Shown one piece after another: positions 1 to 64,000 of a stretch of 64,000 nucleotides of DNA; the stretch's first letter is position 1, and the number at the start of each line of letters is the position of its first letter. The stretch comes from a candidate division WWE3 bacterium (GTDB lineage: Bacteria > Patescibacteriota > WWE3 > UBA101185 > UBA10185): NCBI GenBank assembly GCA_052035175.1, contig JBPOHV010000001.1, forward strand, positions 41,569 to 105,568. The letters are read 5' to 3'. The notes under the pieces are model-generated. The model saw only the letters and a list, made by a program, of their open reading frames with translations. It was not told where the DNA came from and made no database searches. The translations under genes were made by a program, and so were the position numbers.

Positions 1-32
1 AAAAAATACTAATAGAAGTCCGTAACAAAGTA

Positions 33-1532
33 ATGCGTCTTTCAAATGAAAGTATAAGTAACGATGAACACCAAGTAAGTTTTGATATCGTTGCTGCTGT
101 ATTGTGGGGCAACGTAATGTACATAACTAAATATGGTGAAGGACACGTAGTTTTAATGAGAAATTCAGAGATAAAAGAGTTAGAAACTATTACAGAAGGT
201 GGATTTTCTGTGACATCAGGTATTGTGAAAGATGAAGACGTATTAATCTTGGCAACCAGCTCATTTTTCAATAATTACCCACCCGATAAACTTATGGCTA
301 CACCACTTGGTGAACGCGATTTAAAAGCCGAAGAAGCGTGTATCCTCATGAAACTAAAAGTAAATACAAATTTGTCAGAAGAAGAACAAGTAGACTTTGG
401 TGTAGAAATTAAAAAGAAGCCTGTAATAGTAAGTCAGATAAAAGATCGCCTCAAACGCTTAGTAGAAAAACGAGCTAACCAAAAAGATGTACCTTTAGAA
501 ACAATAGCTTCTAAGGGAGCGGTGCTAAACATGAAGTTAAATCCTTTGAAAACTAAAGCACCAGTAGAATCTATCGGTATCAAGTTAGAGCGTAAGAAAA
601 GATTTAAATTTAAGCCAATTGCTTTTATACCAATAGTTGCTGCTGCTCTAATTGTTTCAGTTGTGTTAACCATAAAAGATTCTCAACAAAAGGTGCTTAA
701 ATCGGCCGAAGTTGAAGGTGTTGTAACGCAAACACAACCAACAGAAGATACACCAGAGATACAGCCTAAAGAAGACATAGACAATGAAGCATTTTATGAC
801 CTTAAAATTGCAGATGCACAAGCAGAACCAAAAGAATTGACAATAAATGACAACAGACTCATTGTCATCGACACAAAAAATGGCACAGTTTATAGCTCTG
901 ATACGCAAACACCAAAATTTGAAAAACTTTCAAAGACATACACCAACATTACATCCATAGAAACCGTAGATGAACTGACTTGGGCAGCAATACAAAATAC
1001 AAACAATACTACCGACTTTGTCTCTTTTGACAATAAAGTGTTAGAAAAAACCTCTTATTCTAGCGACACGTTACTTTCAAAAGCAGCTTATTACCTCGAC
1101 TTTATCTACGCATTAAAAGGAAATAGCATACTTAAATATACGAAAGACGGTACAGCGCTGTCTAGTTCTACATGGGGCACGGCAGCTGACTTTGAAGAGG
1201 CGAAAGACTATGTTGTGGCTTATTCTATATGGTTGATCACCAAGGATAACACCATAGTAAAGTATACTGGCGGGCAAAAAGATACATTTACACTCCAGAA
1301 CAACACAGAGCAACTACAAAATCCAGTAGCTATAGCAACAAAGCTGGATTTCGAGAACATTTATATTGCTGATAAAGCCTTGGGCAAAATATTGGCATTT
1401 GACAAACAGGGTAAGTTTGTACAAGAATACGGCAATAGCAAATGGACAGATATTAATGATATTGCTGTAGATACTGCAGAAAAAACGCTATATATCCTAA
1501 GCGGTAGTCGATTATATAAAATTAGTTTGTGA
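33..1532 (+). CDS. Hypothetical bitopic membrane protein. Cytoplasmic N-domain, one TM helix near residue 205, then an extracellular domain with repeated KYT-DG-like motifs.
   Basis: Complete ORF: stop codons lie upstream and a terminator hairpin follows. The hydrophobic segment FKPIAFIPIVAAALIVSVVLTI is a TM helix. Repeats: ILKYTKDGTALSS, IVKYTGGQKDTFTL. The N-terminus shows a weak PP2C-like GEGH resemblance only. Confidence 0.5.
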   Translation: MRLSNESISNDEHQVSFDIVAAVLWGNVMYITKYGEGHVVLMRNSEIKELETITEGGFSVTSGIVKDEDVLILATSSFFNNYPPDKLMATPLGERDLKAEEACILMKLKVNTNLSEEEQVDFGVEIKKKPVIVSQIKDRLKRLVEKRANQKDVPLETIASKGAVLNMKLNPLKTKAPVESIGIKLERKKRFKFKPIAFIPIVAAALIVSVVLTIKDSQQKVLKSAEVEGVVTQTQPTEDTPEIQPKEDIDNEAFYDLKIADAQAEPKELTINDNRLIVIDTKNGTVYSSDTQTPKFEKLSKTYTNITSIETVDELTWAAIQNTNNTTDFVSFDNKVLEKTSYSSDTLLSKAAYYLDFIYALKGNSILKYTKDGTALSSSTWGTAADFEEAKDYVVAYSIWLITKDNTIVKYTGGQKDTFTLQNNTEQLQNPVAIATKLDFENIYIADKALGKILAFDKQGKFVQEYGNSKWTDINDIAVDTAEKTLYILSGSRLYKISL

Positions 1533-1545
1533 TCTTGCCTAAAAT

Positions 1546-1578
1546 CTCCCCAAAAGGGCTTCCATTATGGGGTTTTAT
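1546..1578 (+). terminator. Rho-independent terminator (CCCC...GGGG hairpin plus T-run)
   Basis: The hairpin is CCCCaaaagggcttccattatGGGG followed by TTTT, directly after the ORF1 stop. Confidence 0.5.
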
Positions 1579-1604
1579 AAGGTAAGATACGGGGTGCTTT
1601 TGAA

Positions 1605-1943
1605 ATGCAGGAACTCGTTGAAAATAAAATCGTAATAGAAAACTTACACAGAGCAGCCTGTCCTAAGTGTCAGAAGCCGTTTGGTAATGCGGAAATATAT
1701 ACTGTTTCCCAAGCACCAACATCGTTGATTGCTCATGCTACTTGTGCAAATTGCAAAACAGCTAGCATGATAACAATAACTAACGCCGGAACAGGTCTGG
1801 TACCAATAACATCAGACTTGGGAGGTCAAGAGTTTAAAAAGTTTATAAGTGCAAGTGCAATATCGCATGATGAGGTTTTAAGCCTGCACCAAACACTAAA
1901 AGAAAAAAACATATGGAACTTATTGCAGAGAAAAGAGATATAA
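1605..1943 (+). CDS. Small zinc-ribbon protein (CxxC...CxxC)
   Basis: Contains CPKC and CANC cysteine pairs. 112 aa. Its 3' end overlaps the rplY start. Confidence 0.4.
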   Translation: MQELVENKIVIENLHRAACPKCQKPFGNAEIYTVSQAPTSLIAHATCANCKTASMITITNAGTGLVPITSDLGGQEFKKFISASAISHDEVLSLHQTLKEKNIWNLLQRKEI

Positions 1944-2596
1944 CAGGAAAAAAAGTAAAAAAACTAAGATATGCAGGTCTTGTACCTGCTGTATTATTTG
2001 GAAACAAGCTAGAATCAGAAAATATTTCTGTACCTGGAATTCCTTTTGCAAAACTTTATGCTGAAGCTGGCGATACATCACTTATTGATTTGAAAATAGA
2101 TAATAAATCACACAAGGTCTTGGTTAATGAAATCCAGTACGACCCAATATCTTTAAAAGTTAATCATATCGGTTTTTATAAACCAAACCTTAAAGAAAAA
2201 ACAAAAGTTAATGTACCAGTTATCCTCATAAACGAAGATCAAAACGCGCTTTTGAAAAATGGGGAAGCTATGCTTTTGACAATAGTAGATGAAATAGAAG
2301 TCGAAGCTTTACCAATGGACTTGCCACACAACTTTACTATTGATGCAAATGATCCACGCTTACAAAGCATAGGTAGCAGTATTAAAGTATCTGACCTCGA
2401 CTATGACAAAGATAAAGTCGAAATAATGGGATTAGAAGCAGAAGACCCAATCGTAAAATTGGATAATCCAAATACACAAGAAGAAGTAGAAGAAAAGACA
2501 CCAGAAGAACTTGAAAAAGAAGCTATTGCAGCAATGGAAGCTACAAGTGAAAAGAAACCAGAAGAAGACGACGCCACTGAAACTGAGAACAATTAA
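1913..2596 (+). CDS. rplY: 50S ribosomal protein L25 / general stress protein Ctc
   Basis: The N-terminal MELIAEKRDITGKK...LRYAGLVPAVLFG and central motifs match the L25/Ctc family. The acidic C-terminal tail is typical of Ctc. Confidence 0.8.
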   Translation: MELIAEKRDITGKKVKKLRYAGLVPAVLFGNKLESENISVPGIPFAKLYAEAGDTSLIDLKIDNKSHKVLVNEIQYDPISLKVNHIGFYKPNLKEKTKVNVPVILINEDQNALLKNGEAMLLTIVDEIEVEALPMDLPHNFTIDANDPRLQSIGSSIKVSDLDYDKDKVEIMGLEAEDPIVKLDNPNTQEEVEEKTPEELEKEAIAAMEATSEKKPEEDDATETENN

Positions 2597-2618
2597 TCTT
2601 TTCGTTTTTGCATTTATT

Positions 2619-4916
2619 CTATACGCTTAATTGGTCTGGCCATTTGGTTACGATCAATGCATCTTCATCAGCATCTCTAACATGTGACCATAATTCCTCT
2701 GTAACAAAAGGCATAAATGGGTGTAAAAGTTTGAGACTATTCTTTAAAACTACACGTAAAACACACAAAGAAACATCTTTCCTTTCGGAAGTCTTTGTAT
2801 ATTCAATATAATCAGACGCCAAAGTATCCCACATAAAATGATAAAGTGCATCTCCAGCATCTGCGAAGCGATATTTTTCCAAACTAGTTGTAACAGCAGT
2901 TATTAACGCGTTGAAATCTAGAATAAGTTGTTTTTCTTTGTCACCCAAAGCATTCTTTATACTAGCCAAATCTTTGGGTACACCACCAGATTGCATAAAA
3001 GCGTCGTTTTCTAAAATATCTATAAATCTGACCATATTCCAAATTTTGTTTGCAAAATTCCTATAAGCTATAACTTTATCTTGAGGAAAAGAAAAGTCTT
3101 GCCCGGTTGCTGTACCACTAATCAAACCCATACGCAAAGCGTCTGCACCATAAGTTTCTACCGCATCCAAAGGATCAACTTGATTACCCAAGCTCTTGCT
3201 CATTTTTTTGCCATCAGCAGCTCTTACCAACCCATGCAAATATACGTCTTTGAATGGTGCTTTACCTGTAAGGTATATTCCAAACATAATCATGCGACTA
3301 ACCCAAAATCTGATGATTTCCCAACCTGTTTCTAATACAGCAGTTGGATAAAAATAATTGAAATCTTCACTATTTGGATAACCTAAAGTAACAAGTGGCC
3401 AATGACCGCTGCTAAACCATGTATCAAAAACATCAGTTTCTTGTAAATAATATCCAAACGGTTGAGAAGCCGAAATCACATAAGACGCTTCTTTTGGAGC
3501 CATCAAAGATTGCAAACCTTTTTCTATTTCGACAAAAGTGTAGTCGCCACCATATGTATCTAATAAGTCTTTGAGAAGCCCATGTACACGGTTTCCATGC
3601 TTATCTAAAAAAGTAACCATAAGCTCAGGATTTTCTTCTACGCTATACCAAACAGGTATACGAATACCCCAAACTAATTGGCGTGATATAGGCCAATCGT
3701 GCATTTCTTCCATCCATTGCGTATATGTGATTTCACGCCATTTAGGATAGATTGTTACATCGCCATTTAACACAGCGTCTAATGCGGGCTTTTTCAAAGT
3801 ATCTACACGCACAAACCAATTGGGCAAAACCATTGGTTCAATTACGTGATTACCTTTATAACAAACTGCTACACTGTGCACATAAGATGTATCGATCTTT
3901 TCCACTAAGCCTTTTTCTTGCAAAATCTTTACGACCTCTTCTCTAGCATTATTTACAGACATGCCTTTAATATGAGCCAGTGCAGGGTAATTACTTACAG
4001 TATCAGAGACGCGCCCATCCAAACCAAGCATACTTATAACTGGCAAGTTGTGTTTTTTGGCAACGTCATAATCATTCTTATCATGACCGGGTGTAAGCTT
4101 TACTATACCTGTACCAAATTCTGGAACAACAAAGGTATCACCGATAATTTCCATTTCTACATTTGTAAGAGGATTTAACACTTTCTTACCAATAAGATGA
4201 GATTTGGTTTTATCTTCAGGATTAACTGCCAAGTGGGTATCTATAAAAATTGGCTCAGGACGTGTAGTGGCAACCACTACATAATCGTTACTATCAACAA
4301 AAGGGTACTTAATATAGTACAAAGATGTTTTGCGCTCTTCGTGTAGTATTTCTAGATCTGCAAAAGTTGTACCGCATTTGGGGCAATAATTGACCATATA
4401 ATTATCTCGATAAACTAAGTCTTCTTTTGATAATTTTTCGAAAGTTTTATAAACCGTATCTAAAACGTCTGACTCTAAAGTATATTTTTCACGAGACCAG
4501 TCTAGACTTGGACCTAGTGCGCGTACTTGCTTATGTATCGAGTCTTTACAATCTTCTACAAAGTTATGAACCGCGTCATAAAAACTTGCACGATCAAAGT
4601 CGAATCGCGACTTTCCTTGTTTAGCGAGTTGCTTTTCATAAACTACTTGTGTCTCAAAGCCAGCATGATCGGTTCCTGGCAACCACAAAGCACTATATCC
4701 CTGCATACGCTTCCAACGAACCAAAGTGTCTTCTAGAGCGATCATAAGTGCATGCCCTACATGCAACACACCATTAGCATTGGGGGGCGGTAACACTATT
4801 GCATACGGTTGCTTATTTGGATCACGCGATGCTTTGAAATAACCGCCTTCTTCCCACATTTTGTATATGCGTGATTCTACTTCTTTATGAATATATTTTT
4901 TTGCTAGTTCTGACAT
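2619..4916 (-). CDS. valS: Valyl-tRNA synthetase (class I aaRS), short form of 765 aa
   Basis: Motifs: PPPNANGVLHVGHAL (HIGH motif), KMSKSLGN, WPISRQLVWGIRIP. A CxxC editing/zinc motif is present. Confidence 0.85.
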   Translation of the reverse strand: MSELAKKYIHKEVESRIYKMWEEGGYFKASRDPNKQPYAIVLPPPNANGVLHVGHALMIALEDTLVRWKRMQGYSALWLPGTDHAGFETQVVYEKQLAKQGKSRFDFDRASFYDAVHNFVEDCKDSIHKQVRALGPSLDWSREKYTLESDVLDTVYKTFEKLSKEDLVYRDNYMVNYCPKCGTTFADLEILHEERKTSLYYIKYPFVDSNDYVVVATTRPEPIFIDTHLAVNPEDKTKSHLIGKKVLNPLTNVEMEIIGDTFVVPEFGTGIVKLTPGHDKNDYDVAKKHNLPVISMLGLDGRVSDTVSNYPALAHIKGMSVNNAREEVVKILQEKGLVEKIDTSYVHSVAVCYKGNHVIEPMVLPNWFVRVDTLKKPALDAVLNGDVTIYPKWREITYTQWMEEMHDWPISRQLVWGIRIPVWYSVEENPELMVTFLDKHGNRVHGLLKDLLDTYGGDYTFVEIEKGLQSLMAPKEASYVISASQPFGYYLQETDVFDTWFSSGHWPLVTLGYPNSEDFNYFYPTAVLETGWEIIRFWVSRMIMFGIYLTGKAPFKDVYLHGLVRAADGKKMSKSLGNQVDPLDAVETYGADALRMGLISGTATGQDFSFPQDKVIAYRNFANKIWNMVRFIDILENDAFMQSGGVPKDLASIKNALGDKEKQLILDFNALITAVTTSLEKYRFADAGDALYHFMWDTLASDYIEYTKTSERKDVSLCVLRVVLKNSLKLLHPFMPFVTEELWSHVRDADEDALIVTKWPDQLSV

Positions 4917-4919
4917 GAC

Positions 4920-5215
4920 TTCCTCTCTTTCCTATTATATAGATATATATAAATAACTTATATAAACGTTGTTTTTGAGAGGCTTCGTCTGAGGACGAAA
5001 GGTACCAGCCTTTCTATTGAAAGTTCCGCTTTGCGGTACGATCTACTTAATTTAGATTATTACGGATTCTCCGGCGAGTTCTATTCGCTAACGTTGATTA
5101 GCTTTCTTCTCACAGCGTTGTAAGGTGACATTAATTCCTTACTCTAGTGCTTTTCGATTAACCAAAGTTAGCATGAAAAGGTTAGAAGGGTCAAGCTTCA
5201 ACTTTTTGATTAATA
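4920..5215 (-). promoter_or_regulatory. T-box-like leader RNA with a Val (GUC) specifier, upstream of valS. Includes a Stem I hairpin, a UGGU antiterminator loop, a competing terminator/sequestrator helix and an anti-SD.
   Basis: Minus-strand reading of the leader, 5' to 3'. Stem I: GTAAGG-aattaatGTCA-CCTTAC (plus-strand coordinates 5120-5142). T-box motif: AATAGAAAGGCUGGUACCUUUCG (plus 5001-5018). In it, the GAAAGG/CCUUUC helix presents a CUGGUA loop. This helix is mutually exclusive with the UUCGUC-cuca-GACGAA hairpin (plus 4984-4999). A CCUCUC anti-SD (plus 4976-4981) lies ~45 nt upstream of the GAGAGGAAG SD and the ATG at 4916. Confidence 0.55.
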
Positions 5216-5270
5216 GATGCATTTTGCAACAAAGCTGTTTTTTCTGGTTAAACCTTTGTATAATGTGCCC

Positions 5271-6521
5271 ATGCGCTATAGTAGGCTTTTTGGCAAAACA
5301 AAAAAAGAAATACCAGCAGACGAAACAAGCAAAAACGCTCAATTACTTATTCAAGCTGGATATATTTATAAAGAGATGGCTGGCGTATACGCCTACCTAC
5401 CTTTAGGCCTACGCGTTATAGAAAAAATTAAGCAAATAGTCAGAACAGAAATGAATGCGATAGGTGGACAAGAACTCATTATGACGGCATTGCAAAGAAA
5501 AGATCTGTGGGAAAAAACAAATAGATGGGATGACGAAAAAGTAGACGTTTGGTTTAAATCAAAATTGAAAAATGAAACAGAAATAGGATTTGGGTGGTCA
5601 CACGAAGAACCAATCACAGAGATGTTAAACCAATTTGTACACAGTTACAAAGACTTACCAATATTTGTATACCAATTTCAAACTAAATTGCGTAATGAGT
5701 TGAGAGCAAAAAGCGGAATAATGCGAGGCAGAGAATTTGTAATGAAAGATATGTACTCTTATACGCAAAATCAAGCCGAGCACGATAAATTTTATGCACA
5801 AGTTACCGAAGCCTATATGCGCATATTCACACAATTAGGCCTGGGAAAAGAAACTTTTGTTACGTTTGCATCTGGAGGCGCGTTTACCGAATACAGTCAT
5901 GAATTTCAAACCATAACAGATGCAGGAGAAGATAATATCTATATCAGCTTTGAAAAAAATATTGCGATTAATGAAGAAGTTTTAAACGAAAAAACTTTGG
6001 AAAAGTTAAATATAAAAAAAGAAGAGTTGACACAAGTAAAAACCGCAGAAGTAGGTAACATATTTGACTTTGGTACAGTAAAATCCGAACAATTAGAACT
6101 AAAATACGCTGATAACACAGGATCTATTACTCCCGTACATCTTGGATCTTACGGTATTGGTATAACAAGAGTAATGGGTGTAATTGCAGAAAAGTTTGCC
6201 GATGAAAAAGGCATTGTCTGGCCAGAAAATATCTCACCTTACAAAGTGCATCTAGTAGGTTTGAACCTGGATAATGAAGAAACAAAGGTTCAAGCCGAAA
6301 AAGTATACAAAACATTAATTGATAACCAGATAGAGACCTTATTTGATGACAGAGTGGAAACAAGTGTTGGGCAGAAATTGAGTGACGCAGATTTAATAGG
6401 AATACCAAATAGGTTATTAGTATCAAAAAAAACAGGAACAAGCGTTGAATTTAAAAAACGAAATGAAGAAGCAAGCTCCACAGTATCTGTAGACGAAATT
6501 CTACTAAAACTCAAAAACTAA
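5271..6521 (+). CDS. proS: Prolyl-tRNA synthetase
   Basis: MRYSRLFGKTKKEIPADETSKNAQLLIQAGYI matches the ProRS N-terminus. Class II motifs are present. The start was chosen at the second Met of the track ORF. A TATAAT box lies 10 nt upstream, so the mRNA may be leaderless. Confidence 0.85.
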   Translation: MRYSRLFGKTKKEIPADETSKNAQLLIQAGYIYKEMAGVYAYLPLGLRVIEKIKQIVRTEMNAIGGQELIMTALQRKDLWEKTNRWDDEKVDVWFKSKLKNETEIGFGWSHEEPITEMLNQFVHSYKDLPIFVYQFQTKLRNELRAKSGIMRGREFVMKDMYSYTQNQAEHDKFYAQVTEAYMRIFTQLGLGKETFVTFASGGAFTEYSHEFQTITDAGEDNIYISFEKNIAINEEVLNEKTLEKLNIKKEELTQVKTAEVGNIFDFGTVKSEQLELKYADNTGSITPVHLGSYGIGITRVMGVIAEKFADEKGIVWPENISPYKVHLVGLNLDNEETKVQAEKVYKTLIDNQIETLFDDRVETSVGQKLSDADLIGIPNRLLVSKKTGTSVEFKKRNEEASSTVSVDEILLKLKN

Positions 6522-6528
6522 AAGTTAG

Positions 6529-7092
6529 TTAATCTTTAATATATTTAAATAAAGCCTCGAAAAGACTGGTATAGACCGCTTTATCTGTCGTAGTGGGTAA
6601 TGTTAAATTTAAATTAACAAACGAGCTATGTTTTTCGCTTGATGAAGACATAGAAGTGTCATCAGGCACTTGTTGTGCATCAACAAAAGGGTGACCGGAT
6701 AATGACAACAAAGCTAACAAAGTATCAGTATATAAAACAGCAGTAGAGTGACTAACGGCAGTCTGTTTTAAAAACTCAGACACGAGTGAAGCATGTGTCA
6801 ATACTTGTGACACAAGTACCGTTTTATAGTTGGTTTGTATGCAAGAATATAAAGTGGTATGAAACAAAGTAGCATCACGTAGAAACATGTATGCGTCAGT
6901 AGGCACACCATCTGCAGATATAAAACCCAAAAACCTTAATAAATTAACAAAGTCTCTATCTTGTGAACTTGTAAACTTGCACACAGAAGAAAAAAACCTG
7001 TAAGTAAACTTTCTAGGAACCTCCTCTACTTTAATAGCATTAAAATAAGCGGATAACTTATCTAGAGACCTAACAACAGGAAATGTGAACAT
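6529..7092 (-). CDS. Hypothetical protein
   Basis: Long ORF convergent with proS. No motif recognised. Confidence 0.4.
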   Translation of the reverse strand: MFTFPVVRSLDKLSAYFNAIKVEEVPRKFTYRFFSSVCKFTSSQDRDFVNLLRFLGFISADGVPTDAYMFLRDATLFHTTLYSCIQTNYKTVLVSQVLTHASLVSEFLKQTAVSHSTAVLYTDTLLALLSLSGHPFVDAQQVPDDTSMSSSSEKHSSFVNLNLTLPTTTDKAVYTSLFEALFKYIKD

Positions 7093-7101
7093 ATATACAA
7101 G

Positions 7102-7199
7102 TTTTCCACAATGACATACAGTATGTCAATACACTGACACGAATACGTGGGTGTGTGGCATAAAATGCAGATGTTATGACACAGGTAAAATGTGGATAA
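7102..7199. promoter_or_regulatory. Two DnaA-box-like 9-mers in an intergenic region (TTTTCCACA at 7102-7110; TGTGGATAA at 7191-7199)
   Basis: The second 9-mer is a perfect match to TTATCCACA (reverse complement). It shares the 14-mer ATGTGGATAAGTTG with the box at 12861. Confidence 0.35.
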
Positions 7200-7224
7200 G
7201 TTGTGCAAATATACTATTAACTGG

Positions 7225-8274
7225 TTAGACGGCTGTGTTTATACTTATAGAAGGAAGTGCTTGAATAGACGATAGTTGTGGTAACCGATATGATGAGAAC
7301 TTAGTTTTGTAATAGGCAGCTGCCGCTATATAAACAGCATTATCTGTACACAAATAAAGAGGTGGTACAAAAGTTTTTATATTTTTTTCACCGGCAGCTG
7401 CCTCGATACGTGAACGCAATAACGAATTCGCACTGACACCACCCCCAAGTAAAATACACTTAACAGCATATTGATCTGCCGCCTGTAATACCTTGTGTTG
7501 TAAAACATCAACTACAGCCTGTTCAAATGAATAAGCAACTGCAACATTATTGTACAAATTGGATGCAACAACACGCTTTATAGCAGTTTTCAAACCAGAA
7601 AATGACATATCACTCGTCTTAGAATCAAACATAGGTCTAGGCAATATCGGTAAAGTACCGTGCAATTCTGGAGTATACGTCTGGGCAAGTTTAGAAAGCT
7701 TTGCACCACCAAGGTACTTACTTATATCCAAAAGGCGAGCAGTTTTATCAAAGGCTTCACCAGCAGCATCATCCAAAGTACCTCCCAAAAAATCAAAAGT
7801 TGTATAATCGCGCATCAAAACTATGTCTGTATGACCACCGCTAACTACAAGCGCCAAAGCTGGGAAGTCTATTTCATTAATACGTGGATTGTCTACAAAA
7901 TTTGCATATATATGGCCAATCAAATGATTCACTGGTACAAGAGGTTTGTTCCATGCAAACGCCAATGCTTTTGCTGCCTCTACACCTATAAGAAGCGAGC
8001 CCACTAAACCTGGACCTACAGTAACTGCCAACATATCTATGTGGTCTTTAGTTATATTTGCTTTCGATAAGCACTGATCAATAACTGGAATTATACTTTC
8101 CAACTGCTTACGTGCTGCAATTTCAGGAATAACACCGCCAAATGACTCGTGTATATCTTTTGAAGTAGCCAAAGTTTCGCTAATAAGATGAATACTTTTG
8201 GGATTATTTTTATCATCTTGTACAATCGCGCACGCTGTTTCGTCACAAGATGTCTCTATTGCCATAATGGTCAC
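7225..8274 (-). CDS. tsaD: tRNA N6-adenosine threonylcarbamoyltransferase (Kae1/TsaD family)
   Basis: MAIETSCDETACAIV N-terminus. HxxGH metal motif (NHLIGHIYAN). Length 349 aa. Confidence 0.85.
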   Translation of the reverse strand: MTIMAIETSCDETACAIVQDDKNNPKSIHLISETLATSKDIHESFGGVIPEIAARKQLESIIPVIDQCLSKANITKDHIDMLAVTVGPGLVGSLLIGVEAAKALAFAWNKPLVPVNHLIGHIYANFVDNPRINEIDFPALALVVSGGHTDIVLMRDYTTFDFLGGTLDDAAGEAFDKTARLLDISKYLGGAKLSKLAQTYTPELHGTLPILPRPMFDSKTSDMSFSGLKTAIKRVVASNLYNNVAVAYSFEQAVVDVLQHKVLQAADQYAVKCILLGGGVSANSLLRSRIEAAAGEKNIKTFVPPLYLCTDNAVYIAAAAYYKTKFSSYRLPQLSSIQALPSISINTAV

Positions 8275-8298
8275 ATGGGCATTATAAAAGGGGATCGA

Positions 8299-9606
8299 TT
8301 ATTTAACAAGTTCTGCTTTTACTGCCGTCAAAGCTTCTTCAGTTGATATTGTTTTTAATATAACTTTGTTGACTGCATCTTGTAAAGCTGTAACTTGACG
8401 ACGATCACCAGCTCGGCCGGCTATCTCATAGCTTTTAGAATGCTCAGCTGTTTGCAAAACCGGTCCTAGATATGGATGCGTTGCCAAATCTTGCTTTAAG
8501 GACTTCAAACTATAAGCAGCACCATAAGGCATGGCTTTACTAGATTCCTCAAACCAAGCTTTTTGTGTATCTTCTTGTGTCAAAAAGTTTAAGAAATCCC
8601 ACGCAAGTGCGGAGTTTTTACTACTAGATGGAACAACGCCCATCCAAAAAGTGCCCCAACCGACAGGCTGATCGCTTTTTATCTGTGGCGGAAATGCAAC
8701 ACCTATTTCCATGTCCGGACGTGCTTTTACAATATCTGTAACTATCCATGTTGGTACAAAAATCATAGACACTTTTCCTTGAGCGAAGGCTGTAGTTGCT
8801 TCTGGCATAGTAGAATCCCAAACGCCATCTTCACGAGAAAAGTTTACAAAATAATCGAAAGCATCTTGTGCAGGTCGTGAAGTTATACCGTCTGGTAAAA
8901 CAATACCTGCTTGAGAAAACATGAGACCTAGTATATCGCTAAAAAAGTCTATATTATCTGCTGTACCAATGGCAGCACCACTTCTTATCAATTCATCGTC
9001 TTTACCCTTGATAGTTAGCTCCAATGCCAAGCGTCTAAATTCTTCCCATGCAGTTGGGGGTTCAAACTGTCCAACTTCTTCAAAATGTTTTTTGTTATAA
9101 ACCAAAACTAAACCCTCATGATATAAAGGAACTCCATAAACTTTCTTATCAAAAACCGCGCTCTCAGAAGCTACAGAATAAAACTTTTGATTAAATGCAT
9201 CTGCGGTAAGTACAGATTCGGGAGCAGGTGTGAGTTTGGAACGTAATCGAGGTACCCAGCTATTATGCACAAACATAATATCAACATTGGTATCCGATTG
9301 ATCAGCTCTTGCAAAAACACGATCTTTCAATTCAATTGATGGGATAACTGAACGATCCTCATAAGTTATAGTTACATCGGGATGCGTTTCTTTATACTTA
9401 TTGATCAAAGCATCAACGACTTCTGGGCTCTGCCAAACACCCCAAACAGTCAAATTACCAGAAGTAGTATTACCAGACTTACCAAAATAAGAGCCAATCA
9501 AAGGCAAATCTTGCAAAGTACACGCAGTAACAAACAAAGGTAGTAATAATAAAATTCCTAACGTAATTAGTTTATTTGTATTTTTATTTTTAAGTATAGT
9601 TAACAT
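8299..9606 (-). CDS. ABC transporter substrate-binding lipoprotein (family 1, sugar-type), orphan
   Basis: Signal peptide with lipobox LFVTAC. Extracellular solute-binding family 1-like domains. No permease or ATPase gene is adjacent. Confidence 0.65.
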   Translation of the reverse strand: MLTILKNKNTNKLITLGILLLLPLFVTACTLQDLPLIGSYFGKSGNTTSGNLTVWGVWQSPEVVDALINKYKETHPDVTITYEDRSVIPSIELKDRVFARADQSDTNVDIMFVHNSWVPRLRSKLTPAPESVLTADAFNQKFYSVASESAVFDKKVYGVPLYHEGLVLVYNKKHFEEVGQFEPPTAWEEFRRLALELTIKGKDDELIRSGAAIGTADNIDFFSDILGLMFSQAGIVLPDGITSRPAQDAFDYFVNFSREDGVWDSTMPEATTAFAQGKVSMIFVPTWIVTDIVKARPDMEIGVAFPPQIKSDQPVGWGTFWMGVVPSSSKNSALAWDFLNFLTQEDTQKAWFEESSKAMPYGAAYSLKSLKQDLATHPYLGPVLQTAEHSKSYEIAGRAGDRRQVTALQDAVNKVILKTISTEEALTAVKAELVK

Positions 9607-9646
9607 AGGGCAATTAGTTATAACTAATTATAGTAGACATTTATTT

Positions 9647-10873
9647 TTATTGTCTACTACTTATACCCAAGATCACCCAAAACAAAAGGTGCGTTTGCTG
9701 TGAAGTAAAGAAAAAATGATCAAAAAACGACATTAGAAACACAACAAAAACAAGAGTAGAAGCGGTTTTATTGTTGTAAGAGTAAAATAATGCATTAACA
9801 AAGAACAAAACTAAAAACGTAAACACAATAATTCCATTTTCGGCTAAAACGAGTAAAAACAGATTATGAATCGGTTGAATAAAGTCAAACCTAGCAATAC
9901 TAGGAGCAAATTCAGTAATTACTTTGGCGCTAATATTGGACCCAATGCCATAAAATAAACTGTGATTAGCAATATCAAACGCAGCCGCATTCAATTCAAA
10001 ACGTCTGTACAACGATGCATGATTAGAAAACACAGCATTATCACCAAACAATGGTAAAACACTGTACAAAACCAAAATAGAAATACTTACGGGCAAAATA
10101 AGCGCACGTCTATCAAAATAAATTAAGCTTATTAATAAACAAAAAAAAGATATGTAACTAAAAGTTAAAAACAAGCATACACTCAGTACACAAAATAGCA
10201 CTTTGTATAATTTTTGATATCTTTGCGACTGTGTATTTGAAATAAGATACAAAGCACAAACTATAGCTATAACCAAAGCAGCTCCAAACGTGTTTGGGTG
10301 TCTAAATAGCCCATACGCCGGAACAATACTGCGCCCGAATAAATGTTCTTTAGAAATCCCAAAAGTGTTTGCTGTATACGGTTGCTCGCCAAATACAGCA
10401 TAAGTATTGAAAACAGAACCTTGGTTAATACTTTGAGCAATGCCCAATACGCTCACAAAAAACATAGATAAAACAATAAGCTTATATACGGTTACAAGTT
10501 GAAGATCTGATAAGGTCACTGTGTACAGCGCTACACAAATGTACAACACTGTGCGTAAAAAGATTGTAATAGACACCAAAGGTACCAATGAATAAAAAAG
10601 ACTAAGAAAACTACTAAACAAAAAAAACACAGCGAGATAAAAAAACTTGTGTTTGTATACAAATGTTAAATCTGGAGAACTCATAAACCAACTAAACAAA
10701 AAACACATACTCAAAATATCTTGCACATACAAAGTTGGAATTAAATAATCTAACAAAAAACCATCAACAAAAGAGAAATTATAAATAAAATGCAATCCCA
10801 AATTTATAGGAAAGCAAACTATCAATAACCAAAACAAAAATTTACTAATAACTACCCAATTAAATTTCGACAT
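9647..10873 (-). CDS. Polytopic membrane protein (~10 TM), O-antigen ligase/polymerase-like
   Basis: Highly hydrophobic throughout. Resemblance to the Wzy/WaaL family is weak. Confidence 0.45.
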   Translation of the reverse strand: MSKFNWVVISKFLFWLLIVCFPINLGLHFIYNFSFVDGFLLDYLIPTLYVQDILSMCFLFSWFMSSPDLTFVYKHKFFYLAVFFLFSSFLSLFYSLVPLVSITIFLRTVLYICVALYTVTLSDLQLVTVYKLIVLSMFFVSVLGIAQSINQGSVFNTYAVFGEQPYTANTFGISKEHLFGRSIVPAYGLFRHPNTFGAALVIAIVCALYLISNTQSQRYQKLYKVLFCVLSVCLFLTFSYISFFCLLISLIYFDRRALILPVSISILVLYSVLPLFGDNAVFSNHASLYRRFELNAAAFDIANHSLFYGIGSNISAKVITEFAPSIARFDFIQPIHNLFLLVLAENGIIVFTFLVLFFVNALFYSYNNKTASTLVFVVFLMSFFDHFFFTSQQTHLLFWVILGISSRQ

Positions 10874-10898
10874 AAACTATTTAAATTCAGCCAAATAC

Positions 10899-11681
10899 TT
10901 ACTTAGCCGTTAATCTTTTTTTATGGGCAGTTGCAACTATAGTATCAAAGTTGTGTGGTAATGCTACAAGTGTATCAATCTGTAAACTTCCTGCGATTAA
11001 ATAATCGGCAATATGGGGATTTTTTGAAAGTATTGGCCCATGCAAATATGTTCCAAAACTATTTTTATACAAAAAACCTTCTGTACCGTCTTCGCCATTA
11101 TTACCATAACCATGTAGAACTTTTCCCAAAGCTAGATCAGGAGTTCCCAAATAAGTTCGCCCACCATGATTCTCAAAACCTACCAAAGTATCTCCAAAAG
11201 TATTTATCTTTTTAAAAAGTTCATTTTGTAATAAAACGGGCGAAATTTTTACATTTAAATTTCCTATACATCTTGTTTTAAATTTACCAAAATGCTCAGT
11301 ATAAAGGTCAAAAATAGCCAGTCCTTCAATATATTCACCTGTAGCCGACTTGTAATATTTTCCTAACAGTTGATAAGAACCACAAATATATAAACCAAAA
11401 CCATTATTTGCTATGTAATCAGACATAAAAGTTTTTTTATTATTCAGAAAGTCCAAATACATTTCTCGTTGTTGTGCATCGGGCCCACCACCCATAACAA
11501 TAATATCTATATCTCTTACATTAATTTTGGCAACACTATCATGAATTGATATCTCATTAACTTCTACCTCAATACCGCGGTTTTTTGCACGATATACAAG
11601 TATTTCTACATTACCAGCATCACCATATAAGTTAAGATTTTCTGGATACAAATACGCTATTTTTAATTTTTTATTTGTCAT
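10899..11681 (-). CDS. gatD: Lipid II isoglutaminyl synthase, glutaminase subunit GatD
   Basis: Strong match to staphylococcal GatD: FENHGGRTY, HGYGNN, GTYLHGPIL, and the catalytic Cys in ICGSYQLLG. Confidence 0.8.
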   Translation of the reverse strand: MTNKKLKIAYLYPENLNLYGDAGNVEILVYRAKNRGIEVEVNEISIHDSVAKINVRDIDIIVMGGGPDAQQREMYLDFLNNKKTFMSDYIANNGFGLYICGSYQLLGKYYKSATGEYIEGLAIFDLYTEHFGKFKTRCIGNLNVKISPVLLQNELFKKINTFGDTLVGFENHGGRTYLGTPDLALGKVLHGYGNNGEDGTEGFLYKNSFGTYLHGPILSKNPHIADYLIAGSLQIDTLVALPHNFDTIVATAHKKRLTAK

Positions 11682-12811
11682 AATATTTTTCTACCCAGAA
11701 GTAACTTTCTCATATCAAGCATTGCAGAATAATTTGGGAAGCAAATGATATTTTTATAGATTTTTTGTTGCAAAAATTGAGTCAAATCAGTAATTAAATT
11801 GATATTGCCCGGATTAATGCCAGCATAACACAAACGGATATACATATCTTCAGCACGCGTTCCACAGACAAATACAGGCAAGTCTAAACAAAACTGTTTA
11901 AGCAATTGAGGTTGTATATCATAAATCCAAGATACATCCCGACCATCTGGTATTTTGTCGTTCAACATGAAAACTACAGAATCATATACCGCAGACGAAA
12001 TGAAAGTTAAATTATTGTTAGCACTTTGTGGGTTTTTATTTAAAAAAATAGTGTAAGTAACACTGTCTCGCGACACAACTTCACCGCGACCAAAAGCAGT
12101 ATCAACTGTAGAAATAGCCTCAATACTTTTTGCTTCATCTAGATTAAAAATGGCACTCAAAGCCAAAGCAGCATTTATGTTGTACGCATTAAAATCACCT
12201 TTGAATTTTGTCTGATTCAAATAAGTAAGATTGCCGTCAAAATACAAGGTTCTACCATTAAATATCTTTTGAAATTTATGAAAATTGTGTTGATCAGAAT
12301 TTATTAATAAAAATGCACTTTGTGGCAAAGATGCAATAGCCGTAAGCCATCTTTCAAAAATAACATCGGTTTCACCATAACGATCTAGCTGATCGCGTGA
12401 CAAGTTAAGCAAAATCAAAGCACTAGGTAATTTGTAAGACATAACAATAGGCAAATTAAACTCATCTATTTCAAATACACCAAAGTCAGCTACAGATTTA
12501 TTTAATAAACATGCAGTGACAACACCATTTAACAAATTGGCGCCACTATCGTTATGTATCACAGAGTAACCATTTTTACACAAAAGAGTGGTTATTAATT
12601 TGGACGTAGTTGTTTTACCATTTGTACCGCTAATAAAAACTAAACCTTTTGTAAATGAAATATGCTTATCAGATAAAACATCTGGATAAAGCATTAATGC
12701 AATGTGACCTGGCCAAGTCAAACCTGTACCCAGTTTAAAATTATTAATTAATTTATTTACTAAGTAAGCTATTACTTTTACACAATAAAATCTAAATGAG
12801 TTAGTCCACAT
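11678..12811 (-). CDS. murT: Lipid II isoglutaminyl synthase, Mur-ligase subunit MurT
   Basis: Mur ligase P-loop ISGTNGKTTTSKL. Overlaps gatD by 4 nt. C-terminal DUF1727-like region. Confidence 0.8.
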   Translation of the reverse strand: MWTNSFRFYCVKVIAYLVNKLINNFKLGTGLTWPGHIALMLYPDVLSDKHISFTKGLVFISGTNGKTTTSKLITTLLCKNGYSVIHNDSGANLLNGVVTACLLNKSVADFGVFEIDEFNLPIVMSYKLPSALILLNLSRDQLDRYGETDVIFERWLTAIASLPQSAFLLINSDQHNFHKFQKIFNGRTLYFDGNLTYLNQTKFKGDFNAYNINAALALSAIFNLDEAKSIEAISTVDTAFGRGEVVSRDSVTYTIFLNKNPQSANNNLTFISSAVYDSVVFMLNDKIPDGRDVSWIYDIQPQLLKQFCLDLPVFVCGTRAEDMYIRLCYAGINPGNINLITDLTQFLQQKIYKNIICFPNYSAMLDMRKLLLGRKIL

Positions 12812-13107
12812 ATAAGCTGTATATATTATATATATATTTAGTAGTAGTAATAGTAGTGTATGTGGATAAGTTGATAGTTTCTTTATTTGTTTTCATCTCA
12901 ACTTATTTTGTTTGCGCGATTTGTTAATAACTACTTTTTGGTTGTTCTTGCTCATTTTTATGTGCTTCATTTTAAGTTTATACTTTGCTGGTTTGTTTTT
13001 GCTTTGTTTATATCTGCCGTTTGTTTGTATATAACTTTGTGCAGATCTATTATAGTTATCCCCGTACCTTATAGTAATACACTAAGTTGTTCAGATATTG
13101 GTATAAG
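12812..13107. other. AT-rich intergenic region downstream of dnaA with a perfect DnaA box (12861-12869) and TA-repeat tracts. Candidate oriC/DUE.
   Basis: TGTGGATAA at 12861. tatatattatatatatattt at 12820-12840. A degenerate TTATCCCCG box at 13055. Confidence 0.35.
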
Positions 13108-14514
13108 TTATGCACTTGTGTAAATAAGATTTTTAATAGACTCTATTTGTTGCTTTATTTCTTGTTCTTGTTGTATTTGTTCGCCTACTTTTCTTACACC
13201 GTGCAAAATAGTTGTATGATCTCTTCCGCCCAAAAAATCACCTATTGTCATAAAAGGAGTTTTTGTTATTTCATACATCAGATACATAGCTACTTGTCTT
13301 GGTATTACTAAATCTTTAGTTCGACGTTTACCTTTTATATCCGTGCTTTTTAGTGAGTAGTATGTGCATACGTTTTTTAGTATGTGGTTCATGTTTACAG
13401 GTTTTTTGAAATCTATTCTCATTACATCACTTAATATATTTTTTGCTGTTTCTATTGTTATATTTGTTATTGGTATAGACTTTGCTTTTGCTACAAGTTG
13501 TATGTAAGCTCCTTCGAGTTCGCGTACATTGGTTGGCATATTCTCAGCGATAAAATCTATAACTTCATTTGAAACTGTATCTTTGTTCAGATCTCTTTTA
13601 CGTCTTAAAATTGCGCTTCGCATTTCCATATCTGGTGTTTGTATATCAACTGTCATACCACTTGCAAATCTAGATGTTATGCGTGCTGGTAATTTGGTGA
13701 ATTCTTGTGGTGGACGATCTGATGTAAGTACAATTTGTTTTTCTTCCATTGTTAACGTATTGATTGTATGAAAAAGTTCTTCTTGTGTGGTTTCTTTTCC
13801 AATAATGAATTGAACATCGTCGATTAACAGTACATCTACACTTCTATATTTTTCACGAAATTTGTTTGATGTATATTTTCCTCGAGCTTTACCCGTCTGT
13901 ACTAATTCAATAAGCTCATTTGTAAATGCTTCTCCTGTTGTGTATAAAACTTTTAGTGATGGCTTGTTTTCTAATATCTTGTTGCCAATGGCTTGAATTA
14001 GGTGAGTTTTTCCCAGACCGACTCCAGAATAAATAAACACTGGGTTATAGCTTTTTCCCGGATTATCTGTCGCTGCTGTAGCTACTGCGTATGCCAATTG
14101 ATTGTTTTTACCGATCAAGAAATTTTCTAGTGTATACTTTTTTGACAAGCCTGTATTTTGATTTGTATGCATTTGTGTGTTTTGCTCTTGTACTGTTTGT
14201 AATAAGGGTGCTTCTGCTATTTCTGGGATTTTATGCGTGATTGGCTCAAATTTTTCTACAATATATTTTATTTCAATGTGTTTTCCGTTTTTTCTATCTA
14301 CTGTGTCTTGTATCAATCCTTTTAATTTACCTGTTACCCATGATTTTACGATTGTGCTTTGGCATGCTATCAAGAGACCTTCTTGTGTAAGTGCTTTTGC
14401 ATTCGTTTTTGTTAACCAACTGTTGTATGTTCCTCCAGACAAAGTTAATTCTAACTCTGATAAAACAGAGTCCCACAACTTTTTTGCATCATTTTGTATA
14501 TAAGTATTACTCAT
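13108..14514 (-). CDS. dnaA: Chromosomal replication initiator DnaA
   Basis: AAA+ Walker A GVGLGKTHL. C-terminal DnaA-box-binding domain (VAMYLMYEI...GGRDHTTILHG). Confidence 0.9.
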   Translation of the reverse strand: MSNTYIQNDAKKLWDSVLSELELTLSGGTYNSWLTKTNAKALTQEGLLIACQSTIVKSWVTGKLKGLIQDTVDRKNGKHIEIKYIVEKFEPITHKIPEIAEAPLLQTVQEQNTQMHTNQNTGLSKKYTLENFLIGKNNQLAYAVATAATDNPGKSYNPVFIYSGVGLGKTHLIQAIGNKILENKPSLKVLYTTGEAFTNELIELVQTGKARGKYTSNKFREKYRSVDVLLIDDVQFIIGKETTQEELFHTINTLTMEEKQIVLTSDRPPQEFTKLPARITSRFASGMTVDIQTPDMEMRSAILRRKRDLNKDTVSNEVIDFIAENMPTNVRELEGAYIQLVAKAKSIPITNITIETAKNILSDVMRIDFKKPVNMNHILKNVCTYYSLKSTDIKGKRRTKDLVIPRQVAMYLMYEITKTPFMTIGDFLGGRDHTTILHGVRKVGEQIQQEQEIKQQIESIKNLIYTSA

Positions 14515-14591
14515 GATTTTCTGCAGCTTGCTGCATTTTCTTTAATTAGTTATTTTTGAGGGGGCAGTCTAATAAATTTATTAAACAAAAG

Positions 14592-14600
14592 TTATCCACA
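14592..14600. promoter_or_regulatory. Perfect DnaA box TTATCCACA in the dnaA promoter region
   Basis: Exact consensus 9-mer about 78 bp upstream of the dnaA start codon. Confidence 0.5.
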
Positions 14601-14604
14601 TTAA

Positions 14605-15369
14605 TCAACTAACTGTTGTTGTTGATTGTGCTTCTTTTGTCAGTTCCTGTATGTGTTTAAGACTGTCGGCATAAGCTTCTATTGCATCTTTATTTAAGTT
14701 TCCACAAAATCCTGAAAAATCTGTTGCAAATGTATGTATTATTCCGCTGTATGCTTTGTTTTTTGTTTCGTTATCCCAAATTATTATTTGTTCTATCCCT
14801 GCTTTTGCTGCTGCCATCGATCCAGTTGCTGAATCTTCAAATGCCAATGCTTCTGTATTGTTTACATCTAGCATTTTTAATATTTTTTGATACATTTCTG
14901 GATTTGGTTTTGGTTTGGATACTTCTGAAACAGTAACTATTGCATCAAATATTTCTGATAAGTCGAACATGTCCAAAACAATATCGGTAACATTTCTGGC
15001 GGTGTTAGTTACTAACCCCAGTTTTTTGCCATGATCTAGCTTTAATTCTTCTGCAAGCATATAGAACCCATCTTTTACTATTGGTGGATCTTCTTTAATT
15101 ATTTCAATAAATTTTAAGTTTGTAGCATTTACCAAGTCGGATACAGACATTTTTACGTTTGTATCATAATGGGTTTGAATTATGTCCCATATATCTGTTA
15201 GCGTTTTACCTTTGTTTGCAACGCCACCTGCATCAACCCAATCGATATTCAAGTTCTCTAGTACTTCGTCAACTGCATTGGCCCACTGTCTTTGTGTTTC
15301 GATTATTGTGCCATCCAAATCAAAAATTATTGCTTTTTTATCACCGAATATTTTTTTAAACATAATCAA
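14605..15369 (-). CDS. HAD-superfamily hydrolase (beta-phosphoglucomutase/phosphatase-like)
   Basis: Motif I FDLDGTI. Motif III/IV region (K...AFEDSATG). Confidence 0.7.
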   Translation of the reverse strand: MIMFKKIFGDKKAIIFDLDGTIIETQRQWANAVDEVLENLNIDWVDAGGVANKGKTLTDIWDIIQTHYDTNVKMSVSDLVNATNLKFIEIIKEDPPIVKDGFYMLAEELKLDHGKKLGLVTNTARNVTDIVLDMFDLSEIFDAIVTVSEVSKPKPNPEMYQKILKMLDVNNTEALAFEDSATGSMAAAKAGIEQIIIWDNETKNKAYSGIIHTFATDFSGFCGNLNKDAIEAYADSLKHIQELTKEAQSTTTVS

Positions 15370-15554
15370 CTCATGTACATTCTTTTGTTCTTTTGAAAGA
15401 CTGTAACTATAAAAATATAAATTGCAATTGGTGGACCTACAAGAACGTTAATAGGAAACAACAATATAGAGTAGTAACCAGTTTTTTGTAGGAATATTGC
15501 ATACCAAAGGCCTCCAATTAAGTAACCTATGGCCAACAAATACACAATTATCAT
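15366..15554 (-). CDS. Small membrane protein (2 TM), translationally coupled to the HAD hydrolase gene
   Basis: 62 aa, hydrophobic. Its stop overlaps the downstream start by 4 nt. Confidence 0.3.
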   Translation of the reverse strand: MIIVYLLAIGYLIGGLWYAIFLQKTGYYSILLFPINVLVGPPIAIYIFIVTVFQKNKRMYMS

Positions 15555-15592
15555 ATGTATATGTTATCATTAGTCTAAAGGATAATCTATTT

Positions 15593-15844
15593 ATGTCTAA
15601 TGATAATGTTCAATCAAATACACCTGTTTCCGAAGACACACCAGTTTCAGAACATCATAAATTTGTTTGCCCAAATTGTGGTGATATTAGTAGGGACGAT
15701 GTTATTTTTTTATGTAACAAGTGTGAGAGTGATCAGGTAATATTTAGTGACGGTATTTATATGTGCCCATCTTGTATGGCACCAGGTGAAAACTTCCAAT
15801 GCATGCTTTGTGATTCTAAAGCTGTCAAAATGATCGCTAACTAA
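15593..15844 (+). CDS. Small zinc-ribbon protein (4 x CxxC)
   Basis: Cysteine pairs CPNCG, CNKC, CPSC and CMLC. Start chosen at MSNDNV. Confidence 0.45.
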   Translation: MSNDNVQSNTPVSEDTPVSEHHKFVCPNCGDISRDDVIFLCNKCESDQVIFSDGIYMCPSCMAPGENFQCMLCDSKAVKMIAN

Positions 15845-16269
15845 GCTTCTTCCAAAAAATCTTTCAAAATAAAGTATGCCGCAATATGGTCTGTTGTACG
15901 GCGCTCCTTAACAGTCGCGCCAAGTCTTATCGTTTCTTCGTGTGCGTCCATTGATGTGCCAAACTCATCTTGATATGTAACATGCCTTTTTGTGTATATT
16001 CGTAGTTTCTTGCCAAATTGCATAACTTTTTTTGACATCTTTGTTTCTTTACCTGCATGAGAAAGAGGTAAACCTACTACCAGTTCATCAACATGGTTTT
16101 CTATACAGTATCTTGATATTGCTTGTATTGCGTATACTTCATTGTTAAGTGTAAGTGTTGTAAGTGGTGCTATTATGCCGTTTCTAGCCAACGCAAGTCC
16201 TATATTAGTTGTTCCGTAATCTATACCCAACACTGTTAATTTTTTAATGTCTGATTTGTTTTTTGTCAT
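15841..16269 (-). CDS. ruvX: Putative pre-16S rRNA nuclease / Holliday-junction resolvase-like YqgF
   Basis: GIDYGTTNIGLA N-terminus and an RNase H-like fold pattern. 142 aa. Confidence 0.65.
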   Translation of the reverse strand: MTKNKSDIKKLTVLGIDYGTTNIGLALARNGIIAPLTTLTLNNEVYAIQAISRYCIENHVDELVVGLPLSHAGKETKMSKKVMQFGKKLRIYTKRHVTYQDEFGTSMDAHEETIRLGATVKERRTTDHIAAYFILKDFLEEA

Positions 16270-17801
16270 TCTTTTTGCGTGTCTATTTCGATATTTGTAG
16301 ATTCTGTTGGAATGTTTCTAAAGAATGGCATAGTTGGAGCTATATTAATCTCATATGTGCTTATATTCCTTATTTCGCTGATTATCCTTGCAGCCTCTTG
16401 TTGATTTTTGCCTGCTAGTTCTTGTTTTAGCGTTTCATCATTTATGTCTGGTACCACAAAGGTTTTGAGCGTGACTTGTAAATCGGCTTCTTGTGATGAC
16501 AATTTGGTTTGCGCCGATTTCCCCAAAACTTCTGTTTGGATTTCTTCATCTTTTGTTGATAATACGAAGCCTTGAGGCACTAATTCCTTGGTTACTTCTT
16601 GCATCACCTTTTCTAGGTCATTTGGTGCATATACAAGGCCTTTTATATTTAAAGTTTGGTTTAGTGTTAGTTTGTTGGTTTCGTCATTTTCTTTATGACT
16701 GAGCGTTTCTTTTAACAGTATGATTTCTTCAGACCCATCTACAAGCTTTTGTGTATTTGCTATTTTTTCTTTTAATTTTCTTTTTGAGTTTTCATTGATT
16801 GTAGCCTTTATCTCTTCTTGTGCTTTTGCTATATCGGCTTTGGATACTACTTTCACAGTATCACTAGAACCGCCGTCCAAATCTTCTTTTACCTGGGCAT
16901 ATGCACTAGATGCAGAGTATTTATCTATATCCAACTTCTCGTCTTTGGCTATATTGTAGACTTTACCAAAGCCATTAGCTGTAATTGCAACATCTGCTGT
17001 ATGATATTTGACTACGCCTTCAGTTTCTCCCGGTGCCGGCGGAAGTATCTCACGCGCGGGTATTGATACTTCTTCGTCTGTTTTGTATTCCAAATCTTCT
17101 TCGTCAAATGTCAGTTTGGTGCCTTTTTTTAATTCAATGTCGTTGTCTGTGTTGTTATATATAGTTACAGTTCCTTGCGCGTAGTTACCTATCAATTTTT
17201 CTCCTGTAGTTTCTATTTCTATAGCTTCATCTATTGTTGTTTCTACTGTTTTGCCAGAAATGACTTTTTGATCTGGCGACGCTTGTCCGCTAGCTAGTAC
17301 TTTTATTTGTAAACTCCTTGTTAATGGTTGCGAGTTAACAACTATCTTGATATTTGCATGCGGTAGTGTTTTGCCCACGTATATATATGTTGCTGCTAGT
17401 AATGCGAAAATTACCCCAATCACTATCGGCGTTTTTTTCATATTTGTTTGTGAAAAGTTTGGTAAACGTATTTGCATTTTATTAAATTTAAATTTACTCA
17501 AATCTGGCATTTGTAAACCCAGCTTGAATCTACTTGTGTTACTTTGTTCTAACGTGTTGTCATTTTCAATTGTATCATCGAGTAAATTAATAAGACTTTG
17601 TGCTTTTCGATCATTTGTAATGAAATGTACCGTTTTACCTTGTTGTTCTAATTGCTTTTTTATTAGTTTAAGATTGACAACATTTTCAGCAATCAAAGCA
17701 TCTTCCGGGATTTCTAGTTCTATCCCAAAATCGTTTATATCTTTTATTTTATTTATTACAGAAATTACATTGTCGTGTATTTCTAAAGCTAGTTTAGTCA
17801 T
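16266..17801 (-). CDS. Bitopic membrane protein. 125-aa cytoplasmic N-domain, one TM, ~370-aa extracytoplasmic domain. Operonic with the actin-like ATPase.
   Basis: TM helix PIVIGVIFALLAATYIYV. Overlaps the upstream gene by 4 nt. An internal INLL motif (SLINLLDD) is present. Confidence 0.5.
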   Translation of the reverse strand: MTKLALEIHDNVISVINKIKDINDFGIELEIPEDALIAENVVNLKLIKKQLEQQGKTVHFITNDRKAQSLINLLDDTIENDNTLEQSNTSRFKLGLQMPDLSKFKFNKMQIRLPNFSQTNMKKTPIVIGVIFALLAATYIYVGKTLPHANIKIVVNSQPLTRSLQIKVLASGQASPDQKVISGKTVETTIDEAIEIETTGEKLIGNYAQGTVTIYNNTDNDIELKKGTKLTFDEEDLEYKTDEEVSIPAREILPPAPGETEGVVKYHTADVAITANGFGKVYNIAKDEKLDIDKYSASSAYAQVKEDLDGGSSDTVKVVSKADIAKAQEEIKATINENSKRKLKEKIANTQKLVDGSEEIILLKETLSHKENDETNKLTLNQTLNIKGLVYAPNDLEKVMQEVTKELVPQGFVLSTKDEEIQTEVLGKSAQTKLSSQEADLQVTLKTFVVPDINDETLKQELAGKNQQEAARIISEIRNISTYEINIAPTMPFFRNIPTESTNIEIDTQKE

Positions 17802-19054
17802 AATTCTTCAAATAAACTTACAAGCGCTTCTGGCTTAAACCATTCTACTGATTGTATTTTACCAGTTGCATCGTGTATATACGGTTCTATTTGGTTTAGT
17901 GTAATTCTATAGATTACAGGGTTACCTTTGAAAGGTATGCTGCGCGTCCATTGTGTAGTGTGCAAGACTTCTAGCGTGTCTTTTATTTGCATACCCTTTC
18001 CAAAAACATAAATATTTGGTGGAAAAGTTCTAACTCCTGTAAATTCTGAGAATAAAATTTCGACACCGCTTAGCCACATATTGGTTATCTCAGCTAAACA
18101 AGTTTTGATAGTGTCTACTTCGGCTTGTGTTAGTGTGTTTTTGCAATAAGCAGTCAAAACTCTTTGACCTTCTTCTAATGTAATACCCATTTTTAAACTC
18201 AATTCCTCTGCAAAGTGCCTGTATCCAATATTTAACACGCGCGTGCTTACTATACCTCCACCAAAGACAACACATATTTCTGTGTAGTCTTCTTCGATGT
18301 CCAATAATAAACAATCTAGTACATTGATGTTTAACTTTTTTAACGATTCTAGAATCGCGTACAGCTCTGATCCTATTGTGAGAAGTGTAAGCTGGGCTTT
18401 GTTGACACACTTTTTCAGCGTATCCACATGCTTTTTTGGTGTGAATGATGATGATAACGCTTGTTCTATTGTATCGCCGGTAAGGTTATATGTGCGTATT
18501 TGTTCATCCGAGACATATCTGCCGTCAATCTTTGTGTAAACAATATTTGAGGATGTGTCTATCAGATCTGTTTCTGTATTGCCGGTGATTTCAATATATT
18601 GGTTATAAGCTTCTATGCTTGCTGCGTCGGTGATTCTTTTTGAAATGTCTTGGAGCTCTTTTGGTGTAATAGCGCTTTCTCTGTGTGCGCGCACTGATTT
18701 TGCAGTTGTTATGACTCCAAGAGATAACTCACCAGAAACGCCTAAAATAACGCTATTCACAAAGTCTTCTTGTTCTTGATTTATTTCTTGCACAACTGAT
18801 GCTAGTGCCTGTGTTAACAAATCACTTCTAATTATATTTCCGCCTCTTATTGTGCCCGGCTCAAGAAAATGTTCTGCAAATGCAATTATTTTATATGGGG
18901 CTTGTGGCGCAACAGACGGTACGATGTTCGTATTTTGATCTGTTTGCGTGTCTTTATAGATAAGTAAACATTTAACTGATTCGCAGTTTATACTTATTGT
19001 TAAAAATCTGTTTGGTATTGAGGGTGGTTTTGAGAAAAAGGGCAACTTAAACAT
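17798..19054 (-). CDS. Actin-like ATPase (FtsA/PilM/ParM superfamily)
   Basis: The 418 aa are consistent with a two-domain ASKHA fold. Degenerate phosphate-1 region LTISINCESVKCLLIY. Exact family not resolved. Confidence 0.45.
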   Translation of the reverse strand: MFKLPFFSKPPSIPNRFLTISINCESVKCLLIYKDTQTDQNTNIVPSVAPQAPYKIIAFAEHFLEPGTIRGGNIIRSDLLTQALASVVQEINQEQEDFVNSVILGVSGELSLGVITTAKSVRAHRESAITPKELQDISKRITDAASIEAYNQYIEITGNTETDLIDTSSNIVYTKIDGRYVSDEQIRTYNLTGDTIEQALSSSFTPKKHVDTLKKCVNKAQLTLLTIGSELYAILESLKKLNINVLDCLLLDIEEDYTEICVVFGGGIVSTRVLNIGYRHFAEELSLKMGITLEEGQRVLTAYCKNTLTQAEVDTIKTCLAEITNMWLSGVEILFSEFTGVRTFPPNIYVFGKGMQIKDTLEVLHTTQWTRSIPFKGNPVIYRITLNQIEPYIHDATGKIQSVEWFKPEALVSLFEEL

Positions 19055-19092
19055 TAGTTACATTATAGGGGATGGGGGATGGTGTGTAAATT

Positions 19093-20445
19093 TTAGTTCT
19101 CAGTAAACTCACCTTCTTCTACATCTTCATACATACTCTTGTTAGCGGCATCACCATCAGCATCATCTTCCTCTTCGATTACTTGTCCATTAAGTGGACC
19201 AAATAAATGCGCATATTTTTCTTTTATTTGTTTTTTTCTTAGTGCAACTTTTTCGGGTATTTCATAAATAGCAGATCTATCACTTCCCGCTAGACTTATC
19301 AATTCCCTGTTGTATTCGTCTAATATCTCATTTAGTTTGTTTTCTAATCCTACTTCTCCTCCTTCAGCTGCAGCAGTTAAAATGCCTTCTAACCAAGAAT
19401 CAGCCGCTGCTTGTAACTTTTCTTCTGGTGTCATTGGTTCTGGCGCTGGCCCATTATCAGTTTTATATCTTCTATTCTTTATTTCAGCTTCATCAACTGG
19501 TGTTTCTGCATTTTGTTTATTTACTCTATGCCAGGTTTTATTTACCTTAGGTGTCGTGGCATTGGTAAGTGCACTTTCATATGAATCTGTGTTGTTTGCA
19601 GAAACACTTTCTATTAGTGTGTTGGTTGTTTCAGGTGTTTCTCCTATAGGCGGTTGTGCATCAGTGGGAATTTCTTCTCCTGAAGTTTGATCTGGCTCAT
19701 TGTTTTGTTGTGTTTGCGTATGTTGCTCTTCAGCCTCGTTATTAGTACTTGTATTTGTAACCCTAGGTACGCTTTCAAATAGCGAATTATTAATACCTTC
19801 TACAAAAGTTCCTACTTTTCTGTTGTGCACATGCCCATAGTGTGCAGTAAATAGCTCTGTACTCATACGTGAAGTGTTTTTACTTACTTTATTTATCCAC
19901 GCTGGGTCTAGACTACCGTCTGATTGTTTTATTTCAGAATATCTACCTTTCCCAAAATCCCAAGCTATGTTATCGAGTTCTTGATAAGTGCCTCGCAGGC
20001 TCATTCCTGGTATTGATTGCTGCTTTGAATGGTAAAACCAGTAAATTTCCGAGTAAGTAATTACAACCCGTTCGGTAAATGCTTGTATGTTTTCATCTTT
20101 TATCACTCTATACTGTGCACTTTCTTCTTCCCATAGTCTTTTGGCTACTGCATAAAGTAAATTTTTATCTTCAAATACCCATCTATCTATACCACCAACT
20201 CTTAACTGTGGTTGTGTTTTTGCTGTTTCTGTCCACGCCTGAGCTATAGCTGAGTGAAAATCATCTAAGTTAGCTTCGGTTATACTTTCTAATTTTTTTG
20301 GTTTTGCTATATCTGGCGGCCAGTTAGCCAACTCGGGTTCATGGTGATTAATAGGACGTTCTTTTATTTCTAGTTTCCATTTATCTTCGGCAATGTTCTT
20401 ATCTGTAGTGAATGCATTGACTAATTGTTCTTTTAGTATATCCAT
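19093..20445 (-). CDS. Hypothetical soluble protein with an acidic, low-complexity C-terminus
   Basis: No TM helix. Belongs to the same operon as the VirB4-like ATPase. Confidence 0.45.
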   Translation of the reverse strand: MDILKEQLVNAFTTDKNIAEDKWKLEIKERPINHHEPELANWPPDIAKPKKLESITEANLDDFHSAIAQAWTETAKTQPQLRVGGIDRWVFEDKNLLYAVAKRLWEEESAQYRVIKDENIQAFTERVVITYSEIYWFYHSKQQSIPGMSLRGTYQELDNIAWDFGKGRYSEIKQSDGSLDPAWINKVSKNTSRMSTELFTAHYGHVHNRKVGTFVEGINNSLFESVPRVTNTSTNNEAEEQHTQTQQNNEPDQTSGEEIPTDAQPPIGETPETTNTLIESVSANNTDSYESALTNATTPKVNKTWHRVNKQNAETPVDEAEIKNRRYKTDNGPAPEPMTPEEKLQAAADSWLEGILTAAAEGGEVGLENKLNEILDEYNRELISLAGSDRSAIYEIPEKVALRKKQIKEKYAHLFGPLNGQVIEEEDDADGDAANKSMYEDVEEGEFTEN

Positions 20446-20448
20446 ATA

Positions 20449-22875
20449 TTAAAAAGGTAATTTGCTTCTTATCATCCCACTATCGCCAAAAATATCTTCT
20501 TCGTCTTCTTCTTTTTCGTCTTCAAAGCCTGCGCGTTCTTTGACATACGCCTCGACTTCTTCAGCCGGTGTGCCATACTTTTGACGATTTGTTTCCTTGA
20601 TTTCTTCTGCAAGTTCTTTGCTGCGTGTTTGAGCACTTATCGCAGCCCAATCTACTTGCATCGAAAACGGAGGCGTCGGATGACCATCTACTAAAAGTTT
20701 AACATAAGAATTACCCATGGGTAAGTTGGCCATATCTTGTTTTGTGAAGGTCGGACTAAATTGTTGTTCCATAAATTCTGCGTCTGGAATACCAATTCTA
20801 AAAGAAGCCATTGTACCTACGTTACCAAACACTGCGTTTTTTATATCTTCTGTAAGTTGTGCAACAAATTGATGCGCAACGACTAAATTGAGTTTGTATT
20901 TACGTGCTTCAGATAAAATAGTTGCAAAGTCTGGTGTCGCAAAATTTTGAAATTCGTCTACATACAAAAAGAAATTTGGAAAATCTACTTTACCCAATAA
21001 CTTGTGTCTTTCTAATGCTGCCGACAATATCTTTGGTACTAGTAACAATCCTATAAAATTGGAATTTTCTTCTCCAAGCTTACCTTTTGCTAAATCAACT
21101 AATAAAATCTTTTTTTCTTCCATGATCTTAGCGATGTTAAAAGAAGATTTTTTCTGCCCCAATATGTTACGCATTGTTTTGTCTGTTACAAAACGGTCAA
21201 ATTTTGAAACAAAATATCCCATCGTTTCGCCTTTTCGCTGTTGAGATGTGTTTGCAACTTCGTCAGTCCAGTATCTTTTTATCAAAGGATCTTTTATGTT
21301 AGGTATGAATTTCTTTGAATATTTTTCATCTATTGTCAAACGCATGACGTCGATCATTGTTGCATTTGGATCAGTCATTGCAGTCAACATGATATTTCTA
21401 ATCGCGCGTTCCAAAATCGGTCCCATAATACCTTGTTTATTTGGGTCATACAGCTTGTACAAAAGTGCGATGAATGAATTTACAATCATATGTTTTTCTT
21501 CTTCCGAGTTAGCTTCAAGCAGGTTTATACCCATAGGGCGTTCTTCTTCAGCAGCATCAAAGTAAATAACATCTTTTTTTCTATGTTCTGGTATTTTTTC
21601 CAAAAGTTCTTGTACATCTGTACCGTGCGGATCGATTACACATAAACCTTCACCATTAATAATGTCTTGCAGTGCCATTGACATCAAAAATACCGATTTA
21701 CCTGTACCGGTTTGCCCTATTATGTAAAAATGACGAGTACGATCTTTGTCTTTCATAAAGATCTTTTTTTCAGTGCCTCTAAATATACTTTTACCAAGGT
21801 ATAATCCCTCACTTGGTATATTTACAGGCGCAGATGCACGTCGAGATCCTAGCCATACAATATTTGGCGTTTCTACATTTTTATTTGGAAAATGAAATAC
21901 TGTGGCCAATTCTTGTGTGTTTAATAAAGCAGTATTTCTATAAAGGTGCGTGTTAAATATGGGGATTATCCATTCAGACAATCTTATTCTGCGGTAAATA
22001 AAGTCATCTACTAGTTTTTGTGGGGAAAAGGCGTATTTCAAAACAAACTTGTTGTAATTGACGTCTGTAAATTGTTCAAATGCTGTCGCAGCATTTTGTA
22101 TCAGGCTGTCTGCTGCAGTAGAGTTTTCTGCGATTGCTACCAATCTAATTTTTACATCAAATCCTGGGTATTTGATCTTTTTTTCTATTCCTTCCAAAAA
22201 CGAAGTGTCTATGTTGTATTTTTTATCTGGGTTGTTTGCTTTGGCTTTTACATTGGTTATAAAACTTTTCCCAGACATGCGCCAGCTATTTGATGCTGGT
22301 TGCATTACATATTGAACAGCCAAAACTTCTTTGTCATTTAATTTACTCATAGCCGATGTTATTGCGCTGAGTGAATCTGTTTGCAAATCTTCGTAGACTT
22401 TTATTGGGTAATAAGGTGCGCCTTTGAGTCGTAGCTCACATACGCGTGTAAATTCTCCGCGGTCCCAGATTTCATGTGGGTTAACTATATCTATTTCTGC
22501 AGAAGGGTACGCTGCGTTGATTTGCTTTTCTACTAACTGTGCTATTTCGTCTGGAACAGCTACATAAAAAGAAATACCAGTTTGTTTAGAAACTATTTCA
22601 AAAGAAAATCTATATTGCCCAGTAAGCCATGCACTTATTGCCGATTTCTTGATCCCTGACAAACTCGCAAACATTTGTTCGGCAGTTTTGATTTCTATCT
22701 CATTGTCTTTTGGCAATTTAATTTGTAAAAAAGTGAGATTAAATTGTGTTTTGTGCTCATTTTTATTTCTGATAGAGTTCAAAATCCAAGAAATCAAGCT
22801 ATAGAAAAGCAATATTAATATGCCAAAATATACGGTTATCCAAAATAAAACATAAAATAATCTATTTGTGTCCAT
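20449..22875 (-). CDS. VirB4/TrbE-like secretion/conjugation ATPase (FtsK-HerA superfamily), with N-terminal TM helices
   Basis: Walker A GQTGTGKS. Followed by CVIDPHG. Walker B FLYVDEFQNF. VVAHQF motif. ~380-aa N-domain plus ~420-aa ATPase domain. Confidence 0.55.
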   Translation of the reverse strand: MDTNRLFYVLFWITVYFGILILLFYSLISWILNSIRNKNEHKTQFNLTFLQIKLPKDNEIEIKTAEQMFASLSGIKKSAISAWLTGQYRFSFEIVSKQTGISFYVAVPDEIAQLVEKQINAAYPSAEIDIVNPHEIWDRGEFTRVCELRLKGAPYYPIKVYEDLQTDSLSAITSAMSKLNDKEVLAVQYVMQPASNSWRMSGKSFITNVKAKANNPDKKYNIDTSFLEGIEKKIKYPGFDVKIRLVAIAENSTAADSLIQNAATAFEQFTDVNYNKFVLKYAFSPQKLVDDFIYRRIRLSEWIIPIFNTHLYRNTALLNTQELATVFHFPNKNVETPNIVWLGSRRASAPVNIPSEGLYLGKSIFRGTEKKIFMKDKDRTRHFYIIGQTGTGKSVFLMSMALQDIINGEGLCVIDPHGTDVQELLEKIPEHRKKDVIYFDAAEEERPMGINLLEANSEEEKHMIVNSFIALLYKLYDPNKQGIMGPILERAIRNIMLTAMTDPNATMIDVMRLTIDEKYSKKFIPNIKDPLIKRYWTDEVANTSQQRKGETMGYFVSKFDRFVTDKTMRNILGQKKSSFNIAKIMEEKKILLVDLAKGKLGEENSNFIGLLLVPKILSAALERHKLLGKVDFPNFFLYVDEFQNFATPDFATILSEARKYKLNLVVAHQFVAQLTEDIKNAVFGNVGTMASFRIGIPDAEFMEQQFSPTFTKQDMANLPMGNSYVKLLVDGHPTPPFSMQVDWAAISAQTRSKELAEEIKETNRQKYGTPAEEVEAYVKERAGFEDEKEEDEEDIFGDSGMIRSKLPF

Positions 22876-23230
22876 GTGCTTGCTCTACTCCTGATATAAA
22901 CTTTGCTTCGTCTTGATCTGCAATTGTTGTAAGTTTTTGTACATTGTCCGCTAGCGTGTGTAGGGTAGTAATCTCATTTGTATTATCTACAACGTTTATT
23001 GTTTGTACTTGAGCTTGTTGTTGCGTAGTTGTTGTGTCATCATCTTGTGCACTTGTTGGTTGAAAAGTTTGTGTTTCTGCTGCCTTTGTTGTTTCAATTT
23101 CACCATTTAATTGTTCTTGTAGAGGTGCAACATCTGTTATTGTTTCTACAGATTCAGGGGGTTGTTGTATTTCTGTTGCATGTTTTACATCTTCAACGGG
23201 TTGTTTAGTTACTTGATTAGCAATTTGCAT
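22862..23230 (-). CDS. Acidic Thr/Gln-rich hypothetical protein
   Basis: Low-complexity sequence. Overlaps the ATPase gene start by 14 nt. Confidence 0.3.
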   Translation of the reverse strand: MQIANQVTKQPVEDVKHATEIQQPPESVETITDVAPLQEQLNGEIETTKAAETQTFQPTSAQDDDTTTTQQQAQVQTINVVDNTNEITTLHTLADNVQKLTTIADQDEAKFISGVEQAHGHK

Positions 23231-23257
23231 GACCTAATTCTATAGGAAAGATAGGTA

Positions 23258-23611
23258 TCAGGAAAGATTTGCGTTTTTAAACAATCTTTTAGCTGTTTTT
23301 TTCACATTTGATTTTGTGGTTTCAAGTTCATCGGCTAACATTTCAAGCTTTTCTAGTGCACTTTCTTTCATTGGGTATGTAGCATCTTGTACTTTTTCAA
23401 CAATGTTCTCGACAGTATCTTCCAAGTCTTCATTGAAGTCTTTCAATGTTTCTTGACCTCTTTTCCATGCTTCAGTGCTTTTCTTTTTTATATGTTTTCG
23501 TGTATTTTCACCAGATTCGGGTGCAAACAGTATTCCCAACAAACTACCCAAGACAGCACCTATCAGTGCACCTTTTACAAAACCATTTTTATGTTCGCAA
23601 TTTTCACACAT
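23258..23611 (-). CDS. YtxH-like membrane-anchored protein
   Basis: GALIGAVLGSLLGILFAPESG followed by a charged coiled-coil tail. Confidence 0.5.
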   Translation of the reverse strand: MCENCEHKNGFVKGALIGAVLGSLLGILFAPESGENTRKHIKKKSTEAWKRGQETLKDFNEDLEDTVENIVEKVQDATYPMKESALEKLEMLADELETTKSNVKKTAKRLFKNANLS

Positions 23612-23848
23612 TTAAAATTCCTTTCTAATTTCTTTAACTGTTTTTAATACTCCGGATATAAGCCCAGTAATTGCTGCTAAAGGATTTGAAAATGTACTAG
23701 TTACGTTGTGCACATTTTGTAATATTTCATTTGCGCGTGATATTGTGGTGCGTAGTTCTTTTAAGACCAATATCAAATATACGATCAATGCAACTACTGC
23801 AAAGGTTAAAATAGCTAATATAAAAAATGTAAGTAATTGAAAATCCAT
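23612..23848 (-). CDS. DUF948-like small membrane protein
   Basis: N-terminal TM followed by an amphipathic helix. Commonly found adjacent to YtxH. Confidence 0.45.
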   Translation of the reverse strand: MDFQLLTFFILAILTFAVVALIVYLILVLKELRTTISRANEILQNVHNVTSTFSNPLAAITGLISGVLKTVKEIRKEF

Positions 23849-23913
23849 TGGGCAGTTCTTTCTATAATCAATTATAGCTTGCTCATGCCCTCACTGCAAT
23901 CTATACTTAACAT

Positions 23914-25572
23914 ATGTCTAACTTAGCAGGAAATACTACTTCTTCACTAGATTCACATATATTGCTTTATGCGGGTGAAAAATCGGCACCAGATGATGTT
24001 TTGAATATGTCAGAGCCAACGTACGGCAACGATTATATTATTCCTGTTCCGCGCAGCACCAAATTGCCAGCTGTGTTGAATATAGTTTTTCAAGGCAAAC
24101 ATTATACTAGATCGACAAAAACTTTAGAGCTTCAAGTATCTGGTGACGATATGACGGGGTTTGTACAAGCGCTATATTCTAAAGAGCTTTCTGCAGAAGA
24201 AGATACATGGCTTACGACTATGCAGCGCAATGCTGTTTCTATGGCTACTTTTGTTGCAGTTAATGACCAAGACTCTTTTTCTCCTACTAGTTTAAAGAAA
24301 ACTCGTGAAGCACATGCGCAGTTTAGCGCAAGTCCCGAATTACCAGCAACTCTTCATAGTTTGGTGAAGATCCGCGGTATCCTCGGGGATATTGTTTATA
24401 ACAAAGGGCGAGGGGTGTCTGAATACGCAGAAACAGATCTACTAAAGATGTTTGATTTCTTGACTCTCAATTTGATGGTAGGCGATATGGTTTTTGGAAG
24501 AGCTACACAGCTTGCGAATCCGCACCACTATGAGGCTAAGTTTGGGCAATTACTAGATTTTGCAAAGCATCTTTCTCCTAGTTATCCAATCACCGAGAAA
24601 CAGCTTTTGGCTTATGTAAGTGTGGCTATAAACGCGCTTGAAGAATTTAATGCAGATACGCCAGCGCATTCACCTATAGTTATGAGTAAAAATACGCCTG
24701 GTGTTCTTTTGTCAGGTTTAGTTATCGAAGAATCAAAGTTAGAACCCAAAAACATACCTGCTGCTGCAAAAGCTATATTATCCAAAAACCCAACTGCAGT
24801 AACGTATGTTGAGAATCCTAGTGACTTATTGGTACCGAGTTTTGATGCTACGCAGTTTGTTACGCGTCAAAGCGAAAGTAAGTCTAGATTTGTTGCTGCA
24901 GGCCAGTTGGAGCGTCGTGCTCCTGATATAGAAAAGATTTCTAAACGGGCTTTAGCATACACTGCAATCGCAGGTTTTATGCGTACACAATTGCGTAGAA
25001 ATAATAACTTGGCCCAAGATGCTATGGAACATGCCGATAACTTACTTGATATGGCAGAAGCGTATATAGATAGTCCAGAAGGAGAGACTTTACTTGGCCT
25101 CATTAATACAGTTGTTTACAATGCCAATGATAACTTTGAGACACGACCTAATGGTGAGCATATTTCTACAGAAGATATGTATCGTCTATTTGCACTTTGT
25201 ATAGGAAAGCATGTATTTACAGAGTTTGTTGCAGACTTTGATCAATACATCGATGTACCTATAAACTTTCCGATTCCAAGAAAGAATAGCGCTATGTTTG
25301 CGTTAAAGCACAACACCGACTTGTTAATGCTATCTGCTAAAACTCTAAGTTCTGATGTATCAGCTAAAGAAAAAGGTCAAGCTTGTTTAGTCGCGAGTGA
25401 TGCGTGCCTTACAGCCATTAGTGCTATACGCCGTTTGGATGCTGCGTATATCAAAGAAGTACATGAAACACCAAATCCAAAGAATGTGCGAAATATCCCC
25501 GGTATTACAAACATAATGCCCGATCCTCGAATAAAACGCACATCCCCAGTGCCTTCACTTTTGGAGTATTAA
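23914..25572 (+). CDS. Hypothetical 552-aa soluble protein, no recognisable motif; GC above the window background
   Basis: Long uninterrupted ORF with AT-rich promoter-like upstream sequence. GC ~42% (eyeball estimate) versus a ~34% background. Confidence 0.55.
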   Translation: MSNLAGNTTSSLDSHILLYAGEKSAPDDVLNMSEPTYGNDYIIPVPRSTKLPAVLNIVFQGKHYTRSTKTLELQVSGDDMTGFVQALYSKELSAEEDTWLTTMQRNAVSMATFVAVNDQDSFSPTSLKKTREAHAQFSASPELPATLHSLVKIRGILGDIVYNKGRGVSEYAETDLLKMFDFLTLNLMVGDMVFGRATQLANPHHYEAKFGQLLDFAKHLSPSYPITEKQLLAYVSVAINALEEFNADTPAHSPIVMSKNTPGVLLSGLVIEESKLEPKNIPAAAKAILSKNPTAVTYVENPSDLLVPSFDATQFVTRQSESKSRFVAAGQLERRAPDIEKISKRALAYTAIAGFMRTQLRRNNNLAQDAMEHADNLLDMAEAYIDSPEGETLLGLINTVVYNANDNFETRPNGEHISTEDMYRLFALCIGKHVFTEFVADFDQYIDVPINFPIPRKNSAMFALKHNTDLLMLSAKTLSSDVSAKEKGQACLVASDACLTAISAIRRLDAAYIKEVHETPNPKNVRNIPGITNIMPDPRIKRTSPVPSLLEY

Positions 25573-25584
25573 TACTTAGAACTT

Positions 25585-27495
25585 TTATTCAACAACTTCA
25601 CCTTCTTGTACAGGTTCGCTGTCGCCAGTTGGATTAGTACCATTTTGTGGATTGCCTTCCGGTTGTGGTCCGCCTGCAGCATTAGGAGTTCCTGCATTTG
25701 GTTGTTCTGGTTGATAGTATTGACCAATCTTTTGCACAACTTCAGATAAAGCTTGTGTTTTTTGTTTTAATTCTTCTGATGTTGCAGTTTGTAAAACATC
25801 TCGTACGTCTTTTATTTTTGATTCAATGTCTTGTTTTACATCTGATGGTACTTTATCACCAGCATCTTTAAGAGCTTTTTCAGCTGTATAACACAAACTA
25901 TCAGCAATGTTTTTAGATTCTACTTGTTCTTTGCGCTTTTTATCTTCAGCTGCGTGCATTTCGCCTTCTTTTACCATGGTTTCGATTTCATCTTTTGATA
26001 ATCCAGTGCTTCCTTGAATAGTTATTTTTTGTTCTTTATTAGAAGATTTATCTTTTGCAGTTACGTTTATTATGCCGTTTGCATCGATATCAAATTTCAC
26101 CTCAACTTGTGGCATACCTCGAGGGGCTGGGGGAATACCGTCCAAAATAAATCTACCCAAAGATTTGTTGTCAGCTGCCATTTCACGTTCGCCTTGTAAA
26201 ACATTTATTTCAACACTAGTCTGATTATCTGCAGCAGTGCTGAAAACTTGATTTGCAGAAGTAGGAATAGTTGTATTGCGTTTAATCAACGGTGTTGATA
26301 CTCCGCCCAAAGTTTCTATTCCCAAAGTAAGTGGTGTTACATCCAAAAGCAAAACGTCTTTGACATCGCCTGCCAAAACTCCGCCTTGAATACCTGCACC
26401 AATTGCGACTACTTCGTCTGGGTTTATGCCTTTGTGAGGTTCTTTGCCAAAGTAATTTTTGACCAATTCATTTATGCGTGGCATTCTTGTCATACCGCCG
26501 ACCATTACAACTTCGTTTATTTCTTCTTTTTTAAGACCTGCGTCTTTCAAAGCATTTTCAATTGGAATTAATGTATTTTGTACGAGTTTATCTACCAATT
26601 GTTCTAGGCCCGCTCTGTTAAGCTTTATGTTCAAGTGTTTTGGTCCTGTTTGATCTGCAGTTATAAATGGAATATTTATTTCTGTTTCTGTTGTAGAAGA
26701 AAGTTCTATTTTGGCTTTTTCTGCTGCGTCTTTAAGACGTTGCATTGCTTGCTTATCATTTGATAAATCAACACCAGATTCTTTTTTGAATTCTGTAAGT
26801 AACCACTCAATTATCATGTTATCAAAATCGTCTCCGCCCAAGTGAGTATCTCCGTTTGTAGCTAGTACTTCAAATACACCATCGCCAATTTCTAATACAG
26901 AAACGTCAAATGTACCACCGCCCAAATCATAAACCAAAATCTTTTCATTGGTCTTTTTATCAAGACCATACGCAAGTGCTGCAGCGGTTGGTTCGTTGAT
27001 TATTCTTTTTACTTCAAGCCCTGCTATTTGACCCGCTTCTTTAGTAGCAGTTCTTTGAGCGTCGTTGAAATATGCGGGTACTGTAATTACTGCTTCTTTT
27101 ATTTCGTAACCCAAAAACTTTTCTGCATCGGCTTTAAGCTTTGCCAAAATTTTGGCTGAAATTTCTTGTGGCGTATAAACTTTATCGCCAATTTGTACAG
27201 CTGCAGATCCGTTGTGGCCAGAAACTATTTCGTATGGATATTTCTTTTTGATTTCTTGGATTTCTGGGTCGTCAAATTTCATACCCATCAATCTTTTTAC
27301 ACTAAATACTGTGTTTCTTGGGTTGACCACTTGTTGTCTTTTTGCAGGAATGCCTACAACGTTTTGATCTACTGCAACTACAGATGGTGTAGTGTTTGCA
27401 CCTTCTGCGTTGGGTATAACTTTTGTCTGACCTGCGCCAGCAATTATTGCAACACAACTATTGGTTGTGCCTAAATCTATCCCTAATATTTTCAT
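25585..27495 (-). CDS. dnaK: Molecular chaperone DnaK (Hsp70)
   Basis: [21 protein letters not shown], and a C-terminal G/P/Q-rich tail. Confidence 0.95.
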
Positions 27496-27497
27496 AA

Positions 27498-27959
27498 TTA
27501 TTTCTCCTTTTCTTTATAGCCTGCTTTAACTGTTGCAGGTCTAATTAACTTATTATTAAATTTGTAAGCTTTTTTATAAACGTCTTTCACTGCTACTTCT
27601 TCTTCTTTTTCGTTTGTTATTTCTTCCATTTCAACGGCATCCATTGTGTTGCTATCAAACGTATCGCCTGTGTTTATTTCTACAATCTCCAGGCCAGTAT
27701 CTTTCAAAACTTGTCTGAATTCTTTTGTTACCAATTTGACTCCTTGGTCTTCAGAAAATTTTTCAAGCGCTTCCATATTATCCAGCAAAGGCACCAATCG
27801 CTTAATCAACGTTTCGTTTGCATATTGGATAAATTCCATACGTTCATCTTGATATCTTCTTTCTAAGTTTCTATAATCGGCAACTGCACGTTTCCAGTTG
27901 TTTTCTGTTTCTTCCAATGCCTTTGTCAATTCTTCTATCTTTTGAGTATTGTCGTCCAT
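27498..27959 (-). CDS. grpE: Nucleotide exchange factor GrpE
   Basis: Coiled-coil N-terminus plus the GrpE C-terminal beta domain. Positioned between hrcA and dnaK. Confidence 0.85.
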
Positions 27960-27965
27960 AAGCTT

Positions 27966-28688
27966 TTACCAAGACTCACCAAGTTCTTGTACTAATTGTT
28001 TTGCATATTTAAGCGCAGGGATTACTTGTGAGTAATTCATCCTTGATGGCCCAAATACTGCGATATGCCCATGTTTATTTCCACTTTTGTAAGGTGCTGC
28101 TACAAACCCGCATTTTTCCAGCTTTTCTACACCAATTTCGTCTTCCAAAATTATTTTGAGTCCGTTTGTATCTATTACTCGCCCAAAAATTCTTTCTAGT
28201 ATTTCAAAGTTATCTACAACTGTAAGCGCTGCTTTTGCTGCATCAATATCCCAAAATTCTTTGCTATCCAAAATATTCACTGTACCTGCATAAGTGACGT
28301 AGCCGTCATCTGACGTTGCTACTGCAAGCTCACCAATGTTTTCTGCCAATGCTTTTACTGTTTCTCGTAACAATTTGTCAAAGTTATATCTTTCAGACCA
28401 TAGCCTTTGTTTCATTGCGACTTCTTGTAATACTGGCAATTCTTCTTCGTGCATGATTTCATCCAGATAAAGCCTATATGCGCTTTTTGTTGGTACTCTG
28501 CCAGAAGATGTATGCATCATTTCCAAATACCCCAAGTCCAATAATTTTGCCATTTCATTTCTGATAGTGGCAGGTGAGCAACCCAATCTATATCTGCGCA
28601 CAACTTGCACAGAACCAACTGGCTCTGCTTCTTTTATATATTCATTAATAATCGCTTCTACTAGTTGAAGTTGTCTTTCATTCAGCAT
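27966..28688 (-). CDS. hrcA: Heat-inducible transcription repressor HrcA (short form)
   Basis: LNERQLQLVEAIINEYIKEAEPVGS...SPATIRNEMAKLLDLGYL...HTSSGRVPT. Start placed at the ATG at 28688; the track extends 6 nt further to a GTG. Confidence 0.7.
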   Translation of the reverse strand: MLNERQLQLVEAIINEYIKEAEPVGSVQVVRRYRLGCSPATIRNEMAKLLDLGYLEMMHTSSGRVPTKSAYRLYLDEIMHEEELPVLQEVAMKQRLWSERYNFDKLLRETVKALAENIGELAVATSDDGYVTYAGTVNILDSKEFWDIDAAKAALTVVDNFEILERIFGRVIDTNGLKIILEDEIGVEKLEKCGFVAAPYKSGNKHGHIAVFGPSRMNYSQVIPALKYAKQLVQELGESW

Positions 28689-28715
28689 TAGCACTAATAT
28701 ACAACTAAGTGCTAA
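28688..28715. promoter_or_regulatory. CIRCE operator (TTAGCACT-N12-AGTGCTAA) overlapping the hrcA start
   Basis: TTAGCACTaatatacaactaAGTGCTAA is a near-perfect inverted repeat matching the HrcA operator consensus. Confidence 0.75.
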
Positions 28716-28721
28716 GAGGTG

Positions 28722-29942
28722 TCAATACATTTTTTTGTGTCTTTCTAAAATATTTTTTATATGCCATTGTTCATTCACTTTTCCTTTTCCAAGTGCTGTA
28801 ACTTTATTTTTGAGGAGATTTATAATGTTTGTTGGCATTGTAATGAGAATACTATCTAGAATAGCTAACGTTTCTTGTAATGCCGTCATGTAATAAGCTT
28901 TTACATTTCCATTTGTATTCAAGGTCATACCTTGTGTCTTCTTAAATAGCATTTCTAGTGATTTTTCAATACCAGCTGCTATTTCTGGATCTTCGATAAA
29001 TTCTGGCTGTGTCTTTCCTAGTGCCATCAACGCTTGTACGTTTTCGTGTACGTTATCGCTATGTAATGATTCAACAAAAGCAGGTCTATTTACATAAGGT
29101 TCTTTTCCATAAAGTCTCTTTGGGGCATGGTATATTACGGCATCAAGATCTATTAACCTTGCGAGTGGTGCGCGATTTTCTATTAACGCTTTTTGTAGAG
29201 AAAATCGATTGGGATCATATTTTGGCGATTGTTCCAAATTGCTTATTTGTTCGTCTTTATCAACAAATTCTACAGTGATATTTCTACTGTGAAAGTGCCT
29301 ATGTTCAATACCTAACGCCTTAAGTTGATCGTCTATTGTTTGGTATTGTATGCGCAGTTCGTCTTGAATGGCATGCAATCTTTCTAGCAATTGCGTATCT
29401 TTACCAGGAGAGCATCCAGTCCTTATTCGTAGCATCTTGTATCTTAAATATTCCAAATTTAATCCGCTAAATCTTGATGCAACGATCACAGTATCAGCCT
29501 GGTTAGCGCTATCGGCATGCATTATTCTTGGTCTCCCAGTTTTACTTATTAATATTGGGGCTACTGGTACGACAGTTGGTTCTACTGGTTGTTTAGAAAA
29601 AAATCTAGTTGGTGGTTTTATACCTTGTGCCAACTCTAACCAAATGCTCGCGTGTTCTGCGCCGATCTTGTTGAAGACAATTCCATCTTTTACAAACAAC
29701 TCGCTACCGTCTTTAGCAATTTGCAAAGTTGTATGCATATCTGGTGTAGATGTAGTGTCGGGTTTTATTTTGCGTTTATCAAACCGTGTATGTGCTTCAG
29801 CTGCCTTGCCTTTTAGTGATGGCCAACCTATATTGACTTGTTCATCAAACATTGCTTCAAATGTAGGTATCTTCTCATGTACAAGTTGTTCGAAATTCGT
29901 TAGTGGTTTTTCAGTAGGTGTTAATGTTGGGTTAGGGTACAT
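28722..29942 (-). CDS. Hypothetical protein with a weak protein-kinase-like signature
   Basis: HSRNITVEF and LIDLDAVIYH resemble the HxDxxxxN / DFG-region logic of protein-kinase-like (APH-like) folds. 406 aa. Confidence 0.4.
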   Translation of the reverse strand: MYPNPTLTPTEKPLTNFEQLVHEKIPTFEAMFDEQVNIGWPSLKGKAAEAHTRFDKRKIKPDTTSTPDMHTTLQIAKDGSELFVKDGIVFNKIGAEHASIWLELAQGIKPPTRFFSKQPVEPTVVPVAPILISKTGRPRIMHADSANQADTVIVASRFSGLNLEYLRYKMLRIRTGCSPGKDTQLLERLHAIQDELRIQYQTIDDQLKALGIEHRHFHSRNITVEFVDKDEQISNLEQSPKYDPNRFSLQKALIENRAPLARLIDLDAVIYHAPKRLYGKEPYVNRPAFVESLHSDNVHENVQALMALGKTQPEFIEDPEIAAGIEKSLEMLFKKTQGMTLNTNGNVKAYYMTALQETLAILDSILITMPTNIINLLKNKVTALGKGKVNEQWHIKNILERHKKMY

Positions 29943-29943
29943 T

Positions 29944-30669
29944 TTATTGCTGAGAGATTTTTTCGAGCGAGACTACACTTGATACTCTTAAGAATTTGCT
30001 TTCTGCGTATCCCCATTCAAACGCCCCAGAAACTTTTACAGGCATCCCGATAGTTTCTTCAATATCTTTCCAGACAGTGTCATCTAGCGGAATTAACACA
30101 GTTGCATCAAGATTTGTTGGTATGCCAGACATATGTGTTGTATCAAGATAAGGTTCATCAAGATCTAAAATATAGTCATATCCAATATCGGGTGCCGGGC
30201 GTTCAAATCTTTTAATAACGCCTGTAAAGTCTGTTTGTTTTTCCAGTGGTCTTAGGTATTTTCCGTATGGTGTGCATTGCTCATATGCCAATGGTTCTAT
30301 TGTATCTATATGCGCATATAATCTGTCGTTGTTTGTAGTCTTGCCATCAAAGTTTGAACTTAAGTCCAAGTTTACTTTTACACATTTACCTAAGTAATGT
30401 TCTTGGTTAAAATTTTGTGTGGTTGATTGAATCAAAAATCCTAGATACTCTTCGCCATTGTATGTATAAGATTTTTCGTTCAAATCTGTAAGCTGAAACC
30501 CTTGTCTTTCTCCGACAGTGCGTATAACACCAGTAAATGTGAGTAGAGCTTTTTGTGTTGGTGGTTGTGTGCTTATGGTTGGCGCAGGACTTTTGAATAT
30601 TTGTATACTTGAAAACAAAAGTAAGCCAACTATAAATGTTCCGAGAATCACAAACGCTAACTTTTTCAT
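29944..30669 (-). CDS. Secreted hypothetical protein with an N-terminal signal peptide
   Basis: MKKLAFVILGTFIVGLLLFSS signal. 241 aa. Confidence 0.5.
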   Translation of the reverse strand: MKKLAFVILGTFIVGLLLFSSIQIFKSPAPTISTQPPTQKALLTFTGVIRTVGERQGFQLTDLNEKSYTYNGEEYLGFLIQSTTQNFNQEHYLGKCVKVNLDLSSNFDGKTTNNDRLYAHIDTIEPLAYEQCTPYGKYLRPLEKQTDFTGVIKRFERPAPDIGYDYILDLDEPYLDTTHMSGIPTNLDATVLIPLDDTVWKDIEETIGMPVKVSGAFEWGYAESKFLRVSSVVSLEKISQQ

Positions 30670-30690
30670 AAGTTTATTATACGTTAATTA

Positions 30691-32496
30691 TTATTTCTTG
30701 AGCACTTCTCGGAAAGCTTCTTGAGGAATTACTATTTTGCCAATTGATTTCATGCGTTCCTTACCCTTTTTTTGTTTTTCGAGCAACTTATCTTTACGTT
30801 CTCTGTGGCCGCCAGACATTTTTGCTAAAACATTTTTACGAAAAGCTGGTATATCTTCACGCGCTAGTATCTTACCTCCAACTGCGGCTTGAATAGCTAC
30901 TTTGAATTGTTGTCTGGGTATTACATCTTTTAGTTTGCGGACAACTTTCTTGCCGTATTCGGCTGCTTTTGATTTGAGTACTATTTGTGACAAAGGTGCA
31001 ACTAGTTCACCATGTACCATAATATCCATTTTGATGGCATCGACTTCTTTGTAATTACAAAACTCATAATCAAGGCTTGCGAAACCAGAAGATATATTTT
31101 TTAGTTCGTCAAAGAAGTTAAATACCAATTCGATAAGAGGTAACTCATAATCAAAAATAACCCGATCTTCGCTTGGGTAATCCATTTTTAATAAAATGCC
31201 TCTTCTGTCCTCGCACAATGTGATTATCGATCCGGTGTACTCGGCTGGTGTAACTATTGTTGCTTTTATCCAAGGTTCTTTGATTTGTTCTATCTGAGTT
31301 ACTTCGGGAAAGTCTGTAGAGCTTTTTACATATACCATCTCGCCATCAGTTTTTAATATTTCATATTCGACCGTTGGTGTTGTAGAAATCAATTCAAGGT
31401 TATATTCGCGCTCGAGCCGTTCTTGGACGATATCTGCATGCAGTAGACCTAGAAAACCGCATCTGAATCCAAATCCCAACGCATTGCTGCTTTCTGGTTC
31501 AAATCTTAATGAAGAATCAGATAAAGAAAGTTTTTGTAAAGCTTCGCGTAATTCTGGAAATTTTGCGTTATCTAGAGGATATATAGATACAAAGACAAAA
31601 GGTTTTACTTCCTTGTATCCTGGTAATGGTTGTGTTTGTGTAACATCAGAAGCAAGTATCAAAGTATCGCCGACTTTTACTTTATGAATATCTTTCATAC
31701 CTGTTGCTATGTAACCGACCTCTCCTGTATAAAGCGCTTCGATTGGCAGTCTGCCTGGTTTAAATATGCCGATTTGTTCTGGTGTAGATTCTGCGTGAGT
31801 AGCCATAAATCGTATTTTTTTACGAGCTTTAACTACTGATTCGTCTATTTTGCCGTCTACTATACGCAATGCCGCCACAACTCCAAGAAATTCATCGTAA
31901 AAAGTATCGAATATCAAAGCACGAAGAGGGGACTCTGGTGTACCTTTTGGTTCTGGAATTTCTTTTACCACTCTATCGAGAAGTTCTTTTACTCCTAGTC
32001 CTGTTTTTGCTGATACACACATAATTTCTTCTTTTTTAAACCCGAAGTTTTTGACCATTGCTTGTGTAACTTTTTCTACTTCGGCATTTTGCATATCAAT
32101 TTTGTTTAATACCGGAATAATGTGCAGATTTGCATCTAGCGCTTTATATATGTTGGATATTGTTTGAGCTTGGATTCCTTGTGTTGCGTCTACTACCAAA
32201 ATAGCTCCTTCGCATGCCGCTAGTGATCGCGAAACTTCGTATGCAAAGTCGACGTGTCCTGGTGTATCTATAAGATTAAGTTGGTAAGTTTCTCCTTCGT
32301 AGTCGTAGTGCATACGCACAGGTTTTAGTTTTATAGTTATGCCTTTTTCTTTTTCTAACTCCATAGAGTCTAGAGTTTGTTCTATTAAATGCCTTTTATC
32401 TACGGTACCAGTCATCTCCAAGAACCTATCGGCCAAAGTTGACTTCCCGTGGTCTATGTGTGCAATTATGCAAAAGTTACGTATTTTTTGTTGCAT
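30691..32496 (-). CDS. lepA: Elongation factor 4 (LepA)
   Basis: IRNFCIIAHIDHGKSTLADR G-domain. LepA-specific C-terminal domain. Confidence 0.9.
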   Translation of the reverse strand: MQQKIRNFCIIAHIDHGKSTLADRFLEMTGTVDKRHLIEQTLDSMELEKEKGITIKLKPVRMHYDYEGETYQLNLIDTPGHVDFAYEVSRSLAACEGAILVVDATQGIQAQTISNIYKALDANLHIIPVLNKIDMQNAEVEKVTQAMVKNFGFKKEEIMCVSAKTGLGVKELLDRVVKEIPEPKGTPESPLRALIFDTFYDEFLGVVAALRIVDGKIDESVVKARKKIRFMATHAESTPEQIGIFKPGRLPIEALYTGEVGYIATGMKDIHKVKVGDTLILASDVTQTQPLPGYKEVKPFVFVSIYPLDNAKFPELREALQKLSLSDSSLRFEPESSNALGFGFRCGFLGLLHADIVQERLEREYNLELISTTPTVEYEILKTDGEMVYVKSSTDFPEVTQIEQIKEPWIKATIVTPAEYTGSIITLCEDRRGILLKMDYPSEDRVIFDYELPLIELVFNFFDELKNISSGFASLDYEFCNYKEVDAIKMDIMVHGELVAPLSQIVLKSKAAEYGKKVVRKLKDVIPRQQFKVAIQAAVGGKILAREDIPAFRKNVLAKMSGGHRERKDKLLEKQKKGKERMKSIGKIVIPQEAFREVLKK

Positions 32497-32543
32497 GCGG
32501 GGATTTTACCATTAGTAAGCGATTCTAGCAGGGTTTGTATAGT

Positions 32544-34217
32544 TTACTTAAGGTTTTGAGATAAAGTTTGATCAAAGCTTTGGTATGTCTTTTTGATTTT
32601 TAGTCTTCTTAATATGCTATAAAACATTTCTATTTCTGTGACTTTGAATAGTTTTGTGAATATAAGATAAGTTGTCATGCCCGCCAAAGTTACTATTCCG
32701 CTAAGAACGAGTAAGTTTATGGTTTTGGTAGTATCAAATACCAATTGGTCTAGCAATTTCATTGGGATATAAATGCTTGCGCCCATAAGAAGTCCAGCCA
32801 TGCTGATTTTTGTCATTGGAATGATTATTTTTTCTATATCAAAACCAAGTACCTTTTTGTTAAGTGCATAAAACATAAGAAGCATGTCCATTATTGCTGT
32901 GATTGAAAAAGATAAAGCTATGCACCAAACCCCCAAATCTAAGATTCTTATAAAGTATAGAGAAAGCAGTATGTTTACAAAGATAGTGAATAAGCTAATC
33001 TTTACAGGTGTTTGTGTATCTTTGAGTGCATAAAATGCTCGTGTAATTATGTACACCGCGCTTTGTGCAAATATAGATACGCTAAAAAAGGCTAGCGTGT
33101 ATGCCGTGCTCACAGTAGCATCCCAGGGGAATCTATCTGCGCCGTATACTATTCTTACTACAGGAATTCTAAGTACCAACAAGATTATGCTTACTGGTAC
33201 TATCAAAAACATCATTTGATGAAAAGAAGTCAAAAACGTTTCCTTAAATCTTTTGTAGTTATCTTCTTCGCCTTCAGCAGAGAGCGTCGGTAAAGCTGCC
33301 GTTGCTATAGCGACACCAAAAATTTGTACAGGAAAGAATTGTAACTGTGTTGCGTATTTAAAGTGTGCAGCGGCAGAGGGTGATATTAGCAGAGCAAATG
33401 AGTTATTAACTGTGTATATTAGGTTTGTAATAAATACGCTCCCAATTCTGGGCAATAACATACTCAGTAATTCCCTGATTTCACCTGCTTTTATTTTTAT
33501 TGCCGGAATATATTTAAAATCTACTTTGAGTGCAAAAGGTATTTGGAGTAACAAATGAAGTACAGCACCAATGATTACGCTATATGCCATGGCGTAAATA
33601 CCAAATGATTTGACCAATATTAAGGTGCCAAATATATAGCCTAGGTTAAATACTATTGGTGCTATGGCGGTAGCAAGAAAATGTCTAAATGATTGAAGTA
33701 TGCTTGTTATAAAAGTGCTTGCGACAAGTATTATTTGCCCAACTAACATTATTCTTAACAAATCGGCACCTAATGCAATCTCAGTAGGGCCAAATGTGCC
33801 CAAGGCTAACAGCCCAATTATCTGCTTGGCAAAAATGAAAACTGGGATGCTTATAACGCTAAAGACTAGAAGCGTAGTATTTATAATTGCAGATGCGGCC
33901 TTGAACGCCTCTTCTTTGTTCTTGTTATATAAATTATTGAAAATAGGGATAAATATAGTCGAAAGTGACCCCCATACTAGTACTTGAAATATTAAGCTTG
34001 GTATTTTATCTGCAGTAAAAAAAACGGCAACTTCTGTAGAATCACCGAAATATGTTGCCGTAACCCTACCTTTTATAAAGCCAAGAAAGGCGTTTATACC
34101 GCCAGCAAGCGACAGAATTACCGCAGCAGATATTATCGTATTTTGGGTTCTTAACAAGAAATTACCCAGTGATCCTGTTTTTGCATTGTTTGCTATTTTT
34201 CTTAATATGTCGACCAT
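32544..34217 (-). CDS. murJ: Lipid II flippase MurJ/MviN
   Basis: 14-TM MOP-family pattern. The N-terminus is typical of MurJ. Confidence 0.8.
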   Translation of the reverse strand: MVDILRKIANNAKTGSLGNFLLRTQNTIISAAVILSLAGGINAFLGFIKGRVTATYFGDSTEVAVFFTADKIPSLIFQVLVWGSLSTIFIPIFNNLYNKNKEEAFKAASAIINTTLLVFSVISIPVFIFAKQIIGLLALGTFGPTEIALGADLLRIMLVGQIILVASTFITSILQSFRHFLATAIAPIVFNLGYIFGTLILVKSFGIYAMAYSVIIGAVLHLLLQIPFALKVDFKYIPAIKIKAGEIRELLSMLLPRIGSVFITNLIYTVNNSFALLISPSAAAHFKYATQLQFFPVQIFGVAIATAALPTLSAEGEEDNYKRFKETFLTSFHQMMFLIVPVSIILLVLRIPVVRIVYGADRFPWDATVSTAYTLAFFSVSIFAQSAVYIITRAFYALKDTQTPVKISLFTIFVNILLSLYFIRILDLGVWCIALSFSITAIMDMLLMFYALNKKVLGFDIEKIIIPMTKISMAGLLMGASIYIPMKLLDQLVFDTTKTINLLVLSGIVTLAGMTTYLIFTKLFKVTEIEMFYSILRRLKIKKTYQSFDQTLSQNLK

Positions 34218-34259
34218 ACTTCACGTCCTGTTTAGTATATGGTATTATACCGCCTGTCT

Positions 34260-34595
34260 ATGCCAAATAAACTATCAACTAAAAAAGCAGTTAGGTCAAG
34301 TGCTAAAAAGCGCCAACACAACCTTTTCTGGAAAGAGCGCATAAAGTTTGCAAAAAAAGAATTAACAACTTTGTTAAGCGAGAAAGGTGTTTCTCTTGAT
34401 ATACTAAATCCAAAGGTTAATTTATTGCAAAAATTGCTCGACAAAGCATCAAAAGAGCAAGTTATTCATAAGAATAAAGCTAATAGATTAAAATCTAGAT
34501 ATGCTAAAAAAGTTTCTGCTCTGGTTAGCGGATCTACAAACTCTGCTGAGCCAACAAAAGAAAAATCTAAGTCAACAAGAAAATCAGCGAAGTGA
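34260..34595 (+). CDS. rpsT: 30S ribosomal protein S20
   Basis: SAKKRQHN...VIHKNKANRLKSR matches S20. Start placed at the second Met (MPNKLSTKKA). Confidence 0.75.
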   Translation: MPNKLSTKKAVRSSAKKRQHNLFWKERIKFAKKELTTLLSEKGVSLDILNPKVNLLQKLLDKASKEQVIHKNKANRLKSRYAKKVSALVSGSTNSAEPTKEKSKSTRKSAK

Positions 34596-35127
34596 TGTCT
34601 ACGATATCAACTTGTTGCATGAATCTAGTCTCACCACTTTTAACCGCACAAAGCTAAATAATCGCATAAAATTTGCTAAAGCAATTTTGTATATTACCGC
34701 TTTCTTGTTTATTTTAGTAATCGGAGTAAATTTTTACTTTGATCAGGTTATAACATCTCTCAAAGCTGAACAGACTGCTTTGGTCCAAAATTATGACTCC
34801 AAAGCCGAAACAAAAGCCGATTTATTTCTATTACAATCTCAAATAACTTTATATAAAAACACTTTACCCTTGTTAGATGCAACGAGTATGAGTGATTACG
34901 TGTCGTTAGCTTATAGATCTTTTGTCCATAATATTAGTTTGCATACTATGATCATAGATAGATCGCACATGACTATTTATGGCGAATCCGCTAGTGTTTT
35001 GTCTTTTACACGACTTATACACGAGTACGCTTCGTCTGACAAAGTTAGCTATTTGGTTTTAAAAAGCGCATATTTTAATCCTGACACCCAAGCTTATATA
35101 GTAGATTTGGAGGTATTTTTCAAATGA
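34501..35127 (+). CDS. PilN-like bitopic protein (INLL motif, one TM, periplasmic domain); true start uncertain
   Basis: DINLLHESS...RIKFAKAILYITAFLFILVIG fits the PilN N-terminal architecture. The track ORF overlaps the rpsT 3' end by 95 nt in another frame, and there is no in-frame ATG near the INLL motif. Confidence 0.4.
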   Translation: MLKKFLLWLADLQTLLSQQKKNLSQQENQRSDVYDINLLHESSLTTFNRTKLNNRIKFAKAILYITAFLFILVIGVNFYFDQVITSLKAEQTALVQNYDSKAETKADLFLLQSQITLYKNTLPLLDATSMSDYVSLAYRSFVHNISLHTMIIDRSHMTIYGESASVLSFTRLIHEYASSDKVSYLVLKSAYFNPDTQAYIVDLEVFFK

Positions 35128-35675
35128 ATTTATCAAAGACATATGTAAATGCAAAAAGAAGCTTACTGTGGTTGCAACTACAGACGCAGTATTATTTTAT
35201 TGCTGCTGGTTGTGCCTTTGTAGTTTTTTTCATATTAGGTGTTATTCCTATGGTGAAGCAGGCTCGTGCAAAATATGAGCTTATACAAGATATGAAAGCC
35301 GTAAACGAAAATCTTTCGCAAAATGTTGCGCAGTTAGATGTTGCTGCTAGCAGGTTGCAAATATATGGTCCATTCATAGACGAATTTCGTTTGAGTCTTC
35401 CAAATACATATAGTATTCAAGATTATCTTACGAATCTTGACGCAGCCGCAGCTTCGGCAAATTTTGTTATTAGAAATTTCAGATTTTCAGTAGCTGCCGA
35501 TGATTATAGCGAGTATGACGTTACATTTGCTGGTGATGGCAGCGTTCAAGACTTGGTGCGTGCTATTGAACAAATGCGCAGTACAGTTACCATAGTTTCT
35601 GTAAGTTCTAGTCTTTCTCCTTTTAGCGATAATAAATATAATGTTAGTATAAATTTGCACATGTATACGTTATGA
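35124..35675 (+). CDS. PilO-like bitopic protein
   Basis: Short cytoplasmic N-terminus, one TM, then a coiled-coil plus alpha/beta periplasmic domain. Overlaps the PilN-like gene by 4 nt. Confidence 0.4.
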   Translation: MNLSKTYVNAKRSLLWLQLQTQYYFIAAGCAFVVFFILGVIPMVKQARAKYELIQDMKAVNENLSQNVAQLDVAASRLQIYGPFIDEFRLSLPNTYSIQDYLTNLDAAAASANFVIRNFRFSVAADDYSEYDVTFAGDGSVQDLVRAIEQMRSTVTIVSVSSSLSPFSDNKYNVSINLHMYTL

Positions 35676-35869
35676 AAGTCTTTGGGTTAAGAGATACGGC
35701 TATATTAGTGTTGGTATATTTTCTGATGACTGTGTTGTGGATGGCAGTGATTGTAAAGTCACCAGCAAATGAAAATGCTTTGCCAAAAGATGTAGTTGAA
35801 AAATCTTCTTTATTCGATGATAATATTGATATAGAATTTCTTAAACAGTTTGAATCACCAATTAGGTGA
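35672..35869 (+). CDS. Small single-TM protein
   Basis: 65 aa, TM LVLVYFLMTVLWMAVIV. Translationally coupled to the upstream gene. Confidence 0.3.
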   Translation: MKVFGLRDTAILVLVYFLMTVLWMAVIVKSPANENALPKDVVEKSSLFDDNIDIEFLKQFESPIR

Positions 35870-35885
35870 CGAACTGTCCTGCCAT

Positions 35886-36380
35886 ATGAATAGCACACAA
35901 GCACAAAAAGGTTTTAAAACATTTATAATCACACTTCTAGTATCATTCGTGGTTTTTAGCGCAGTATATTATCTGGCCAATCAAATAAGCTCTCGAGATT
36001 ATGCTAATGATTTAGCAAATGATCTGTCTATGCAAGTTGCTTCACAAGATGCACCTAGCGCAACTGTATCTGATGGCGCTGTATTGGGTACCGAGACTGT
36101 ATCAGAACCACAACAACCCACAGTTCCTGTTCAAGATGATCAACCTAGTGTATTTAAAGAGTTGGCAAATCAAAAACCAAATGTACAACCAAAATTTGTT
36201 TTAGCTGGTTCTACATCAGAAAGTACAACTCCTCCAGTTCCAGAGACTGGAAGTACGGGTATCACACTGGGTCTTGCATTTTCTACCGTAGTTTTTGCTG
36301 CTGGCGTATATTGGATATCAAAAGATCCAAGAAAGAATGCACTCAAAGCATTCGAAGACAATGTAACAAAGAATTTGTAG
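35886..36380 (+). CDS. Cell-surface protein with a C-terminal sortase sorting signal (VPETG, hydrophobic stretch, KDPRKN)
   Basis: N-terminal signal anchor. Pro/Thr-rich linker. PPVPETGSTG followed by ITLGLAFSTVVFAAGVYWI and a basic tail. Confidence 0.5.
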   Translation: MNSTQAQKGFKTFIITLLVSFVVFSAVYYLANQISSRDYANDLANDLSMQVASQDAPSATVSDGAVLGTETVSEPQQPTVPVQDDQPSVFKELANQKPNVQPKFVLAGSTSESTTPPVPETGSTGITLGLAFSTVVFAAGVYWISKDPRKNALKAFEDNVTKNL

Positions 36381-36385
36381 TATTT

Positions 36386-36814
36386 ATGGCAATATTTGGT
36401 TTAGAAAATCTTTTTGGTGCTAAGGCAGACTCCGGTTCTAATTTTTATGGCGATCCAAATCTTACAGCCGATGCCAAAGGTAATATAATTTCTTCATCTG
36501 GCGCACACGCAGAATCAGCCCCACTTCCATATGCAGATGTGACACGTGCAAGTGAAGTGCATCATGTTTATCAGCATGGCGCTACAGGCACGGGTTATCA
36601 AAACGAAACTATGCCAATAGATAAAGTGGCTCTACTTTATGATTTAAGAACGCAACATCCAGAAGTAATCGCTATAAGAGATGACCTTGCGCATCATGGT
36701 CACAAGGGTGATAGAGCTACTACCGAGGTTGAAATGAATGGCACTCACTACACTGTGATATTCGAGCATTCTGGTAGCAGAGGTACCATCGACACGCATA
36801 TATGGGAGCAGTAA
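36386..36814 (+). CDS. His-rich hypothetical protein (no TM)
   Basis: Motifs HHVYQHG and HHGHKGD. GC ~43%. Start chosen at MAIFGLE; the track ORF begins earlier and overlaps the upstream gene. Confidence 0.4.
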   Translation: MAIFGLENLFGAKADSGSNFYGDPNLTADAKGNIISSSGAHAESAPLPYADVTRASEVHHVYQHGATGTGYQNETMPIDKVALLYDLRTQHPEVIAIRDDLAHHGHKGDRATTEVEMNGTHYTVIFEHSGSRGTIDTHIWEQ

Positions 36815-36819
36815 TATTT

Positions 36820-37644
36820 CTATTCGTCTAATTCAGCTGTTACCAGCAATCTATTAGTTTTCAATCCTCCGGGCCAGCACGTTAATAATGTAAGCGTAGG
36901 TTTGTTTAGGTATAAAGGATTAACCGTATCGATAGGATTTATTTCATTTGGTTTTTTTATCTCTGTTTTTTGAACAATGTATTTTATTTCTTTGTTGTTG
37001 TAATTTACATTTATTTCATCTCCAGTAACTAATCTATCTAGTGTTGCAAAAATGGTTTTGTAGTTCTTTGGATTATAAAAGAAAGCTAAAACCGAATGTC
37101 CATAAATGAGTGTGTTACCATTTTCGCCGGGTAAAGCAGTATTTGGGTAATGCCCCAAAAAGTTTTCTGGGCTTAGTTCTTGTGAATTTGTTTCAACTAG
37201 CGCATTTTCTATATTGAGCTTTGGTATCGAAATATAAAAGTATTTTGGTATATTTGTATCTTTTGCAGCTAGCACCGCTGGATTTGTAACAATGTTATTT
37301 ATCGGTGCTGACAAATTATTTTGTGCCAGATCAACTTCCAATTCTTTGGGTTGTTGCTTGGAAATTTGTTTTCTAAGTTCTGTAAATTCAAATTTTTCAA
37401 AACCCACTGCCCATGCAAATAACGTATTTTGTTGTTTAAATTTGTTCTCCAAATGTTGTAACGGCGTAGTAAAAAAAACCAATGGCATGATCACTTGTAC
37501 GACCAAGACTGCGAGTCCAACTATAAATAAAAACCTGTGCAAATTTGTACGCGCAAAGAAACTTTTGTTTTTTTGTGTATAAAATGGGATTCGCGAATAA
37601 TCTTTGAAATATATCTTTTTTTCAAATTTATTAAATATGGGCAT
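36820..37644 (-). CDS. Sortase (transpeptidase)
   Basis: Catalytic TLLTCWP Cys motif. LIYGHSV His. N-terminal TM anchor. Confidence 0.75.
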   Translation of the reverse strand: MPIFNKFEKKIYFKDYSRIPFYTQKNKSFFARTNLHRFLFIVGLAVLVVQVIMPLVFFTTPLQHLENKFKQQNTLFAWAVGFEKFEFTELRKQISKQQPKELEVDLAQNNLSAPINNIVTNPAVLAAKDTNIPKYFYISIPKLNIENALVETNSQELSPENFLGHYPNTALPGENGNTLIYGHSVLAFFYNPKNYKTIFATLDRLVTGDEINVNYNNKEIKYIVQKTEIKKPNEINPIDTVNPLYLNKPTLTLLTCWPGGLKTNRLLVTAELDE

Positions 37645-38351
37645 TATTCAGAGTTTATCACTTTTTCCATGGCTAAAGGTAATAATAAATCCAAAGGCAT
37701 CACGCCAGTTTTTGCATTTTTATCTAGATCATAAAAATAGGTATAAATTTCTTTGATACTTTGTTCAGAAAACTTTGTCGCAAACTTTTCATACTTTGAT
37801 TTTGTAAAAGGTGATAAAGTTTTGCCTTTATCAGAGCCGCATACTAAATAACCAACAGTACGCAATCCGTATAGCAAAAGCGAAAAGAAATATATTGGAT
37901 CGTTATCTTCTAAAGTCATAGCTTTTTGCAATTCTTTATATGCTTTTGTGCGATCTTTTGCAAAAACAGCATCAACATATGCAAAGACATTACCTTCGAT
38001 TGGCTTAGTATTTTCAACAATTTTTGCTTTGAGGCTTGCTGCAGCTTTTATAAAAGCATTTGATTTTGTTAGAGATTTGTTTGCTAGTAATATTACTGTG
38101 GCTGTTTCTGGTGCATCTTTGATTATTTGAATATGGTCGGTGTAGTCGCCAGTTTTTGATGCTGATATATCTATAACTACAAAAGGCGTTTCCCCAAAAA
38201 TACCAAACGCGCTCACTTGCGAGTTAAGTTCATCTGGTGTGAGTTCTTCGAGTTTTTTTTCAAAAACAATTACATTAGTAATTTTCTTTTGCTGGTTTTT
38301 AACTATTTTTCTATTAGCTGTATAGTCGGTACCGTGTACAATATAAATCAT
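37644..38351 (-). CDS. DNA polymerase III delta subunit-like (HolA-like)
   Basis: N-terminal IYIVHGTD and overall size and pattern resemble short HolA. Weak call. Confidence 0.4.
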   Translation of the reverse strand: MIYIVHGTDYTANRKIVKNQQKKITNVIVFEKKLEELTPDELNSQVSAFGIFGETPFVVIDISASKTGDYTDHIQIIKDAPETATVILLANKSLTKSNAFIKAAASLKAKIVENTKPIEGNVFAYVDAVFAKDRTKAYKELQKAMTLEDNDPIYFFSLLLYGLRTVGYLVCGSDKGKTLSPFTKSKYEKFATKFSEQSIKEIYTYFYDLDKNAKTGVMPLDLLLPLAMEKVINSE

Positions 38352-39385
38352 TTTGTACTAAAAAGGTATTTTTGTACGTATGCACGTATTTGTGTGTAGT
38401 CTCCTGCTTTGGGTATAAGCACATACGCACCTCCGTATAGAGATGTGTCTTGTGGTGCATATAGTAATCCGCCTTCTTCTTCTGTACTTCTATCGTCTAA
38501 AACTACAGAAGTGATGTTTTTGAAGTCGAAGTCTTTGGCTAATAAAAGAAATGCCTGAACCGCAGAGATATCGACATCTGTCTCAACATTTTTTGCATAC
38601 GAGTTATATAATTCTATGATTTTACTAGGGTTGGCAAGAATACCTGTAGATAACGCTTTATCTTTTATTGCTAAGATGACTTTGTGTTGACGTTTTGCCC
38701 GAGCAAAATCTGTGCCTTCATTGTTGTTGCCTTTTCTTGATCGTGCAAATTTTAATGCAGTTTTGCCGTCCATGTTTTGTATACCTGCTTCAAAGTGAAG
38801 TGTTTCATACCGTTCATTGATGGGGGCGTTTTCTTTTCCTTCTATCGGATATTCATAATCAGTGAAAGCCGTTTCTACGTTTATGTCTACACCATCTAGT
38901 ATGTCTATAACTTGTTCAAACATATCAAATGTGACGACAGAGTAGTAATGAATAGGTACACCCATAGATGTTTCAATTATCTTTCTAAGTTCTTCTGGAC
39001 CTTTAGAAGTATAAACTGCATTTATTTTGGAAAATCCTCCTGAGGGTTGTTCTACCCATAAATCACGCGGTACAGATATAAGCACAGCATTTTTATCTAC
39101 TTTGCTGACTGATGCTATTAATATTGTGTCAGTTAATACTGATGTAACTGTACCGTTATGGCGTTTATCGAGCCCTAGTATCAAAATGTTTGTACGTCCA
39201 TCTGTGTCTTTCAAGTTTGGTGATACGACATTGGCAACTACACTGATTGGATTAAAAATACCATTTAACTTACCAGAAAGTGCGAGCCCCACAATAATCA
39301 TTGTTAGCAACAGCCCAACTGCGGCAGTAATCCTGCCTCTGCTTTTTTGTGGTTTTTCTTTTTGTTTTATATCTATGTATGTCAT
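38348..39385 (-). CDS. LytR-CpsA-Psr (LCP) family cell-envelope phosphotransferase
   Basis: N-terminal TM. ILILGLDKRHNG...VPRDLWV...GGFSKINAVY LCP core. Confidence 0.75.
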   Translation of the reverse strand: MTYIDIKQKEKPQKSRGRITAAVGLLLTMIIVGLALSGKLNGIFNPISVVANVVSPNLKDTDGRTNILILGLDKRHNGTVTSVLTDTILIASVSKVDKNAVLISVPRDLWVEQPSGGFSKINAVYTSKGPEELRKIIETSMGVPIHYYSVVTFDMFEQVIDILDGVDINVETAFTDYEYPIEGKENAPINERYETLHFEAGIQNMDGKTALKFARSRKGNNNEGTDFARAKRQHKVILAIKDKALSTGILANPSKIIELYNSYAKNVETDVDISAVQAFLLLAKDFDFKNITSVVLDDRSTEEEGGLLYAPQDTSLYGGAYVLIPKAGDYTQIRAYVQKYLFSTK

Positions 39386-39396
39386 TAAATTATCTT

Positions 39397-40038
39397 TTAT
39401 TTATCAAATGCTTTAGCTATGTCCAAAAAGTGTTCGGGATCCAAGCTAGCATGTCCTACAAGTACTCCTGAGATATCTTGTATATTAGCGAGATTTTCCA
39501 CATTTTGTCTATTTACAGACCCGCCATATATAATTTTTTTACTAAACTGCAATTTGGTTGTGATCTCTTTTATATTTGAAGAAATTTGATCAATATTTGT
39601 ATTTTTGTATACACCATTTTGACTTATATTATTGTGATCTTCCCAAGCTAATAACGCGTCTTGATGGTCAAAAGTTTGTGCTTGTTCCAATGTTTCAAAA
39701 CATATTATTGGCGTTATCTTATTTTTCAAACATAAATCTCTTTTTATCAAAGTTTCTTCGTTTTTAGGTTTTGTTTCGCTGTGTCCAATTATGCAGTATT
39801 TACAAAAAGCTTTTATACTCTCAATAGAAGTTGCCCCTGTGTGCGCACCTGTTTCAAATATAGAAATATCTTGAGATGCTGTGGCTAATGTTTCACTTGT
39901 TAATTCCAAAAACGCTACTTGTGGCGCTACTATAAGCTTTGTTTTTTGAGAACTATATTGAGAAACTATTTTTAGCCAGTTGGTTATTTCCTCTGTTGTA
40001 TTTTTGCTCAATTTAAAATTGGCTATTATGTACTTCAT
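39397..40038 (-). CDS. tpiA: Triosephosphate isomerase (short form)
   Basis: IIANFKLS, GAHTGATS, IGHSETK, YGGSV. Confidence 0.8.
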   Translation of the reverse strand: MKYIIANFKLSKNTTEEITNWLKIVSQYSSQKTKLIVAPQVAFLELTSETLATASQDISIFETGAHTGATSIESIKAFCKYCIIGHSETKPKNEETLIKRDLCLKNKITPIICFETLEQAQTFDHQDALLAWEDHNNISQNGVYKNTNIDQISSNIKEITTKLQFSKKIIYGGSVNRQNVENLANIQDISGVLVGHASLDPEHFLDIAKAFDK

Positions 40039-40056
40039 AAACTCTTTTTATGTACT

Positions 40057-40935
40057 TCATAAACTCTCTTTATGTATTTCATGCATTACTTCTTCTATAT
40101 ACTTTGGAAGATTTTCTAAATCTTCGTGTGTATAGTTATACCCCAAACAATTTAAACAAGAAAATACTAAACCCAAATCAGCATACAAACTTTCTGCATA
40201 CTTACAGCCTACAAGAGAATGTAATAATACATTTCCGCCAATTTCACCTTGTTTTGAATCTTCGCATCCCATTGGGCAATTGCTACAAGAAGGTTTGTTT
40301 GATGGGTTAATTGATATTTTGTCTACTTTAGACAATATCTCATTGTATAGGTCATTATACTTTTCAAAGTCTTTGACTTCAAAGGCTTCTGTACCGGTGA
40401 TTACAATTGAAGCTACATTTTTTTCGTTTAGCTTGCCTTTTAAGATATCTTGAGGAGTACAAAAATAATTATCTAATATACCAGCATTCAAAACACAGCG
40501 CTTGCCGGGCAATCCTAGCTTTTTAATGTCTATACTTTCGTCATGAAATTCTACATTACTGTTGACGATTTCTAAAGTTGTTGTTTGTTGTGCTTTATTG
40601 AGTAATACAATTGCGTCTGCACCAGTGAACCTTAATTTTGTTGATAATGAACCGCCAATGTATACATCTTCGATGTGAGGCGCATTTTCAAATACAATAG
40701 CTGTTTTTGAGATATATGGAAAAAATCCATTGAGCGGACCAATTGCAAAAATCAATGGTTGTTGGTCTTTGTACAGTTGCTGCAACTTTATTCCCAGACC
40801 GACGCCGCCTATATATTTATGTAGTCCAGTAATACTTTTTAGCTCGTGTGTATTGGTTTGGAGGTCTATTAATAATACTTTCCTAGAATCCGTTGTTAAT
40901 TGCATTTTCACTTTCTTCTTTAATTTCAAATACAC
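40057..40935 (-). CDS. Truncated AOR-family protein: AOR N-terminal domain plus a Cys-rich C-terminus
   Basis: KVLLIDLQTNTHELKSI...YIGGVGLGIKL...LIFAIGPLNGFFPYISKTAIVFENAPH...FTGADAIVLL matches the AFOR_N domain. The C-terminus carries CSNCPMGC...CLNC. The real start may be the Met at 40905. Confidence 0.55.
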   Translation of the reverse strand: MYLKLKKKVKMQLTTDSRKVLLIDLQTNTHELKSITGLHKYIGGVGLGIKLQQLYKDQQPLIFAIGPLNGFFPYISKTAIVFENAPHIEDVYIGGSLSTKLRFTGADAIVLLNKAQQTTTLEIVNSNVEFHDESIDIKKLGLPGKRCVLNAGILDNYFCTPQDILKGKLNEKNVASIVITGTEAFEVKDFEKYNDLYNEILSKVDKISINPSNKPSCSNCPMGCEDSKQGEIGGNVLLHSLVGCKYAESLYADLGLVFSCLNCLGYNYTHEDLENLPKYIEEVMHEIHKESL

Positions 40936-41143
40936 CTGTCGGACATATTCTTTTGATCTTATTTATGTCCAAATTGTTTATGCGTGGGTCCATATCAATC
41001 AAAAACTTAATTCCGCTGTCATCACGGAATACTCTTATTAGAGATTCTTCAATCCCTACTTTTTGTAACTGTCTTTGTGCTTCAAATATGCACAATTCGC
41101 ATCCAATGCATTTTTCCGGAAAAGAAATGTTAAGTATTTTCAT
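40883..41143 (-). CDS. Small 4Fe-4S ferredoxin-like protein
   Basis: CIGCELC...CP motif. 86 aa. Start overlaps the pgk stop by 4 nt. Confidence 0.55.
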   Translation of the reverse strand: MKILNISFPEKCIGCELCIFEAQRQLQKVGIEESLIRVFRDDSGIKFLIDMDPRINNLDINKIKRICPTGVFEIKEESENAINNGF

Positions 41144-42114
41144 TTGGTTTGTATTATCTCCAACCCAGGCAGTGTTTCATTTGCTAAAAACTGTAACATA
41201 GCGCTACCACCTGTTGAAATAAAGCTTATGCCTTCGGTTAATTCCAAATGATTTAATGCGGCTATAGTGTCTCCACCGCCAACTACAGTGTACACATGCA
41301 TTTCGGTTATTTGTTGTGCAATTGTTTTAGTTCCTTTTATATAATTTGGGTCTTCCCACATTCCTATTGGACCTGCCCAGATAATTGTTTTGGCACCACG
41401 TAAGCATTCTAGGTAGGCTTGAAGTGTATTTGATCCAATATCTCTATTATCGGTGTAATCGCGCGGTATTTCTAAATTTTCTGGTACTTCTTGTGTCCAT
41501 TCCAAACCTAGTCTTCCGGCTAAAAGTACTTTGTCTGCCTTTTTTAAAAGATTTGCAATTGTAGGACTTTTACTTTCTACTTTTGCCCCGCCTATTATCG
41601 CAATGAATGGACGTTCTGGATTGTTAAGCAACTTTTGTAAGACTTCGACTTCTGTGAGCAAGTTTAGCCCAGCATATGCCGGTAACAATTTTGGTAATTG
41701 CATAATTGATGCGTGTTCTCGATGAGAAGTGGCAAAGCTTTCATTTACGTATATATCTAACGAGTATTTTTGAATCAACTCTTCGGCAAATTCTGCTGAA
41801 TTTGCCTCTTCTCTTGGGTCAAATCTCAAGTTTTCTACAAGCTCATATTTATTTATTCCCAAATTTTCATCAAAATAACTTTGCAAGTGCTTGGTGCTTA
41901 ATTCGGGAACAGTTTGCCCTTTCGGTTTGCCTAAGTGCCCTGCAATAACGGGTTTTGCTTGTTTTTCAATTATGTACTTTAATGTTGGTAAAGCTCGATC
42001 CAATCTGAACGTGTCCAAGACAACGCCATCTTTCAATGGTACATCCAAATCTGTTCTTACAAATATGCGTGAGTCTTTTTTTATGTCTGCATCAACGATA
42101 GATTTAATATGCAT
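41140..42114 (-). CDS. pgk: Phosphoglycerate kinase (short form)
   Basis: FVRTDLDVP, GHLGKP, FATSHREHAS, GGAKV. Confidence 0.85.
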   Translation of the reverse strand: MHIKSIVDADIKKDSRIFVRTDLDVPLKDGVVLDTFRLDRALPTLKYIIEKQAKPVIAGHLGKPKGQTVPELSTKHLQSYFDENLGINKYELVENLRFDPREEANSAEFAEELIQKYSLDIYVNESFATSHREHASIMQLPKLLPAYAGLNLLTEVEVLQKLLNNPERPFIAIIGGAKVESKSPTIANLLKKADKVLLAGRLGLEWTQEVPENLEIPRDYTDNRDIGSNTLQAYLECLRGAKTIIWAGPIGMWEDPNYIKGTKTIAQQITEMHVYTVVGGGDTIAALNHLELTEGISFISTGGSAMLQFLANETLPGLEIIQTK

Positions 42115-42140
42115 CAGTGGCTATTTTACCAGAAAAAGGT

Positions 42141-42851
42141 TCAAATCACTTCTTTTACAAGGAAGCTAACCAAGGTATCTGCGACTAGTTGATTGGCATG
42201 TTTATTTGGATGAGAATCTATAGGAATCATTGGACAGTATTCACTTTTTAGAAAGCCACGCTCATCTGCTAATGTGTCAAAGAGATCAAATACATGTACG
42301 CTGCTAGATCTTTTCCATGTGGTTGCGAGCCAACTGGCAAATTCTTTTGCACGGTGCGCACATTCTGTAGTAGTTACTTCTTTTCTAAGCGGTGGGGGAG
42401 TAAATGGTATGAATATTTTGTCGTTAAGCTTTTCAAAGGCAATTGCCATTTGTTCATAATGGTTTTTATACCTTCTCAGTTTTTCATCACTTTCTATTTT
42501 TGTGGTTGGAAAACAATTCTTAAACGCTATAATGTCAAACCCTAGTATTTGGTCTAGTGTTGTGCTTGGTGTACAAAAAAGCTTTTCAAAGTCTTTGGGG
42601 TCATTATTACCAAGTTTAATATTGAAATCTTTAAAAAGCATCATGCCTTTATCATTGCTTAGTCCTGTGTGAAATGTAAGTTTATTTGCAATTATATTTA
42701 GTAATAAACGAGGAATATCTTTATATAAATTGTAACCATGATCCCAAAGTTCTATTTGAGTGGTTTGTTGATACAGCTTTTCTCGAAGATTTCCTTGATG
42801 TATTAAATTACCACCGGTTGAATGATGTATGAATAACAATCGTTTTTTCAT
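42141..42851 (-). CDS. SGNH/GDSL-like hydrolase (putative)
   Basis: FIHHSTGGN (block I-like), LGNNDP (block III), DSHPN (block V DxxH). Confidence 0.45.
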   Translation of the reverse strand: MKKRLLFIHHSTGGNLIHQGNLREKLYQQTTQIELWDHGYNLYKDIPRLLLNIIANKLTFHTGLSNDKGMMLFKDFNIKLGNNDPKDFEKLFCTPSTTLDQILGFDIIAFKNCFPTTKIESDEKLRRYKNHYEQMAIAFEKLNDKIFIPFTPPPLRKEVTTTECAHRAKEFASWLATTWKRSSSVHVFDLFDTLADERGFLKSEYCPMIPIDSHPNKHANQLVADTLVSFLVKEVI

Positions 42852-42858
42852 TGATTTC

Positions 42859-43686
42859 TCAAATCTCCATTTCTGCCCAAACTGGATAATGGTCAGATCC
42901 TATTAAATTATGATATACCCCTGATCGTATTATATGTAACCCCTTGTGTAGAATCCAATCAGTTCTTTGTTCTAGCGTGATACCTATATGAGGCAGTTTC
43001 TCTATAGCAGTGTGAAAAGGTATCGCTGGGTTAACAGCATTTCGAATATCAGATGTATGCGTATTTGTATTTCCTACTATGTTAAATGCAGTTCCTACGT
43101 CGTTGGCTATCTTATAAATCTCACCAGTAACCTTTTCATGTTGATATGGCAAAATTCCTATAGTGTTGAAATCGCCTAAAATTATAGTGTGTTTTATATC
43201 TGTGCGTAATTCTTTTTTTAATGCCATAAGTTGCTTATGCTTTTGTGCATATCCCCCAGCTAAATCCAAATGTACAACAGCTACCTGTAAAGTATCATTT
43301 TCTATTTTATGTTCACTCACAATCGCCCCATACAAAGGCATTTGCTTCATAAAATAGCCTTGTATTCTCCACGGGGATTTTTTTAACTGCGGTAATGTTA
43401 GTTTTGCTGTTTTTGTTGTCGTGCAATTTGTTATAGTGCAAATTCCTAGATTATTAACATCAGGTTCTTTATACATATTAAATGTGCAATGAAATCCTTT
43501 GAAGCAAGTTTCGATTTGTTCTACCAATTTACTTGTTTTAGTACTAAGCCTTACTTCTTGCAGAGTTATAAATGAATACCTATATGTTCTTGCAATTGCA
43601 GCAAGCTCCCTTAGTGAAGAGATTACATCAGGCTTAACTCCATATAAGATATTGTATGTACAAATAAAGATAGAATTTTTTAGCAC
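42859..43686 (-). CDS. Endonuclease/exonuclease/phosphatase (EEP) family protein
   Basis: ITLQEV, VVHLD, ILGDFNT, GSDHYPVWAEM. Confidence 0.65.
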   Translation of the reverse strand: MLKNSIFICTYNILYGVKPDVISSLRELAAIARTYRYSFITLQEVRLSTKTSKLVEQIETCFKGFHCTFNMYKEPDVNNLGICTITNCTTTKTAKLTLPQLKKSPWRIQGYFMKQMPLYGAIVSEHKIENDTLQVAVVHLDLAGGYAQKHKQLMALKKELRTDIKHTIILGDFNTIGILPYQHEKVTGEIYKIANDVGTAFNIVGNTNTHTSDIRNAVNPAIPFHTAIEKLPHIGITLEQRTDWILHKGLHIIRSGVYHNLIGSDHYPVWAEMEI

Positions 43687-44684
43687 ATGCTTAGCGCCAT
43701 TTCGACAAGACGATTGCTATAACCCCATTCGTTGTCGTACCAAGCCATGACTTTGACCAAGTCGCCGTCGACTACTTTTGTCAAAGATAAATCAACAATC
43801 GAAGAAAATGGACTTTTTACAATGTCGCTCGAAACCAATGGTTCAAAAGTGACATCAATCACATCTTTATAAAAAGGATTTTTCTTTGCTTCTAAAAATG
43901 CATTGTTTACTTCATCAACGGTTGTCTTTTTTTCAACCAGCATTGTGATATCACTGAGAGACCCGACCAAGATTGGTACACGTATTGCTAGGCCGTCAAA
44001 TTTATCTTTTAAATCGGGTATCACTTTTGTTACTGCTTTAGCCGCCCCAGTAGTTGTAGGTATCATGTTTGTAAGTGCTGATCGTGCTCTACGTAAATCT
44101 GGATGTAACCCTGGTGGAGCCCCGTCTACCAAATTTTGTTCTGCTGTTACAGCGTGAATTGTTGTCATCATTGATTTCAAGATTTTGAAGTTTTTATGCA
44201 TGATCGAAATAACAGGCGCCAAAGAGTTAGTAGTGCAAGATGCATTTGAAATTGCATTTTGTCCAATATATTGATCCGCATTTACGCCTTTGAGGAATGT
44301 AGGTATAGTTCCGTCAGTAGGCGCAGATACGACTACTTTTTTTGCTCCTGCTTGTACGTGTGCAAGTGATGCATCATCTTTTGTAAATCTTCCTGTGCAT
44401 TCAATTACTACATCAACGTTCAATTTTTGCCATGGAAGTAACGTGGGGTCCTTTTCTGCAGTTATCAATGTTTTTTTGTCATCAACAACCAAATAATTAT
44501 CTTCTACTGATATGTTTTTTTGAAAAATTCCATAAGCAGAATCGTATTTTAATAAATGAGCTAGTACTTTTGGTTCACCCAGATCATTTATACACACAAC
44601 TTCAACATCTGCTTTGTCTTGTAAAATTCTGAACGCGGCTCGGCCGATTCTTCCAAATCCATTTATTGCTATGCGGGCAGTCAT
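43680..44684 (-). CDS. gap: Glyceraldehyde-3-phosphate dehydrogenase
   Basis: INGFGRIGR, SNASCTTN, and a C-terminal WYDNEWGYS. Confidence 0.9.
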   Translation of the reverse strand: MTARIAINGFGRIGRAAFRILQDKADVEVVCINDLGEPKVLAHLLKYDSAYGIFQKNISVEDNYLVVDDKKTLITAEKDPTLLPWQKLNVDVVIECTGRFTKDDASLAHVQAGAKKVVVSAPTDGTIPTFLKGVNADQYIGQNAISNASCTTNSLAPVISIMHKNFKILKSMMTTIHAVTAEQNLVDGAPPGLHPDLRRARSALTNMIPTTTGAAKAVTKVIPDLKDKFDGLAIRVPILVGSLSDITMLVEKKTTVDEVNNAFLEAKKNPFYKDVIDVTFEPLVSSDIVKSPFSSIVDLSLTKVVDGDLVKVMAWYDNEWGYSNRLVEMALSMC

Positions 44685-44690
44685 ATTTAT

Positions 44691-44957
44691 TTATGCTAAA
44701 TGTGGTGTTAACCAAGAAAGAAACACTTGTTTTGGCATTGCACCCATTTTGCGATCTATTTCTTTTCCATCTTTCAAAATTACAAAAGTTGGAATACTCA
44801 TAATTCCATATTGAGATGAAAGCTGTTGATCGGCTTCGACATCTATAGTTTTAAATTCTACTTTACCTTGTAGTTCTTTTTCTAACTCTTTGAAAATAGG
44901 CTTCATGGCTTGGCAAGGCCCGCACCAATCTGCGTAAAAATCGATTAATGTAATCAT
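44691..44957 (-). CDS. trxA: Thioredoxin
   Basis: WCGPC active site. 88 aa. Confidence 0.8.
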   Translation of the reverse strand: MITLIDFYADWCGPCQAMKPIFKELEKELQGKVEFKTIDVEADQQLSSQYGIMSIPTFVILKDGKEIDRKMGAMPKQVFLSWLTPHLA

Positions 44958-44963
44958 GCAATT

Positions 44964-45959
44964 ATGATAACATACTTGATAAACCCTTCTATGAAGATAA
45001 TCTTCTCAATGAAATTTCTGTTGATAAAAGTCACATTTGCATTGTTAATAATAATTATTTTTTTGTTTTTGTTTTTCCAAGATAAGACTTTTGCGCTCGA
45101 TTTATTAAATCCGATAGTTATTGATACAAGTAATTACAAACTGACACGTCAATACTCGTTTGATCCAGAAACAAGTTGGAGACCGGGGATTCAATTTAAT
45201 ACTGCAAACCAACCTTTTGTTTTGGGAAGTTCAGCGTTAATTGTAGAAATGGGATCAGACAAAATACTTTTTGATAAAAATTCTCGAGAAAGACGTCCGA
45301 TCGCGAGCCTTACCAAAATAATGACTGCAATACTTGTCTTGGAGCATTCAGATCTGACAAAAAAAATTAAAATTTCTGCAGAAGCTGCGTCTATAGGAGA
45401 AAATGCTATGGGTATTAGCGCTGACGAAGTTTATTCTATAGAGGAGTTGCTCGATGGGTTATTGTTAAATTCTGGAAATGACGCAGCATATGCTTTGGCA
45501 GAAGGTGTCGCAGGGAGTAAACCTGAATTTGTAAAATGGATGAATATAAAAGCTCAAGAACTTGGTTTAGTTGACACTGTGTTTACAGATCCAAGTGGTC
45601 TTGATGACGGCAACATAAGCACTGCCCAAGATTTAGTCAAACTCACGCGATATGCATTAAATCATCAAAAGTTTAGAGATATTGTAAAGCTGAAAGAAAA
45701 GTATTTAGCATCAAATTCTCACAAAGATCTTTTTTTAGAAAATCAGACCAATTTATTGTCGACTTACCCCGGAGTATATGGTGTCAAAACAGGTTATACC
45801 GAAGCTGCAGGTTTGTGCTTGGTGACTTATGCATCAAACGATGGCCACGAATTAATAGGCGTTGTTTTATCTAGTACAGACCGTAAAGGCGATATGATCT
45901 TGATGCTCGACCACGCCTTTTCTAGCGTGGGAGTAGCCATAGAGCATAATTTACTGTAA
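44964..45959 (+). CDS. D-alanyl-D-alanine carboxypeptidase (S11, PBP5-type)
   Basis: SLTKIMT (SxxK), LNSGND (SxN), KTGYT (KTG). N-terminal TM/signal. Confidence 0.75.
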   Translation: MITYLINPSMKIIFSMKFLLIKVTFALLIIIIFLFLFFQDKTFALDLLNPIVIDTSNYKLTRQYSFDPETSWRPGIQFNTANQPFVLGSSALIVEMGSDKILFDKNSRERRPIASLTKIMTAILVLEHSDLTKKIKISAEAASIGENAMGISADEVYSIEELLDGLLLNSGNDAAYALAEGVAGSKPEFVKWMNIKAQELGLVDTVFTDPSGLDDGNISTAQDLVKLTRYALNHQKFRDIVKLKEKYLASNSHKDLFLENQTNLLSTYPGVYGVKTGYTEAAGLCLVTYASNDGHELIGVVLSSTDRKGDMILMLDHAFSSVGVAIEHNLL

Positions 45960-45984
45960 TCAGACCATATTCCGGCGCTGCTTA

Positions 45985-46060
45985 ATTAAGCGTTACTTAA
46001 TTTAAGCGTTACTTATCCGTTATTTTGGTGTCATCATAATACACCCTATAGCATTTATTA
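45985..46060 (+). promoter_or_regulatory. Promoter-like region P1 of the GC-rich island: three CGTTAC/CGTTA direct repeats plus TCATCA-N5-ACCCTATAGCAT
   Basis: The TCATCA...ACCCTATAGCAT motif recurs at 47776-47832. The CGTTAY direct repeats recur at 47776-47832 and 47071-47110. Confidence 0.45.
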
Positions 46061-46157
46061 TTTGTTTATCAATTGCAGACTCTAGTTTGCAGAAAACCAC
46101 TTATCCCAACAGCTGTGACCGCTTTGGTCGCCAAGGCTGTTGGAAAGGAGAAATGCA

Positions 46158-46724
46158 ATGTATCACCATATCCGCGACATCATGCTTTCAGAGAAGAAAT
46201 GGCGTTTCTACCGAGACGCCGGAATGGCATCAGCACTGGTTTTTGTTGTGCTAAGTGTTCTCTGGGCTATCTGGAGTATTGATGCGCAAGACTTGAATCT
46301 TGGTTGGTGGGCCATAGGAGCGTGTGCGCTAACCACACATCTGCTTGGGTCTTTCAATCGAGAATGGGCAAAACGATCGCAAGCATATGAGAAAAACATG
46401 CAAGTTTCGCGCGTGCTCGGTGCAACCGAGCTGCGAAAGCTTGTGGTTTCTGCTCATACAGCATTTTGTGATCGATTGGCTACAACGGAGAAGCAAAACC
46501 CAGTTTCTGAGGCAAATGCTTTATTAGACCTACTTGAGGTCTACATTTGTCTCACCCAAGATGTTTCTTGGGTTGAAAAACTGCAAATGCCAGGGTTGGT
46601 TACTCTCAAAGTGCTGAAAGCGCCTTTGAGTGGTACACCAACAACTGTTGTACTTTCTTGGAAGGTGTTTGCAGCTGGTCTCACCGACCACCCTGCTTAT
46701 ACTTTTCAACGGAGTCTGATATGA
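46158..46724 (+). CDS. Island membrane protein (2 TM plus a C-terminal soluble domain)
   Basis: SD GGAAAGGAG lies 7 nt upstream of the ATG at 46158. GC ~48%. Confidence 0.45.
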   Translation: MYHHIRDIMLSEKKWRFYRDAGMASALVFVVLSVLWAIWSIDAQDLNLGWWAIGACALTTHLLGSFNREWAKRSQAYEKNMQVSRVLGATELRKLVVSAHTAFCDRLATTEKQNPVSEANALLDLLEVYICLTQDVSWVEKLQMPGLVTLKVLKAPLSGTPTTVVLSWKVFAAGLTDHPAYTFQRSLI

Positions 46725-46972
46725 CGCTGAAAGAAAAAGTTCTTCGCCACATAAAGGCAAAGCTTAAACAACTTTGCCTGGGAATTGCAGCGCTAGTCTT
46801 AGCGCTCCTTTTCTGGGTGGTATTTTTCTTAATGCTTGCCTTAGTTATAGGGTCCGATATGGTAGCCATTGCGCTATTCATGTTGACCCTTGTAACTTTC
46901 GGAAGCTTTCCGCTGTTCGCGCTATTAGCGCTAGCAGATAAAATCTATGACGACCTGGAGAAATACTTTTAG
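46721..46972 (+). CDS. Island small membrane protein (2 TM)
   Basis: ATGA overlap with the upstream gene. 83 aa, hydrophobic. Confidence 0.4.
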   Translation: MTLKEKVLRHIKAKLKQLCLGIAALVLALLFWVVFFLMLALVIGSDMVAIALFMLTLVTFGSFPLFALLALADKIYDDLEKYF

Positions 46973-46984
46973 GTCATCTGAAAA

Positions 46985-47059
46985 ACTGTGAGAGAGATCT
47001 CATTGCCCGATTACAGTTTTCTTCGCCTCGGCGGGGATTTACTAAACGGGCAATTTTCA
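46985..47059 (+). repeat. Structured repeat copy R1 (~75 nt) 3' of a gene. Nested hairpins with a pseudoknot-like long-range pairing.
   Basis: ACTGT-[GAGA-GAGA-TCTC]-TTGCCCG-att-ACAGT-[CGCC-TCG-GCGG]-...-CGGGCAA. Homologous to 48588-48660 with compensatory changes. Confidence 0.55.
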
Positions 47060-47070
47060 TTTTTAAAAGT

Positions 47071-47110
47071 ACGTTATTTTTTCGTTATTAAATTAAAATT
47101 CCCAGTGTTA
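47071..47110 (+). promoter_or_regulatory. CGTTAT direct repeats upstream of the third island ORF
   Basis: aCGTTATtttttCGTTATtaaatt...GTTACaattt. Confidence 0.35.
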
Positions 47111-47116
47111 CAATTT

Positions 47117-47773
47117 ATGCATATGAATATAAATGCATTTCCCATACAAGACCCTGTTAACGAAGTCGTAGAAAGAGCTTCTAAAAATCGCTCTGATGTT
47201 TTAACTCTCATGCGAAACAACCCTAGTGCGTATTCTTTTAATCAAGAAGAGTTGCAATATTCTTTAAAAGAACGTATGGGTGGTTCATCCAATTATTCTG
47301 AACATTTAAAAACTCTTGCAGCAGATATGCATGGTTTATTTGAAAAAGAAGATATGCAGAAATATATGTTTGATGCAGTTTTAGACGCTTGGCGTGTGGC
47401 GCTTACTCAGTACCCGCATCTATCTTATCTTGATTTTTGGAAGCAGTTTATGAATGGTGATGGGCGAATTGCCTTATTAAATAAATTTTCAGCTGTTTCT
47501 GAATCTTATGAAAGCGGTAATACACCTTATCTTACAGATTCTAGTTTTTTGTTAGAGCATGACATGAAAGAGAGTCCACTTAGCCATATGAGCCATATGG
47601 GGCGTGTATTGGCAGATTTGTACAATCTTCCTAGCGATGTAGAACCTGGTAGTGTACCAAGTGTTCAAGTTTTGTTAAAAGATATGAAGGTACTTCCTTC
47701 TGATTACAATGCAAAGGCAAAGGAGTTAGGTTTAGTTGCTGGTTTTGGTAAAGCCCAAGTTATAGAGGCATAA
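47117..47773 (+). CDS. Hypothetical soluble protein (host-like GC)
   Basis: ORF beginning MHMNINAFP. No motif recognised. Confidence 0.4.
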   Translation: MHMNINAFPIQDPVNEVVERASKNRSDVLTLMRNNPSAYSFNQEELQYSLKERMGGSSNYSEHLKTLAADMHGLFEKEDMQKYMFDAVLDAWRVALTQYPHLSYLDFWKQFMNGDGRIALLNKFSAVSESYESGNTPYLTDSSFLLEHDMKESPLSHMSHMGRVLADLYNLPSDVEPGSVPSVQVLLKDMKVLPSDYNAKAKELGLVAGFGKAQVIEA

Positions 47774-47775
47774 AA

Positions 47776-47832
47776 CTTAAACGTTATCGTTTCGTTACTT
47801 TTATATCATCACAGCTTACCCTATAGCATATA
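47776..47832 (+). promoter_or_regulatory. Promoter-like region P2 (CGTTAT-CGTTT-CGTTAC repeats plus TCATCA-N6-ACCCTATAGCAT), upstream of the ATG at 47906
   Basis: Shares the motif architecture of 45985-46060. Followed by a CCCC...GGGG 5'-UTR hairpin and an AAGGAG SD. Confidence 0.45.
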
Positions 47833-47905
47833 TATTTATCCTATCAAAACAAACCAACTCCCCGAAAATAAGTAGGGGAAATAATGTTCATTAAAGGAGA
47901 AAAAA

Positions 47906-48253
47906 ATGAACGCCAATCCGTACATTGTTGCACTAAAGCAACTTTTGCAGGCCATTAAGCATCTGATTTCCGTGATGCTGACTTTACCAGGGCTGATGTT
48001 AACCGATAAGGTTGCTGAAGTCATCAATCTTCCTGATAGTCCAGTTACTCACGCAAAGATCCAAATCCTAACAGTCGCATTTAGCAGTGTTGTTTGGTTT
48101 TTGGGATACCGATTGATTGCGTATCTGGGTTTTCTGAAAGAAGATCCTTATCTGCGCGCAGTTGGTACAGTGGTTGGTTATGGGCTTATCGGTACCTTTG
48201 TCGTTTTAACAGTACTTCAATGGTTACAAACTGATGAAACGGTGGAGGAGTAA
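47906..48253 (+). CDS. Island small membrane protein (3 TM)
   Basis: AAAGGAG SD 7 nt upstream. 115 aa. Confidence 0.45.
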   Translation: MNANPYIVALKQLLQAIKHLISVMLTLPGLMLTDKVAEVINLPDSPVTHAKIQILTVAFSSVVWFLGYRLIAYLGFLKEDPYLRAVGTVVGYGLIGTFVVLTVLQWLQTDETVEE

Positions 48254-48256
48254 GCT

Positions 48257-48574
48257 ATGGCATCAATGACTTTTACTCAACAGCAATATGCAGGCGCAAA
48301 AGGGTTTTTGAATCCCACTGCATTCCATAATCTCATGCAGGCTGACGATTCCATGAAGTTGCGCATGCTTAAGCAAATGCTTGATACGCAACTTGCCTAT
48401 GATCTTGTTAGTGTTAGTGACAAGCCGTTGGAGCTCATCGCAACTGAGCAAAATGCGTTTGTCATTTTCAGCATGAGCGCTGATTCCGCAGCCCAATTTT
48501 TTTCATATGCCACTATCAAATTGGTTGGGCAGGATGAAAAGATTGAGGCTTTGCAGAAGAAGCTTACGCGGTAA
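48257..48574 (+). CDS. Island small soluble protein
   Basis: 105 aa. Immediately downstream of the 3-TM protein gene. GC ~45%. Confidence 0.4.
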   Translation: MASMTFTQQQYAGAKGFLNPTAFHNLMQADDSMKLRMLKQMLDTQLAYDLVSVSDKPLELIATEQNAFVIFSMSADSAAQFFSYATIKLVGQDEKIEALQKKLTR

Positions 48575-48587
48575 CAATTTCGATATA

Positions 48588-48660
48588 ACTGTGAGAGAAC
48601 TCTCACTGCCTGACACATACAGTTTCCCCGCTCAGCGGGATTACGAAACAGGCAAATTCA
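48588..48660 (+). repeat. Structured repeat copy R2 (homologous to 46985-47059)
   Basis: ACTGT-[GAGA-GAAC-TCTC]-CTGCCTG-...-ACAGT-[CCCGC-TCA-GCGGG]-...-CAGGCAA. Compensatory changes versus R1: TTGCCCG/CGGGCAA becomes TGCCTG/CAGGCA, and CGCC/GGCG becomes CCCGC/GCGGG. Confidence 0.55.
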
Positions 48661-48667
48661 AATTCAA

Positions 48668-49882
48668 CTAATCTCTATTTTGCTCTGGTACATGTAATGG
48701 CCCCCACAAGCTCACTAAACTTCTACCAATACTATGATGTCGTGCATGTAAATTGTGTTCTTTTATATCTTTTTTATGCTCATCTATAAAACTCGCTATT
48801 AGCTTTGCACGTTCTTTATTACTTTCACTAGATTTCATAAACCATACGCGTCTACCAAATAATAAATCTTTTAAACAAGTATTCCCTACATAAGCTTCTA
48901 ACATTTGTTCAAACGCGTAGTCTTTGTAACTCATTTGAAATTCAGTAATTTCTGGTTCGAGTAATTTAACAGGCTCGCCCTTTAAATAAGCCATCCTAGG
49001 AAATAGGTTTTGGGTTAGAATATCGTCTTCAGACGAATTTCCTAAAGGTAGCTCTATGTCTCTTTCAGTCATAAAGAGGTCCGCTGGTAAAACATTTCCT
49101 TTGTGGTTTGGTGTATCTAGTAAAGGCAATATTAATGCTTCTACGCTGTTTGTTACCATTCCGCGTGCGTTGCGATAGCCACGAGGTCTATCTTTTGTGT
49201 AACCTGCTGTGTCACACACCAACGGTAATCCTTTATCAGATGCCTCTTTATATTTTGTACATAGATTATCGAGAAATTCTTTTAAAGCTTCTGGCGATTC
49301 ATCTACACTTGTATCCAAAGGCGAATATGGTTCTGGTAAATGATGCTTTTCTGGAAAGTTTTTACGAAGTTCTTTGTACTCTTCGTGTGGATTTCTAGCA
49401 TCTAAGTTATGTGTTAAAAATCCCATTTCTCCTAGATAGCCTGTTACTTGTGATTTACCTTGTTCACTCAAACCAACAAGGCCTATTAATAAAGGATGCT
49501 CTTTTTTTATATTATATTTCTTATCTATTTCTTCAAGGTCCAGTCCGTTATTTACTGTTTCATGAAAAACAACTATAAAAGGTAAGTCAGTAAAGTGTAT
49601 TGCTTCGATTAAATTTTTACGTTTTTCTTCTGGGATCCATTCTTTATCCATACCTCTTTCAAACCCTGCTAAAGTTGATGTGTTATCAACAAAAAGTGGT
49701 ACATACATTCTGTTTTCTGGGTCAGACTCATTAAAAAAAGCTGCAATTCCAACGCGTTCCCATTTTGCTGCAGGAACAACCTTCATAGGTGTTTTGGGCT
49801 TTTCGATTTGAGCAGCAACTTGCCATACAGGATCTGGCTTTATATCTTCTAGCGTATCCGTAGGTTGTAATGTAGAAATCAT
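48668..49882 (-). CDS. Multidomain protein with a central P-loop NMP-kinase-like domain (dephospho-CoA-kinase-like)
   Basis: LIGLVGLSEQGKSQVTGYLGEMGF...NLDA resembles the CoaE/NMP-kinase P-loop. Flanked by an unknown ~130-aa N-domain and ~230-aa C-domain. Confidence 0.4.
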   Translation of the reverse strand: MISTLQPTDTLEDIKPDPVWQVAAQIEKPKTPMKVVPAAKWERVGIAAFFNESDPENRMYVPLFVDNTSTLAGFERGMDKEWIPEEKRKNLIEAIHFTDLPFIVVFHETVNNGLDLEEIDKKYNIKKEHPLLIGLVGLSEQGKSQVTGYLGEMGFLTHNLDARNPHEEYKELRKNFPEKHHLPEPYSPLDTSVDESPEALKEFLDNLCTKYKEASDKGLPLVCDTAGYTKDRPRGYRNARGMVTNSVEALILPLLDTPNHKGNVLPADLFMTERDIELPLGNSSEDDILTQNLFPRMAYLKGEPVKLLEPEITEFQMSYKDYAFEQMLEAYVGNTCLKDLLFGRRVWFMKSSESNKERAKLIASFIDEHKKDIKEHNLHARHHSIGRSLVSLWGPLHVPEQNRD

Positions 49883-50856
49883 TTTGTAGCTAATTTATAA
49901 CCAAGTTTACTTACGGCCTTTACAATATGATTTGACAATTTATCGTTGAGACGTGCAATTGCTTGGTTGATTGCTTGATCAGAAAATTTGTCAGCATAAT
50001 TATCGCCCCATTTTAATTGCGCAATATGATCTCGCGTTATTACCGATTGGTCGAGAAGAGTTTTTAATAACTCAGCTTCAAATAAGCTAAGCACAGTTTC
50101 AGAGTCTTTGTTATTTTCTATAAAGCTAAGGTCATCGTTGATTTTGAGATTCATTTGTAAATCAGAAATAAATGTAGTTTCATTTGCGCCAGCTATAAAA
50201 AGCTCGTTCTTTGGGTCAAGTCCTAATTTGATTTGTGTTTGTGTATCTAATTTTGAAACGACTTGTAGACTTGGTAAAAATATTCTGACAAAAGTTTCAT
50301 CAGCAAAAAGCTCTTGGTTAGACTTTTCTGTACTATCTGGAAAATTTGCAAAATATTTTATAAGTCTAGTTACTCCATTTGATCTATCGTGTATTCTTTT
50401 AACTTGATCTTCAGAATAATTAAATTCCCAAGTATGGAGTAAATAATCTGTCTCTTCTAGCGTGCGAACTTTCATATAATAATAATCCCAAATATGTGCA
50501 GAAAGGTCCGACTTTTTATATGTATCTGTTGTAATAACTTGTGGTGCGTCTATTACAAAACAAAAAAAGTTTTTGGGGTCGGTTTTTTTATTTTTTTCAA
50601 ATAGCAATAAAGACGATTCTATAGTTGCGTCGCCATTGTGAAAGTCTATATCTATTATATTTTTGTTTCCAAAAGTATCGTTTTTGTCAACAATATATGT
50701 GAAGTTATGCTTTGAACAAATCTTATTGAGCTCGTGGCCTACGCCTACTCCTGGGACAGATACTATTACCGAATTTAATTTGCGATCAAATGTACTTAAA
50801 ACAAATTTTTCCAAATTCTCATAAACTGTATCGTTCATGCTTGGATTATAAAGCAA
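49879..50856 (-). CDS. Protein with a C-terminal OmpR/PhoB-type winged-helix DNA-binding domain and an unknown N-domain
   Basis: LSLFEAELLKTLLDQSVITRDHIAQLKWGD...AINQAIARLNDKL matches Trans_reg_C. No receiver domain. Confidence 0.45.
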   Translation of the reverse strand: MLYNPSMNDTVYENLEKFVLSTFDRKLNSVIVSVPGVGVGHELNKICSKHNFTYIVDKNDTFGNKNIIDIDFHNGDATIESSLLLFEKNKKTDPKNFFCFVIDAPQVITTDTYKKSDLSAHIWDYYYMKVRTLEETDYLLHTWEFNYSEDQVKRIHDRSNGVTRLIKYFANFPDSTEKSNQELFADETFVRIFLPSLQVVSKLDTQTQIKLGLDPKNELFIAGANETTFISDLQMNLKINDDLSFIENNKDSETVLSLFEAELLKTLLDQSVITRDHIAQLKWGDNYADKFSDQAINQAIARLNDKLSNHIVKAVSKLGYKLATK

Positions 50857-51310
50857 AAGTAGCTTTTTGGCCTAACGTTATATTATTTTTTTCGCAAAAG
50901 CCTGCATTTACTTCCAAAATGTAAAATGCGTCAGTACTTGGTGAATAAATAGTACAGGCAGATTTGAGAGACTCTGTGCAGGGAGGTATATCTTTTTTGA
51001 TATCAACAATTTTAAAATTTTCGTCAATCCAAATGATATCTAACGGAATATATGTATTAAACATCCAGATATGATGTTTATCTGAATATCCCATTGGAAA
51101 TAACATACCTGCATTTTCTGCCAAAGATTTCCTGCCCATAAGCCCATTACTTTGTTTGAATTTGTCATTTGCAACTTCTGCGTTTATTTGTTGATCTCCA
51201 AGCGTGATAGTGGTTGTTTGAAATGGAGCTGTAGATTTAATTTTCCAATAAAATATCATAGCTACAAAGCATAGACCTATAATTAATATGGAAATAACTA
51301 GCTCTCTCAT
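50846..51310 (-). CDS. DUF192-family protein
   Basis: AEVANDKFKQSNGLMGR motif. N-terminal TM. Confidence 0.55.
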   Translation of the reverse strand: MRELVISILIIGLCFVAMIFYWKIKSTAPFQTTTITLGDQQINAEVANDKFKQSNGLMGRKSLAENAGMLFPMGYSDKHHIWMFNTYIPLDIIWIDENFKIVDIKKDIPPCTESLKSACTIYSPSTDAFYILEVNAGFCEKNNITLGQKATFAL

Positions 51311-51642
51311 CTAGAAAGTATGCTCAAAAACGAGCTTACAAGAGAAACGACTATACCAAACAGTAAAGCAGCCAAAAATGTTGCCACAGTAAACCCTGGG
51401 ACAATTTGTCCGACAAACATAATAATTGCCACATTAATAACCAATGCAAAAAGGCCAAAAGATAAGATAGTAATTGGTAACGTTAATAGTAAAAGTAGTG
51501 GTTTTATAAAGGTATTTATTGTTCCAAGTACTATAGCTACAATTACGGCCGTTTGCCAGCTTGCAACTTCGATGCCTGGTACTATTTTTGATGCTAATAC
51601 AATAGAAACTGTGCTTATGACTAGATTGATTAGTAATTTCAT
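51307..51642 (-). CDS. YvlD/holin-family-IV-like small membrane protein
   Basis: 111 aa, 3-4 TM, glycine-rich helices. 4-nt overlap with the downstream gene. Confidence 0.45.
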   Translation of the reverse strand: MKLLINLVISTVSIVLASKIVPGIEVASWQTAVIVAIVLGTINTFIKPLLLLLTLPITILSFGLFALVINVAIIMFVGQIVPGFTVATFLAALLFGIVVSLVSSFLSILSR

Positions 51643-51697
51643 ATTTATAGTTTAACCTTTTTGCCATGATATTACAAAATTATGATATGCTTTTGTC

Positions 51698-52423
51698 GTG
51701 AGTAGTACCCAAATTCCAGACAATCAAATTATCGATAGCGAGCCCAAGATAATTTCTCCACAAACTTTGGGTGGGTATACAGATGCAAACACATTTACAA
51801 AAGTAATACCCAAATCAAATCCTTTTATCTTCACAAAATATCGCGTTTTAATCTTTGTAGCGATTGCAGTAGTTGTGTTTATAGCTTTAGGTGTTAGCGC
51901 TTTTTTTTATGTAAAGAAAAACACGGTTGTTCCGCAGACCGTTGAGCCTACAGAAGAAAAGCATGTTTTTTCTTACAGCGTCGACAAGCCTAATTATTCT
52001 TTTGAGTACATGTACGACAAAGGGTTGTTATTTGAAGGTGACGCTTTTTATTTTTCACCTTTTTTGAAGAATATATACGGCGGTTATTTCAAAGTGTATG
52101 AGCTGGGTAATACAGAAGATTTTGCAAAAATATACGATTTAAATCCGCCAACAATTAATACAGAAGTTGTTGCCCCCTTAACTGCTATTGTTGATGGTGA
52201 GCGTAGTTTTACCCAAGATAAAAGAACTTCTATTGTGTATACAAAGCTTTATGTTTATTCAAATTCTGTAGCCAATATAATATTTGAATTTAGTATAGAA
52301 AAAGACAACAAATATAAAGATGACTATTTAAAATTGTTTGATGTTTCTGCAACATCATTCAGATTTACAAAAGGGTTAGGTGCAGAACCTGTTGTTACTC
52401 AAGAATCTACCCCAAGCCAGTGA
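51698..52423 (+). CDS. Hypothetical single-TM protein
   Basis: TM helix IFVAIAVVVFIALGVSAFFYV. 241 aa. Confidence 0.45.
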   Translation: MSSTQIPDNQIIDSEPKIISPQTLGGYTDANTFTKVIPKSNPFIFTKYRVLIFVAIAVVVFIALGVSAFFYVKKNTVVPQTVEPTEEKHVFSYSVDKPNYSFEYMYDKGLLFEGDAFYFSPFLKNIYGGYFKVYELGNTEDFAKIYDLNPPTINTEVVAPLTAIVDGERSFTQDKRTSIVYTKLYVYSNSVANIIFEFSIEKDNKYKDDYLKLFDVSATSFRFTKGLGAEPVVTQESTPSQ

Positions 52424-52444
52424 TCGCAATGGTATTATTCATTT

Positions 52445-54397
52445 GTGTCAGACCTTTTGGAAAGTTTAAATTCAGAGCAATCACAAGCAGTTAGCCATTT
52501 GACTGGGCCGGCGCTGGTTGTAGCTGGTCCGGGTAGCGGAAAGACACGTGTATTAACATATCGTATTGCCAACCTTATTCACAATCATCGTGTAAATGAA
52601 AATGAAATATTGTGTGTTACATTTACAAACAAAGCTGCAGCAGAAATAAAAGAACGCGTTCAGAAATTGCTAGATGGAAATAAAATTTTGACATGGAGTG
52701 GAACTTTTCACTCGATTTGTGCACGTATACTGCGTAAAGATGGGTATCATATTGGGATTCCGATTTCTTTTGTGATTTATGATACAGATGATCAGATAGA
52801 TTTAATAAAAGAAATCAGTAAAAACTTTGGTATAGATCCCAAACAAGTAAAGCCATATTCAGCTCTTGCGACTATTTCAAATGCAAAGAGCGAGCTTATT
52901 GCTCCAGAAGCATACGAGCGATACGCTCATGGGTTTTTTCAAAAAACAGTTTCAAAAATATATTTTGAGTATCAACGACTTTTGAAAAAGAATAATGCTT
53001 TGGATTTTGATGACATTTTGGTCGAAACAGTTAACCTCTTTAAACAAGAACCGGCGGTTTTGGACAAGTACACGTCGATGTTTAAGTATATTTTGATAGA
53101 CGAATATCAAGATACAAACAAAGCGCAGTACGTTTTGACAAAGATGCTAGCGTCTCAGCATCAAAACTTATTTGTAGTAGGAGATATGTCACAGGCAATT
53201 TATAGTTTTAGGGGGGCAGATTATCGTAATATCTTAAATTTTCAAAACGACTACCCTGGTGCCGCTGTTTATAACCTGGCTAGAAATTATAGGTCGACAC
53301 AAAATATTTTGGACGCAGCAACGAGTTTGATTACAAATAATGCAACTCATATACCATTAGAATTGTGGACCGATTCGGGGACAGGAGAAAAAGTTACTAT
53401 ATATTGTGGGGGATCAGATACCGAAGAAGCCACATTTGTAATAAGTGAGATTAATAACTTTATTTCTAATGGGAATGATTTTAAAGATATTGCAATTTTA
53501 TATCGAACAAATGCTCAGTCACGAAACATCGAAGAATTTTTAATTCGTTCTAGTATTCCTTATAAAATAATTGGCGGATTGAGATTTTATTCACGTAAAG
53601 AAATAAAAGATGTGATTGCCTTTTTGCGTGTTGTAAAAAATCCAAAAGATTCTGTTTCATGGAAGCGTATTATAAACACTCCGCCCAGAGGTATAGGCCA
53701 AAAAGGGATGCAAGCTTTGGCAGATGCCGATTGGAATTTAGATTTGGTTGAGGCAACTTCAAAATTACCATTCAAAAAGTGGATCAAAGATTGTGAGACT
53801 ATGTCGACGCTAGAATTGATGACAGATATTTTGGAGGTAACAGGATATTTGAAGTGGTTAAATGATGGTAGCGATGACGGAAAAGATAGAATTGAAAATA
53901 TAAACGAACTCAAGTCTGTGTCGGCGCAATTTTTGGATGTAGGTGAGTTTTTGGAAAATGTCGCGTTAATAGAGAGCTCTGAAACACCAAAGTCAAAGAA
54001 AAAGTCTATGACAGAAGATAAAGACGATGTTGTTAGTCTGATGACTGTGCATTCATCAAAAGGTTTGGAATTTGCTTTGGTGTTTGTGATTGGTATGGAA
54101 GAAGGTTTGTTTCCGCATTCACAATCGATGGAAAACACAGATGAGTTGGAAGAAGAGAGAAGACTTTGTTATGTCGCGATTACGCGTGCAAAAAATAAGT
54201 TGATCTTGACTCATGCTAGATCTCGTTTGAGTTATGGCACGTATCAAAATAATATTCCTAGTAGATTTTTGGCTGAATTACCGAAGAATGTAATTATGCA
54301 ACTTGGTACTGGCAGTGCGCATTTTAGGCCAAAGTCTTACAATTTTGACGACGAGTTTTTGGAGGATGAAATTAATCGTAGCAATTTTACTTGGTGA
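52445..54397 (+). CDS. pcrA: ATP-dependent DNA helicase PcrA/UvrD
   Basis: LNSEQSQAV...VVAGPGSGKTRVL, DEYQDTN, VHSSKGLEF. Confidence 0.85.
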   Translation: MSDLLESLNSEQSQAVSHLTGPALVVAGPGSGKTRVLTYRIANLIHNHRVNENEILCVTFTNKAAAEIKERVQKLLDGNKILTWSGTFHSICARILRKDGYHIGIPISFVIYDTDDQIDLIKEISKNFGIDPKQVKPYSALATISNAKSELIAPEAYERYAHGFFQKTVSKIYFEYQRLLKKNNALDFDDILVETVNLFKQEPAVLDKYTSMFKYILIDEYQDTNKAQYVLTKMLASQHQNLFVVGDMSQAIYSFRGADYRNILNFQNDYPGAAVYNLARNYRSTQNILDAATSLITNNATHIPLELWTDSGTGEKVTIYCGGSDTEEATFVISEINNFISNGNDFKDIAILYRTNAQSRNIEEFLIRSSIPYKIIGGLRFYSRKEIKDVIAFLRVVKNPKDSVSWKRIINTPPRGIGQKGMQALADADWNLDLVEATSKLPFKKWIKDCETMSTLELMTDILEVTGYLKWLNDGSDDGKDRIENINELKSVSAQFLDVGEFLENVALIESSETPKSKKKSMTEDKDDVVSLMTVHSSKGLEFALVFVIGMEEGLFPHSQSMENTDELEEERRLCYVAITRAKNKLILTHARSRLSYGTYQNNIPSRFLAELPKNVIMQLGTGSAHFRPKSYNFDDEFLEDEINRSNFTW

Positions 54398-54399
54398 TC

Positions 54400-54475
54400 A
54401 TGCGCAGCAAAGGCTTTCTCGCTCGGGCGGCTGCATATCATCCTTCGCTGCGAGAGCTCTTTGCTGTGCAATATC
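54400..54475 (+). other. GC-rich ~75-nt extended hairpin between pcrA and ksgA. Candidate terminator/attenuator or small structured RNA.
   Basis: GCGCAGCAAAG...CTTTGCTGTGC outer stem with an inner TCTCGC/GCGAGA helix. GC ~58% within a ~33% GC context. No U-tail follows. Confidence 0.35.
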
Positions 54476-54576
54476 ATATAATGTGTTAAGTCGTGCTTGT
54501 ATATCTGATTTTCGACGCGCAGGGTATATGCAGCGCCCAAGCTAGAAAAGCAGATATACAAGCATAAATACAGTTT

Positions 54577-55332
54577 ATGCATAAGCCGATAAAGAAATTA
54601 GGACAAAATTTTTTACGAGATAATACAGTAGTAGATTTGATGGTTGCATCATTAGATGTGCAGCATACAGATACACTAATTGAAATTGGTCCAGGTGAAG
54701 GTGTCGTTACGCGCGCGCTTGCAGCGCGCGCACCATTCAGCCTGCGAGCAATAGAAATAGACCAAAATCTTGTCACAGATTTAAAAACAAAGTTTGAGAA
54801 TTTTGATTTTGTTGAGATAGTCCAGGCAGACTTTTTAGATTGGTTTCCTAATTGTGTTGTTCCAGATAGCTTTAAAATAATAGGATCACTTCCGTATTAC
54901 ATCACGTCACCTATTTTTCATACAATCATAAAAACCGATCATCAACCCGATGAATGTGTTTTTCTTATCCAAAAAGAAGTTGCACAAAAAATCTGTGCAT
55001 CAGACGGTGACTCAAGTTATATGTCTTCATTTGTACAAGCTTTTTTTGATGTAAAAATTATAAAAGTGGTATTACGAGGATCATTTTTCCCTATACCTGA
55101 GGTTGATAGTGCGATTATTTCTTTAAAGAAAAAATCTTTGCAAAGAATAGATCCGCAAGATGCATATAAGTATGAAAAGTTTTTACACCATGTATATAAA
55201 AACCCTCGCAAAATGATTAACAAAGTGTTTTCTGATGATGAATTGAAACTACTAGATTTGGATGGCCATTTACGTCCAGAAAATATTAGTTGTGATAAAT
55301 GGATTGACGCTTTTTTCAAACATGTTAGCTGA
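54577..55332 (+). CDS. rsmA: 16S rRNA (adenine1518/1519-N6)-dimethyltransferase
   Basis: LGQNFL N-terminus. SAM motif EIGPGEG. NLPYYIT-like SLPYYIT. Confidence 0.85.
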   Translation: MHKPIKKLGQNFLRDNTVVDLMVASLDVQHTDTLIEIGPGEGVVTRALAARAPFSLRAIEIDQNLVTDLKTKFENFDFVEIVQADFLDWFPNCVVPDSFKIIGSLPYYITSPIFHTIIKTDHQPDECVFLIQKEVAQKICASDGDSSYMSSFVQAFFDVKIIKVVLRGSFFPIPEVDSAIISLKKKSLQRIDPQDAYKYEKFLHHVYKNPRKMINKVFSDDELKLLDLDGHLRPENISCDKWIDAFFKHVS

Positions 55333-55505
55333 AAAGAGGCCCACCTGGACCCTCATTTAGAATCTCAGTATGGACCCCTTTGGTCTCTTTGTACCTCACC
55401 CCTGAGATACAAATACTATATATAAAGCTACAGTAAGCATAGATGCATGTCAATTAACTAAGCATATCTATTTACAAAGCCAAAATATATCCGCACAATT
55501 AATAT

Positions 55506-56567
55506 ATGCCCAAATATTTTCAAAATGGTTTCTTTAATATTTCTACGCTTTTATTAATTTTGGCTGTAGGTACTCTTTCTGTCATTTACGGTACTCAGTA
55601 TTTCACAATACAAGAAAAGATTTCAAACGCAGGCCGTGTATTAGCCGGTATGGTTACAAGACCAGCTGTTGATGATATAGCAAACGTACAAAAGGAGCGT
55701 AAGCCAAATACTTGTGGTACTGATGGTTTGTATGCACATTTTGATTTTGAAAATGTTAGCGGGTCGACTGTTCCAGATTTATCTGGTTGTAATAATAACG
55801 GTACTTTAGGTGACTCAGGAAACGGCTCAATAGATCCATTAATTGTTTCTTCTGGGTGTAAGGTAGGTTCCGACTGTGTTCAATTTGATGGTAAAGATGA
55901 TTATATGTCTATGCCAGCTCCTTTGGCTGTGACACCTGGTAATAATAATGACCCAATTCATGATTTTACTTGGTCATTTTGGATTTACCCAATTGCTTCT
56001 AGAACACCTGGCGAGGGTTGTAATAATCATGGTAACTCTCAATATTGTTCCGCATTTATACATCGTGATGCGTATGGTCCAAATCGCCAAGTGGGTTTTT
56101 TGTCTGATGTTTATCCCTCTACAAGCCGTTTAAAAGTTAGATGGAATAATGTAGATTCTCTTGAGTCTGTAGATTTACTCATGCCAAATATGTGGCATCA
56201 TATAGCTTTAACACGCTATGAAGATTATTATCCTCCATGGCAAGAATATGCACATCAACGACTTTACATCGATGGTGTAAAAGTTGATGAAGATGTGTTT
56301 TTACACGATCCAGGTTTTTGGGATAGATATGCTAGCCCAACTGATGGTTATGGTGGTACTTATATAGGTGGCGATGGTTATGAGTATACTCCTGGCTTGT
56401 ATGGGTGGGCAGGTTATGTCAAGGCATATATGGACGATGTCAAAGTTTACAATAGATATTTGACAAAAGAAGAAGTCTGCCATGAGTATGTATGTGCGCC
56501 TGGTGGTGTTAGTGGCGGTTCCTGTATAAATCCTGGCAACCCTGATATACAAGTAACGTGTCAATGA
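55506..56567 (+). CDS. Secreted/anchored LamG-like (concanavalin-A-like lectin) domain protein
   Basis: N-terminal hydrophobic anchor. FDGKDDYMS...WSFWIYP pattern of LamG_3. Cys-rich. GC ~42%. Confidence 0.5.
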   Translation: MPKYFQNGFFNISTLLLILAVGTLSVIYGTQYFTIQEKISNAGRVLAGMVTRPAVDDIANVQKERKPNTCGTDGLYAHFDFENVSGSTVPDLSGCNNNGTLGDSGNGSIDPLIVSSGCKVGSDCVQFDGKDDYMSMPAPLAVTPGNNNDPIHDFTWSFWIYPIASRTPGEGCNNHGNSQYCSAFIHRDAYGPNRQVGFLSDVYPSTSRLKVRWNNVDSLESVDLLMPNMWHHIALTRYEDYYPPWQEYAHQRLYIDGVKVDEDVFLHDPGFWDRYASPTDGYGGTYIGGDGYEYTPGLYGWAGYVKAYMDDVKVYNRYLTKEEVCHEYVCAPGGVSGGSCINPGNPDIQVTCQ

Positions 56568-56587
56568 GATTGTAGTGTATTATTGAT

Positions 56588-57523
56588 TTGATGATCTCAC
56601 ATTTTGTTCAGTCAGCATCGTGGTGTAAATTGAAAAATGCATATGGCACTACATGTGTTAGTTCCAGTGGCGTTTTTTATACAAAGCATAAGATTCCTCT
56701 TACGCATTATTATGTTGCTTATTGCCCTCGTGTTAACCCTTTTGATATAGATTTTGCTGGTTTACATAAATCGTTATTGCAAAATAATTGTGTTTATATA
56801 AACTTTGATGTTCCTAATATTGTTTTGACCTCTGAAACAGCCGCAGCAGCACGTGAGATATTTGAAAACCAAAAGTGTGTTATTTCACAAAAAGAAACTT
56901 TTGCAAATGCAAATATACTTATAGATCTAACAAAATCTGACGAAGAACTTTTATCAGAAATGCATCACAAACGTAGATACAATATCAAGCAAGCTCAGAA
57001 GCAGAACGTTTATATAAAAGAAGGTACGTTCGATGAATTTTGGAATTTACTAAATGAAACTGCTACGACACAAAAGTTTTTTTTACATCCAAAAAAATAT
57101 TACAAAATGATTTGGGATACATTGGGACCAGCTGGTGAAAATAAAGCACATATTCTTACTGCGTATGTTAATGAAAGCCCCTTAGCCTCATGGATGTTGT
57201 TTATACACGGGAACGTTTTGTATTATCCTTATGGCGGTTCAAATGCTGAAAGTGGCAAATACCATGCTAGCGAATTACTTGGTTGGGAGGCAATCAAGTT
57301 TGGAAAGCAAAATGCATGTACACTATTTGATATGTGGGGTGCTTCAAAAGATCCAACTGACGAAAAAGATTCGTACTTTGGATTTACTCAATTTAAATCA
57401 AGATTTGGCGGGACACATGTTACTTATATGAAATCATATGATTATGTTTTGAATTGGCCGATCTATAATTTTTTTAACTTAATGAATAAAGTGCGATGGC
57501 TAATTTTGAGAGCCATGCGTTGA
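56588..57523 (+). CDS. FemAB-family peptidoglycan branch aminoacyltransferase
   Basis: Size and motifs (YYPYGGS, LGWEAIKFGK) fit the FemAB/Acetyltransf_6 fold. Confidence 0.65.
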   Translation: MMISHFVQSASWCKLKNAYGTTCVSSSGVFYTKHKIPLTHYYVAYCPRVNPFDIDFAGLHKSLLQNNCVYINFDVPNIVLTSETAAAAREIFENQKCVISQKETFANANILIDLTKSDEELLSEMHHKRRYNIKQAQKQNVYIKEGTFDEFWNLLNETATTQKFFLHPKKYYKMIWDTLGPAGENKAHILTAYVNESPLASWMLFIHGNVLYYPYGGSNAESGKYHASELLGWEAIKFGKQNACTLFDMWGASKDPTDEKDSYFGFTQFKSRFGGTHVTYMKSYDYVLNWPIYNFFNLMNKVRWLILRAMR

Positions 57524-58080
57524 TGCGCAATCAAATAATACTTGTAGTTTTTTTGTTATTACTTTTTTATTTTTCTATCGGCCAGATTCATTTACTTTTA
57601 TTCCTAATAGTTTTTGGAATCGTATTTTCAATTATCTTTTTTTCACATTTTGTTTTTGGTGGTGCACCTTTTGTGCGTACACCAACCAGTCATATCTCGA
57701 GTATGATTTCATTGTCGAACCCCTCTAGCGAAACCTGCATGATAGATTTGGGGTCTGGTATGGGAGATATACTTTTTGAATTTTCAAAAGTGTGCGACAT
57801 CGCACACGGTTTAGAAATAAACCCTTTATTATTTGTTTTATCTAAGTTGCGCTTATCCCAAACTTCAGCCAAAGTTTATCGCAAAAATATTTGGAAGTTT
57901 GATGTATCTAGATATGACATAGTTACTTTGTATGGGATTCCGAATATGATGCAGCAACTTGAGTACAAACTTTTAAACGAACTTAAACCAGGCGCACGCG
58001 TAGTTTCAAATAAATTTCCTTTTCCAAACTGGAAGCATGTTCGAGTTGAAAATGATGTTTACCTTTATACTAAGGGCTAG
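57496..58080 (+). CDS. Class I SAM-dependent methyltransferase with an N-terminal TM
   Basis: DLGSGMGDILF motif I. Overlaps the femAB-like gene 3' end. Confidence 0.55.
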   Translation: MANFESHALMRNQIILVVFLLLLFYFSIGQIHLLLFLIVFGIVFSIIFFSHFVFGGAPFVRTPTSHISSMISLSNPSSETCMIDLGSGMGDILFEFSKVCDIAHGLEINPLLFVLSKLRLSQTSAKVYRKNIWKFDVSRYDIVTLYGIPNMMQQLEYKLLNELKPGARVVSNKFPFPNWKHVRVENDVYLYTKG

Positions 58081-58131
58081 GCCCAGAGATCACATAACTA
58101 TACAAGCTTCGTTTAATAAAGGGCCTAGCCC
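58074..58131. terminator. Bidirectional hairpin between convergent genes (GGGCTAGGCCC ... GGGCCTAGCCC inverted repeat)
   Basis: 11-bp GC-rich arms with a ~36-nt loop. Lies between the stop codons at 58080 (+) and 58140 (-). Confidence 0.4.
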
Positions 58132-58139
58132 TATGGCAA

Positions 58140-60971
58140 CTATCCCTTATATGCAAAAGGGCAAATGTCTTTGAAGTCACACCATTTGCAGTGCATACCC
58201 GGGTGAGCTTCGAAAACTCCAGACTTGATTTTATCTATAGTTTCTTTTACCTCTTGTTTTTTTTCATCGATGTCTTTTTGAGTGCGTGTTGTAGAAAGCT
58301 TTTCATTACTTTCAACAAAATAGTAAGTAAGTTTTTTTGGCGTGTATCCCAAAGCCTCCTTTGCTGCTAATGCATAAAAAGTGACTTGCGCATCTTTGTC
58401 GATCTCTTTTTGTGTTTTGGTTTGACCGGTTTTATAATCGATAATTTCGACACCATCCTCTAGTTGGTCTATACGGTCTATTTTGCCCAAAAACTTTATT
58501 CCATCAATCCAGACATTAAAGCTTTTTTCCAACGCCAAATGTTTTGGGTGTTCATTTTTATTTTGTTCATAATATCTTTCCAATAGTTTTTTACCTTCTT
58601 CAAATCTCAATTGTCTGTGTTTATCGTCAAAATATCCCAGAGGTTCCCACTTTGTTTTATAAATATCAAAAAGTTCTTCTAACGAAACATCTTTTGCCAT
58701 CTTTTTCATGTGAAAATCTTGTAATGTCGCATGTATGGTGTTTCCAAAACTAAACACATGGTTTGGTGCTACAGGTATGTTAAGAACGTACTTATATTTA
58801 TATTGCAGCCCGCATGTTTCATATGTATCTATTTGTGAATAGCTTAAGAATGGTGGAGAAAACTTTATTACACCTTTTCTGAAGTCAGTATCATGACCAA
58901 ATAGGCCTTGCTCAGATGTTGCTCCAGCAACGTATAACTCTGTTTTTAAGTGAGTTTCATCAAGATATCCTGTAGGAGTTGTTTCTTTTTTTCCTCCGTA
59001 GTCTTTGGAGTATGTTAAATACAATACATTCTTTGCACGCGTCATACCAACATAAAATAATCTACGTTCTTCTTGTATATGCTCATTGCCTGTAGGAAGA
59101 GATTCTTTTATAAGTTCATCTGGGATCTCAATTTGATCACCTTTATTTTTTGTGGGAAATCTACCTTGTACGAGATTTACCATAAATACAACTGGGTATT
59201 CCAACCCTTTGGCAGCGTGCACTGTAAGTAAATTTATTGTGTCTATATCTTCAATTTGTGCTTGTGCAGGGTTTTCACCAGCTTCAACAATAAGATCTAA
59301 ATAATCAACTAATTCGATTATGTTTGGCGCTACACCATTTTCACCGTGATAATCATTTTCAAATTGTTTGACGCGCTGTGCAAATAAATCTAGATTTTTT
59401 ATGCATAAGTGTGATTCAACACTTTCATTTTCCAAAAATTGTTGTAAATAATTTATATTGTTTACGAGAAAGAATAAAAATTCTACAGGCGCACTTTTGT
59501 GCAATTGCTCTTGAAGTATTGTAATCTTTTCGACAAATTGTTTGATGGTTTCGTCTTCTGATGCTTTTATAACTTCCCATAAGAAAGTTTTTTTAAATTT
59601 TGCTTGCGCAATATGTTTGCCTACCAAATCGTACGGGATCTCTAAACTTTGTATTGTAAGTACTCGGTAAAGATTAACTCCATCAAAAGGATTGATGAGT
59701 ATTTTTAAAAATGCTATCAGATCTTTGATTTCATCACGATCGTACAAGCCTCTATTTCCTACAAGTTGATACGGTAATCCAGCTTGTCGTAAACCTAGAA
59801 CAAAAGGTTCTAAATGATTATTCGCTCTAGCCAAAATAGCAATATCTTTAAAGTTTATTTCTGGGTTTGAGGAGATAACACTTTTTATCTCGTTTACTAC
59901 AAATTCAACCTCATCTGTTAGTGATTGAGCTTCTACTATCTTTGATTCTTTTGAGTTATCTAAATCTTCATTGGCTTGTATGAGTTTCTTGGATATCCCA
60001 AGTTTTACTTCTAATGTGTCAGGATTATTATTTTGTATTACATTATATGAACTGTCTAAAATAGTTTGAAGAGATCGATAATTTTCTGTGAGTGTTGTCA
60101 TTTTTGCTTTTGGGTAGTCTTTCATAAATTCTAAAATGTTCGAAACAGCAGCCCCTCTAAATTTATATATTGATTGCGAGTCGTCTCCTACTACTACAAG
60201 TGATCTCTTACTATTGTCATCTTTGGTGTACAACATTTTGATCAAAATATATTGTGCATAGTTTGTGTCTTGAAACTCATCTACCAAAATATGTTCAAAT
60301 TGCTTTTTATATTTTTCCAAGATATGTGGACGTGTTTCAAATAGTTTAATTGTCCAAGAAATGAGATCTCCAAAGTCCATATAATTATTTTTAATTTTTA
60401 ATTCTGAATAAGCTTTGTATATATAGGCTAATTCGTGCCAGCGCTGTTTTTCTTCAACATCGTCGACAGAATGTTCAGCGTATGTGCTGATTTCTTTTTC
60501 TGTAATACATTCGTCTTGTAAGCGTGAAACAAATTTTATAATTGCAGAAATAAATTTTGTCGGATTACCAAGTGGTCTAAAGTATTTCAAATCTAGGTCA
60601 AAAATATTTTTGCGCAAAAGTAACCATTGTTCTGGTGAACTTATTATTTTATAAGAAGTATCAAGCCCAATTTCCAAAGCTTCGTTGCGCAGTATTCTGT
60701 CTGCAAATGAGTGAAATGTGTAGACCCATGGTTCTTCGTATCCCAGTGGCATGATATCTCCTATACGTTGTGTCATTTCTGCTGATGCTTTTTCTGTAAA
60801 TGTAAGCGCCAATATATTTTGTGATCCTACTTTTTGTTTTTGTATAAGGTGGCTTATACGTTCTGTGATAACGCGAGTTTTCCCAGTACCTGCACCAGCT
60901 ACTACAAGTAGTGGCCCTGATTTATGTTGAATCGCTGACTTTTGATTTGCGTTTAGGTTAAGTTTATCCAC
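58140..60971 (-). CDS. UvrD-family helicase fused to a C-terminal PD-(D/E)xK Cas4/AddB-like nuclease with a 4-Cys cluster
   Basis: VVAGAGTGKTRVI, DEFQDTN, HAAKGLEYP. The C-terminus has IIDYKTG plus ETCG...CKWCDFKDICP (C-x2-C-x5-C plus an upstream C). Confidence 0.8.
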   Translation of the reverse strand: MDKLNLNANQKSAIQHKSGPLLVVAGAGTGKTRVITERISHLIQKQKVGSQNILALTFTEKASAEMTQRIGDIMPLGYEEPWVYTFHSFADRILRNEALEIGLDTSYKIISSPEQWLLLRKNIFDLDLKYFRPLGNPTKFISAIIKFVSRLQDECITEKEISTYAEHSVDDVEEKQRWHELAYIYKAYSELKIKNNYMDFGDLISWTIKLFETRPHILEKYKKQFEHILVDEFQDTNYAQYILIKMLYTKDDNSKRSLVVVGDDSQSIYKFRGAAVSNILEFMKDYPKAKMTTLTENYRSLQTILDSSYNVIQNNNPDTLEVKLGISKKLIQANEDLDNSKESKIVEAQSLTDEVEFVVNEIKSVISSNPEINFKDIAILARANNHLEPFVLGLRQAGLPYQLVGNRGLYDRDEIKDLIAFLKILINPFDGVNLYRVLTIQSLEIPYDLVGKHIAQAKFKKTFLWEVIKASEDETIKQFVEKITILQEQLHKSAPVEFLFFLVNNINYLQQFLENESVESHLCIKNLDLFAQRVKQFENDYHGENGVAPNIIELVDYLDLIVEAGENPAQAQIEDIDTINLLTVHAAKGLEYPVVFMVNLVQGRFPTKNKGDQIEIPDELIKESLPTGNEHIQEERRLFYVGMTRAKNVLYLTYSKDYGGKKETTPTGYLDETHLKTELYVAGATSEQGLFGHDTDFRKGVIKFSPPFLSYSQIDTYETCGLQYKYKYVLNIPVAPNHVFSFGNTIHATLQDFHMKKMAKDVSLEELFDIYKTKWEPLGYFDDKHRQLRFEEGKKLLERYYEQNKNEHPKHLALEKSFNVWIDGIKFLGKIDRIDQLEDGVEIIDYKTGQTKTQKEIDKDAQVTFYALAAKEALGYTPKKLTYYFVESNEKLSTTRTQKDIDEKKQEVKETIDKIKSGVFEAHPGMHCKWCDFKDICPFAYKG

Positions 60972-61034
60972 GATAAAGGTATTTTATCATTGATCCGTTG
61001 TACACAGTTTGCTGGTGTTATAATAGTTTAGCTT

Positions 61035-62171
61035 ATGAATATTTTACTCATAATTCTTTCCGTTTTTAGTGGTGTTGGTATAGCTCTTGGCTTTGTTTAT
61101 ATGTTCAAAGACAAATTCTTTGGGCAATCGATTGACCACACTGCTTTACTTGAACAAAAGCTAAATGAAATATTTCCTCAGGCTTTGAAAATGGCTACCG
61201 AACAGCTTGTCGCTGTTTCAGATCAAAAGCTTGATGCTAAACAAGAGGTTATTCAAAATGATTTAGCAAATAAAAAAGGTGCAATCGAAGATCTTATAAA
61301 AGGTATAAAGGCAGAACTTGATAATAGTAATAAAAAACTAGAAACCGCAGAAAAAGAACGTGTGGGTTCGTTTAGGGAAATAAAGGCAGAGTTAGAAAAT
61401 CAAAGAAAAATTTCAGAACAACTTTCTGTGACTACAGATAACCTGCGTAAAGTTTTATCAAATAATCAGTTGCGAGGTCAATTTGGTGAGCAAGTCGCTG
61501 AAGAACTTTTGCGTATGACCGGATTTGTGCGAGGAGTTGATTATGATTACAATATTGCGCAAGGTACGGGTACACGCCCAGATTTCACAATATTCTTACC
61601 AGATGGTGTAAAAATAAATGTTGATGCAAAATTCCCATATTCCAATTTGCAAAAATATCTCGAGCATGAAGACAAAGAATCACAATCTGTTTATTTAAAA
61701 CATTTCGAAACAGATATCAAAGAAAAAATAAAACAAGTAACCTCACGCGATTATATAAATCCTGAAGATAATACAGTTGACTTTGTACTTCTATTTATTC
61801 CAAATGAAATGATCTTTTCTTTCATTTATGAAAAGATGAACAGTGTCTGGGAAGAAGGCATGCGTAAAAAAGTAGTTTTTGTCGGCCCTTTTAGTTTTAC
61901 CGCAACACTTAGATTGGTAAGACAATCGTATGCCAATTTTAAAACTCAAAACAACTTACACAAAATAGTTTCTATGATAAATGAGTTTGATAAAGAGTTC
62001 TCGAAATATAACGAAGAATTTATAAAAATAGGTGAAAGAATCAAATCGCTAAGTAAGCAATACGATGAGGTCGATACCACAAGAACTCGCCAACTAGTAA
62101 AGATTGTTGAAAAGATCCATTTACAAGAACCTCAAGAATTACCTTTGTTACAAGAAACCTCTACTCTATAG
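61035..62171 (+). CDS. rmuC: DNA recombination protein RmuC
   Basis: N-terminal TM, long coiled coil, and the RmuC C-terminal nuclease-like domain (RPDFTIFLPDG...VDAKFP). Confidence 0.75.
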   Translation: MNILLIILSVFSGVGIALGFVYMFKDKFFGQSIDHTALLEQKLNEIFPQALKMATEQLVAVSDQKLDAKQEVIQNDLANKKGAIEDLIKGIKAELDNSNKKLETAEKERVGSFREIKAELENQRKISEQLSVTTDNLRKVLSNNQLRGQFGEQVAEELLRMTGFVRGVDYDYNIAQGTGTRPDFTIFLPDGVKINVDAKFPYSNLQKYLEHEDKESQSVYLKHFETDIKEKIKQVTSRDYINPEDNTVDFVLLFIPNEMIFSFIYEKMNSVWEEGMRKKVVFVGPFSFTATLRLVRQSYANFKTQNNLHKIVSMINEFDKEFSKYNEEFIKIGERIKSLSKQYDEVDTTRTRQLVKIVEKIHLQEPQELPLLQETSTL

Positions 62172-62239
62172 CATATTCCAATTTCACTAGAATATACTCT
62201 CTTTCAAAAACATGTTTTTTTGTTTGAATACTATGTGGC

Positions 62240-62311
62240 GGGCCCGAATCTGGTGGTTGATATTGCCTTAAGAACCAGGGTTTGTGGGTTCGATTCCCAT
62301 CGGGTCCACCA
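62240..62311 (+). tRNA. tRNA-like element with a canonical T-arm (GTGGG-TTCGATT-CCCAT), 7-bp acceptor (GGGCCCG/CGGGTCC) and encoded CCA. The D/anticodon region is non-canonical (37 nt).
   Basis: GGTTCGATTCC-CATCGGGTCC-A-CCA 3' end. The 5' GGGCCCG pairs with the 3' CGGGTCC. Only 37 nt lie between the acceptor and the T-stem, and no standard anticodon arm can be folded. Confidence 0.4.
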
Positions 62312-62395
62312 TGATAATATAGTTTGACATACAACAATCAACATTGTATAGTCTATATACTTAAGGCAAGGGAATTCCACTAGAATAACCCTGGT

Positions 62396-62427
62396 ACAAA
62401 AAAAGATCTCGAAAGAGGTCTTTTTTG
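62396..62427. terminator. Bidirectional rho-independent terminator (AGATCTC-gaaa-GAGGTCT flanked by A-run and T-run)
   Basis: caaaaaaAGATCTCgaaaGAGGTCTtttttt. Confidence 0.6.
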
Positions 62428-62469
62428 TTTCCCACTGTTTAATTGTCTACAACATAGTAAAATCTATGT

Positions 62470-62850
62470 ATGCCATCTTTTTTATGGACAATTGTATTCT
62501 TTTGTATTTTTCTGTGGTCTTGTTTTGGATATATACTTGTATGGCTTGCACCGACATCATTTAGCACCATTATAGGATTTCTAGGAGTATTCTTTTTGGC
62601 TACCTCATTTACACTATCACTTCCGTTATTTTTCTTAATCCGTGCCAAATCGTACCATGCAGTTACAAACACACGCACCATTTACCGTAGAGCTTTGGCT
62701 TGGGGAGGCTTTGGGTCATTTGGGGTTACTGGGTTGTTTACTTTACGTGCATTTGATATTTTCAACATATTAAACGGTGGGTTGTTTTGTTTGTTGTATA
62801 TAGGTATTTATTTTTATCTAAAAGATATTACGAAAGTGCATACTCATTAA
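62470..62850 (+). CDS. Small polytopic membrane protein, translationally coupled (TAATG) to tatD
   Basis: 126 aa, 4 TM. The stop overlaps the tatD ATG. Confidence 0.45.
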   Translation: MPSFLWTIVFFCIFLWSCFGYILVWLAPTSFSTIIGFLGVFFLATSFTLSLPLFFLIRAKSYHAVTNTRTIYRRALAWGGFGSFGVTGLFTLRAFDIFNILNGGLFCLLYIGIYFYLKDITKVHTH

Positions 62851-63638
62851 TGTTGATAGATACACACTGTCATTTGACAGATGAAAAATATACAAATGTA
62901 GATATTATTTTACAAAACGCTGCACACGCAGGGATAGACCAGCTGATAACTATTGCAACATCTTTGAGTAATGCGCGTCTTTGCATTCAAATAGCCGAAA
63001 AGTACCCAAGTGTGTTTGCTGCTGTTGGCGTGTATCCCCATGAAGATTTGGATTCAGATGCTACCGACATAGAGCGAGAACTTATAAACGCATTATTTAT
63101 GCACGCTGATAAGATTGTAGCGATAGGTGAGTGTGGTATCGATTTTGGTGATCACTATAATCCAGCAGAACTTCGTACTTTAGATAAGCAAGTAGAACTT
63201 TTTGAATTGCAGTTGAATTTGGCCTCAAAAAATAATCTACCTGTTGTTATTCATAATCGGAACGGTGATGATTATGTGCTTTCTGCCTTGGCAAAGTTTC
63301 CGAATGTAGCAGGTGTAGCGCATTGTTTTTCACAAGACGTTACTTTTGCAAAAAGGTGTATTGATGCTGGTCTTTATATATCTTTTTCTGGCATGCTGAC
63401 ATATCCAAAAAACACCCATTTGATAGACGTAGCAAAATTTGTACCGCACGACAGAATAGTGGTAGAAACGGATGCACCGTATTTGCCTCCACAAAGTAAG
63501 CGTGGTAGTGTCAATGAGCCAGCCAATATATCTGAAATTGCTATGAAATTAGCTGATATATGGCAAGTGCCTTTAGACGAAGTAGCTGCAGTTACGAGCC
63601 AAAATGCTATTAAATTATTTAAATTGGCAGGACATTAA
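62850..63638 (+). CDS. tatD: TatD-family metal-dependent DNase/hydrolase
   Basis: MLIDTHCHL, GECGIDF, HNRNG, ETDAPYL. Start chosen at the MLIDTHCH Met rather than the longer track ORF. Confidence 0.8.
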   Translation: MLIDTHCHLTDEKYTNVDIILQNAAHAGIDQLITIATSLSNARLCIQIAEKYPSVFAAVGVYPHEDLDSDATDIERELINALFMHADKIVAIGECGIDFGDHYNPAELRTLDKQVELFELQLNLASKNNLPVVIHNRNGDDYVLSALAKFPNVAGVAHCFSQDVTFAKRCIDAGLYISFSGMLTYPKNTHLIDVAKFVPHDRIVVETDAPYLPPQSKRGSVNEPANISEIAMKLADIWQVPLDEVAAVTSQNAIKLFKLAGH

Positions 63639-63641
63639 AAG

Positions 63642-64000
63642 ATGCAAAAAAATATAACAGATCAACCAAAGGCTTTAGATATGTATATGCACAGATTCTT
63701 TGAAGTAATACCAGGTATACTTACCTGGACATTGTTGTTATCGCCATTTTGGCTTGGTTTATTAGCTCCAAAGATCTTAATCTTTTATATTACATTTTTG
63801 ACTGTTTATTGGTTTTATCTAGGGTTCAAATTGGCATATGGCGTGATTATTGGTTATTACCGTCACAAAAAAGAAATGTCTACCGACTGGTATGCTGCTT
63901 GTAAAGCTTTGGACTTTTCTATGTTACCAGACAAGTTAACATTACCGAGTTCACTTGATGAAACAAAACTATTTATATTGTCACCATGTTATTCCGAGTC
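63642..64000 (+). CDS. Partial (5' end only) membrane protein; runs off the window end
   Basis: The ORF from ATG 63642 is open to position 64000. Two predicted TM helices. Not in the supplied track because no stop codon falls in the window. Confidence 0.35.
   Translation, partial: MQKNITDQPKALDMYMHRFFEVIPGILTWTLLLSPFWLGLLAPKILIFYITFLTVYWFYLGFKLAYGVIIGYYRHKKEMSTDWYAACKALDFSMLPDKLTLPSSLDETKLFILSPCYSE

Follow-up and report, generated by a model that had tools for sequence, protein, structure and literature searches.

The region between two divergent genes, valS and proS, raises the question of whether it holds a T-box riboswitch and, if it does, how such an element would control valS. A sequence-only reading of this DNA had claimed a valS T-box with a GUC specifier and a UGGU bulge in a CPR lineage, and the comparative evidence presented here supports that claim. 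We describe the leader, the family of leaders to which it belongs and the platform through which it probably acts on valS.

The window, by which we mean the whole 64-kb stretch of DNA analysed, encodes valS on the minus strand (2619-4916). The gene product is a valyl-tRNA synthetase (ValRS) of 765 aa that contains the Pfam domain tRNA-synt_1 (1.6e-125) and an anticodon-binding domain, and its homologues are named valine--tRNA ligase. The nearest of these homologues carry the labels WWE3, Microgenomates or Patescibacteria, and their identity to the window protein is at most 65%, leaving aside the public copy of the same genome. The divergent proS most likely starts at 5271 (MRYSRLFGK...), as in public gene calls, and encodes 416 aa; with this start, the intergenic region has the size of 354 bp that had been reported for it. 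The region had also been called GC-enriched, which its composition does not support (GC content of 0.35-0.41, against 0.31-0.47 in the flanks), and highly structured, which holds to a modest degree (MFE z = -2.2 for the whole leader relative to shuffles). No tRNA-Val gene was found in the window or in 85 further loci searched.

With TATAAT located 7 nt before its ATG, the window proS appears to be leaderless. Many window genes, proS included, carry TATAAT 6-10 nt ahead of the start codon, and such proximity suggests leaderless mRNAs.

Features of the valS leader

The leader would extend from about 5158, its likely start, to 4917 on the minus strand, the strand on which all features described in this section lie. 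Ahead of it (5165-5194), we read from the sequence a putative promoter with a -35 element TTGACC (5189-5194) and an extended -10 element TGCTAACTT (5165-5173). Relatives carry TGCTATAAT or TGTTATAAT at an equal distance ahead of the leader; the output of a consensus promoter scan of the window did not include the leader promoter. All of the strings quoted in the sequence-only reading were located on the minus strand, within 4917-5170.

A hand parse of the window and its relatives places a K-turn-like base of Stem I at 5114-5151. It consists of AGC (5149-5151), a bulge ACUA, GA (5143-5144), Stem I itself, AA (5118-5119), an extra C and GCU (5114-5116). Among the relatives, the base has a 3-5-nt bulge and GA/AA opposite GA/AA, and in many copies, including that of the window, A.A replaces one sheared G.A. 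The base helix, which lies outside the covariance model R1 described below, co-varies: it is AGC/GCU, GGC/GCC in L030 and L205, and CAAC/GUUG in L055. The truncated Stem I (5120-5142 in the R1 alignment) is a 6-bp helix, GUAAGG/CCUUAC, with an 11-nt terminal specifier loop, AAUUAAUGUCA. The specifier GUC (5127-5129) in this loop is followed by the purine A (5126), exactly as in the hairpin GUAAGG-AAUUAAUGUCA-CCUUAC that had been noticed earlier.

Stem II (5074-5113) has a base formed by GUGAG (5109-5113) with CUCGC (5074-5078) and a variable distal hairpin (5087-5103). Its purine loop, AAGAA (5104-5108) opposite UAGAA (5079-5083), lies at the position of the S-turn. AAGAA and UAGA are invariant in MAFFT alignments, and the loop may fold as an S-turn, since the Rfam model RF00230 aligns its GAA/AGUA S-turn there in L073. 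The Stem IIA/B pseudoknot (5055-5073) comprises IIA, CGGA-GAA-UCCG (5063-5073), and IIB, with the pairs A5067-U5056 and U5066-A5057, and contains the F-box-like CCGUAA (5060-5065).

The linker AAGUA (5044-5048) is also invariant in MAFFT alignments, and RF00230 aligns its AGuG there in L073. In solved T-boxes, conserved RAG / RRRxG purines read the tRNA 3' end (PMC11297988, PMC7583486); AAGUA appears to occupy the position of these purines and, by analogy, may have the same role. A Stem III-like hairpin, GUACCGC-AAA-GCGGAAC (5023-5039), was identified by inspecting the sequence together with its predicted fold. AA comes straight after its CCGC/GCGG core (compare the ‘Stem III-AA’ of the review PMC7583486), and AAGUA is 4-7 nt away, depending on the choice of stem. 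The hairpin is an insertion relative to most relatives, and most close relatives have no Stem III.

The discriminator, or antisequestrator, spans 4977-5014 in the R1 alignment and is made up of helix A1, a bulge and helix A2. A1 pairs GAAAGGC (5008-5014) with GCCUCUC (4977-4983), a pairing that in the window takes either an A.C mismatch or a 2-nt bulge. Between A1 and A2 lies the 7-nt T-box bulge UGGUACC (5001-5007, with UGGU at 5004-5007); A2 is the hairpin UUUCGUC-CUCA-GACGAA (4984-5000). The string AAUAGAAAGG-CUGGUA-CCUUUCG, in which the sequence-only reading had recognized the T-box, is present at about 4995-5018. We replaced its antiterminator, GAAAGG-CUGGUA-CCUUUC, with the co-varying arrangement of A1, bulge and A2. 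The hairpin GAAAGG/CCUUUC is mutually exclusive with both A1 and A2; it reads GAAGG/CCUUC in relatives, with an A and a U added in the window, and may at best be an OFF-state alternative. The hairpin UUCGUC-CUCA-GACGAA (4984-4999) does exist, but it had been given the wrong role as an alternative structure: it corresponds to A2 of the proposed ON structure.

The 3' strand of A1 includes the anti-Shine-Dalgarno CCUCUC (4977-4982), which in relatives is the 5' strand of a terminator. It is followed by a 49-nt AU-rich spacer (4928-4976), standing in place of the 4-12-nt terminator loop of the relatives, and by the Shine-Dalgarno sequence GAGAGG (4922-4927, within GAGAGGAAG at 4919-4927), from which a 5-nt spacer leads to the valS AUG (4914-4916). 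A window-specific hairpin, CUUUC-AAUA-GAAAG (5010-5023), appears in the MFE fold of the expression platform as well as in that of the whole leader, and it finds no support in the comparative data. In these predicted folds, it can sequester the 5' strand of A1 in the OFF state.

Comparative evidence for a family of CPR leaders

A scan of the 64-kb window with the whole of Rfam at gathering score returned nothing. RF00230, the model by which the sequence-only reading had proposed to verify the T-box, has no match on the window at its curated gathering score of 93 bits, nor in 4850-5300 even at E<=10, a threshold at which this stretch yields only noise matches (snoR145, nuoG and BTnc231). By the rule that the sequence-only reading had set, this null result would refute a T-box; we rejected it as a refutation, because the same model misses all of the close CPR relatives at gathering score. 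At that score, its only match to a valS leader is in the Bacillota locus L079 (106 bits), and no CPR locus is matched; among other valS loci, L080 reaches 91.5 bits and the Chloroflexi locus L074, with a full-length form, 90.8 bits. The CPR relatives score in the range of 27-49 bits, all below the gathering score; the valS leader of L073 reaches 48.6 bits with an E-value of 1.2e-7, that of L015 38.9 bits with 3.8e-5, and the proS leaders in L061 and L020 each about 34 bits with E~5e-4. In the alignments to these four leaders, 72-87 distal Stem I positions are deleted, which identifies the CPR elements as T-boxes with a truncated Stem I. As a test, RF00230 lacks the sensitivity that this class requires and, as the model misses the whole CPR group, annotation pipelines report no T-box in these genomes.

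We compared 80 valS loci from species-representative genomes. A conserved leader lies upstream of valS in a subset of CPR genomes, and most related valS genes are without one. The 5' part of the leader comprises AAAGC, a bulge, GA/AA, a 6-bp hairpin whose loop reads ..UAAUGUC(A/G), GA/AA and GCU. Its middle part has a helix enclosing AAGAA...UAGAA, then CGGGAAUGCCCGUUAUAGC and ..UAAGUA.., and its 3' part reads GAGAAGG(U/C)-UGGUACC-UUCC..GGA(A/G)-CCUCUC, a loop, GAGAGG and a U run. The orthologous valS leaders, in which a lack of conservation would have spoken against the sequence-only reading, retain both the GUC loop and the UGGU bulge: UGGU is present in all 17 distinct leaders and GUC in 16 of them, and the base that follows the codon is a purine in 15 and C in L002.

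The covariance model R1 was built from 7 CPR valS leaders with a hand annotation of structure, and the window was left out of it. On the window, R1 gave a single match in 128 kb, at 4977-5144(-), over the full model length and with 80.8 bits and an E-value of 4.7e-19, E-values from this model being rough owing to a shortened calibration. The same search of the window found no second T-box for proS. R1 matched 14 sites in the window and 667 kb of loci together, all of them upstream of valS; it found 5 more in 540 kb of metagenome loci, most of which are unrelated, and 2 among the nearest relatives. By itself, the motif UGGNACC is as frequent as chance would make it, occurring 15 times on the two strands of the window. 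It is the whole arrangement that places the element far above chance, as indicated by its match to a model trained without the window.

We also scanned metagenomes for the pattern AAGGYTGGNACCTTY-N(8-38)-CCTCTC, which gave at least 120 matching stretches, and searched 80 listed loci with R1. Among these 80 loci there are 5 true family members, all with GUC, of which 3 duplicate known members, and neither a new amino-acid specificity nor a window-like platform was found among them.

In 14 aligned leaders, 96.6% of the cells assigned to helices are paired, compared with 36-44% when the partners are slid by 1-3 columns. Double (compensatory) changes occur in 20 of 26 base pairs, values that 0 of 500 shuffles reach; the covariation alignment is fitted to R1, but a plain MAFFT alignment had already brought the same pairs into register. 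The sequence-only reading had suggested looking for covariation in Stem I and the antiterminator, and it is found in both, with double changes in all 6 pairs of Stem I and with A1 and A2 co-varying. A2 is 100% paired, and the closing pair of A1 is U-A, C-G or U-G (C-G in the window). All 5 pairs of the Stem II base have compensatory changes, and pairing reaches 97.6% in IIA. Every IIB cell is paired, as GC/GC in most leaders, as AU/AU in the window and as UC/GA in L015. As judged from this alignment, covariation supports six helices. The window has compensations of its own in Stem I (GUAAGG/CCUUAC), the Stem II base (GUGAG/CUCGC), IIA (CGGA/UCCG) and IIB (AU/AU), suggesting continued selection on structure.

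In L002, L020, L024 and L061, the divergent proS has a sister T-box, whose specifier is CCU or CCC, then A. The proS sister leaders have a canonical GA...GGAGC K-turn, a short Stem I whose specifier loop is terminal, and the core AAGGUGGUACCACG. Comparison of valS and proS leaders within the same genomes indicates that the specifier codon tracks the downstream gene. The window leader possesses the features by which T-boxes are recognized in general: a gene-matched codon followed by a purine, UGGN in a 7-nt bulge, a mutually exclusive downstream helix, and Stem II with a IIA/B pseudoknot and a CCGUUA-like F-box. It also matches the T-box parts list of a review (PMC7583486), which comprises the codon and purine, C as third codon base, the Stem II purine loop, the IIA/B pseudoknot with F-box, pre-discriminator purines and the 7-nt bulge between A1 and A2.

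Expression platform and alternative explanations

An intrinsic terminator, formed by CCUCUC, a loop and GAGAGG and followed by at least 5 U, was identified in 15 of the 17 distinct leaders. In L054 and L104, the GAGAGG of the terminator is 6-8 nt before the valS AUG and doubles as a Shine-Dalgarno sequence. A terminator scan and the leader comparison detected no U-tract or terminator-like site after the discriminator of the window, which is the lone close-type member without a terminator.

In the window, CCUCUC and GAGAGG are complementary at 6 of 6 positions. The six pairs have probabilities of 0.99-1.0 in the partition function of the platform, and the pairing also occurs in the MFE and centroid structures of the whole leader. 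The claim that CCUCUC can sequester the valS Shine-Dalgarno sequence is thus borne out by prediction, with a pair probability of about 1. The sequestered fold has a predicted energy of -24.9 kcal/mol, compared with -15.6 kcal/mol for the best forced antiterminator fold; the predicted sequestering helix has only 6 bp and closes a 49-nt loop. Any Shine-Dalgarno core is found in only 4 of the 36 large ORFs of the window, and GAGAGG occurs 3 times in 128 kb, so the Shine-Dalgarno sequence at valS is unlikely to be accidental. The sequestrator helix has no covariation of its own, as no ValRS relative is above 65% identity. On the basis of these folds, valS of the window is probably controlled at translation, and the translational mode put forward in the sequence-only reading is a well-supported inference and not a demonstration.

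We consider it likely that the valS leader is a T-box with a truncated Stem I that senses uncharged tRNA-Val and whose output is occlusion of the Shine-Dalgarno sequence; we infer that tRNA is bound, in which direction the leader switches, and that control is translational and not of another kind. The 6-bp Stem I would show GUC and the following purine in its terminal loop to tRNA-Val, and Stem II and the IIA/B pseudoknot would complete the anticodon-binding module. The UGGU of the bulge would then pair with the free 3' ACCA of uncharged tRNA-Val. Bacterial tRNA-Val usually has A73, which the U of UGGU would fit. When uncharged tRNA is absent (OFF), the CCUCUC of the A1 3' strand would pair with GAGAGG and block initiation. 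Uncharged tRNA-Val would stabilise A1 (ON), the Shine-Dalgarno sequence would be freed and ValRS would be made.

Alternatively, the leader may be a relic, that is, a formerly transcriptional T-box whose loop has grown to 49 nt and whose U-tract has been lost, leaving valS constitutive. Such decay would accord with the position of the window as the lone close-type member without a U-tract and with the mismatch or bulge in A1. T-boxes also appear dispensable in the clade: most related valS genes are without one, L203 and L204 have lost theirs, and L044, which lacks GUC and the UAGA strand, looks like a decaying copy. We nevertheless regard a relic as unlikely, given that all tRNA-contacting modules are intact in the window despite a ValRS identity of at most 65% to relatives, that the window departs from its relatives in Stem I, Stem II, IIA and IIB through compensatory changes, and that the anti-Shine-Dalgarno matches its target at 6 of 6 positions in a genome that rarely uses Shine-Dalgarno sequences.

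It is a little less plausible that a functional T-box works here through another output, such as Rho-dependent or pause-dependent termination in the AU-rich spacer, or tRNA-dependent mRNA decay. No intrinsic terminator is present in the window, and the only downstream partner of CCUCUC is the Shine-Dalgarno sequence (P about 1), although the family is ancestrally transcriptional, with terminators in 15 of 17 leaders, and the unstructured 49-nt AU-rich spacer could conceivably load Rho or RNases. For Rho, C-poor and AU-rich RNA makes a poor rut site, and the spacer is of this composition. A leader that does not sense tRNA, whether it binds a protein (for example, ValRS autoregulation by a tRNA mimic) or consists of chance strings, is very improbable: RF00230 is blind to the window and UGGNACC alone is at chance level, but the R1 match (E~5e-19), the covariation in six helices, the fit of codon to gene within genomes that have both valS and proS leaders, and the sub-threshold RF00230 matches that tie members to the T-box family all argue against it.

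Distribution, implications and known systems

L202 and L205, the nearest relatives that keep the T-box, have it upstream of a DUF1232-valS operon and with a terminator. Among the 4 near relatives compared, 2 have a T-box and terminator and 2 have no T-box. From the sequences compared, the element is best regarded as ancestral in the clade and frequently lost. According to a TBDB preprint, the known range of T-boxes covers Firmicutes, Actinobacteria, Chloroflexi and Deinococcus-Thermus, to which horizontal transfer adds. Our literature search found no paper linking a T-box to CPR/Patescibacteria and none describing a native riboswitch in these bacteria; absence from this search does not mean that such work is unpublished.

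A broader proposal, to which we give an even chance, is that CPR/Patescibacteria have a minimal T-box class of their own, in which most copies have a terminator and the window copy is a terminator turned into a pure Shine-Dalgarno sequestrator. Members of this class would be about 130-170 nt long, with a 6-bp Stem I, a terminal specifier loop, the core AAGG(U/C)UGGUACCUUC, a Stem II of down to about 20 nt and usually no Stem III. The class would regulate at least valS and proS and would be invisible to Rfam.

If this proposal is true, the combination of a short Stem I with an intrinsic terminator contradicts the current view, which ties a truncated Stem I to translational control because co-transcriptional decisions need fast elbow contact. 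A CPR family with truncated Stem I and terminators would therefore test the kinetic rationale of the long Stem I. The window copy would be a natural example of the change from a terminator to a Shine-Dalgarno sequestrator, in a genome that initiates mostly without Shine-Dalgarno sequences; in L054 and L104, the terminator 3' strand already doubles as a Shine-Dalgarno sequence.

The CPR/Patescibacteria hosts are ultrasmall and mostly uncultured. The leaders indicate that reduced genomes which rely on amino-acid import continue to monitor the charging of tRNA, at least in the case of valine and proline. The leader is compact, at about 130-170 nt or, in the case of the window, about 240 nt, and could be put to use as a native part for gene regulation in Patescibacteria, for which inducible systems are wanting (PMC11665869).

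Translational ileS T-boxes with a truncated (‘ultrashort’) Stem I are known from Actinobacteria and form TBDB class II (PMC7583486, PMC11297988); examples are the ileS leaders of Mycobacterium tuberculosis and Nocardia farcinica (Sherwood et al. 2015, as cited in PMC7778990). The window leader fits the class II architecture as published descriptions give it, having no terminator-like site and a Shine-Dalgarno sequence that is paired in the default fold. As in actinobacterial ileS leaders, Stem I is short, holds the codon and purine in its loop and has no elbow-docking platform. Both have a Stem II purine-rich loop, a IIA/B pseudoknot with F-box, a UGGN bulge and C as the third specifier base, and in both, sequestration of the Shine-Dalgarno sequence by an anti-Shine-Dalgarno, which is predicted for the window, replaces the terminator. 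Unlike the actinobacterial leaders, whose specifier is AUC, the window leader precedes valS, has GUC, belongs to CPR/Patescibacteria (Microgenomates/WWE3-like) and has the T-box core AAGGCUGGUACCUUU instead of AGGGUGGNACCGCG. In most of its relatives, again unlike actinobacterial ileS, the short Stem I goes together with an intrinsic terminator, and most of them lack Stem III.

With the canonical RF00230 T-boxes, such as those of Bacillota valS, the window shares A1, the 7-nt UGGNACC bulge, A2 and a competing downstream helix, the Stem II, IIA/B and F-box modules, and also the regulated gene. It differs from them in the absence of the distal part of Stem I, which carries the AG bulge and the distal loop, in placing the specifier in a terminal and not an internal loop, and in lacking the terminator. 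The CPR proS T-boxes of L002, L020, L024 and L061 resemble the window leader in their short Stem I, terminal specifier loop, K-turn-like base and UGGUACC, and in the divergent arrangement of proS and valS, whereas their specifier is CCU or CCC and their core, AAGGUGGUACCACG, is more canonical.

Gene neighbourhood and translation start regions

The valS T-box in the window (covariance-model hit at 4977-5144, minus strand) directly adjoins the gene. In the nearest relatives (the comparison loci L202-L205), valS is separated from its T-box or promoter by a small DUF1232 gene of approximately 80 amino acids (L202, 2251-2496; L203, 2228-2464; L204, 2227-2469; L205, 2242-2496). The window lacks this small gene. 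A gap of approximately 280-310 nt at the corresponding place in two further loci, L002 and L004, may hold it. The order TsaD, DUF5343, proS and divergent valS is common to the window (5271-8274) and L203 (1-2168), yet L203 has lost the T-box despite keeping this order.

We surveyed the start regions of the 36 window ORFs of at least 250 amino acids and identified a Shine-Dalgarno core no more than 25 nt from the start in four. In many of the large ORFs a box reading TATAAT or TAAAAT precedes the start codon by 6-10 nt, as in proS (plus strand; TATAAT at 5258-5263, ATG at 5271); the survey also cites the ORFs at 17798-19054(-), 61035-62171(+), 7225-8274(-) and 30691-32496(-). The position of these boxes suggests that leaderless mRNAs are widespread in this organism. 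The long leader and strong Shine-Dalgarno of valS are a rare combination among the window genes.

Sister T-boxes on proS and other RNA matches

The divergent proS genes of four CPR genomes have their own T-boxes with a truncated Stem I, a short helix that presents the specifier codon in its terminal loop. These lie on the minus strand in L061 (2307-2539), L020 (609-820), L002 (near 2374) and L024 (near 1760), carry the proline specifiers CCU-A or CCC-A and have in common the core AAGGUGGUACCACG. The Rfam T-box model RF00230 scores them at approximately 34 bits, far under its gathering score of 93 bits.

Other sub-threshold matches were detected in the window. A tmRNA match (RF00023; 62240-62311, plus strand; 28.6 bits, E 1e-7) covers a small part of the model, and ARAGORN found no tmRNA and no tRNA in the whole 64 kb. 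Two matches to RF03531 (n00280), at 54122-54221(+) and 59004-59096(-), with 45.6 and 38.5 bits, fall within the large ORFs 52445-54397 and 58140-60971. Rfam describes this family as an sRNA included in a helicase gene; conservation of coding sequence, not an RNA gene, is the probable source of both matches.

Divergence and self-complementarity among valS leaders

The helices A1 and A2 flank the UGGUACC bulge, and the 5' strand of A1 is self-complementary with the start of A2 in the window (4995-5014, minus strand) and at the same position in L002, L004, L020, L021, L024, L030, L054 and L055. The string is GAAGG-UUGGUA-CCUUC in the relatives and GAAAGG-CUGGUA-CCUUUC in the window, where one A and one U have been gained together. 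This pairing may represent a conserved OFF-state hairpin that holds UGG in its loop; it does not occur in L015, L061, L073 and L202, which are more canonical members of the family.

The valS leader of L044 (2778-2909, plus strand) scores 95.8 bits with R1, a covariance model built from seven CPR valS leaders, the window excluded. GUC is missing from its Stem I loop, UUAUUCC, and Stem II forms a simple hairpin that lacks the UAGA strand. We regard this leader as either a decaying copy or one of altered specificity. The leader of L015 (2944-3011, plus strand) is the only one besides that of the window without a U-tract. In its predicted fold, UUCAGUU, from the region of the A1 3' strand, pairs with AACUGAA directly 5' of the AUG, and no obvious Shine-Dalgarno is present at this valS start. 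L015 may represent a second, independent change from termination to start-site occlusion.

Stem III

Stem III is wholly absent in most close-type CPR valS leaders, in which A1 directly follows UAAGUA; across columns 143-233 of alignment A4, the leaders without it are L002, L004, L047, L055, L054, L021, L030, L083/L205 and L104. Hairpin-bearing insertions occupy this position in the window, L020 and L024. According to structural work, Stem III is indispensable to the discriminator (PMC7583486).

Follow-up and report, generated by a model that had tools for sequence, protein, structure and literature searches.

Aldehyde:ferredoxin oxidoreductases (AOR/WOR enzymes) are defined by a tungstopterin and one [4Fe-4S] cluster. 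Among the members of this family, the archaeal GAPOR is a monomer of about 650 aa that carries a tungstopterin and substitutes for GAPDH and PGK in glycolysis. A two-subunit bacterial GOR that works in glycolysis is also known (PMC12096430, PMC13328260), and active AORs are defined by the second-shell catalytic residues Thr243, Glu313, Tyr427 and His448 together with Mg ligands (PMC12096430).

The window analysed here, a 64,000-nt stretch of DNA from a candidate division WWE3 (Katanobacteria) bacterium, holds two genes between pgk and tpiA, as had been stated in a preliminary description of this DNA, both on the minus strand: one for a ferredoxin and one for a short protein of the AOR family, hereafter mini-AOR (Table 1). 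The mini-AOR shares with the WorL-type AORs, including the P. furiosus AOR (1AOR) and FOR (1B25), the fold and sequence of AFOR_N, a CxxCxxxC motif with a distal Cys and a ferredoxin partner, but those enzymes have about 600 aa with AFOR_C whereas the mini-AOR has 282 aa and lacks both pterin-binding motifs. The order of the genes, with a small Fe-S subunit before the large one, is that of the Class II WORs, such as PfASOR/WOR5 (6X1O) and the GOR of Caldicellulosiruptor bescii (CbGOR, clade 20). In particular, profile comparison supports homology between the ferredoxin and the N-terminal stretch of a polyferredoxin such as the small subunit WorS, which has four clusters rather than one, whereas the large subunit WorL carries the W-bis-pterin whose domains are deleted in the mini-AOR. 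As CbGOR has a glycolytic role, so the pair of the window sits among glycolytic genes. The archaeal GAPOR is likewise an AOR-family, ferredoxin-linked enzyme, but the window genome keeps the steps that GAPOR replaces, as domain profile searches find a canonical GAPDH and PGK encoded beside the pair.

This short AOR form, which is class-wide, has gone unnoticed because the latest family census counts only proteins with both the N- and the C-terminal InterPro domain and so leaves the mini-AOR out (PMC13328260). In parallel, literature searches found no paper on AOR in WWE3 or on GAPOR in Patescibacteria, and nothing relevant on AOR in the Candidate Phyla Radiation or, among the papers listed, on AFOR_N/PF02730.

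Table 1. Coordinates of the genes and of the features of the mini-AOR in the window
Feature	Position	Strand	Description
pgk	41140..42114	-	upstream neighbour; short 324-aa form; Pfam PGK E 1.6e-84; PDB alignment
Ferredoxin gene	40883..41143	-	86-aa ORF; predicted single-[4Fe-4S] ferredoxin, probably a reduced WorS-type small subunit
Mini-AOR gene	40057..40905	-	282 aa from the probable start ATG 40905; AFOR_N domain and predicted [4Fe-4S] site
AOR domain 1	40306..40881	-	residues about 19-210; Pfam AFOR_N, PDB alignments, hmmsearch against full-length relatives, invariant columns
C217-x2-C220-x3-C224	40264..40287	-	three predicted [4Fe-4S] ligands, equivalent to PfAOR C288/C291/C295
C-terminal helical segment from AOR domain 3	40096..40230	-	C244, C260, THED motif
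tpiA	39397..40038	-	downstream neighbour; short 213-aa form; Pfam TIM E 1.2e-34
22-nt tandem duplication	40026..40069	.	covers both the stop codon of the mini-AOR gene and the start codon of tpiA

Architecture of the mini-AOR and of its ferredoxin partner

The length of 292 aa first given for the mini-AOR holds for the maximal ORF, which starts at GTG 40935. The gene is likely the shorter one of Table 1, since every homologue, as well as P0001, a database protein of 282 aa with the identical sequence, begins at what is M11 here; residue numbers nevertheless follow the 292-aa numbering. The early assignment of the first ~200 residues to AFOR_N is confirmed by Pfam, which matches residues 19-134 to this domain (PF02730 / IPR013983; E=3.4e-18, 66.6 bits, cut-off 29.8), and by profile alignment to full-length relatives, where the match reaches about residue 200-210. 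Indeed, the AlphaFold model of the protein (pLDDT 82, pTM 0.84) finds by Foldseek only AOR-family structures in the PDB, with the top nine at E 2e-13 to 4e-11 and the next-best match at E 7e-3. The confidence of the model drops across the cluster region (pLDDT 57-82, residues about 220-290). Domain 1 holds K77, the equivalent of PfAOR Arg76, a GG motif at 94-95 and GLPGK at 141-145.

Beyond domain 1, similarity to full-length relatives is confined to two short stretches, namely the Cys loop and the helix that bears Cys494 in PfAOR. The first contains C217, C220 and C224, which are assigned by alignment to residues 284-296 of 1aor and by the CxxCxxxC motif of the relatives P0210, P0213, P0215 and P0216. 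In the second, residues 444-494 of the relatives with 538-550 aa are matched by positions 229-270 of the profile (E 7e-9 and 2e-8), and C244 is the predicted fourth ligand, equivalent to PfAOR C494 via the alignment of P0215 to 1aor. By sequence alignment the mini-AOR keeps all four AOR [4Fe-4S] ligands, which are present in 79 of 79 complete orthologues and in 28 of 29 representatives at 50% identity. A fifth Cys, C260, lies 16 residues past the fourth ligand and is invariant and specific to the family. Of the Cys-rich tail noticed at the outset (CSNCPMGC...CLNC), C217, C220, C224 and C260 are conserved, as is C244, but not C263, the second Cys of CLNC. In addition, the motifs GEIGGN and THED (H-E-D) are invariant in the core short subfamily, but missing in more distant short forms.

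Piecewise alignment to the full-length relatives resolves the mini-AOR into domain 1, the CxxCxxxC loop and the helix with the fourth ligand. Compared with the closest 538-aa relative, the mini-AOR lacks three segments (about 38, about 156 and about 42 aa), and with them domains 2 and 3, which bind the pterin in AORs; the alignments indicate an origin through internal deletions rather than by simple C-terminal truncation. The absence of domains 2 and 3, already recognised in the preliminary description, is also seen in the lack of any Pfam match of the mini-AOR to AFOR_C (PF01314 / IPR001203). Moreover, when the middle domains that the mini-AOR lacks were taken from seven full-length relatives as tblastn queries, no match was obtained in any frame of the 64-kb window, and no AFOR_C remnant in 807 kb of window and loci. 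When an AFOR_C-only partner was sought with the middle region of P0210 in an index of 5.8 billion proteins, one partial match was obtained.

The deletions also take away the regions with the equivalents of Thr243, Tyr427 and His448, and so no fewer than three of the four second-shell residues, whereas the Glu313 position borders on the large deletion and has no assigned counterpart. In the loop corresponding to PfAOR 182-188 (RAAGRGG, with the Mg-binding Ala183), the family has YF(T/C)TP(E/Q), and both Arg align with Phe and Glu/Gln. Since these Arg are replaced and the pterin domains are absent, binding of a W- (or Mo-) bis-pyranopterin by the mini-AOR appears unlikely. Membership in GAPOR was considered and rejected: the mini-AOR has no match at E<=0.01 to the NCBIfam model GAPOR_Arch (NF040818, cut-off 1300 bits), and the full-length relatives score 30-34 bits, far under the cut-off.

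The description of the partner as an 86-aa single-cluster ferredoxin agrees with its sequence. Its C12, C15, C18 and C67-P68 (CxxCxxC…CP) are invariant in 30 of 30 homologues, and this ligand motif is present in 78 of 80 orthologues, while its Pfam Fer4 (PF00037) score of 20.6 bits is just under the cut-off of 21.1. By hhalign it is related to the N-terminal 74 residues of a polyferredoxin of 164 aa that accompanies an AOR (prob 92.9%, E 3.8e-7), of which it carries one cluster motif only, that of cluster I (the first CxxCxxC and the distal CP). Its weak top PDB matches are the Fe-S subunits of WOR5 and of the bifurcating AOR; its structure was poorly modelled (pLDDT 62), and no significant Foldseek match was obtained from the model. 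Judging from these comparisons, the ferredoxin appears to be the one-cluster remnant of a polyferredoxin small subunit. Each of the two proteins is predicted to bind one [4Fe-4S] cluster, and the mini-AOR may be a 'minimal' Fe-S module that arose in nature, served by an equally minimal ferredoxin.

Conservation of the locus and longer relatives

More than 300 homologues of the mini-AOR of 270-300 aa were found, all labelled WWE3/Patescibacteria. Gene order was compared in 80 species-level relatives, likewise labelled WWE3 or Patescibacteria, in all of which the pair occupies one and the same locus. The protein keeps a uniform length across 79 species (median 281 aa). At about 0.17, its dN/dS is as low as that of pgk (0.21), and tim has 0.42. 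In the synteny comparison that had been proposed, the ferredoxin gene is directly upstream of the mini-AOR gene in all 80 genomes and tpiA is always directly downstream. The ferredoxin gene overlaps the mini-AOR gene in 67 of the 80, and the mini-AOR is translationally coupled to tpiA in 44 of 77. In the window, the ferredoxin and mini-AOR genes share 23 nt if the ATG at 40905 is the start. The genes of the mini-AOR and the ferredoxin are under purifying selection and translationally coupled. The family shows that strong selection can keep domain 1 and the cluster-binding elements of AOR in place after the probable loss of the catalytic cofactor.

The operon-like arrangement with pgk and tpiA that had been suggested is borne out by the tight packing of the genes, but the 4-nt overlap with pgk (ATGA) is formed by the pgk stop codon and the start codon of the ferredoxin gene and not by the mini-AOR gene. 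The short TpiA has as its best solved relative the 216-aa TIM 7r7m (E 1.1e-45). An array trx-gap-(pgk)-Fd-miniAOR-tpiA is kept in most of the 80 genomes, and in about 10 of them pgk is missing between gap and the ferredoxin gene. The conserved order runs past tpiA into LytR_cpsA_psr, holA and sortase with equally tight spacing; adjacency to glycolytic genes is therefore weak functional evidence, and the weight first placed on gene position is not upheld, as the loci of sister genomes carry the Fd-AOR pair without tpiA and some also without pgk. Another 20 large ORFs of the window, scanned with Pfam, comprise housekeeping genes only, and no second AOR, Moco, PFOR or hydrogenase gene is found among them.

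Sister lineages have at the same locus AOR-like proteins of 538-554 aa (P0210, P0213; P0211, P0214, P0219), which are the closest sequence relatives of the mini-AOR (E 1e-33 to 1e-25). They share with it the upstream one-cluster ferredoxin and the order Fd-AOR-LytR-holA-sortase, but differ in that AFOR_C is retained and no tpiA follows. In the tree, the short forms make up one clade, and its sister group is that of the FeS-containing forms of 538-554 aa. The 550-aa forms P0211, P0214 and P0219 have lost all cluster Cys and kept the upstream ferredoxin, and the pairing therefore does not in all lineages require the AOR cluster. With its full-length, cluster-less and pterin-less forms, this one locus illustrates cleanly how an enzyme can be miniaturised step by step.

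Possible roles of the pair

With moderate confidence, the pair can be read as a tungstopterin-less, two-cluster module for electron transfer or redox functions whose ancestor was an AOR/WOR enzyme of two subunits (Class II). The ferredoxin would dock on the mini-AOR as WorS does on WorL, giving a low-potential electron-transfer pair with two clusters, and the mini-AOR, devoid of W-pterin, would be unable to oxidise aldehydes. The pair would most likely relay, buffer or sense the electrons of the ferredoxin pool, which would be reduced by PFOR, and pass them on to a partner; a link to ferredoxin, as originally suggested, is plausible. Its place in the trx-gap-pgk-…-tpiA array would go back to an ancestor with a full-length enzyme at this position. 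The complete WWE3 RAAC2 genome has a type 3b hydrogenase as well as PFOR, and for it 'a ferredoxin oxidoreductase-like protein' is listed as an electron carrier (PMC3812714); the phylum is largely without cofactor biosynthesis (PMC13293708). For the study of CPR/Patescibacteria, the pair is a conserved element within a core energy-metabolism operon that may help fermenters to handle reduced ferredoxin, and for research on tungsten enzymes it provides a test case of domain 1 and a cluster acting alone. A pure relay role, however, does not account for the invariant C260, GEIGGN and THED.

The fifth Cys and, in the core subfamily, the GEIGGN and H-E-D motifs would fit a new pterin-independent Fe-S protein, catalytic or regulatory, that is fed by ferredoxin and tied to lower glycolysis, with an active site composed of an exposed [4Fe-4S] cluster, C260 and acid/base residues. 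Such a protein could be a ferredoxin:disulfide (thioredoxin/GAPDH) reductase analogous to FTR, or could perform cluster chemistry on a substrate derived from triose-phosphate. The array kept in most of the genomes and the frequent coupling to tpiA point in this direction, as do K77 and the GG loop, which contact the pterin phosphate in AOR and could here bind a phosphate ester. The same gene order, however, extends into the unrelated LytR, holA and sortase, and the distant short forms do without GEIGGN and THED. As to the disulfide reductase, a redox-active disulfide needs two Cys where one spare Cys is invariant, and there is no resemblance to FTR. This role is thus considered unlikely, and it is rather doubtful that the pair couples the ferredoxin pool to lower glycolysis with domain 1 and the former pterin-phosphate site repurposed. 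A redox or oxygen sensor with a cluster of the FNR or WhiB type, or a structural partner that stabilises or chaperones the ferredoxin, has a similarly low probability. The loss of domains 2 and 3 should expose the cluster to solvent more than in AOR, and the 550-aa sister forms, which drop the cluster and keep the ferredoxin and the N-domain, suggest that the conserved core function may be binding and not electron transfer; against this, Pfam detects no DNA-binding or signalling domain, and nothing in the short family is better conserved than the cluster Cys.

A functional GAPOR- or GOR-like enzyme, converting glyceraldehyde-3-phosphate to 3-phosphoglycerate with ferredoxin, would have to obtain its pterin domains from another polypeptide or by oligomerisation, as a split AOR. 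The neighbourhood of gap, pgk and tpiA, the genomes without pgk before the ferredoxin gene, the glycolytic two-subunit bacterial GOR (PMC12096430, PMC13328260) and the relative P0210, which directly follows pgk and has equivalents of Thr243 and Glu313, all agree with such an enzyme. It is nonetheless very improbable: GAPOR_Arch is not matched, both pterin motifs are deleted with the Thr243, Tyr427 and His448 regions, no AFOR_C-like sequence was found in the window or in about 700 kb surrounding 84 short genes, GAPDH and PGK are present, and cofactor pathways are generally missing in the phylum (PMC13293708). Furthermore, the retained fragment of domain 3 is exactly the piece with the cluster ligand, which a separate pterin subunit would duplicate. 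The degenerated GAPOR-like bypass envisaged in the preliminary description is not supported, on the same grounds. Its view of the gene as a remnant, and with it a decaying pseudogene or frameshifted fragment of a full-length AOR, has hardly any probability left. Half the normal length and the loss of the catalytic domains would agree with decay, but this is refuted by the uniform length, the cluster Cys and other invariant motifs, the low dN/dS and the absence of frameshifted AFOR_C remnants in the window and loci.

As for the origin of the two-cluster module, an ancestral, glycolysis-linked (GOR-like) role of the pair is possible, because P0210 (538 aa, locus L089), which comes directly after pgk, retains the FeS site. 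In the His448 region this relative has the motif PYFNGY, as against GYHTGY in P0215. The nearest AORs of 585-604 aa bear generic labels only, and one of them is from a Methanosarcinaceae MAG.

A conserved family of short AFOR_N proteins

The AFOR_N protein encoded between the ferredoxin gene and tpiA (hereafter mini-AOR; residues are numbered along the maximal ORF) is a member of a conserved family and not a fragment. A search against 5.8 billion proteins returned 324 matches; the 120 listed are 276-287 aa long throughout, and the named ones belong to candidate division WWE3 or Patescibacteria. When 1.84 billion cluster representatives were searched exhaustively with a profile, about 30 short but full-length ones (270-302 aa) came first, followed in rank by proteins of 538-604 aa and then by ordinary AORs. 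A one-genome-per-species scan found 100 relatives, and the best 80 of the 100, among them the complete genome RAAC2_WWE3_1, were used for comparison of loci. In these, the ferredoxin gene lies directly upstream of the mini-AOR in 80/80, tpiA directly downstream in all 77 with sufficient sequence, and LytR-holA-sortase come next, with the ferredoxin and AOR-like genes overlapping in 67/80. Upstream of the ferredoxin gene lies pgk in about 69/80 loci; in nine (L029, L040, L047, L048, L055, L057, L061, L085, L087) gap is directly upstream, with no pgk in the locus, and in one (L041) neither gene was detected there. Crude Nei-Gojobori medians of dN/dS are 0.17 for the mini-AOR (35 pairs), 0.21 for pgk, 0.32 for the ferredoxin and 0.42 for tim. 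The preliminary description regarded the gene as a truncated remnant and named AFOR_C remnants in neighbouring frames as a sign of a frameshifted pseudogene; when the domain-2/3 regions of seven full-length relatives served as tblastn queries, nothing of the kind was detected in the window or the surroundings of the short genes (807 kb in total). A decayed fragment of a full-length AOR was thus rejected, given this result and the conservation of the short family.

Targeted literature searches found no description of the mini-AOR, or of any AOR-family protein in WWE3/CPR genomes. A 2026 census of WOR enzymes selects on both InterPro domains (PMC13328260) and therefore omits N-domain-only proteins; the sole database name is 'aldehyde ferredoxin oxidoreductase N-terminal domain-containing protein'.

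Genes of the array, in window coordinates (the last three take their names from genes of related loci with Pfam annotation, which the window proteins matched by tblastn)
Gene or product	Position	Strand	Identification
Thioredoxin	44691-44957	minus	
Type I GAPDH (gap)	43680-44684	minus	Pfam + NCBIfam
Exo_endo_phos (endonuclease/exonuclease/phosphatase) family, 275 aa	42859-43686	minus	
236-aa protein	42141-42851	minus	no family match
pgk	41140-42114	minus	Pfam + NCBIfam (PGK)
86-aa Cys-motif protein (ferredoxin)	40883-41143	minus	
AFOR_N protein, maximal ORF	40057-40935	minus	Pfam AFOR_N, E 3.4e-18
tpiA	39397-40038	minus	Pfam + NCBIfam (TIM)
LytR_cpsA_psr	38348-39385	minus	tblastn
holA	37644-38351	minus	tblastn
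Sortase	36820-37644	minus	tblastn

The 292 aa first reported for the mini-AOR correspond to the maximal ORF, but the most probable start is ATG 40905 (282 aa), the position used by all homologues and by the identical database entry P0001; this start gives a 23-nt overlap with the ferredoxin gene. The 4-nt overlap with pgk (ATGA) is present, but it belongs to the ferredoxin gene and not to the AOR-like one. Similarly, the tight packing with glycolysis genes is real but not confined to them: apart from the 23-nt overlap, intergenic distances are -4 to +18 nt from pgk through LytR_cpsA_psr and holA to sortase, so that functionally unrelated genes share it.

Anatomy of the mini-AOR and its ferredoxin partner

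The AFOR_N assignment held up by Pfam score and by structure, as the AlphaFold model (pLDDT 82, pTM 0.84) matches AOR-family structures only (1aor, WOR5, FOR, bifurcating AOR, CaAOR, BamB, AorB). When the family profile was aligned by local hmmsearch to the nearest full-length relatives, the mini-AOR resolved into three collinear pieces, namely domain 1 (profile 8-200, residues 7-221 of the 538-aa relative P0210), the CxxCxxxC loop (204-218, P0210 263-277) and the helices with the fourth Cys (229-268, P0210 444-483, E 7e-9). Compared with P0210, the mini-AOR has thus lost about 38, 156 and 42 residues, and its domain 1 is shorter as well. In the alignment of P0215, a bona fide-looking AOR, to Pyrococcus furiosus AOR (PfAOR, 1aor), the cluster ligands are PfAOR C288, C291, C295 and C494; through this chain and the direct 1aor match, C217, C220, C224 and C244 are their predicted equivalents in the window protein. 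These four cysteines are found in 79/79 complete orthologues and 28/29 divergent representatives, and a fifth (C260) in 78/79 and in 26/28 motif-bearing representatives, respectively. Judged from sequence, no other feature of the mini-AOR is as well conserved as the putative Fe-S site.

Active AOR requires a W-bis-pterin-Mg cofactor, in which the Asn93 and Ala183 carbonyls bind Mg, with Thr243, Glu313, Tyr427 and His448 as second-shell residues (PMC12096430, PMC13328260). The deletions take out both pterin-binding domains, as the preliminary description had proposed, together with the regions of Thr243, Tyr427 and His448. In addition, the aligned family motif YF(T/C)TP(E/Q) has Phe and Glu/Gln where the PfAOR loop RAAGRGG (182-188, around Ala183) has its two arginines. 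The GG motif is kept, as is Lys77 at the position of Arg76. With these losses, tungstopterin aldehyde oxidation by the mini-AOR is not credible.

The ferredoxin has an invariant ligand set (C-x2-C-x2-C…C-P), a marginal Pfam Fer4 score and a poor structure model. Its profile aligns at 92.9% probability to the N-terminal 74 residues of a 164-aa polyferredoxin encoded directly upstream of P0215, and its top PDB sequence matches, to the WOR5 and bifurcating-AOR Fe-S subunits, are non-significant. Following standard ferredoxin topology, the kept cysteines would form cluster I of a 2x[4Fe-4S] unit, from three of motif 1 and the CP of motif 2. Since the ferredoxin is homologous to the polyferredoxin N-terminus and the large subunit is reduced, the two subunits of a 'Class II' WOR, WorL and WorS, both appear to be miniaturised here.

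Sister lineages

In related Patescibacteria the same locus encodes a one-cluster ferredoxin, then a 538-554-aa AFOR_N + AFOR_C protein, then LytR and holA. The order is pgk-Fd-AOR538 in L089, whose AOR (P0210) still has the cluster motif as well as equivalents of Thr243 and Glu313, and gap…Fd-AOR550 in L005 and L006 (AOR genes at 8001-9653 in each); in none of the three does tpiA follow the AOR gene. The 550-aa proteins P0214 (L005), P0211 (L006) and P0219 have both AFOR domains, lack CxxCxxxC and all cluster cysteines, and have Asp in place of the fourth Cys ligand, a degeneration opposite in kind to that of the pterin-less mini-AOR; the one-cluster ferredoxin gene still precedes these genes. 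In a neighbour-joining tree of N-domains (no support values), the short forms are one clade, to which P0210/P0213, the cluster-less 550-aa forms and then 585-604-aa AORs are successive sisters. More distant short forms retain the order Fd-mini-AOR-tpiA-LytR; in L007 pgk is absent upstream, with thioredoxin there instead, and in L008 (2059-6539) genes for a group-3-type [NiFe]-hydrogenase (large, small, FAD/NAD-binding and Fe-S subunits) lie directly upstream of pgk-Fd-miniAOR-tpiA, the ferredoxin ORF having been missed by the gene finder. The picture is that of a lineage-specific AOR that lost differing cofactor sites per branch while its pairing with a small ferredoxin persisted. Overall, we consider the anatomy and evolutionary origin described here highly probable.

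Possible function and neighbouring genes

Kantor et al. (PMC3812714) report that the complete WWE3 genome encodes the greater part of the EMP pathway together with PFOR, ADP-forming acetyl-CoA synthetase and a type 3b hydrogenase, and they count 'a ferredoxin oxidoreductase-like protein' among its electron carriers; the latter is plausibly, not certainly, the mini-AOR gene. Most cofactor pathways are generally said to be missing from the phylum (PMC13293708). The ferredoxin and mini-AOR may form a two-cluster electron-transfer or redox module, which would take electrons from, or give them to, the ferredoxin pool without aldehyde chemistry of its own. This relay is proposed tentatively. The ferredoxin is kept by the cluster-less sister forms, which speaks against it, the relay does not account for the invariant fifth Cys or for the motifs GEIGGN and THED, and no electron acceptor is at hand; rival readings are a novel Fe-S enzyme or a switch linked to thioredoxin, and a sensor or binding partner. 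A split or GOR-like enzyme is another. The glycolytic gene position, from which a degenerated GAPOR-like bypass had been suggested, is weak evidence of function, as the entire array is syntenic across the class; even so, the pgk-Fd-AOR538 order would allow for a GOR-like role in an ancestor.

As for the neighbouring genes, two additional ones separate gap from pgk (42141-43686), a spacing with a median of about 49 nt and wide variation across related loci. A 22-nt tandem duplication (40026-40069, copies 95% identical) runs across the mini-AOR stop codon and the start of tpiA; the stop codon lies in copy 1, beside an out-of-frame ATG resembling the tpiA start, and the true ATG (40038) in copy 2. 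In 44/77 related loci the two genes overlap instead. The window PGK has only 324 aa, the WWE3 median (80 loci), versus 394 aa in the bacterial forms compared, lacking about 20 residues near 86-112 and about 55 of the C-domain (~230-285). The TIM, of only 213 aa, has 'DHNNISQNG' in place of the usual loop-6 'PVWAIGTG' and scores under every NCBIfam equivalog cut-off; it is nonetheless a close relative of a solved 216-aa TIM (PDB 7r7m, E 1e-45) that has the same loop.

Elsewhere, no tRNA genes were found in the 64 kb window. The region 12000-14600 is probably that of the replication origin, with dnaA (13108-14514, minus strand) at the sign change of AT skew, which flips from +0.15 to -0.15 near 12 kb. 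At 16266-22875, a series of large minus-strand ORFs (511, 418 and 450 aa, no Pfam match) adjoins a protein of 808 aa whose HerA/DUF87 ATPase match is weak.

Follow-up and report, generated by a model that had tools for sequence, protein, structure and literature searches.

Genes and base composition of the accessory locus

The stretch of DNA analyzed here (the window, 64 kb) contains an accessory locus of ~4.9 kb (45960-50845), in which ORF1-5 as well as p404 and p325 are located between a carboxypeptidase and a DUF192 gene. Its two arms are convergent, with the regulator p325 and its partner p404 encoded on the minus strand and three target units on the plus strand. In locus L002 of a WWE3 relative the carboxypeptidase and DUF192 genes are convergent with a gap of 29 bp, and the true indel therefore corresponds to 45960-50845. 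The island boundaries of 45960-48670 given in a preliminary description of this DNA were inaccurate; that stretch is half of the larger locus, and the indel runs to 50845, taking in p404 and p325. The 4.9-kb region is a lineage-specific accessory locus of a WWE3-like CPR bacterium with a small genome; the genome size is 925 kb.

The first plus-strand unit consists of ORF1 (46158-46724), an orphan encoding 188 aa (not 189 aa as first reported) with an N-terminal hydrophobic segment and an AAGGAG Shine-Dalgarno sequence at 46145-46150, and ORF2 (46721-46972; 83 aa), which is mostly hydrophobic, forms a singleton cluster and shares an ATGA overlap with ORF1. ORF3 (47117-47773, plus strand) has no visible Shine-Dalgarno sequence and encodes a soluble protein, which comprises 218 aa if translation starts at the ATG 47117; the NCBI annotation begins at 47123 (216 aa), and a GTG at 46988 selected by one gene caller yields 261 aa. 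The third unit, also on the plus strand, combines ORF4 (47906-48253; 115 aa, singleton cluster), which has hydrophobic segments and an AAGGAG Shine-Dalgarno sequence at 47894-47899, with ORF5 (48257-48574), encoding a soluble protein of 105 aa (NCBI 102). The protein sizes reported earlier for genes other than ORF1 (83, 115, 105 and 218 aa) agreed with ours (216-218 aa for ORF3), as did the AAGGAG sequences in two units (46145 and 47894), the soluble nature of ORF5 and the host-like GC content of ORF3. Hydrophobic segments were present in ORF1, ORF2 and ORF4 and none were found in ORF3 or ORF5, while Shine-Dalgarno sequences preceded ORF1, ORF2, ORF4 and ORF5. The proteins of the ORF1-2 cassette are unrelated to those of the ORF4-5 cassette. 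ORF5 had no homologues in viral contigs or PDB, and the locus gave no PHROG matches. For a role in toxin/immunity or bacteriocin immunity, which had been suggested for this module, domain and family searches gave zero support, and no recognizable bacteriocin or immunity family was present.

GC content was 35.8% for the window and 41.1% for 45960-48670. The previously described rise in GC is real, but instead of one island of ~46% it comprises two patches, 46140-47060 (45.5%) and 47906-48665 (43.4%), which are parted by host-like DNA (47061-47905, 34.6%). By GC3, ORF1 (0.41), ORF2 (0.50), ORF4 (0.41) and ORF5 (0.48) stood out from the 53 other genes (z = 4.0-6.8; 0.267±0.034, maximum 0.33), whereas ORF3 in between (0.26) was host-like, as were p404 and p325.

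Promoter repeats and the adjacent p325 and p404 genes

As initially described, CGTTAY direct repeats head three units. The exact form CGTTAY-N5-CGTTAY occurred three times in 64 kb (46007, 47072 and 47782), each time on the plus strand and upstream of ORF1, ORF3 or ORF4; with no more than one mismatch allowed, 0.8 matches would be expected in 64 kb. The looser form NGTYAY-N5-NGTYAY added just one further match in the window, which had no box, and the combination of repeat and TATAGNAT box was found three times in the window versus 0.01 times in shuffles. Promoter P1 (45991-46034, plus strand) contains CGTTAC at 45991, CGTTAC at 46007, CGTTAT at 46018 and a degenerate TGTCAT at 46029, and its last three hexamers (46007, 46018, 46029) keep an 11-bp phase; P1 was aligned with four other promoters. 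The repeats are followed by an exact ACCCTATAGCAT box (46043-46054), the conserved, -10-like core of which, TATAGCAT (46047-46054), lies 29 nt downstream of position 46018, where the middle in-phase hexamer starts. Promoter P4 (47782-47809, plus strand) has CGTTAT at 47782, CGTTAC at 47793 and a degenerate TATCAT at 47804 in the same 11-bp phase, and a second exact ACCCTATAGCAT box at 47818-47829 with TATAGCAT at 47822-47829. Promoter P3 (47072-47099, plus strand) consists of CGTTAT at 47072, CGTTAT at 47083 and a weak third hexamer, TAAAAT, at 47094; it has no TATAGSAT box, and TACAAT is found at 47109-47114. The layout of the target promoters is CGTTAY-N5-CGTTAY-N5-T(G/A)TCAT, followed in two units by the -10-like TATAGCAT box. 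The repeats are arranged like the WalR/VicR box TGTWAH-N5-TGTWAH. What had been named a TCATCA box is a shared conserved sequence, but it is really the third, degenerate, in-phase hexamer followed by the TATAGCAT box.

On the minus strand, p325 (49879-50856; 325 aa) combines an AAA+/Cdc6-like N-terminal domain, with a degenerate Walker A motif, and a C-terminal OmpR/PhoB-type winged helix. The latter scored 30.4 bits for Trans_reg_C (cutoff 26.2) and gave profile matches to the DNA-binding domains of YycF/WalR/VicR, ArlR and ToxR. When modeled with AF2 (pLDDT 73), p325 showed a C-terminal domain resembling the DNA-binding domains of SaeR/YycF/AdeR/VicR (TM 0.65-0.70) and an N-terminal domain matching AAA+ proteins of the Cdc6/ORC/RuvB type. 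The recognition-helix region SDQAINQAIxRLNxKL is kept throughout the p325 family. The conserved partner of this regulator is p404 (48668-49882, minus strand; 404 aa), which resembles P-loop NTPases and contains the motifs VGxSxxGKS, NLDAR and D(T/S)xG(Y/F); a single weak homologue of it was found among 1.8 billion representatives.

The pair of regulator and p404-like gene was also present in three metagenomic loci (L203, L204 and L205), each of which exhibits YGTYAY-N5-YGTYAY with a third in-phase hexamer and TATAGGAT at 32-33 nt from the start of the middle hexamer. These promoters lie on the same strand as an adjacent gene, which encodes a protein with hydrophobic segments and has raised GC3, and large hairpins (z -4.2 to -6.5) are likewise present at the ends of the target genes. 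Since the same promoter layout stands beside p325 homologues in three other loci, p325 is the likely binder of the hexamer repeats. This supports and extends the earlier idea of a small-membrane-protein module under a CGTTAY-binding regulator, the candidate for which adjoins the target units outside the stretch originally considered.

The element at the 3' ends of two units

The proposal that two units end in a homologous element was confirmed in that two copies exist, but these are ~80 nt rather than ~75 nt long and start 11 nt (copy A) and 12 nt (copy B) past the stop codon rather than 14-18 nt. In copy A (46984-47063, plus strand) helix P1 (46988-46993/46998-47003) closes a GAGA loop and is followed by helices P2 (47004-47009/47047-47052) and P3 (47021-47026/47031-47036), with a possible pseudoknot between 46984-46990 and 47012-47018; behind P2 lies the U-rich tail UUUUCAUUUUU, 9 nt before the ORF3 repeats. 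The corresponding parts of copy B (48587-48666, plus strand) are helices P1 (48591-48596/48601-48606, GAAC loop), P2 (48607-48612/48649-48654) and P3 (48627-48631/48635-48639) and a possible pseudoknot between 48587-48593 and 48618-48624, while its tail is not U-rich and abuts the stop codon of the convergent p404.

In 77 ungapped columns the copies show 75% identity, and they share an exact 19-nt core that occurs nowhere else in the window. Compared to shuffles, the fold reached z-scores of -3.45/-3.70 on the plus and -2.4/-2.15 on the minus strand. Five stem substitutions in 17 ungapped pairs broke no pair (random-substitution P ~4e-4; 0.002 conditional on five stem changes). With just two copies this support is weak, all five stem changes are transitions, and the fold itself was worked out from these two copies. 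The stem changes include one C-G→U-A exchange, a true double substitution, and three G·U→G-C changes that are viable only on the plus strand. The structure is conserved between both copies, and the element folds better on the plus strand. Among the differences previously regarded as compensatory, TTGCCCG/CGGGCAA versus TGCCTG/CAGGCA holds as the true double substitution (TGCCCG/CGGGCA versus TGCCTG/CAGGCA), GAGA versus GAAC is loop variation, and CGCC/GGCG versus CCCGC/GCGGG combines two U·G→C-G changes with indels. The covariation count given earlier was inaccurate, and the pseudoknot is a possible one with invariant arms. These arms (AACUGUG/UACAGUU) occur in both copies and overlap helix P1 by 3 nt; ACNAAAC and similar single-stranded stretches are kept as well. 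Homologue searches yielded no copy beyond A and B in the genome, metagenome/viral collections, phages, plasmids and 206 loci, and no Rfam family, ribozymes and riboswitches included, matched the element, even at E≤10.

Ranked by fold z-score, the cassette 3' flanks were second and fourth among 60 gene 3' flanks, and the remaining top-ranking flanks also form GC-rich long-range stems with interiors of 30-40 nt. A simple terminator scan called neither copy, which together with the missing U-rich tail of copy B argues against a terminator role. A novel structured 3'-UTR RNA, as envisaged at the outset, holds in a modest form (the fold exceeds shuffles, and no pairs are broken), but its layout is like that of other gene ends. 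The element most likely acts as a cassette terminator and/or 3'-end stabilizer.

Interpretation and comparison with known systems

The best explanation of the whole, to which we assign a probability of roughly 0.55, is that p325 gates the repeat promoters and that two orphan cassettes end in a terminator or 3'-stabilizer RNA. Bound head-to-tail at the repeats, p325 would activate or gate the three target promoters, the direction of regulation being presumed. ORF1-2 and ORF4-5 would represent GC3-rich orphan cassettes of small membrane and soluble proteins with a common 5' promoter module and a ~80-nt 3' module. On the plus strand the latter would form hairpin P1, followed by the long-range GC helix P2 around hairpin P3, and would insulate the first unit from the ORF3 promoter and the third from the convergent p404.

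An unlikely alternative is that the repeats are ordinary WalR/OmpR-family boxes of a two-component system encoded elsewhere, with p325/p404 as unrelated neighbors. The WalR/VicR consensus is TGTWAH-N5-TGTWAH, with footprinted sites such as TGTTAT-N5-TGTTAT (PMC4168254), and the repeats conform to it in both spacing (hexamer-N5-hexamer) and sequence (TGTTAT-N5-TGTTAT in L203); another OmpR-family regulator elsewhere in the 925-kb genome could bind such general boxes. Hexamer direct repeats with 5-nt spacing and 11-bp phase are shared with WalR/VicR (YycF) and OmpR/PhoB operators and pho boxes, as is their position over the -35 region or directly before it, with CGTTAY/TGTTAT/TGTCAY half-sites here, and the winged helix of p325 matches the DNA-binding domains of YycF/VicR/SaeR both by sequence and by fold. 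Against this, the layout co-occurs with p325 homologues in four independent loci, the regulators of which are 32% identical with otherwise unrelated neighboring genes, and within the window the exact repeat is confined to the three units, the looser form adding one box-less match. Unlike WalR/VicR, p325 has no receiver domain or partner histidine kinase, carries the AAA+/Cdc6-like N-terminus with its degenerate Walker A and is paired with the P-loop protein p404; the operators here also differ in their three in-phase hexamers and conserved TATAGSAT box.

Other alternatives concern the element. It is improbable that it represents a new class of functional RNA, a pseudoknotted 3'-UTR RNA such as a self-cleaving ribozyme, exonuclease-blocking knot or riboregulator. 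AACUGUG/UACAGUU is the longest helix kept in both copies, crosses P2 as in an H-type pseudoknot and has survived a 3-nt indel next to it; the conserved single strands (ACNAAAC), the missing U tail of copy B and the fold z-scores (-3.5/-3.7) fit as well. The invariant arms, however, provide zero covariation, the 5' arm shares its 3 nt with P1, the duplex amounts to about -4.4 to -6.2 kcal/mol, neither Rfam (E≤10) nor the collections searched held a relative, and unrelated genes in this genome end in similar long-range stems. We give similarly little weight to the 5' half being coding now or recently, as a small GTG ORF or the true ORF3 N-terminus with copy B as a truncated remnant, so that nucleotide conservation would be partly protein-level. 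In the frame GTG-MRE(I/L)SLPD(T)YSF, five of six substitutions over 12 aligned codons (GAG/GAA, ATC/CTC, TTG/CTG, CCC/CCT, GAT/GAC, TTT/TTC) are synonymous and one is conservative, the ACA insertion is an in-frame 3-nt indel, and the copy A frame is open into ORF3, as in the 261-aa product. Yet neither GTG (46988, 48591) has a Shine-Dalgarno sequence, unlike ORF1, ORF2, ORF4 and ORF5, the 3' half is kept at the nucleotide level across a frame-breaking 1-nt indel, and the promoter repeats (CGTTAT-N5-CGTTAT) would fall inside an extended ORF3; the NCBI annotation has 216 aa. All the same substitutions are accounted for by the RNA fold, and the putative coding part does not include the compensating G→A. 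Least probable, and very much so, are promoter and 3' modules that serve as recombination boundaries of exchangeable cassettes (attC-like or another site-specific system), which would explain foreign GC and unrelated cargo between conserved ends. Such cargo between conserved 5' and 3' flanks, the indel relative to L002 and a 90%-identical contig of another assembly that stops exactly at the p325/p404 junction speak in its favor, whereas integrase, transposase and recombinase domains are absent from the island and neighboring genes, as are attC core sites, flanking target duplications and terminal inverted repeats; G·U-dependent pairing argues for one-strand RNA rather than DNA folded on either strand, and related cassettes were found nowhere else in the searches. 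The specific earlier suggestion of a cassette array with attC-like sites was rejected: no integrase or other recombinase domain is encoded in the island or ten flanking genes, the ends disagree with the RYYYAAC/GTTRRRY cores, and each cassette has its own promoter.

Like intrinsic (Rho-independent) terminators and 3' stabilizing stem-loops, the element directly follows the last stop codon of an operon with a GC-rich mRNA-strand helix, copy A precedes a U-rich tract just before the next promoter, and comparable long-range stems end other genes of this genome. It differs in its branched form, with a 6-bp long-range helix (interior 37-36 nt) in addition to two hairpins, in the missing U tract of copy B, in escaping the consensus terminator scan in both copies, and in its ~75% conservation between copies that flank unrelated genes. 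In integron cassettes, too, unrelated small genes each have a related and imperfectly palindromic element of ~80 nt behind them; here integrase and R''/R' cores are absent, cassettes have their own promoters, and G·U pairing points to the RNA level. Short cargo with its own promoter, 3' structure and deviant base composition recalls phage morons and other autonomous accessory units, but there is no phage context, PHROG match or phage-genome match, and the promoters would depend on a chromosomal regulator module. Unlike quorum-regulated bacteriocin/immunity loci of the blp/com type, in which the regulator is LytTR, this locus has an OmpR-type winged helix, and leader peptides, peptidase-containing exporters and bacteriocin/immunity families were not found in it; it shares with them several small membrane-protein operons, a common direct-repeat promoter and a dedicated local regulator, here a candidate.

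Extent and composition of the locus

Comparison with the locus of a WWE3 relative, in which 29 bp separate the convergent genes for a D-Ala-D-Ala carboxypeptidase and a DUF192 protein, revealed that ORF1-5 (plus strand) as well as the minus-strand genes p404 (48668-49882) and p325 (49879-50856) sit between these two genes in the window. The unit to be explained is therefore 45960-50845 and not the island of 45960-48670 proposed in the preliminary description. Records of the island's proteins were limited to two contigs, one of 925 kb at NCBI and one from Logan with 100% identity to the window. Its flanks encode housekeeping functions (UvrD-type helicases, KsgA, a FemAB-like protein, RmuC, PGK and GAPDH), the GAPDH is 63% identical to its counterpart in a complete WWE3 (CPR/Patescibacteria) genome with which the surrounding gene order is shared, and no recombinase, transposase or phage genes were present within 45960-50845 or among the flanking genes.

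A second small indel near the island comprises two minus-strand genes between GAPDH and PGK (42141-43686; an endonuclease/exonuclease/phosphatase-family protein and a 236-aa protein), which are missing from this position in the relative. A related contig (GCA_020049755.1, JAHZTO010207944.1) exhibited 90% nucleotide identity to window positions 49855-52374 and stops 27 nt into p404, precisely at the start of the orphan part of the locus, which could reflect strain variability or simply a fragmented assembly. Just beyond the island, adjoining the DUF192 gene, lies a 111-aa protein with four transmembrane segments (51307-51642, minus strand; PF04020, Phage_holin_4_2, E 8e-29) that is kept in this 90%-identical contig and therefore belongs to the core genome.

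The rise in GC content that had been described exists but is patchy, the whole 45960-48670 interval reaching only 41.1% (window, 35.8%). It is concentrated in positions 46140-47060 (45.5%) and 47906-48665 (43.4%), while the intervening 845 bp are at 34.6%. Correspondingly, GC3 was 0.41-0.50 for ORF1, ORF2, ORF4 and ORF5 compared to 0.267±0.034 (maximum 0.33) for 53 other genes of the window, and ORF3, p404 and p325 were host-like in composition. Across all four loci encoding p325-type proteins, namely the window and the metagenomic loci L203, L204 and L205, the repeat-promoter genes had a GC3 of 0.37-0.51 versus 0.17-0.31 for the regulator and its neighbours. In L203-205 the gene concerned (L203 2388-3404, L204 667-1038 and L205 105-623) is located directly downstream of the divergent promoter and encodes hydrophobic segments. 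A single transfer event does not account for a codon-composition anomaly that recurs across four different organisms.

The proteins of the two cassettes (ORF1/2 and ORF4/5) are unrelated to each other. Searches of Pfam, PHROGs, PADLOC and NCBIfam gave no meaningful match for ORF1-5 and p404, ORF1, ORF3 and ORF5 had no match in a PDB sequence search, a homologue search with ORF1 returned this protein alone, and relatives of ORF3 and ORF5 were not found among viral contigs. A phage moron was considered and rejected based on the absence of PHROG hits for ORF1-5 and p404, the lack of any phage or viral match at the DNA or protein level, and the housekeeping neighbours. It is plausible that the orphan membrane proteins of deviant codon composition act at the surface of an episymbiont or in its interaction with the host.

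A putative regulator and the repeat promoters

The C-terminus of p325 matched PF00486 (Trans_reg_C, the OmpR/PhoB winged helix) with 30.4 bits at a Pfam cutoff of 26.2. Four of the five members of its family matched this model, and profile matches of the family in the PDB were to the DNA-binding domains of YycF/WalR/VicR, ArlR and ToxR. An AF2 model of p325 (pLDDT 73) matched the DNA-binding domains of SaeR, YycF, AdeR and VicR (TM 0.65-0.70, probability 1.00). By sequence as well as by modelled fold, p325 is a predicted winged-helix protein of the OmpR/PhoB type. The first ~230 residues of p325 were modelled with a fold similar to AAA+ modules (Cdc6/ORC, RuvB and RFC type), one homologue matches ATPase_2, and the Walker A motif of p325 is degenerate (PGxGxxH). 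Neither p325 nor its family matched the Pfam receiver domain (Response_reg), and p325 is therefore not a two-component response regulator.

This combination of an AAA+-like domain with an OmpR-type winged helix is rare: among 5.8 billion sequences the family was limited to P0005, P0006, the protein of L203 and one with 95% identity that comes from another assembly. A P-loop partner always adjoins the regulator. For p404, the partner in the window, the only relative among 1.84 billion representatives was a weak one encoded directly downstream of the p325 homologue in L203, and a pair of regulator and p404-like gene was also observed in L204 and L205. Matches of the p404 family in the PDB were confined to the Walker A region, and its AF2 model reached a pLDDT of 33.

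Exact CGTTAY-N5-CGTTAY repeats occur three times in the 64 kb, all on the plus strand and directly upstream of ORF1, ORF3 and ORF4, so that each of the three transcription units is headed by them as originally noticed. The box reported to be common to two of these units was likewise recovered, with ACCCTATAGCAT being exact upstream of ORF1 and ORF4, whose upstream regions can be aligned over ~75 nt. The TCATCA box, on the other hand, dissolved in the cross-locus alignment into a third in-phase hexamer (TGTCAT/TATCAT).

Repeats of the same layout precede the adjacent gene on its own strand in L203-205, and a further set precedes a convergent operon of L203, likewise on its strand. Their hexamers follow an 11-bp phase (TGTTAT-N5-TGTTAT, TGTCAT-N5-TGTTAT, TGTCAC-N5-TGTCAT and TGTCAT-N5-AGTCAT), and a third, weaker in-phase hexamer is present. 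Upstream of the adjacent genes of L203-205 a TATAGGAT box is located 32-33 nt downstream of the point at which the middle hexamer begins, compared to 29 nt for TATAGCAT in the window. Upstream of the L203 operon, a similar TATAGATT can be read 29 nt after the second hexamer, where the TATAGNAT pattern had no match. The published WalR/VicR box is TGTWAH-N5-TGTWAH (PMC4168254). The window and L203-205 fit its layout of two directly repeated hexamers with 5-nt spacing, but the first base, T in the WalR-type operator, is C in the repeats of the window. From these patterns we infer that proteins of the p325 family bind the hexamer repeats. In L204, a palindrome, TATAGCAT-N12-ATGCTATA, at 1255-1295 (plus strand) upstream of the regulator gene carries the box in both orientations and could point to autoregulation or to a promoter active in two directions. 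A promoter of a T7-like single-subunit RNA polymerase was considered for ACCCTATAGCAT and dropped: the likeness is superficial, a polymerase of this type is lacking, and regulator homologues have the box beside them in the form TATAGGAT.

The genomes of CPR/Patescibacteria are tiny and, to our knowledge, almost nothing of their transcriptional regulation has been characterised. With an operator and promoter grammar that is recognisable and common to four loci, this locus represents a compact, directly testable regulon. All functions assigned to it are inferred, and the mechanism proposed is conventional and overturns no known principle.

The shared 3' element

As described previously, a folded element follows each cassette. 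It spans ~80 nt, with copy A after ORF2 (46984-47063) and copy B after ORF5 (48587-48666), and is present nowhere else in the window. Scans of sequence collections, performed as exact-word matching, gave zero matches for the 5' half in genome, metagenome and viral contigs and at least 120 for the 3' half in metagenomes; the matches listed were all attributable to chance, as none had P2, AACTGT or ACAGTT in place. When a structural alignment made by hand was run with nhmmer over the window plus 206 loci, only the two copies were recovered, and no match to phages or plasmids was obtained with the 2.7 kb in blastn. Rfam matched nothing in the whole window at gathering score, and no match overlapped either element even at E≤10.

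On the plus strand both copies fold into a hairpin P1 (GUGAGA/UCUCAY with a tetraloop), directly followed by a 6-bp long-range helix P2 (UGCCYG/CRGGCA) that encloses the GC hairpin P3, with fold z-scores of -3.45 and -3.70; folding of the minus strand was poorer. Substitutions were counted on a structural alignment corrected by hand; the alignment given by MAFFT was wrong in the middle of the element. Of 77 ungapped columns, 19 differ between the copies. Five of these differences lie within the 34 paired columns, and none breaks a pair. They include one true compensatory change (C-G to U-A in P2) and three that convert G·U into G-C. With substitutions placed at random, P was ≈4e-4 (0.002 when the number of stem changes is fixed at five), but all five changes are transitions and the structure was derived from the same two sequences. 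By rough estimate the real support for stem conservation is closer to P~0.01. On the other strand, as in DNA, A·C would replace the three G·U pairs of copy A; this favours a plus-strand RNA, and a function of the minus strand was rejected on account of these mismatches. The suggested pseudoknot could be traced to AACUGUG/UACAGUU, the longest helix common to both copies and one that crosses P2. Since this helix does not vary between the copies, has three bases in common with P1 and is of low stability (-4.4 to -6.2 kcal/mol), a pseudoknot in the element is possible but unsupported.

Among 60 gene 3' flanks of the window, those of the cassettes ranked second and fourth by fold z-score. The remaining top-ranking flanks, those of 52445..54397 and 58140..60971, contain GC-rich long-range stems that enclose 30-40 nt and lack U tracts; these inverted repeats of 12-14 bp (54395-54475, plus strand; 58045-58135, minus strand) are located at the 3' ends of UvrD-like and AddA-like helicase genes. 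Such long stems may be the usual transcript-end structure of this genome. The target genes of L203-205 end in large hairpins that are unrelated. P2 of copy A encloses 37 nt and is followed by UUUUCAUUUUU, with the ORF3 repeats 9 nt further on. Copy B abuts the stop codon of the convergent p404, and its tail, AAUUCAAAUUC, is not U-rich. A terminator scan called neither copy. The simplest and most likely reading of these sequence features is that the element would form a transcript end of the kind used in this genome, acting as a terminator and/or 3' stabiliser. The label of terminator is only partly earned, as this does not appear to be an ordinary hairpin-plus-U structure. The two cassettes would have the element in common because they share a chassis composed of a promoter module and a 3' module, and this 3' module may show what form transcript ends take in CPR/Patescibacteria.

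Several other readings were weighed against a transcript end. A coding remnant retains some probability: the 5' half contains a frame (GTG-MRE(I/L)SLPD(T)YSF) that is preserved across the indel, has five synonymous changes among its six substitutions and in copy A continues into ORF3; however, it has no Shine-Dalgarno sequence, is broken by a 1-nt indel in the conserved 3' half, and would place the promoter repeats within the ORF, and the NCBI call for ORF3 is 216 aa. For a novel ribozyme or riboregulator, conservation was the only positive evidence, and the core motifs of hammerhead, HDV-like, twister and pistol ribozymes are missing and their strand order is different. It is improbable, in our estimation, that an undescribed pseudoknotted RNA, such as a small 3' structure that cleaves itself or blocks exonucleases, forms exchangeable cassettes together with the repeat promoter, by which a CPR-specific AAA+/winged-helix regulator deploys horizontally circulating GC-rich orphan membrane proteins.

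The proposal of an attC-like cassette array did not hold up, as the missing integrase and core sites, the cassettes' own promoters and the RNA-type pairing all speak against it. Pfam detected neither IntI nor any recombinase domain in ORF1-5, p404, p325 and 12 flanking proteins, and NCBIfam, PHROG and PADLOC likewise gave no hit. The 5' ends of the element (GAAAAAC/ATATAAC) do not fit the R'' core RYYYAAC, and the R' core GTTRRRY is not found at the 3' ends, where the closest sequence, GTTATTT, is part of the promoter repeat that follows. Integron cassettes are generally promoterless and expressed from Pc, whereas each cassette here has its own module of repeats and TATAGCAT.

A tRNA-like domain in the window

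A tRNA-like domain of 72 nt resembling both ends of tmRNA was observed at 62240-62311 (plus strand). It exhibits an acceptor stem (GGGCCCG/CGGGUCC) with G3·U70, a T-arm (GUGGG-UUCGAUU-CCCAU) and an encoded CCA, while only ~25 nt take the place of the ~300-nt mRNA-like part. Rfam scored it as tmRNA with 20.1 bits (E 2.5e-6), under the gathering score of 47, and ARAGORN did not call it. Upstream, ACTCTATAGCAT at 62163 has one mismatch to the cassette box, and a canonical hairpin with a T-tract is located downstream at ~62395-62425.
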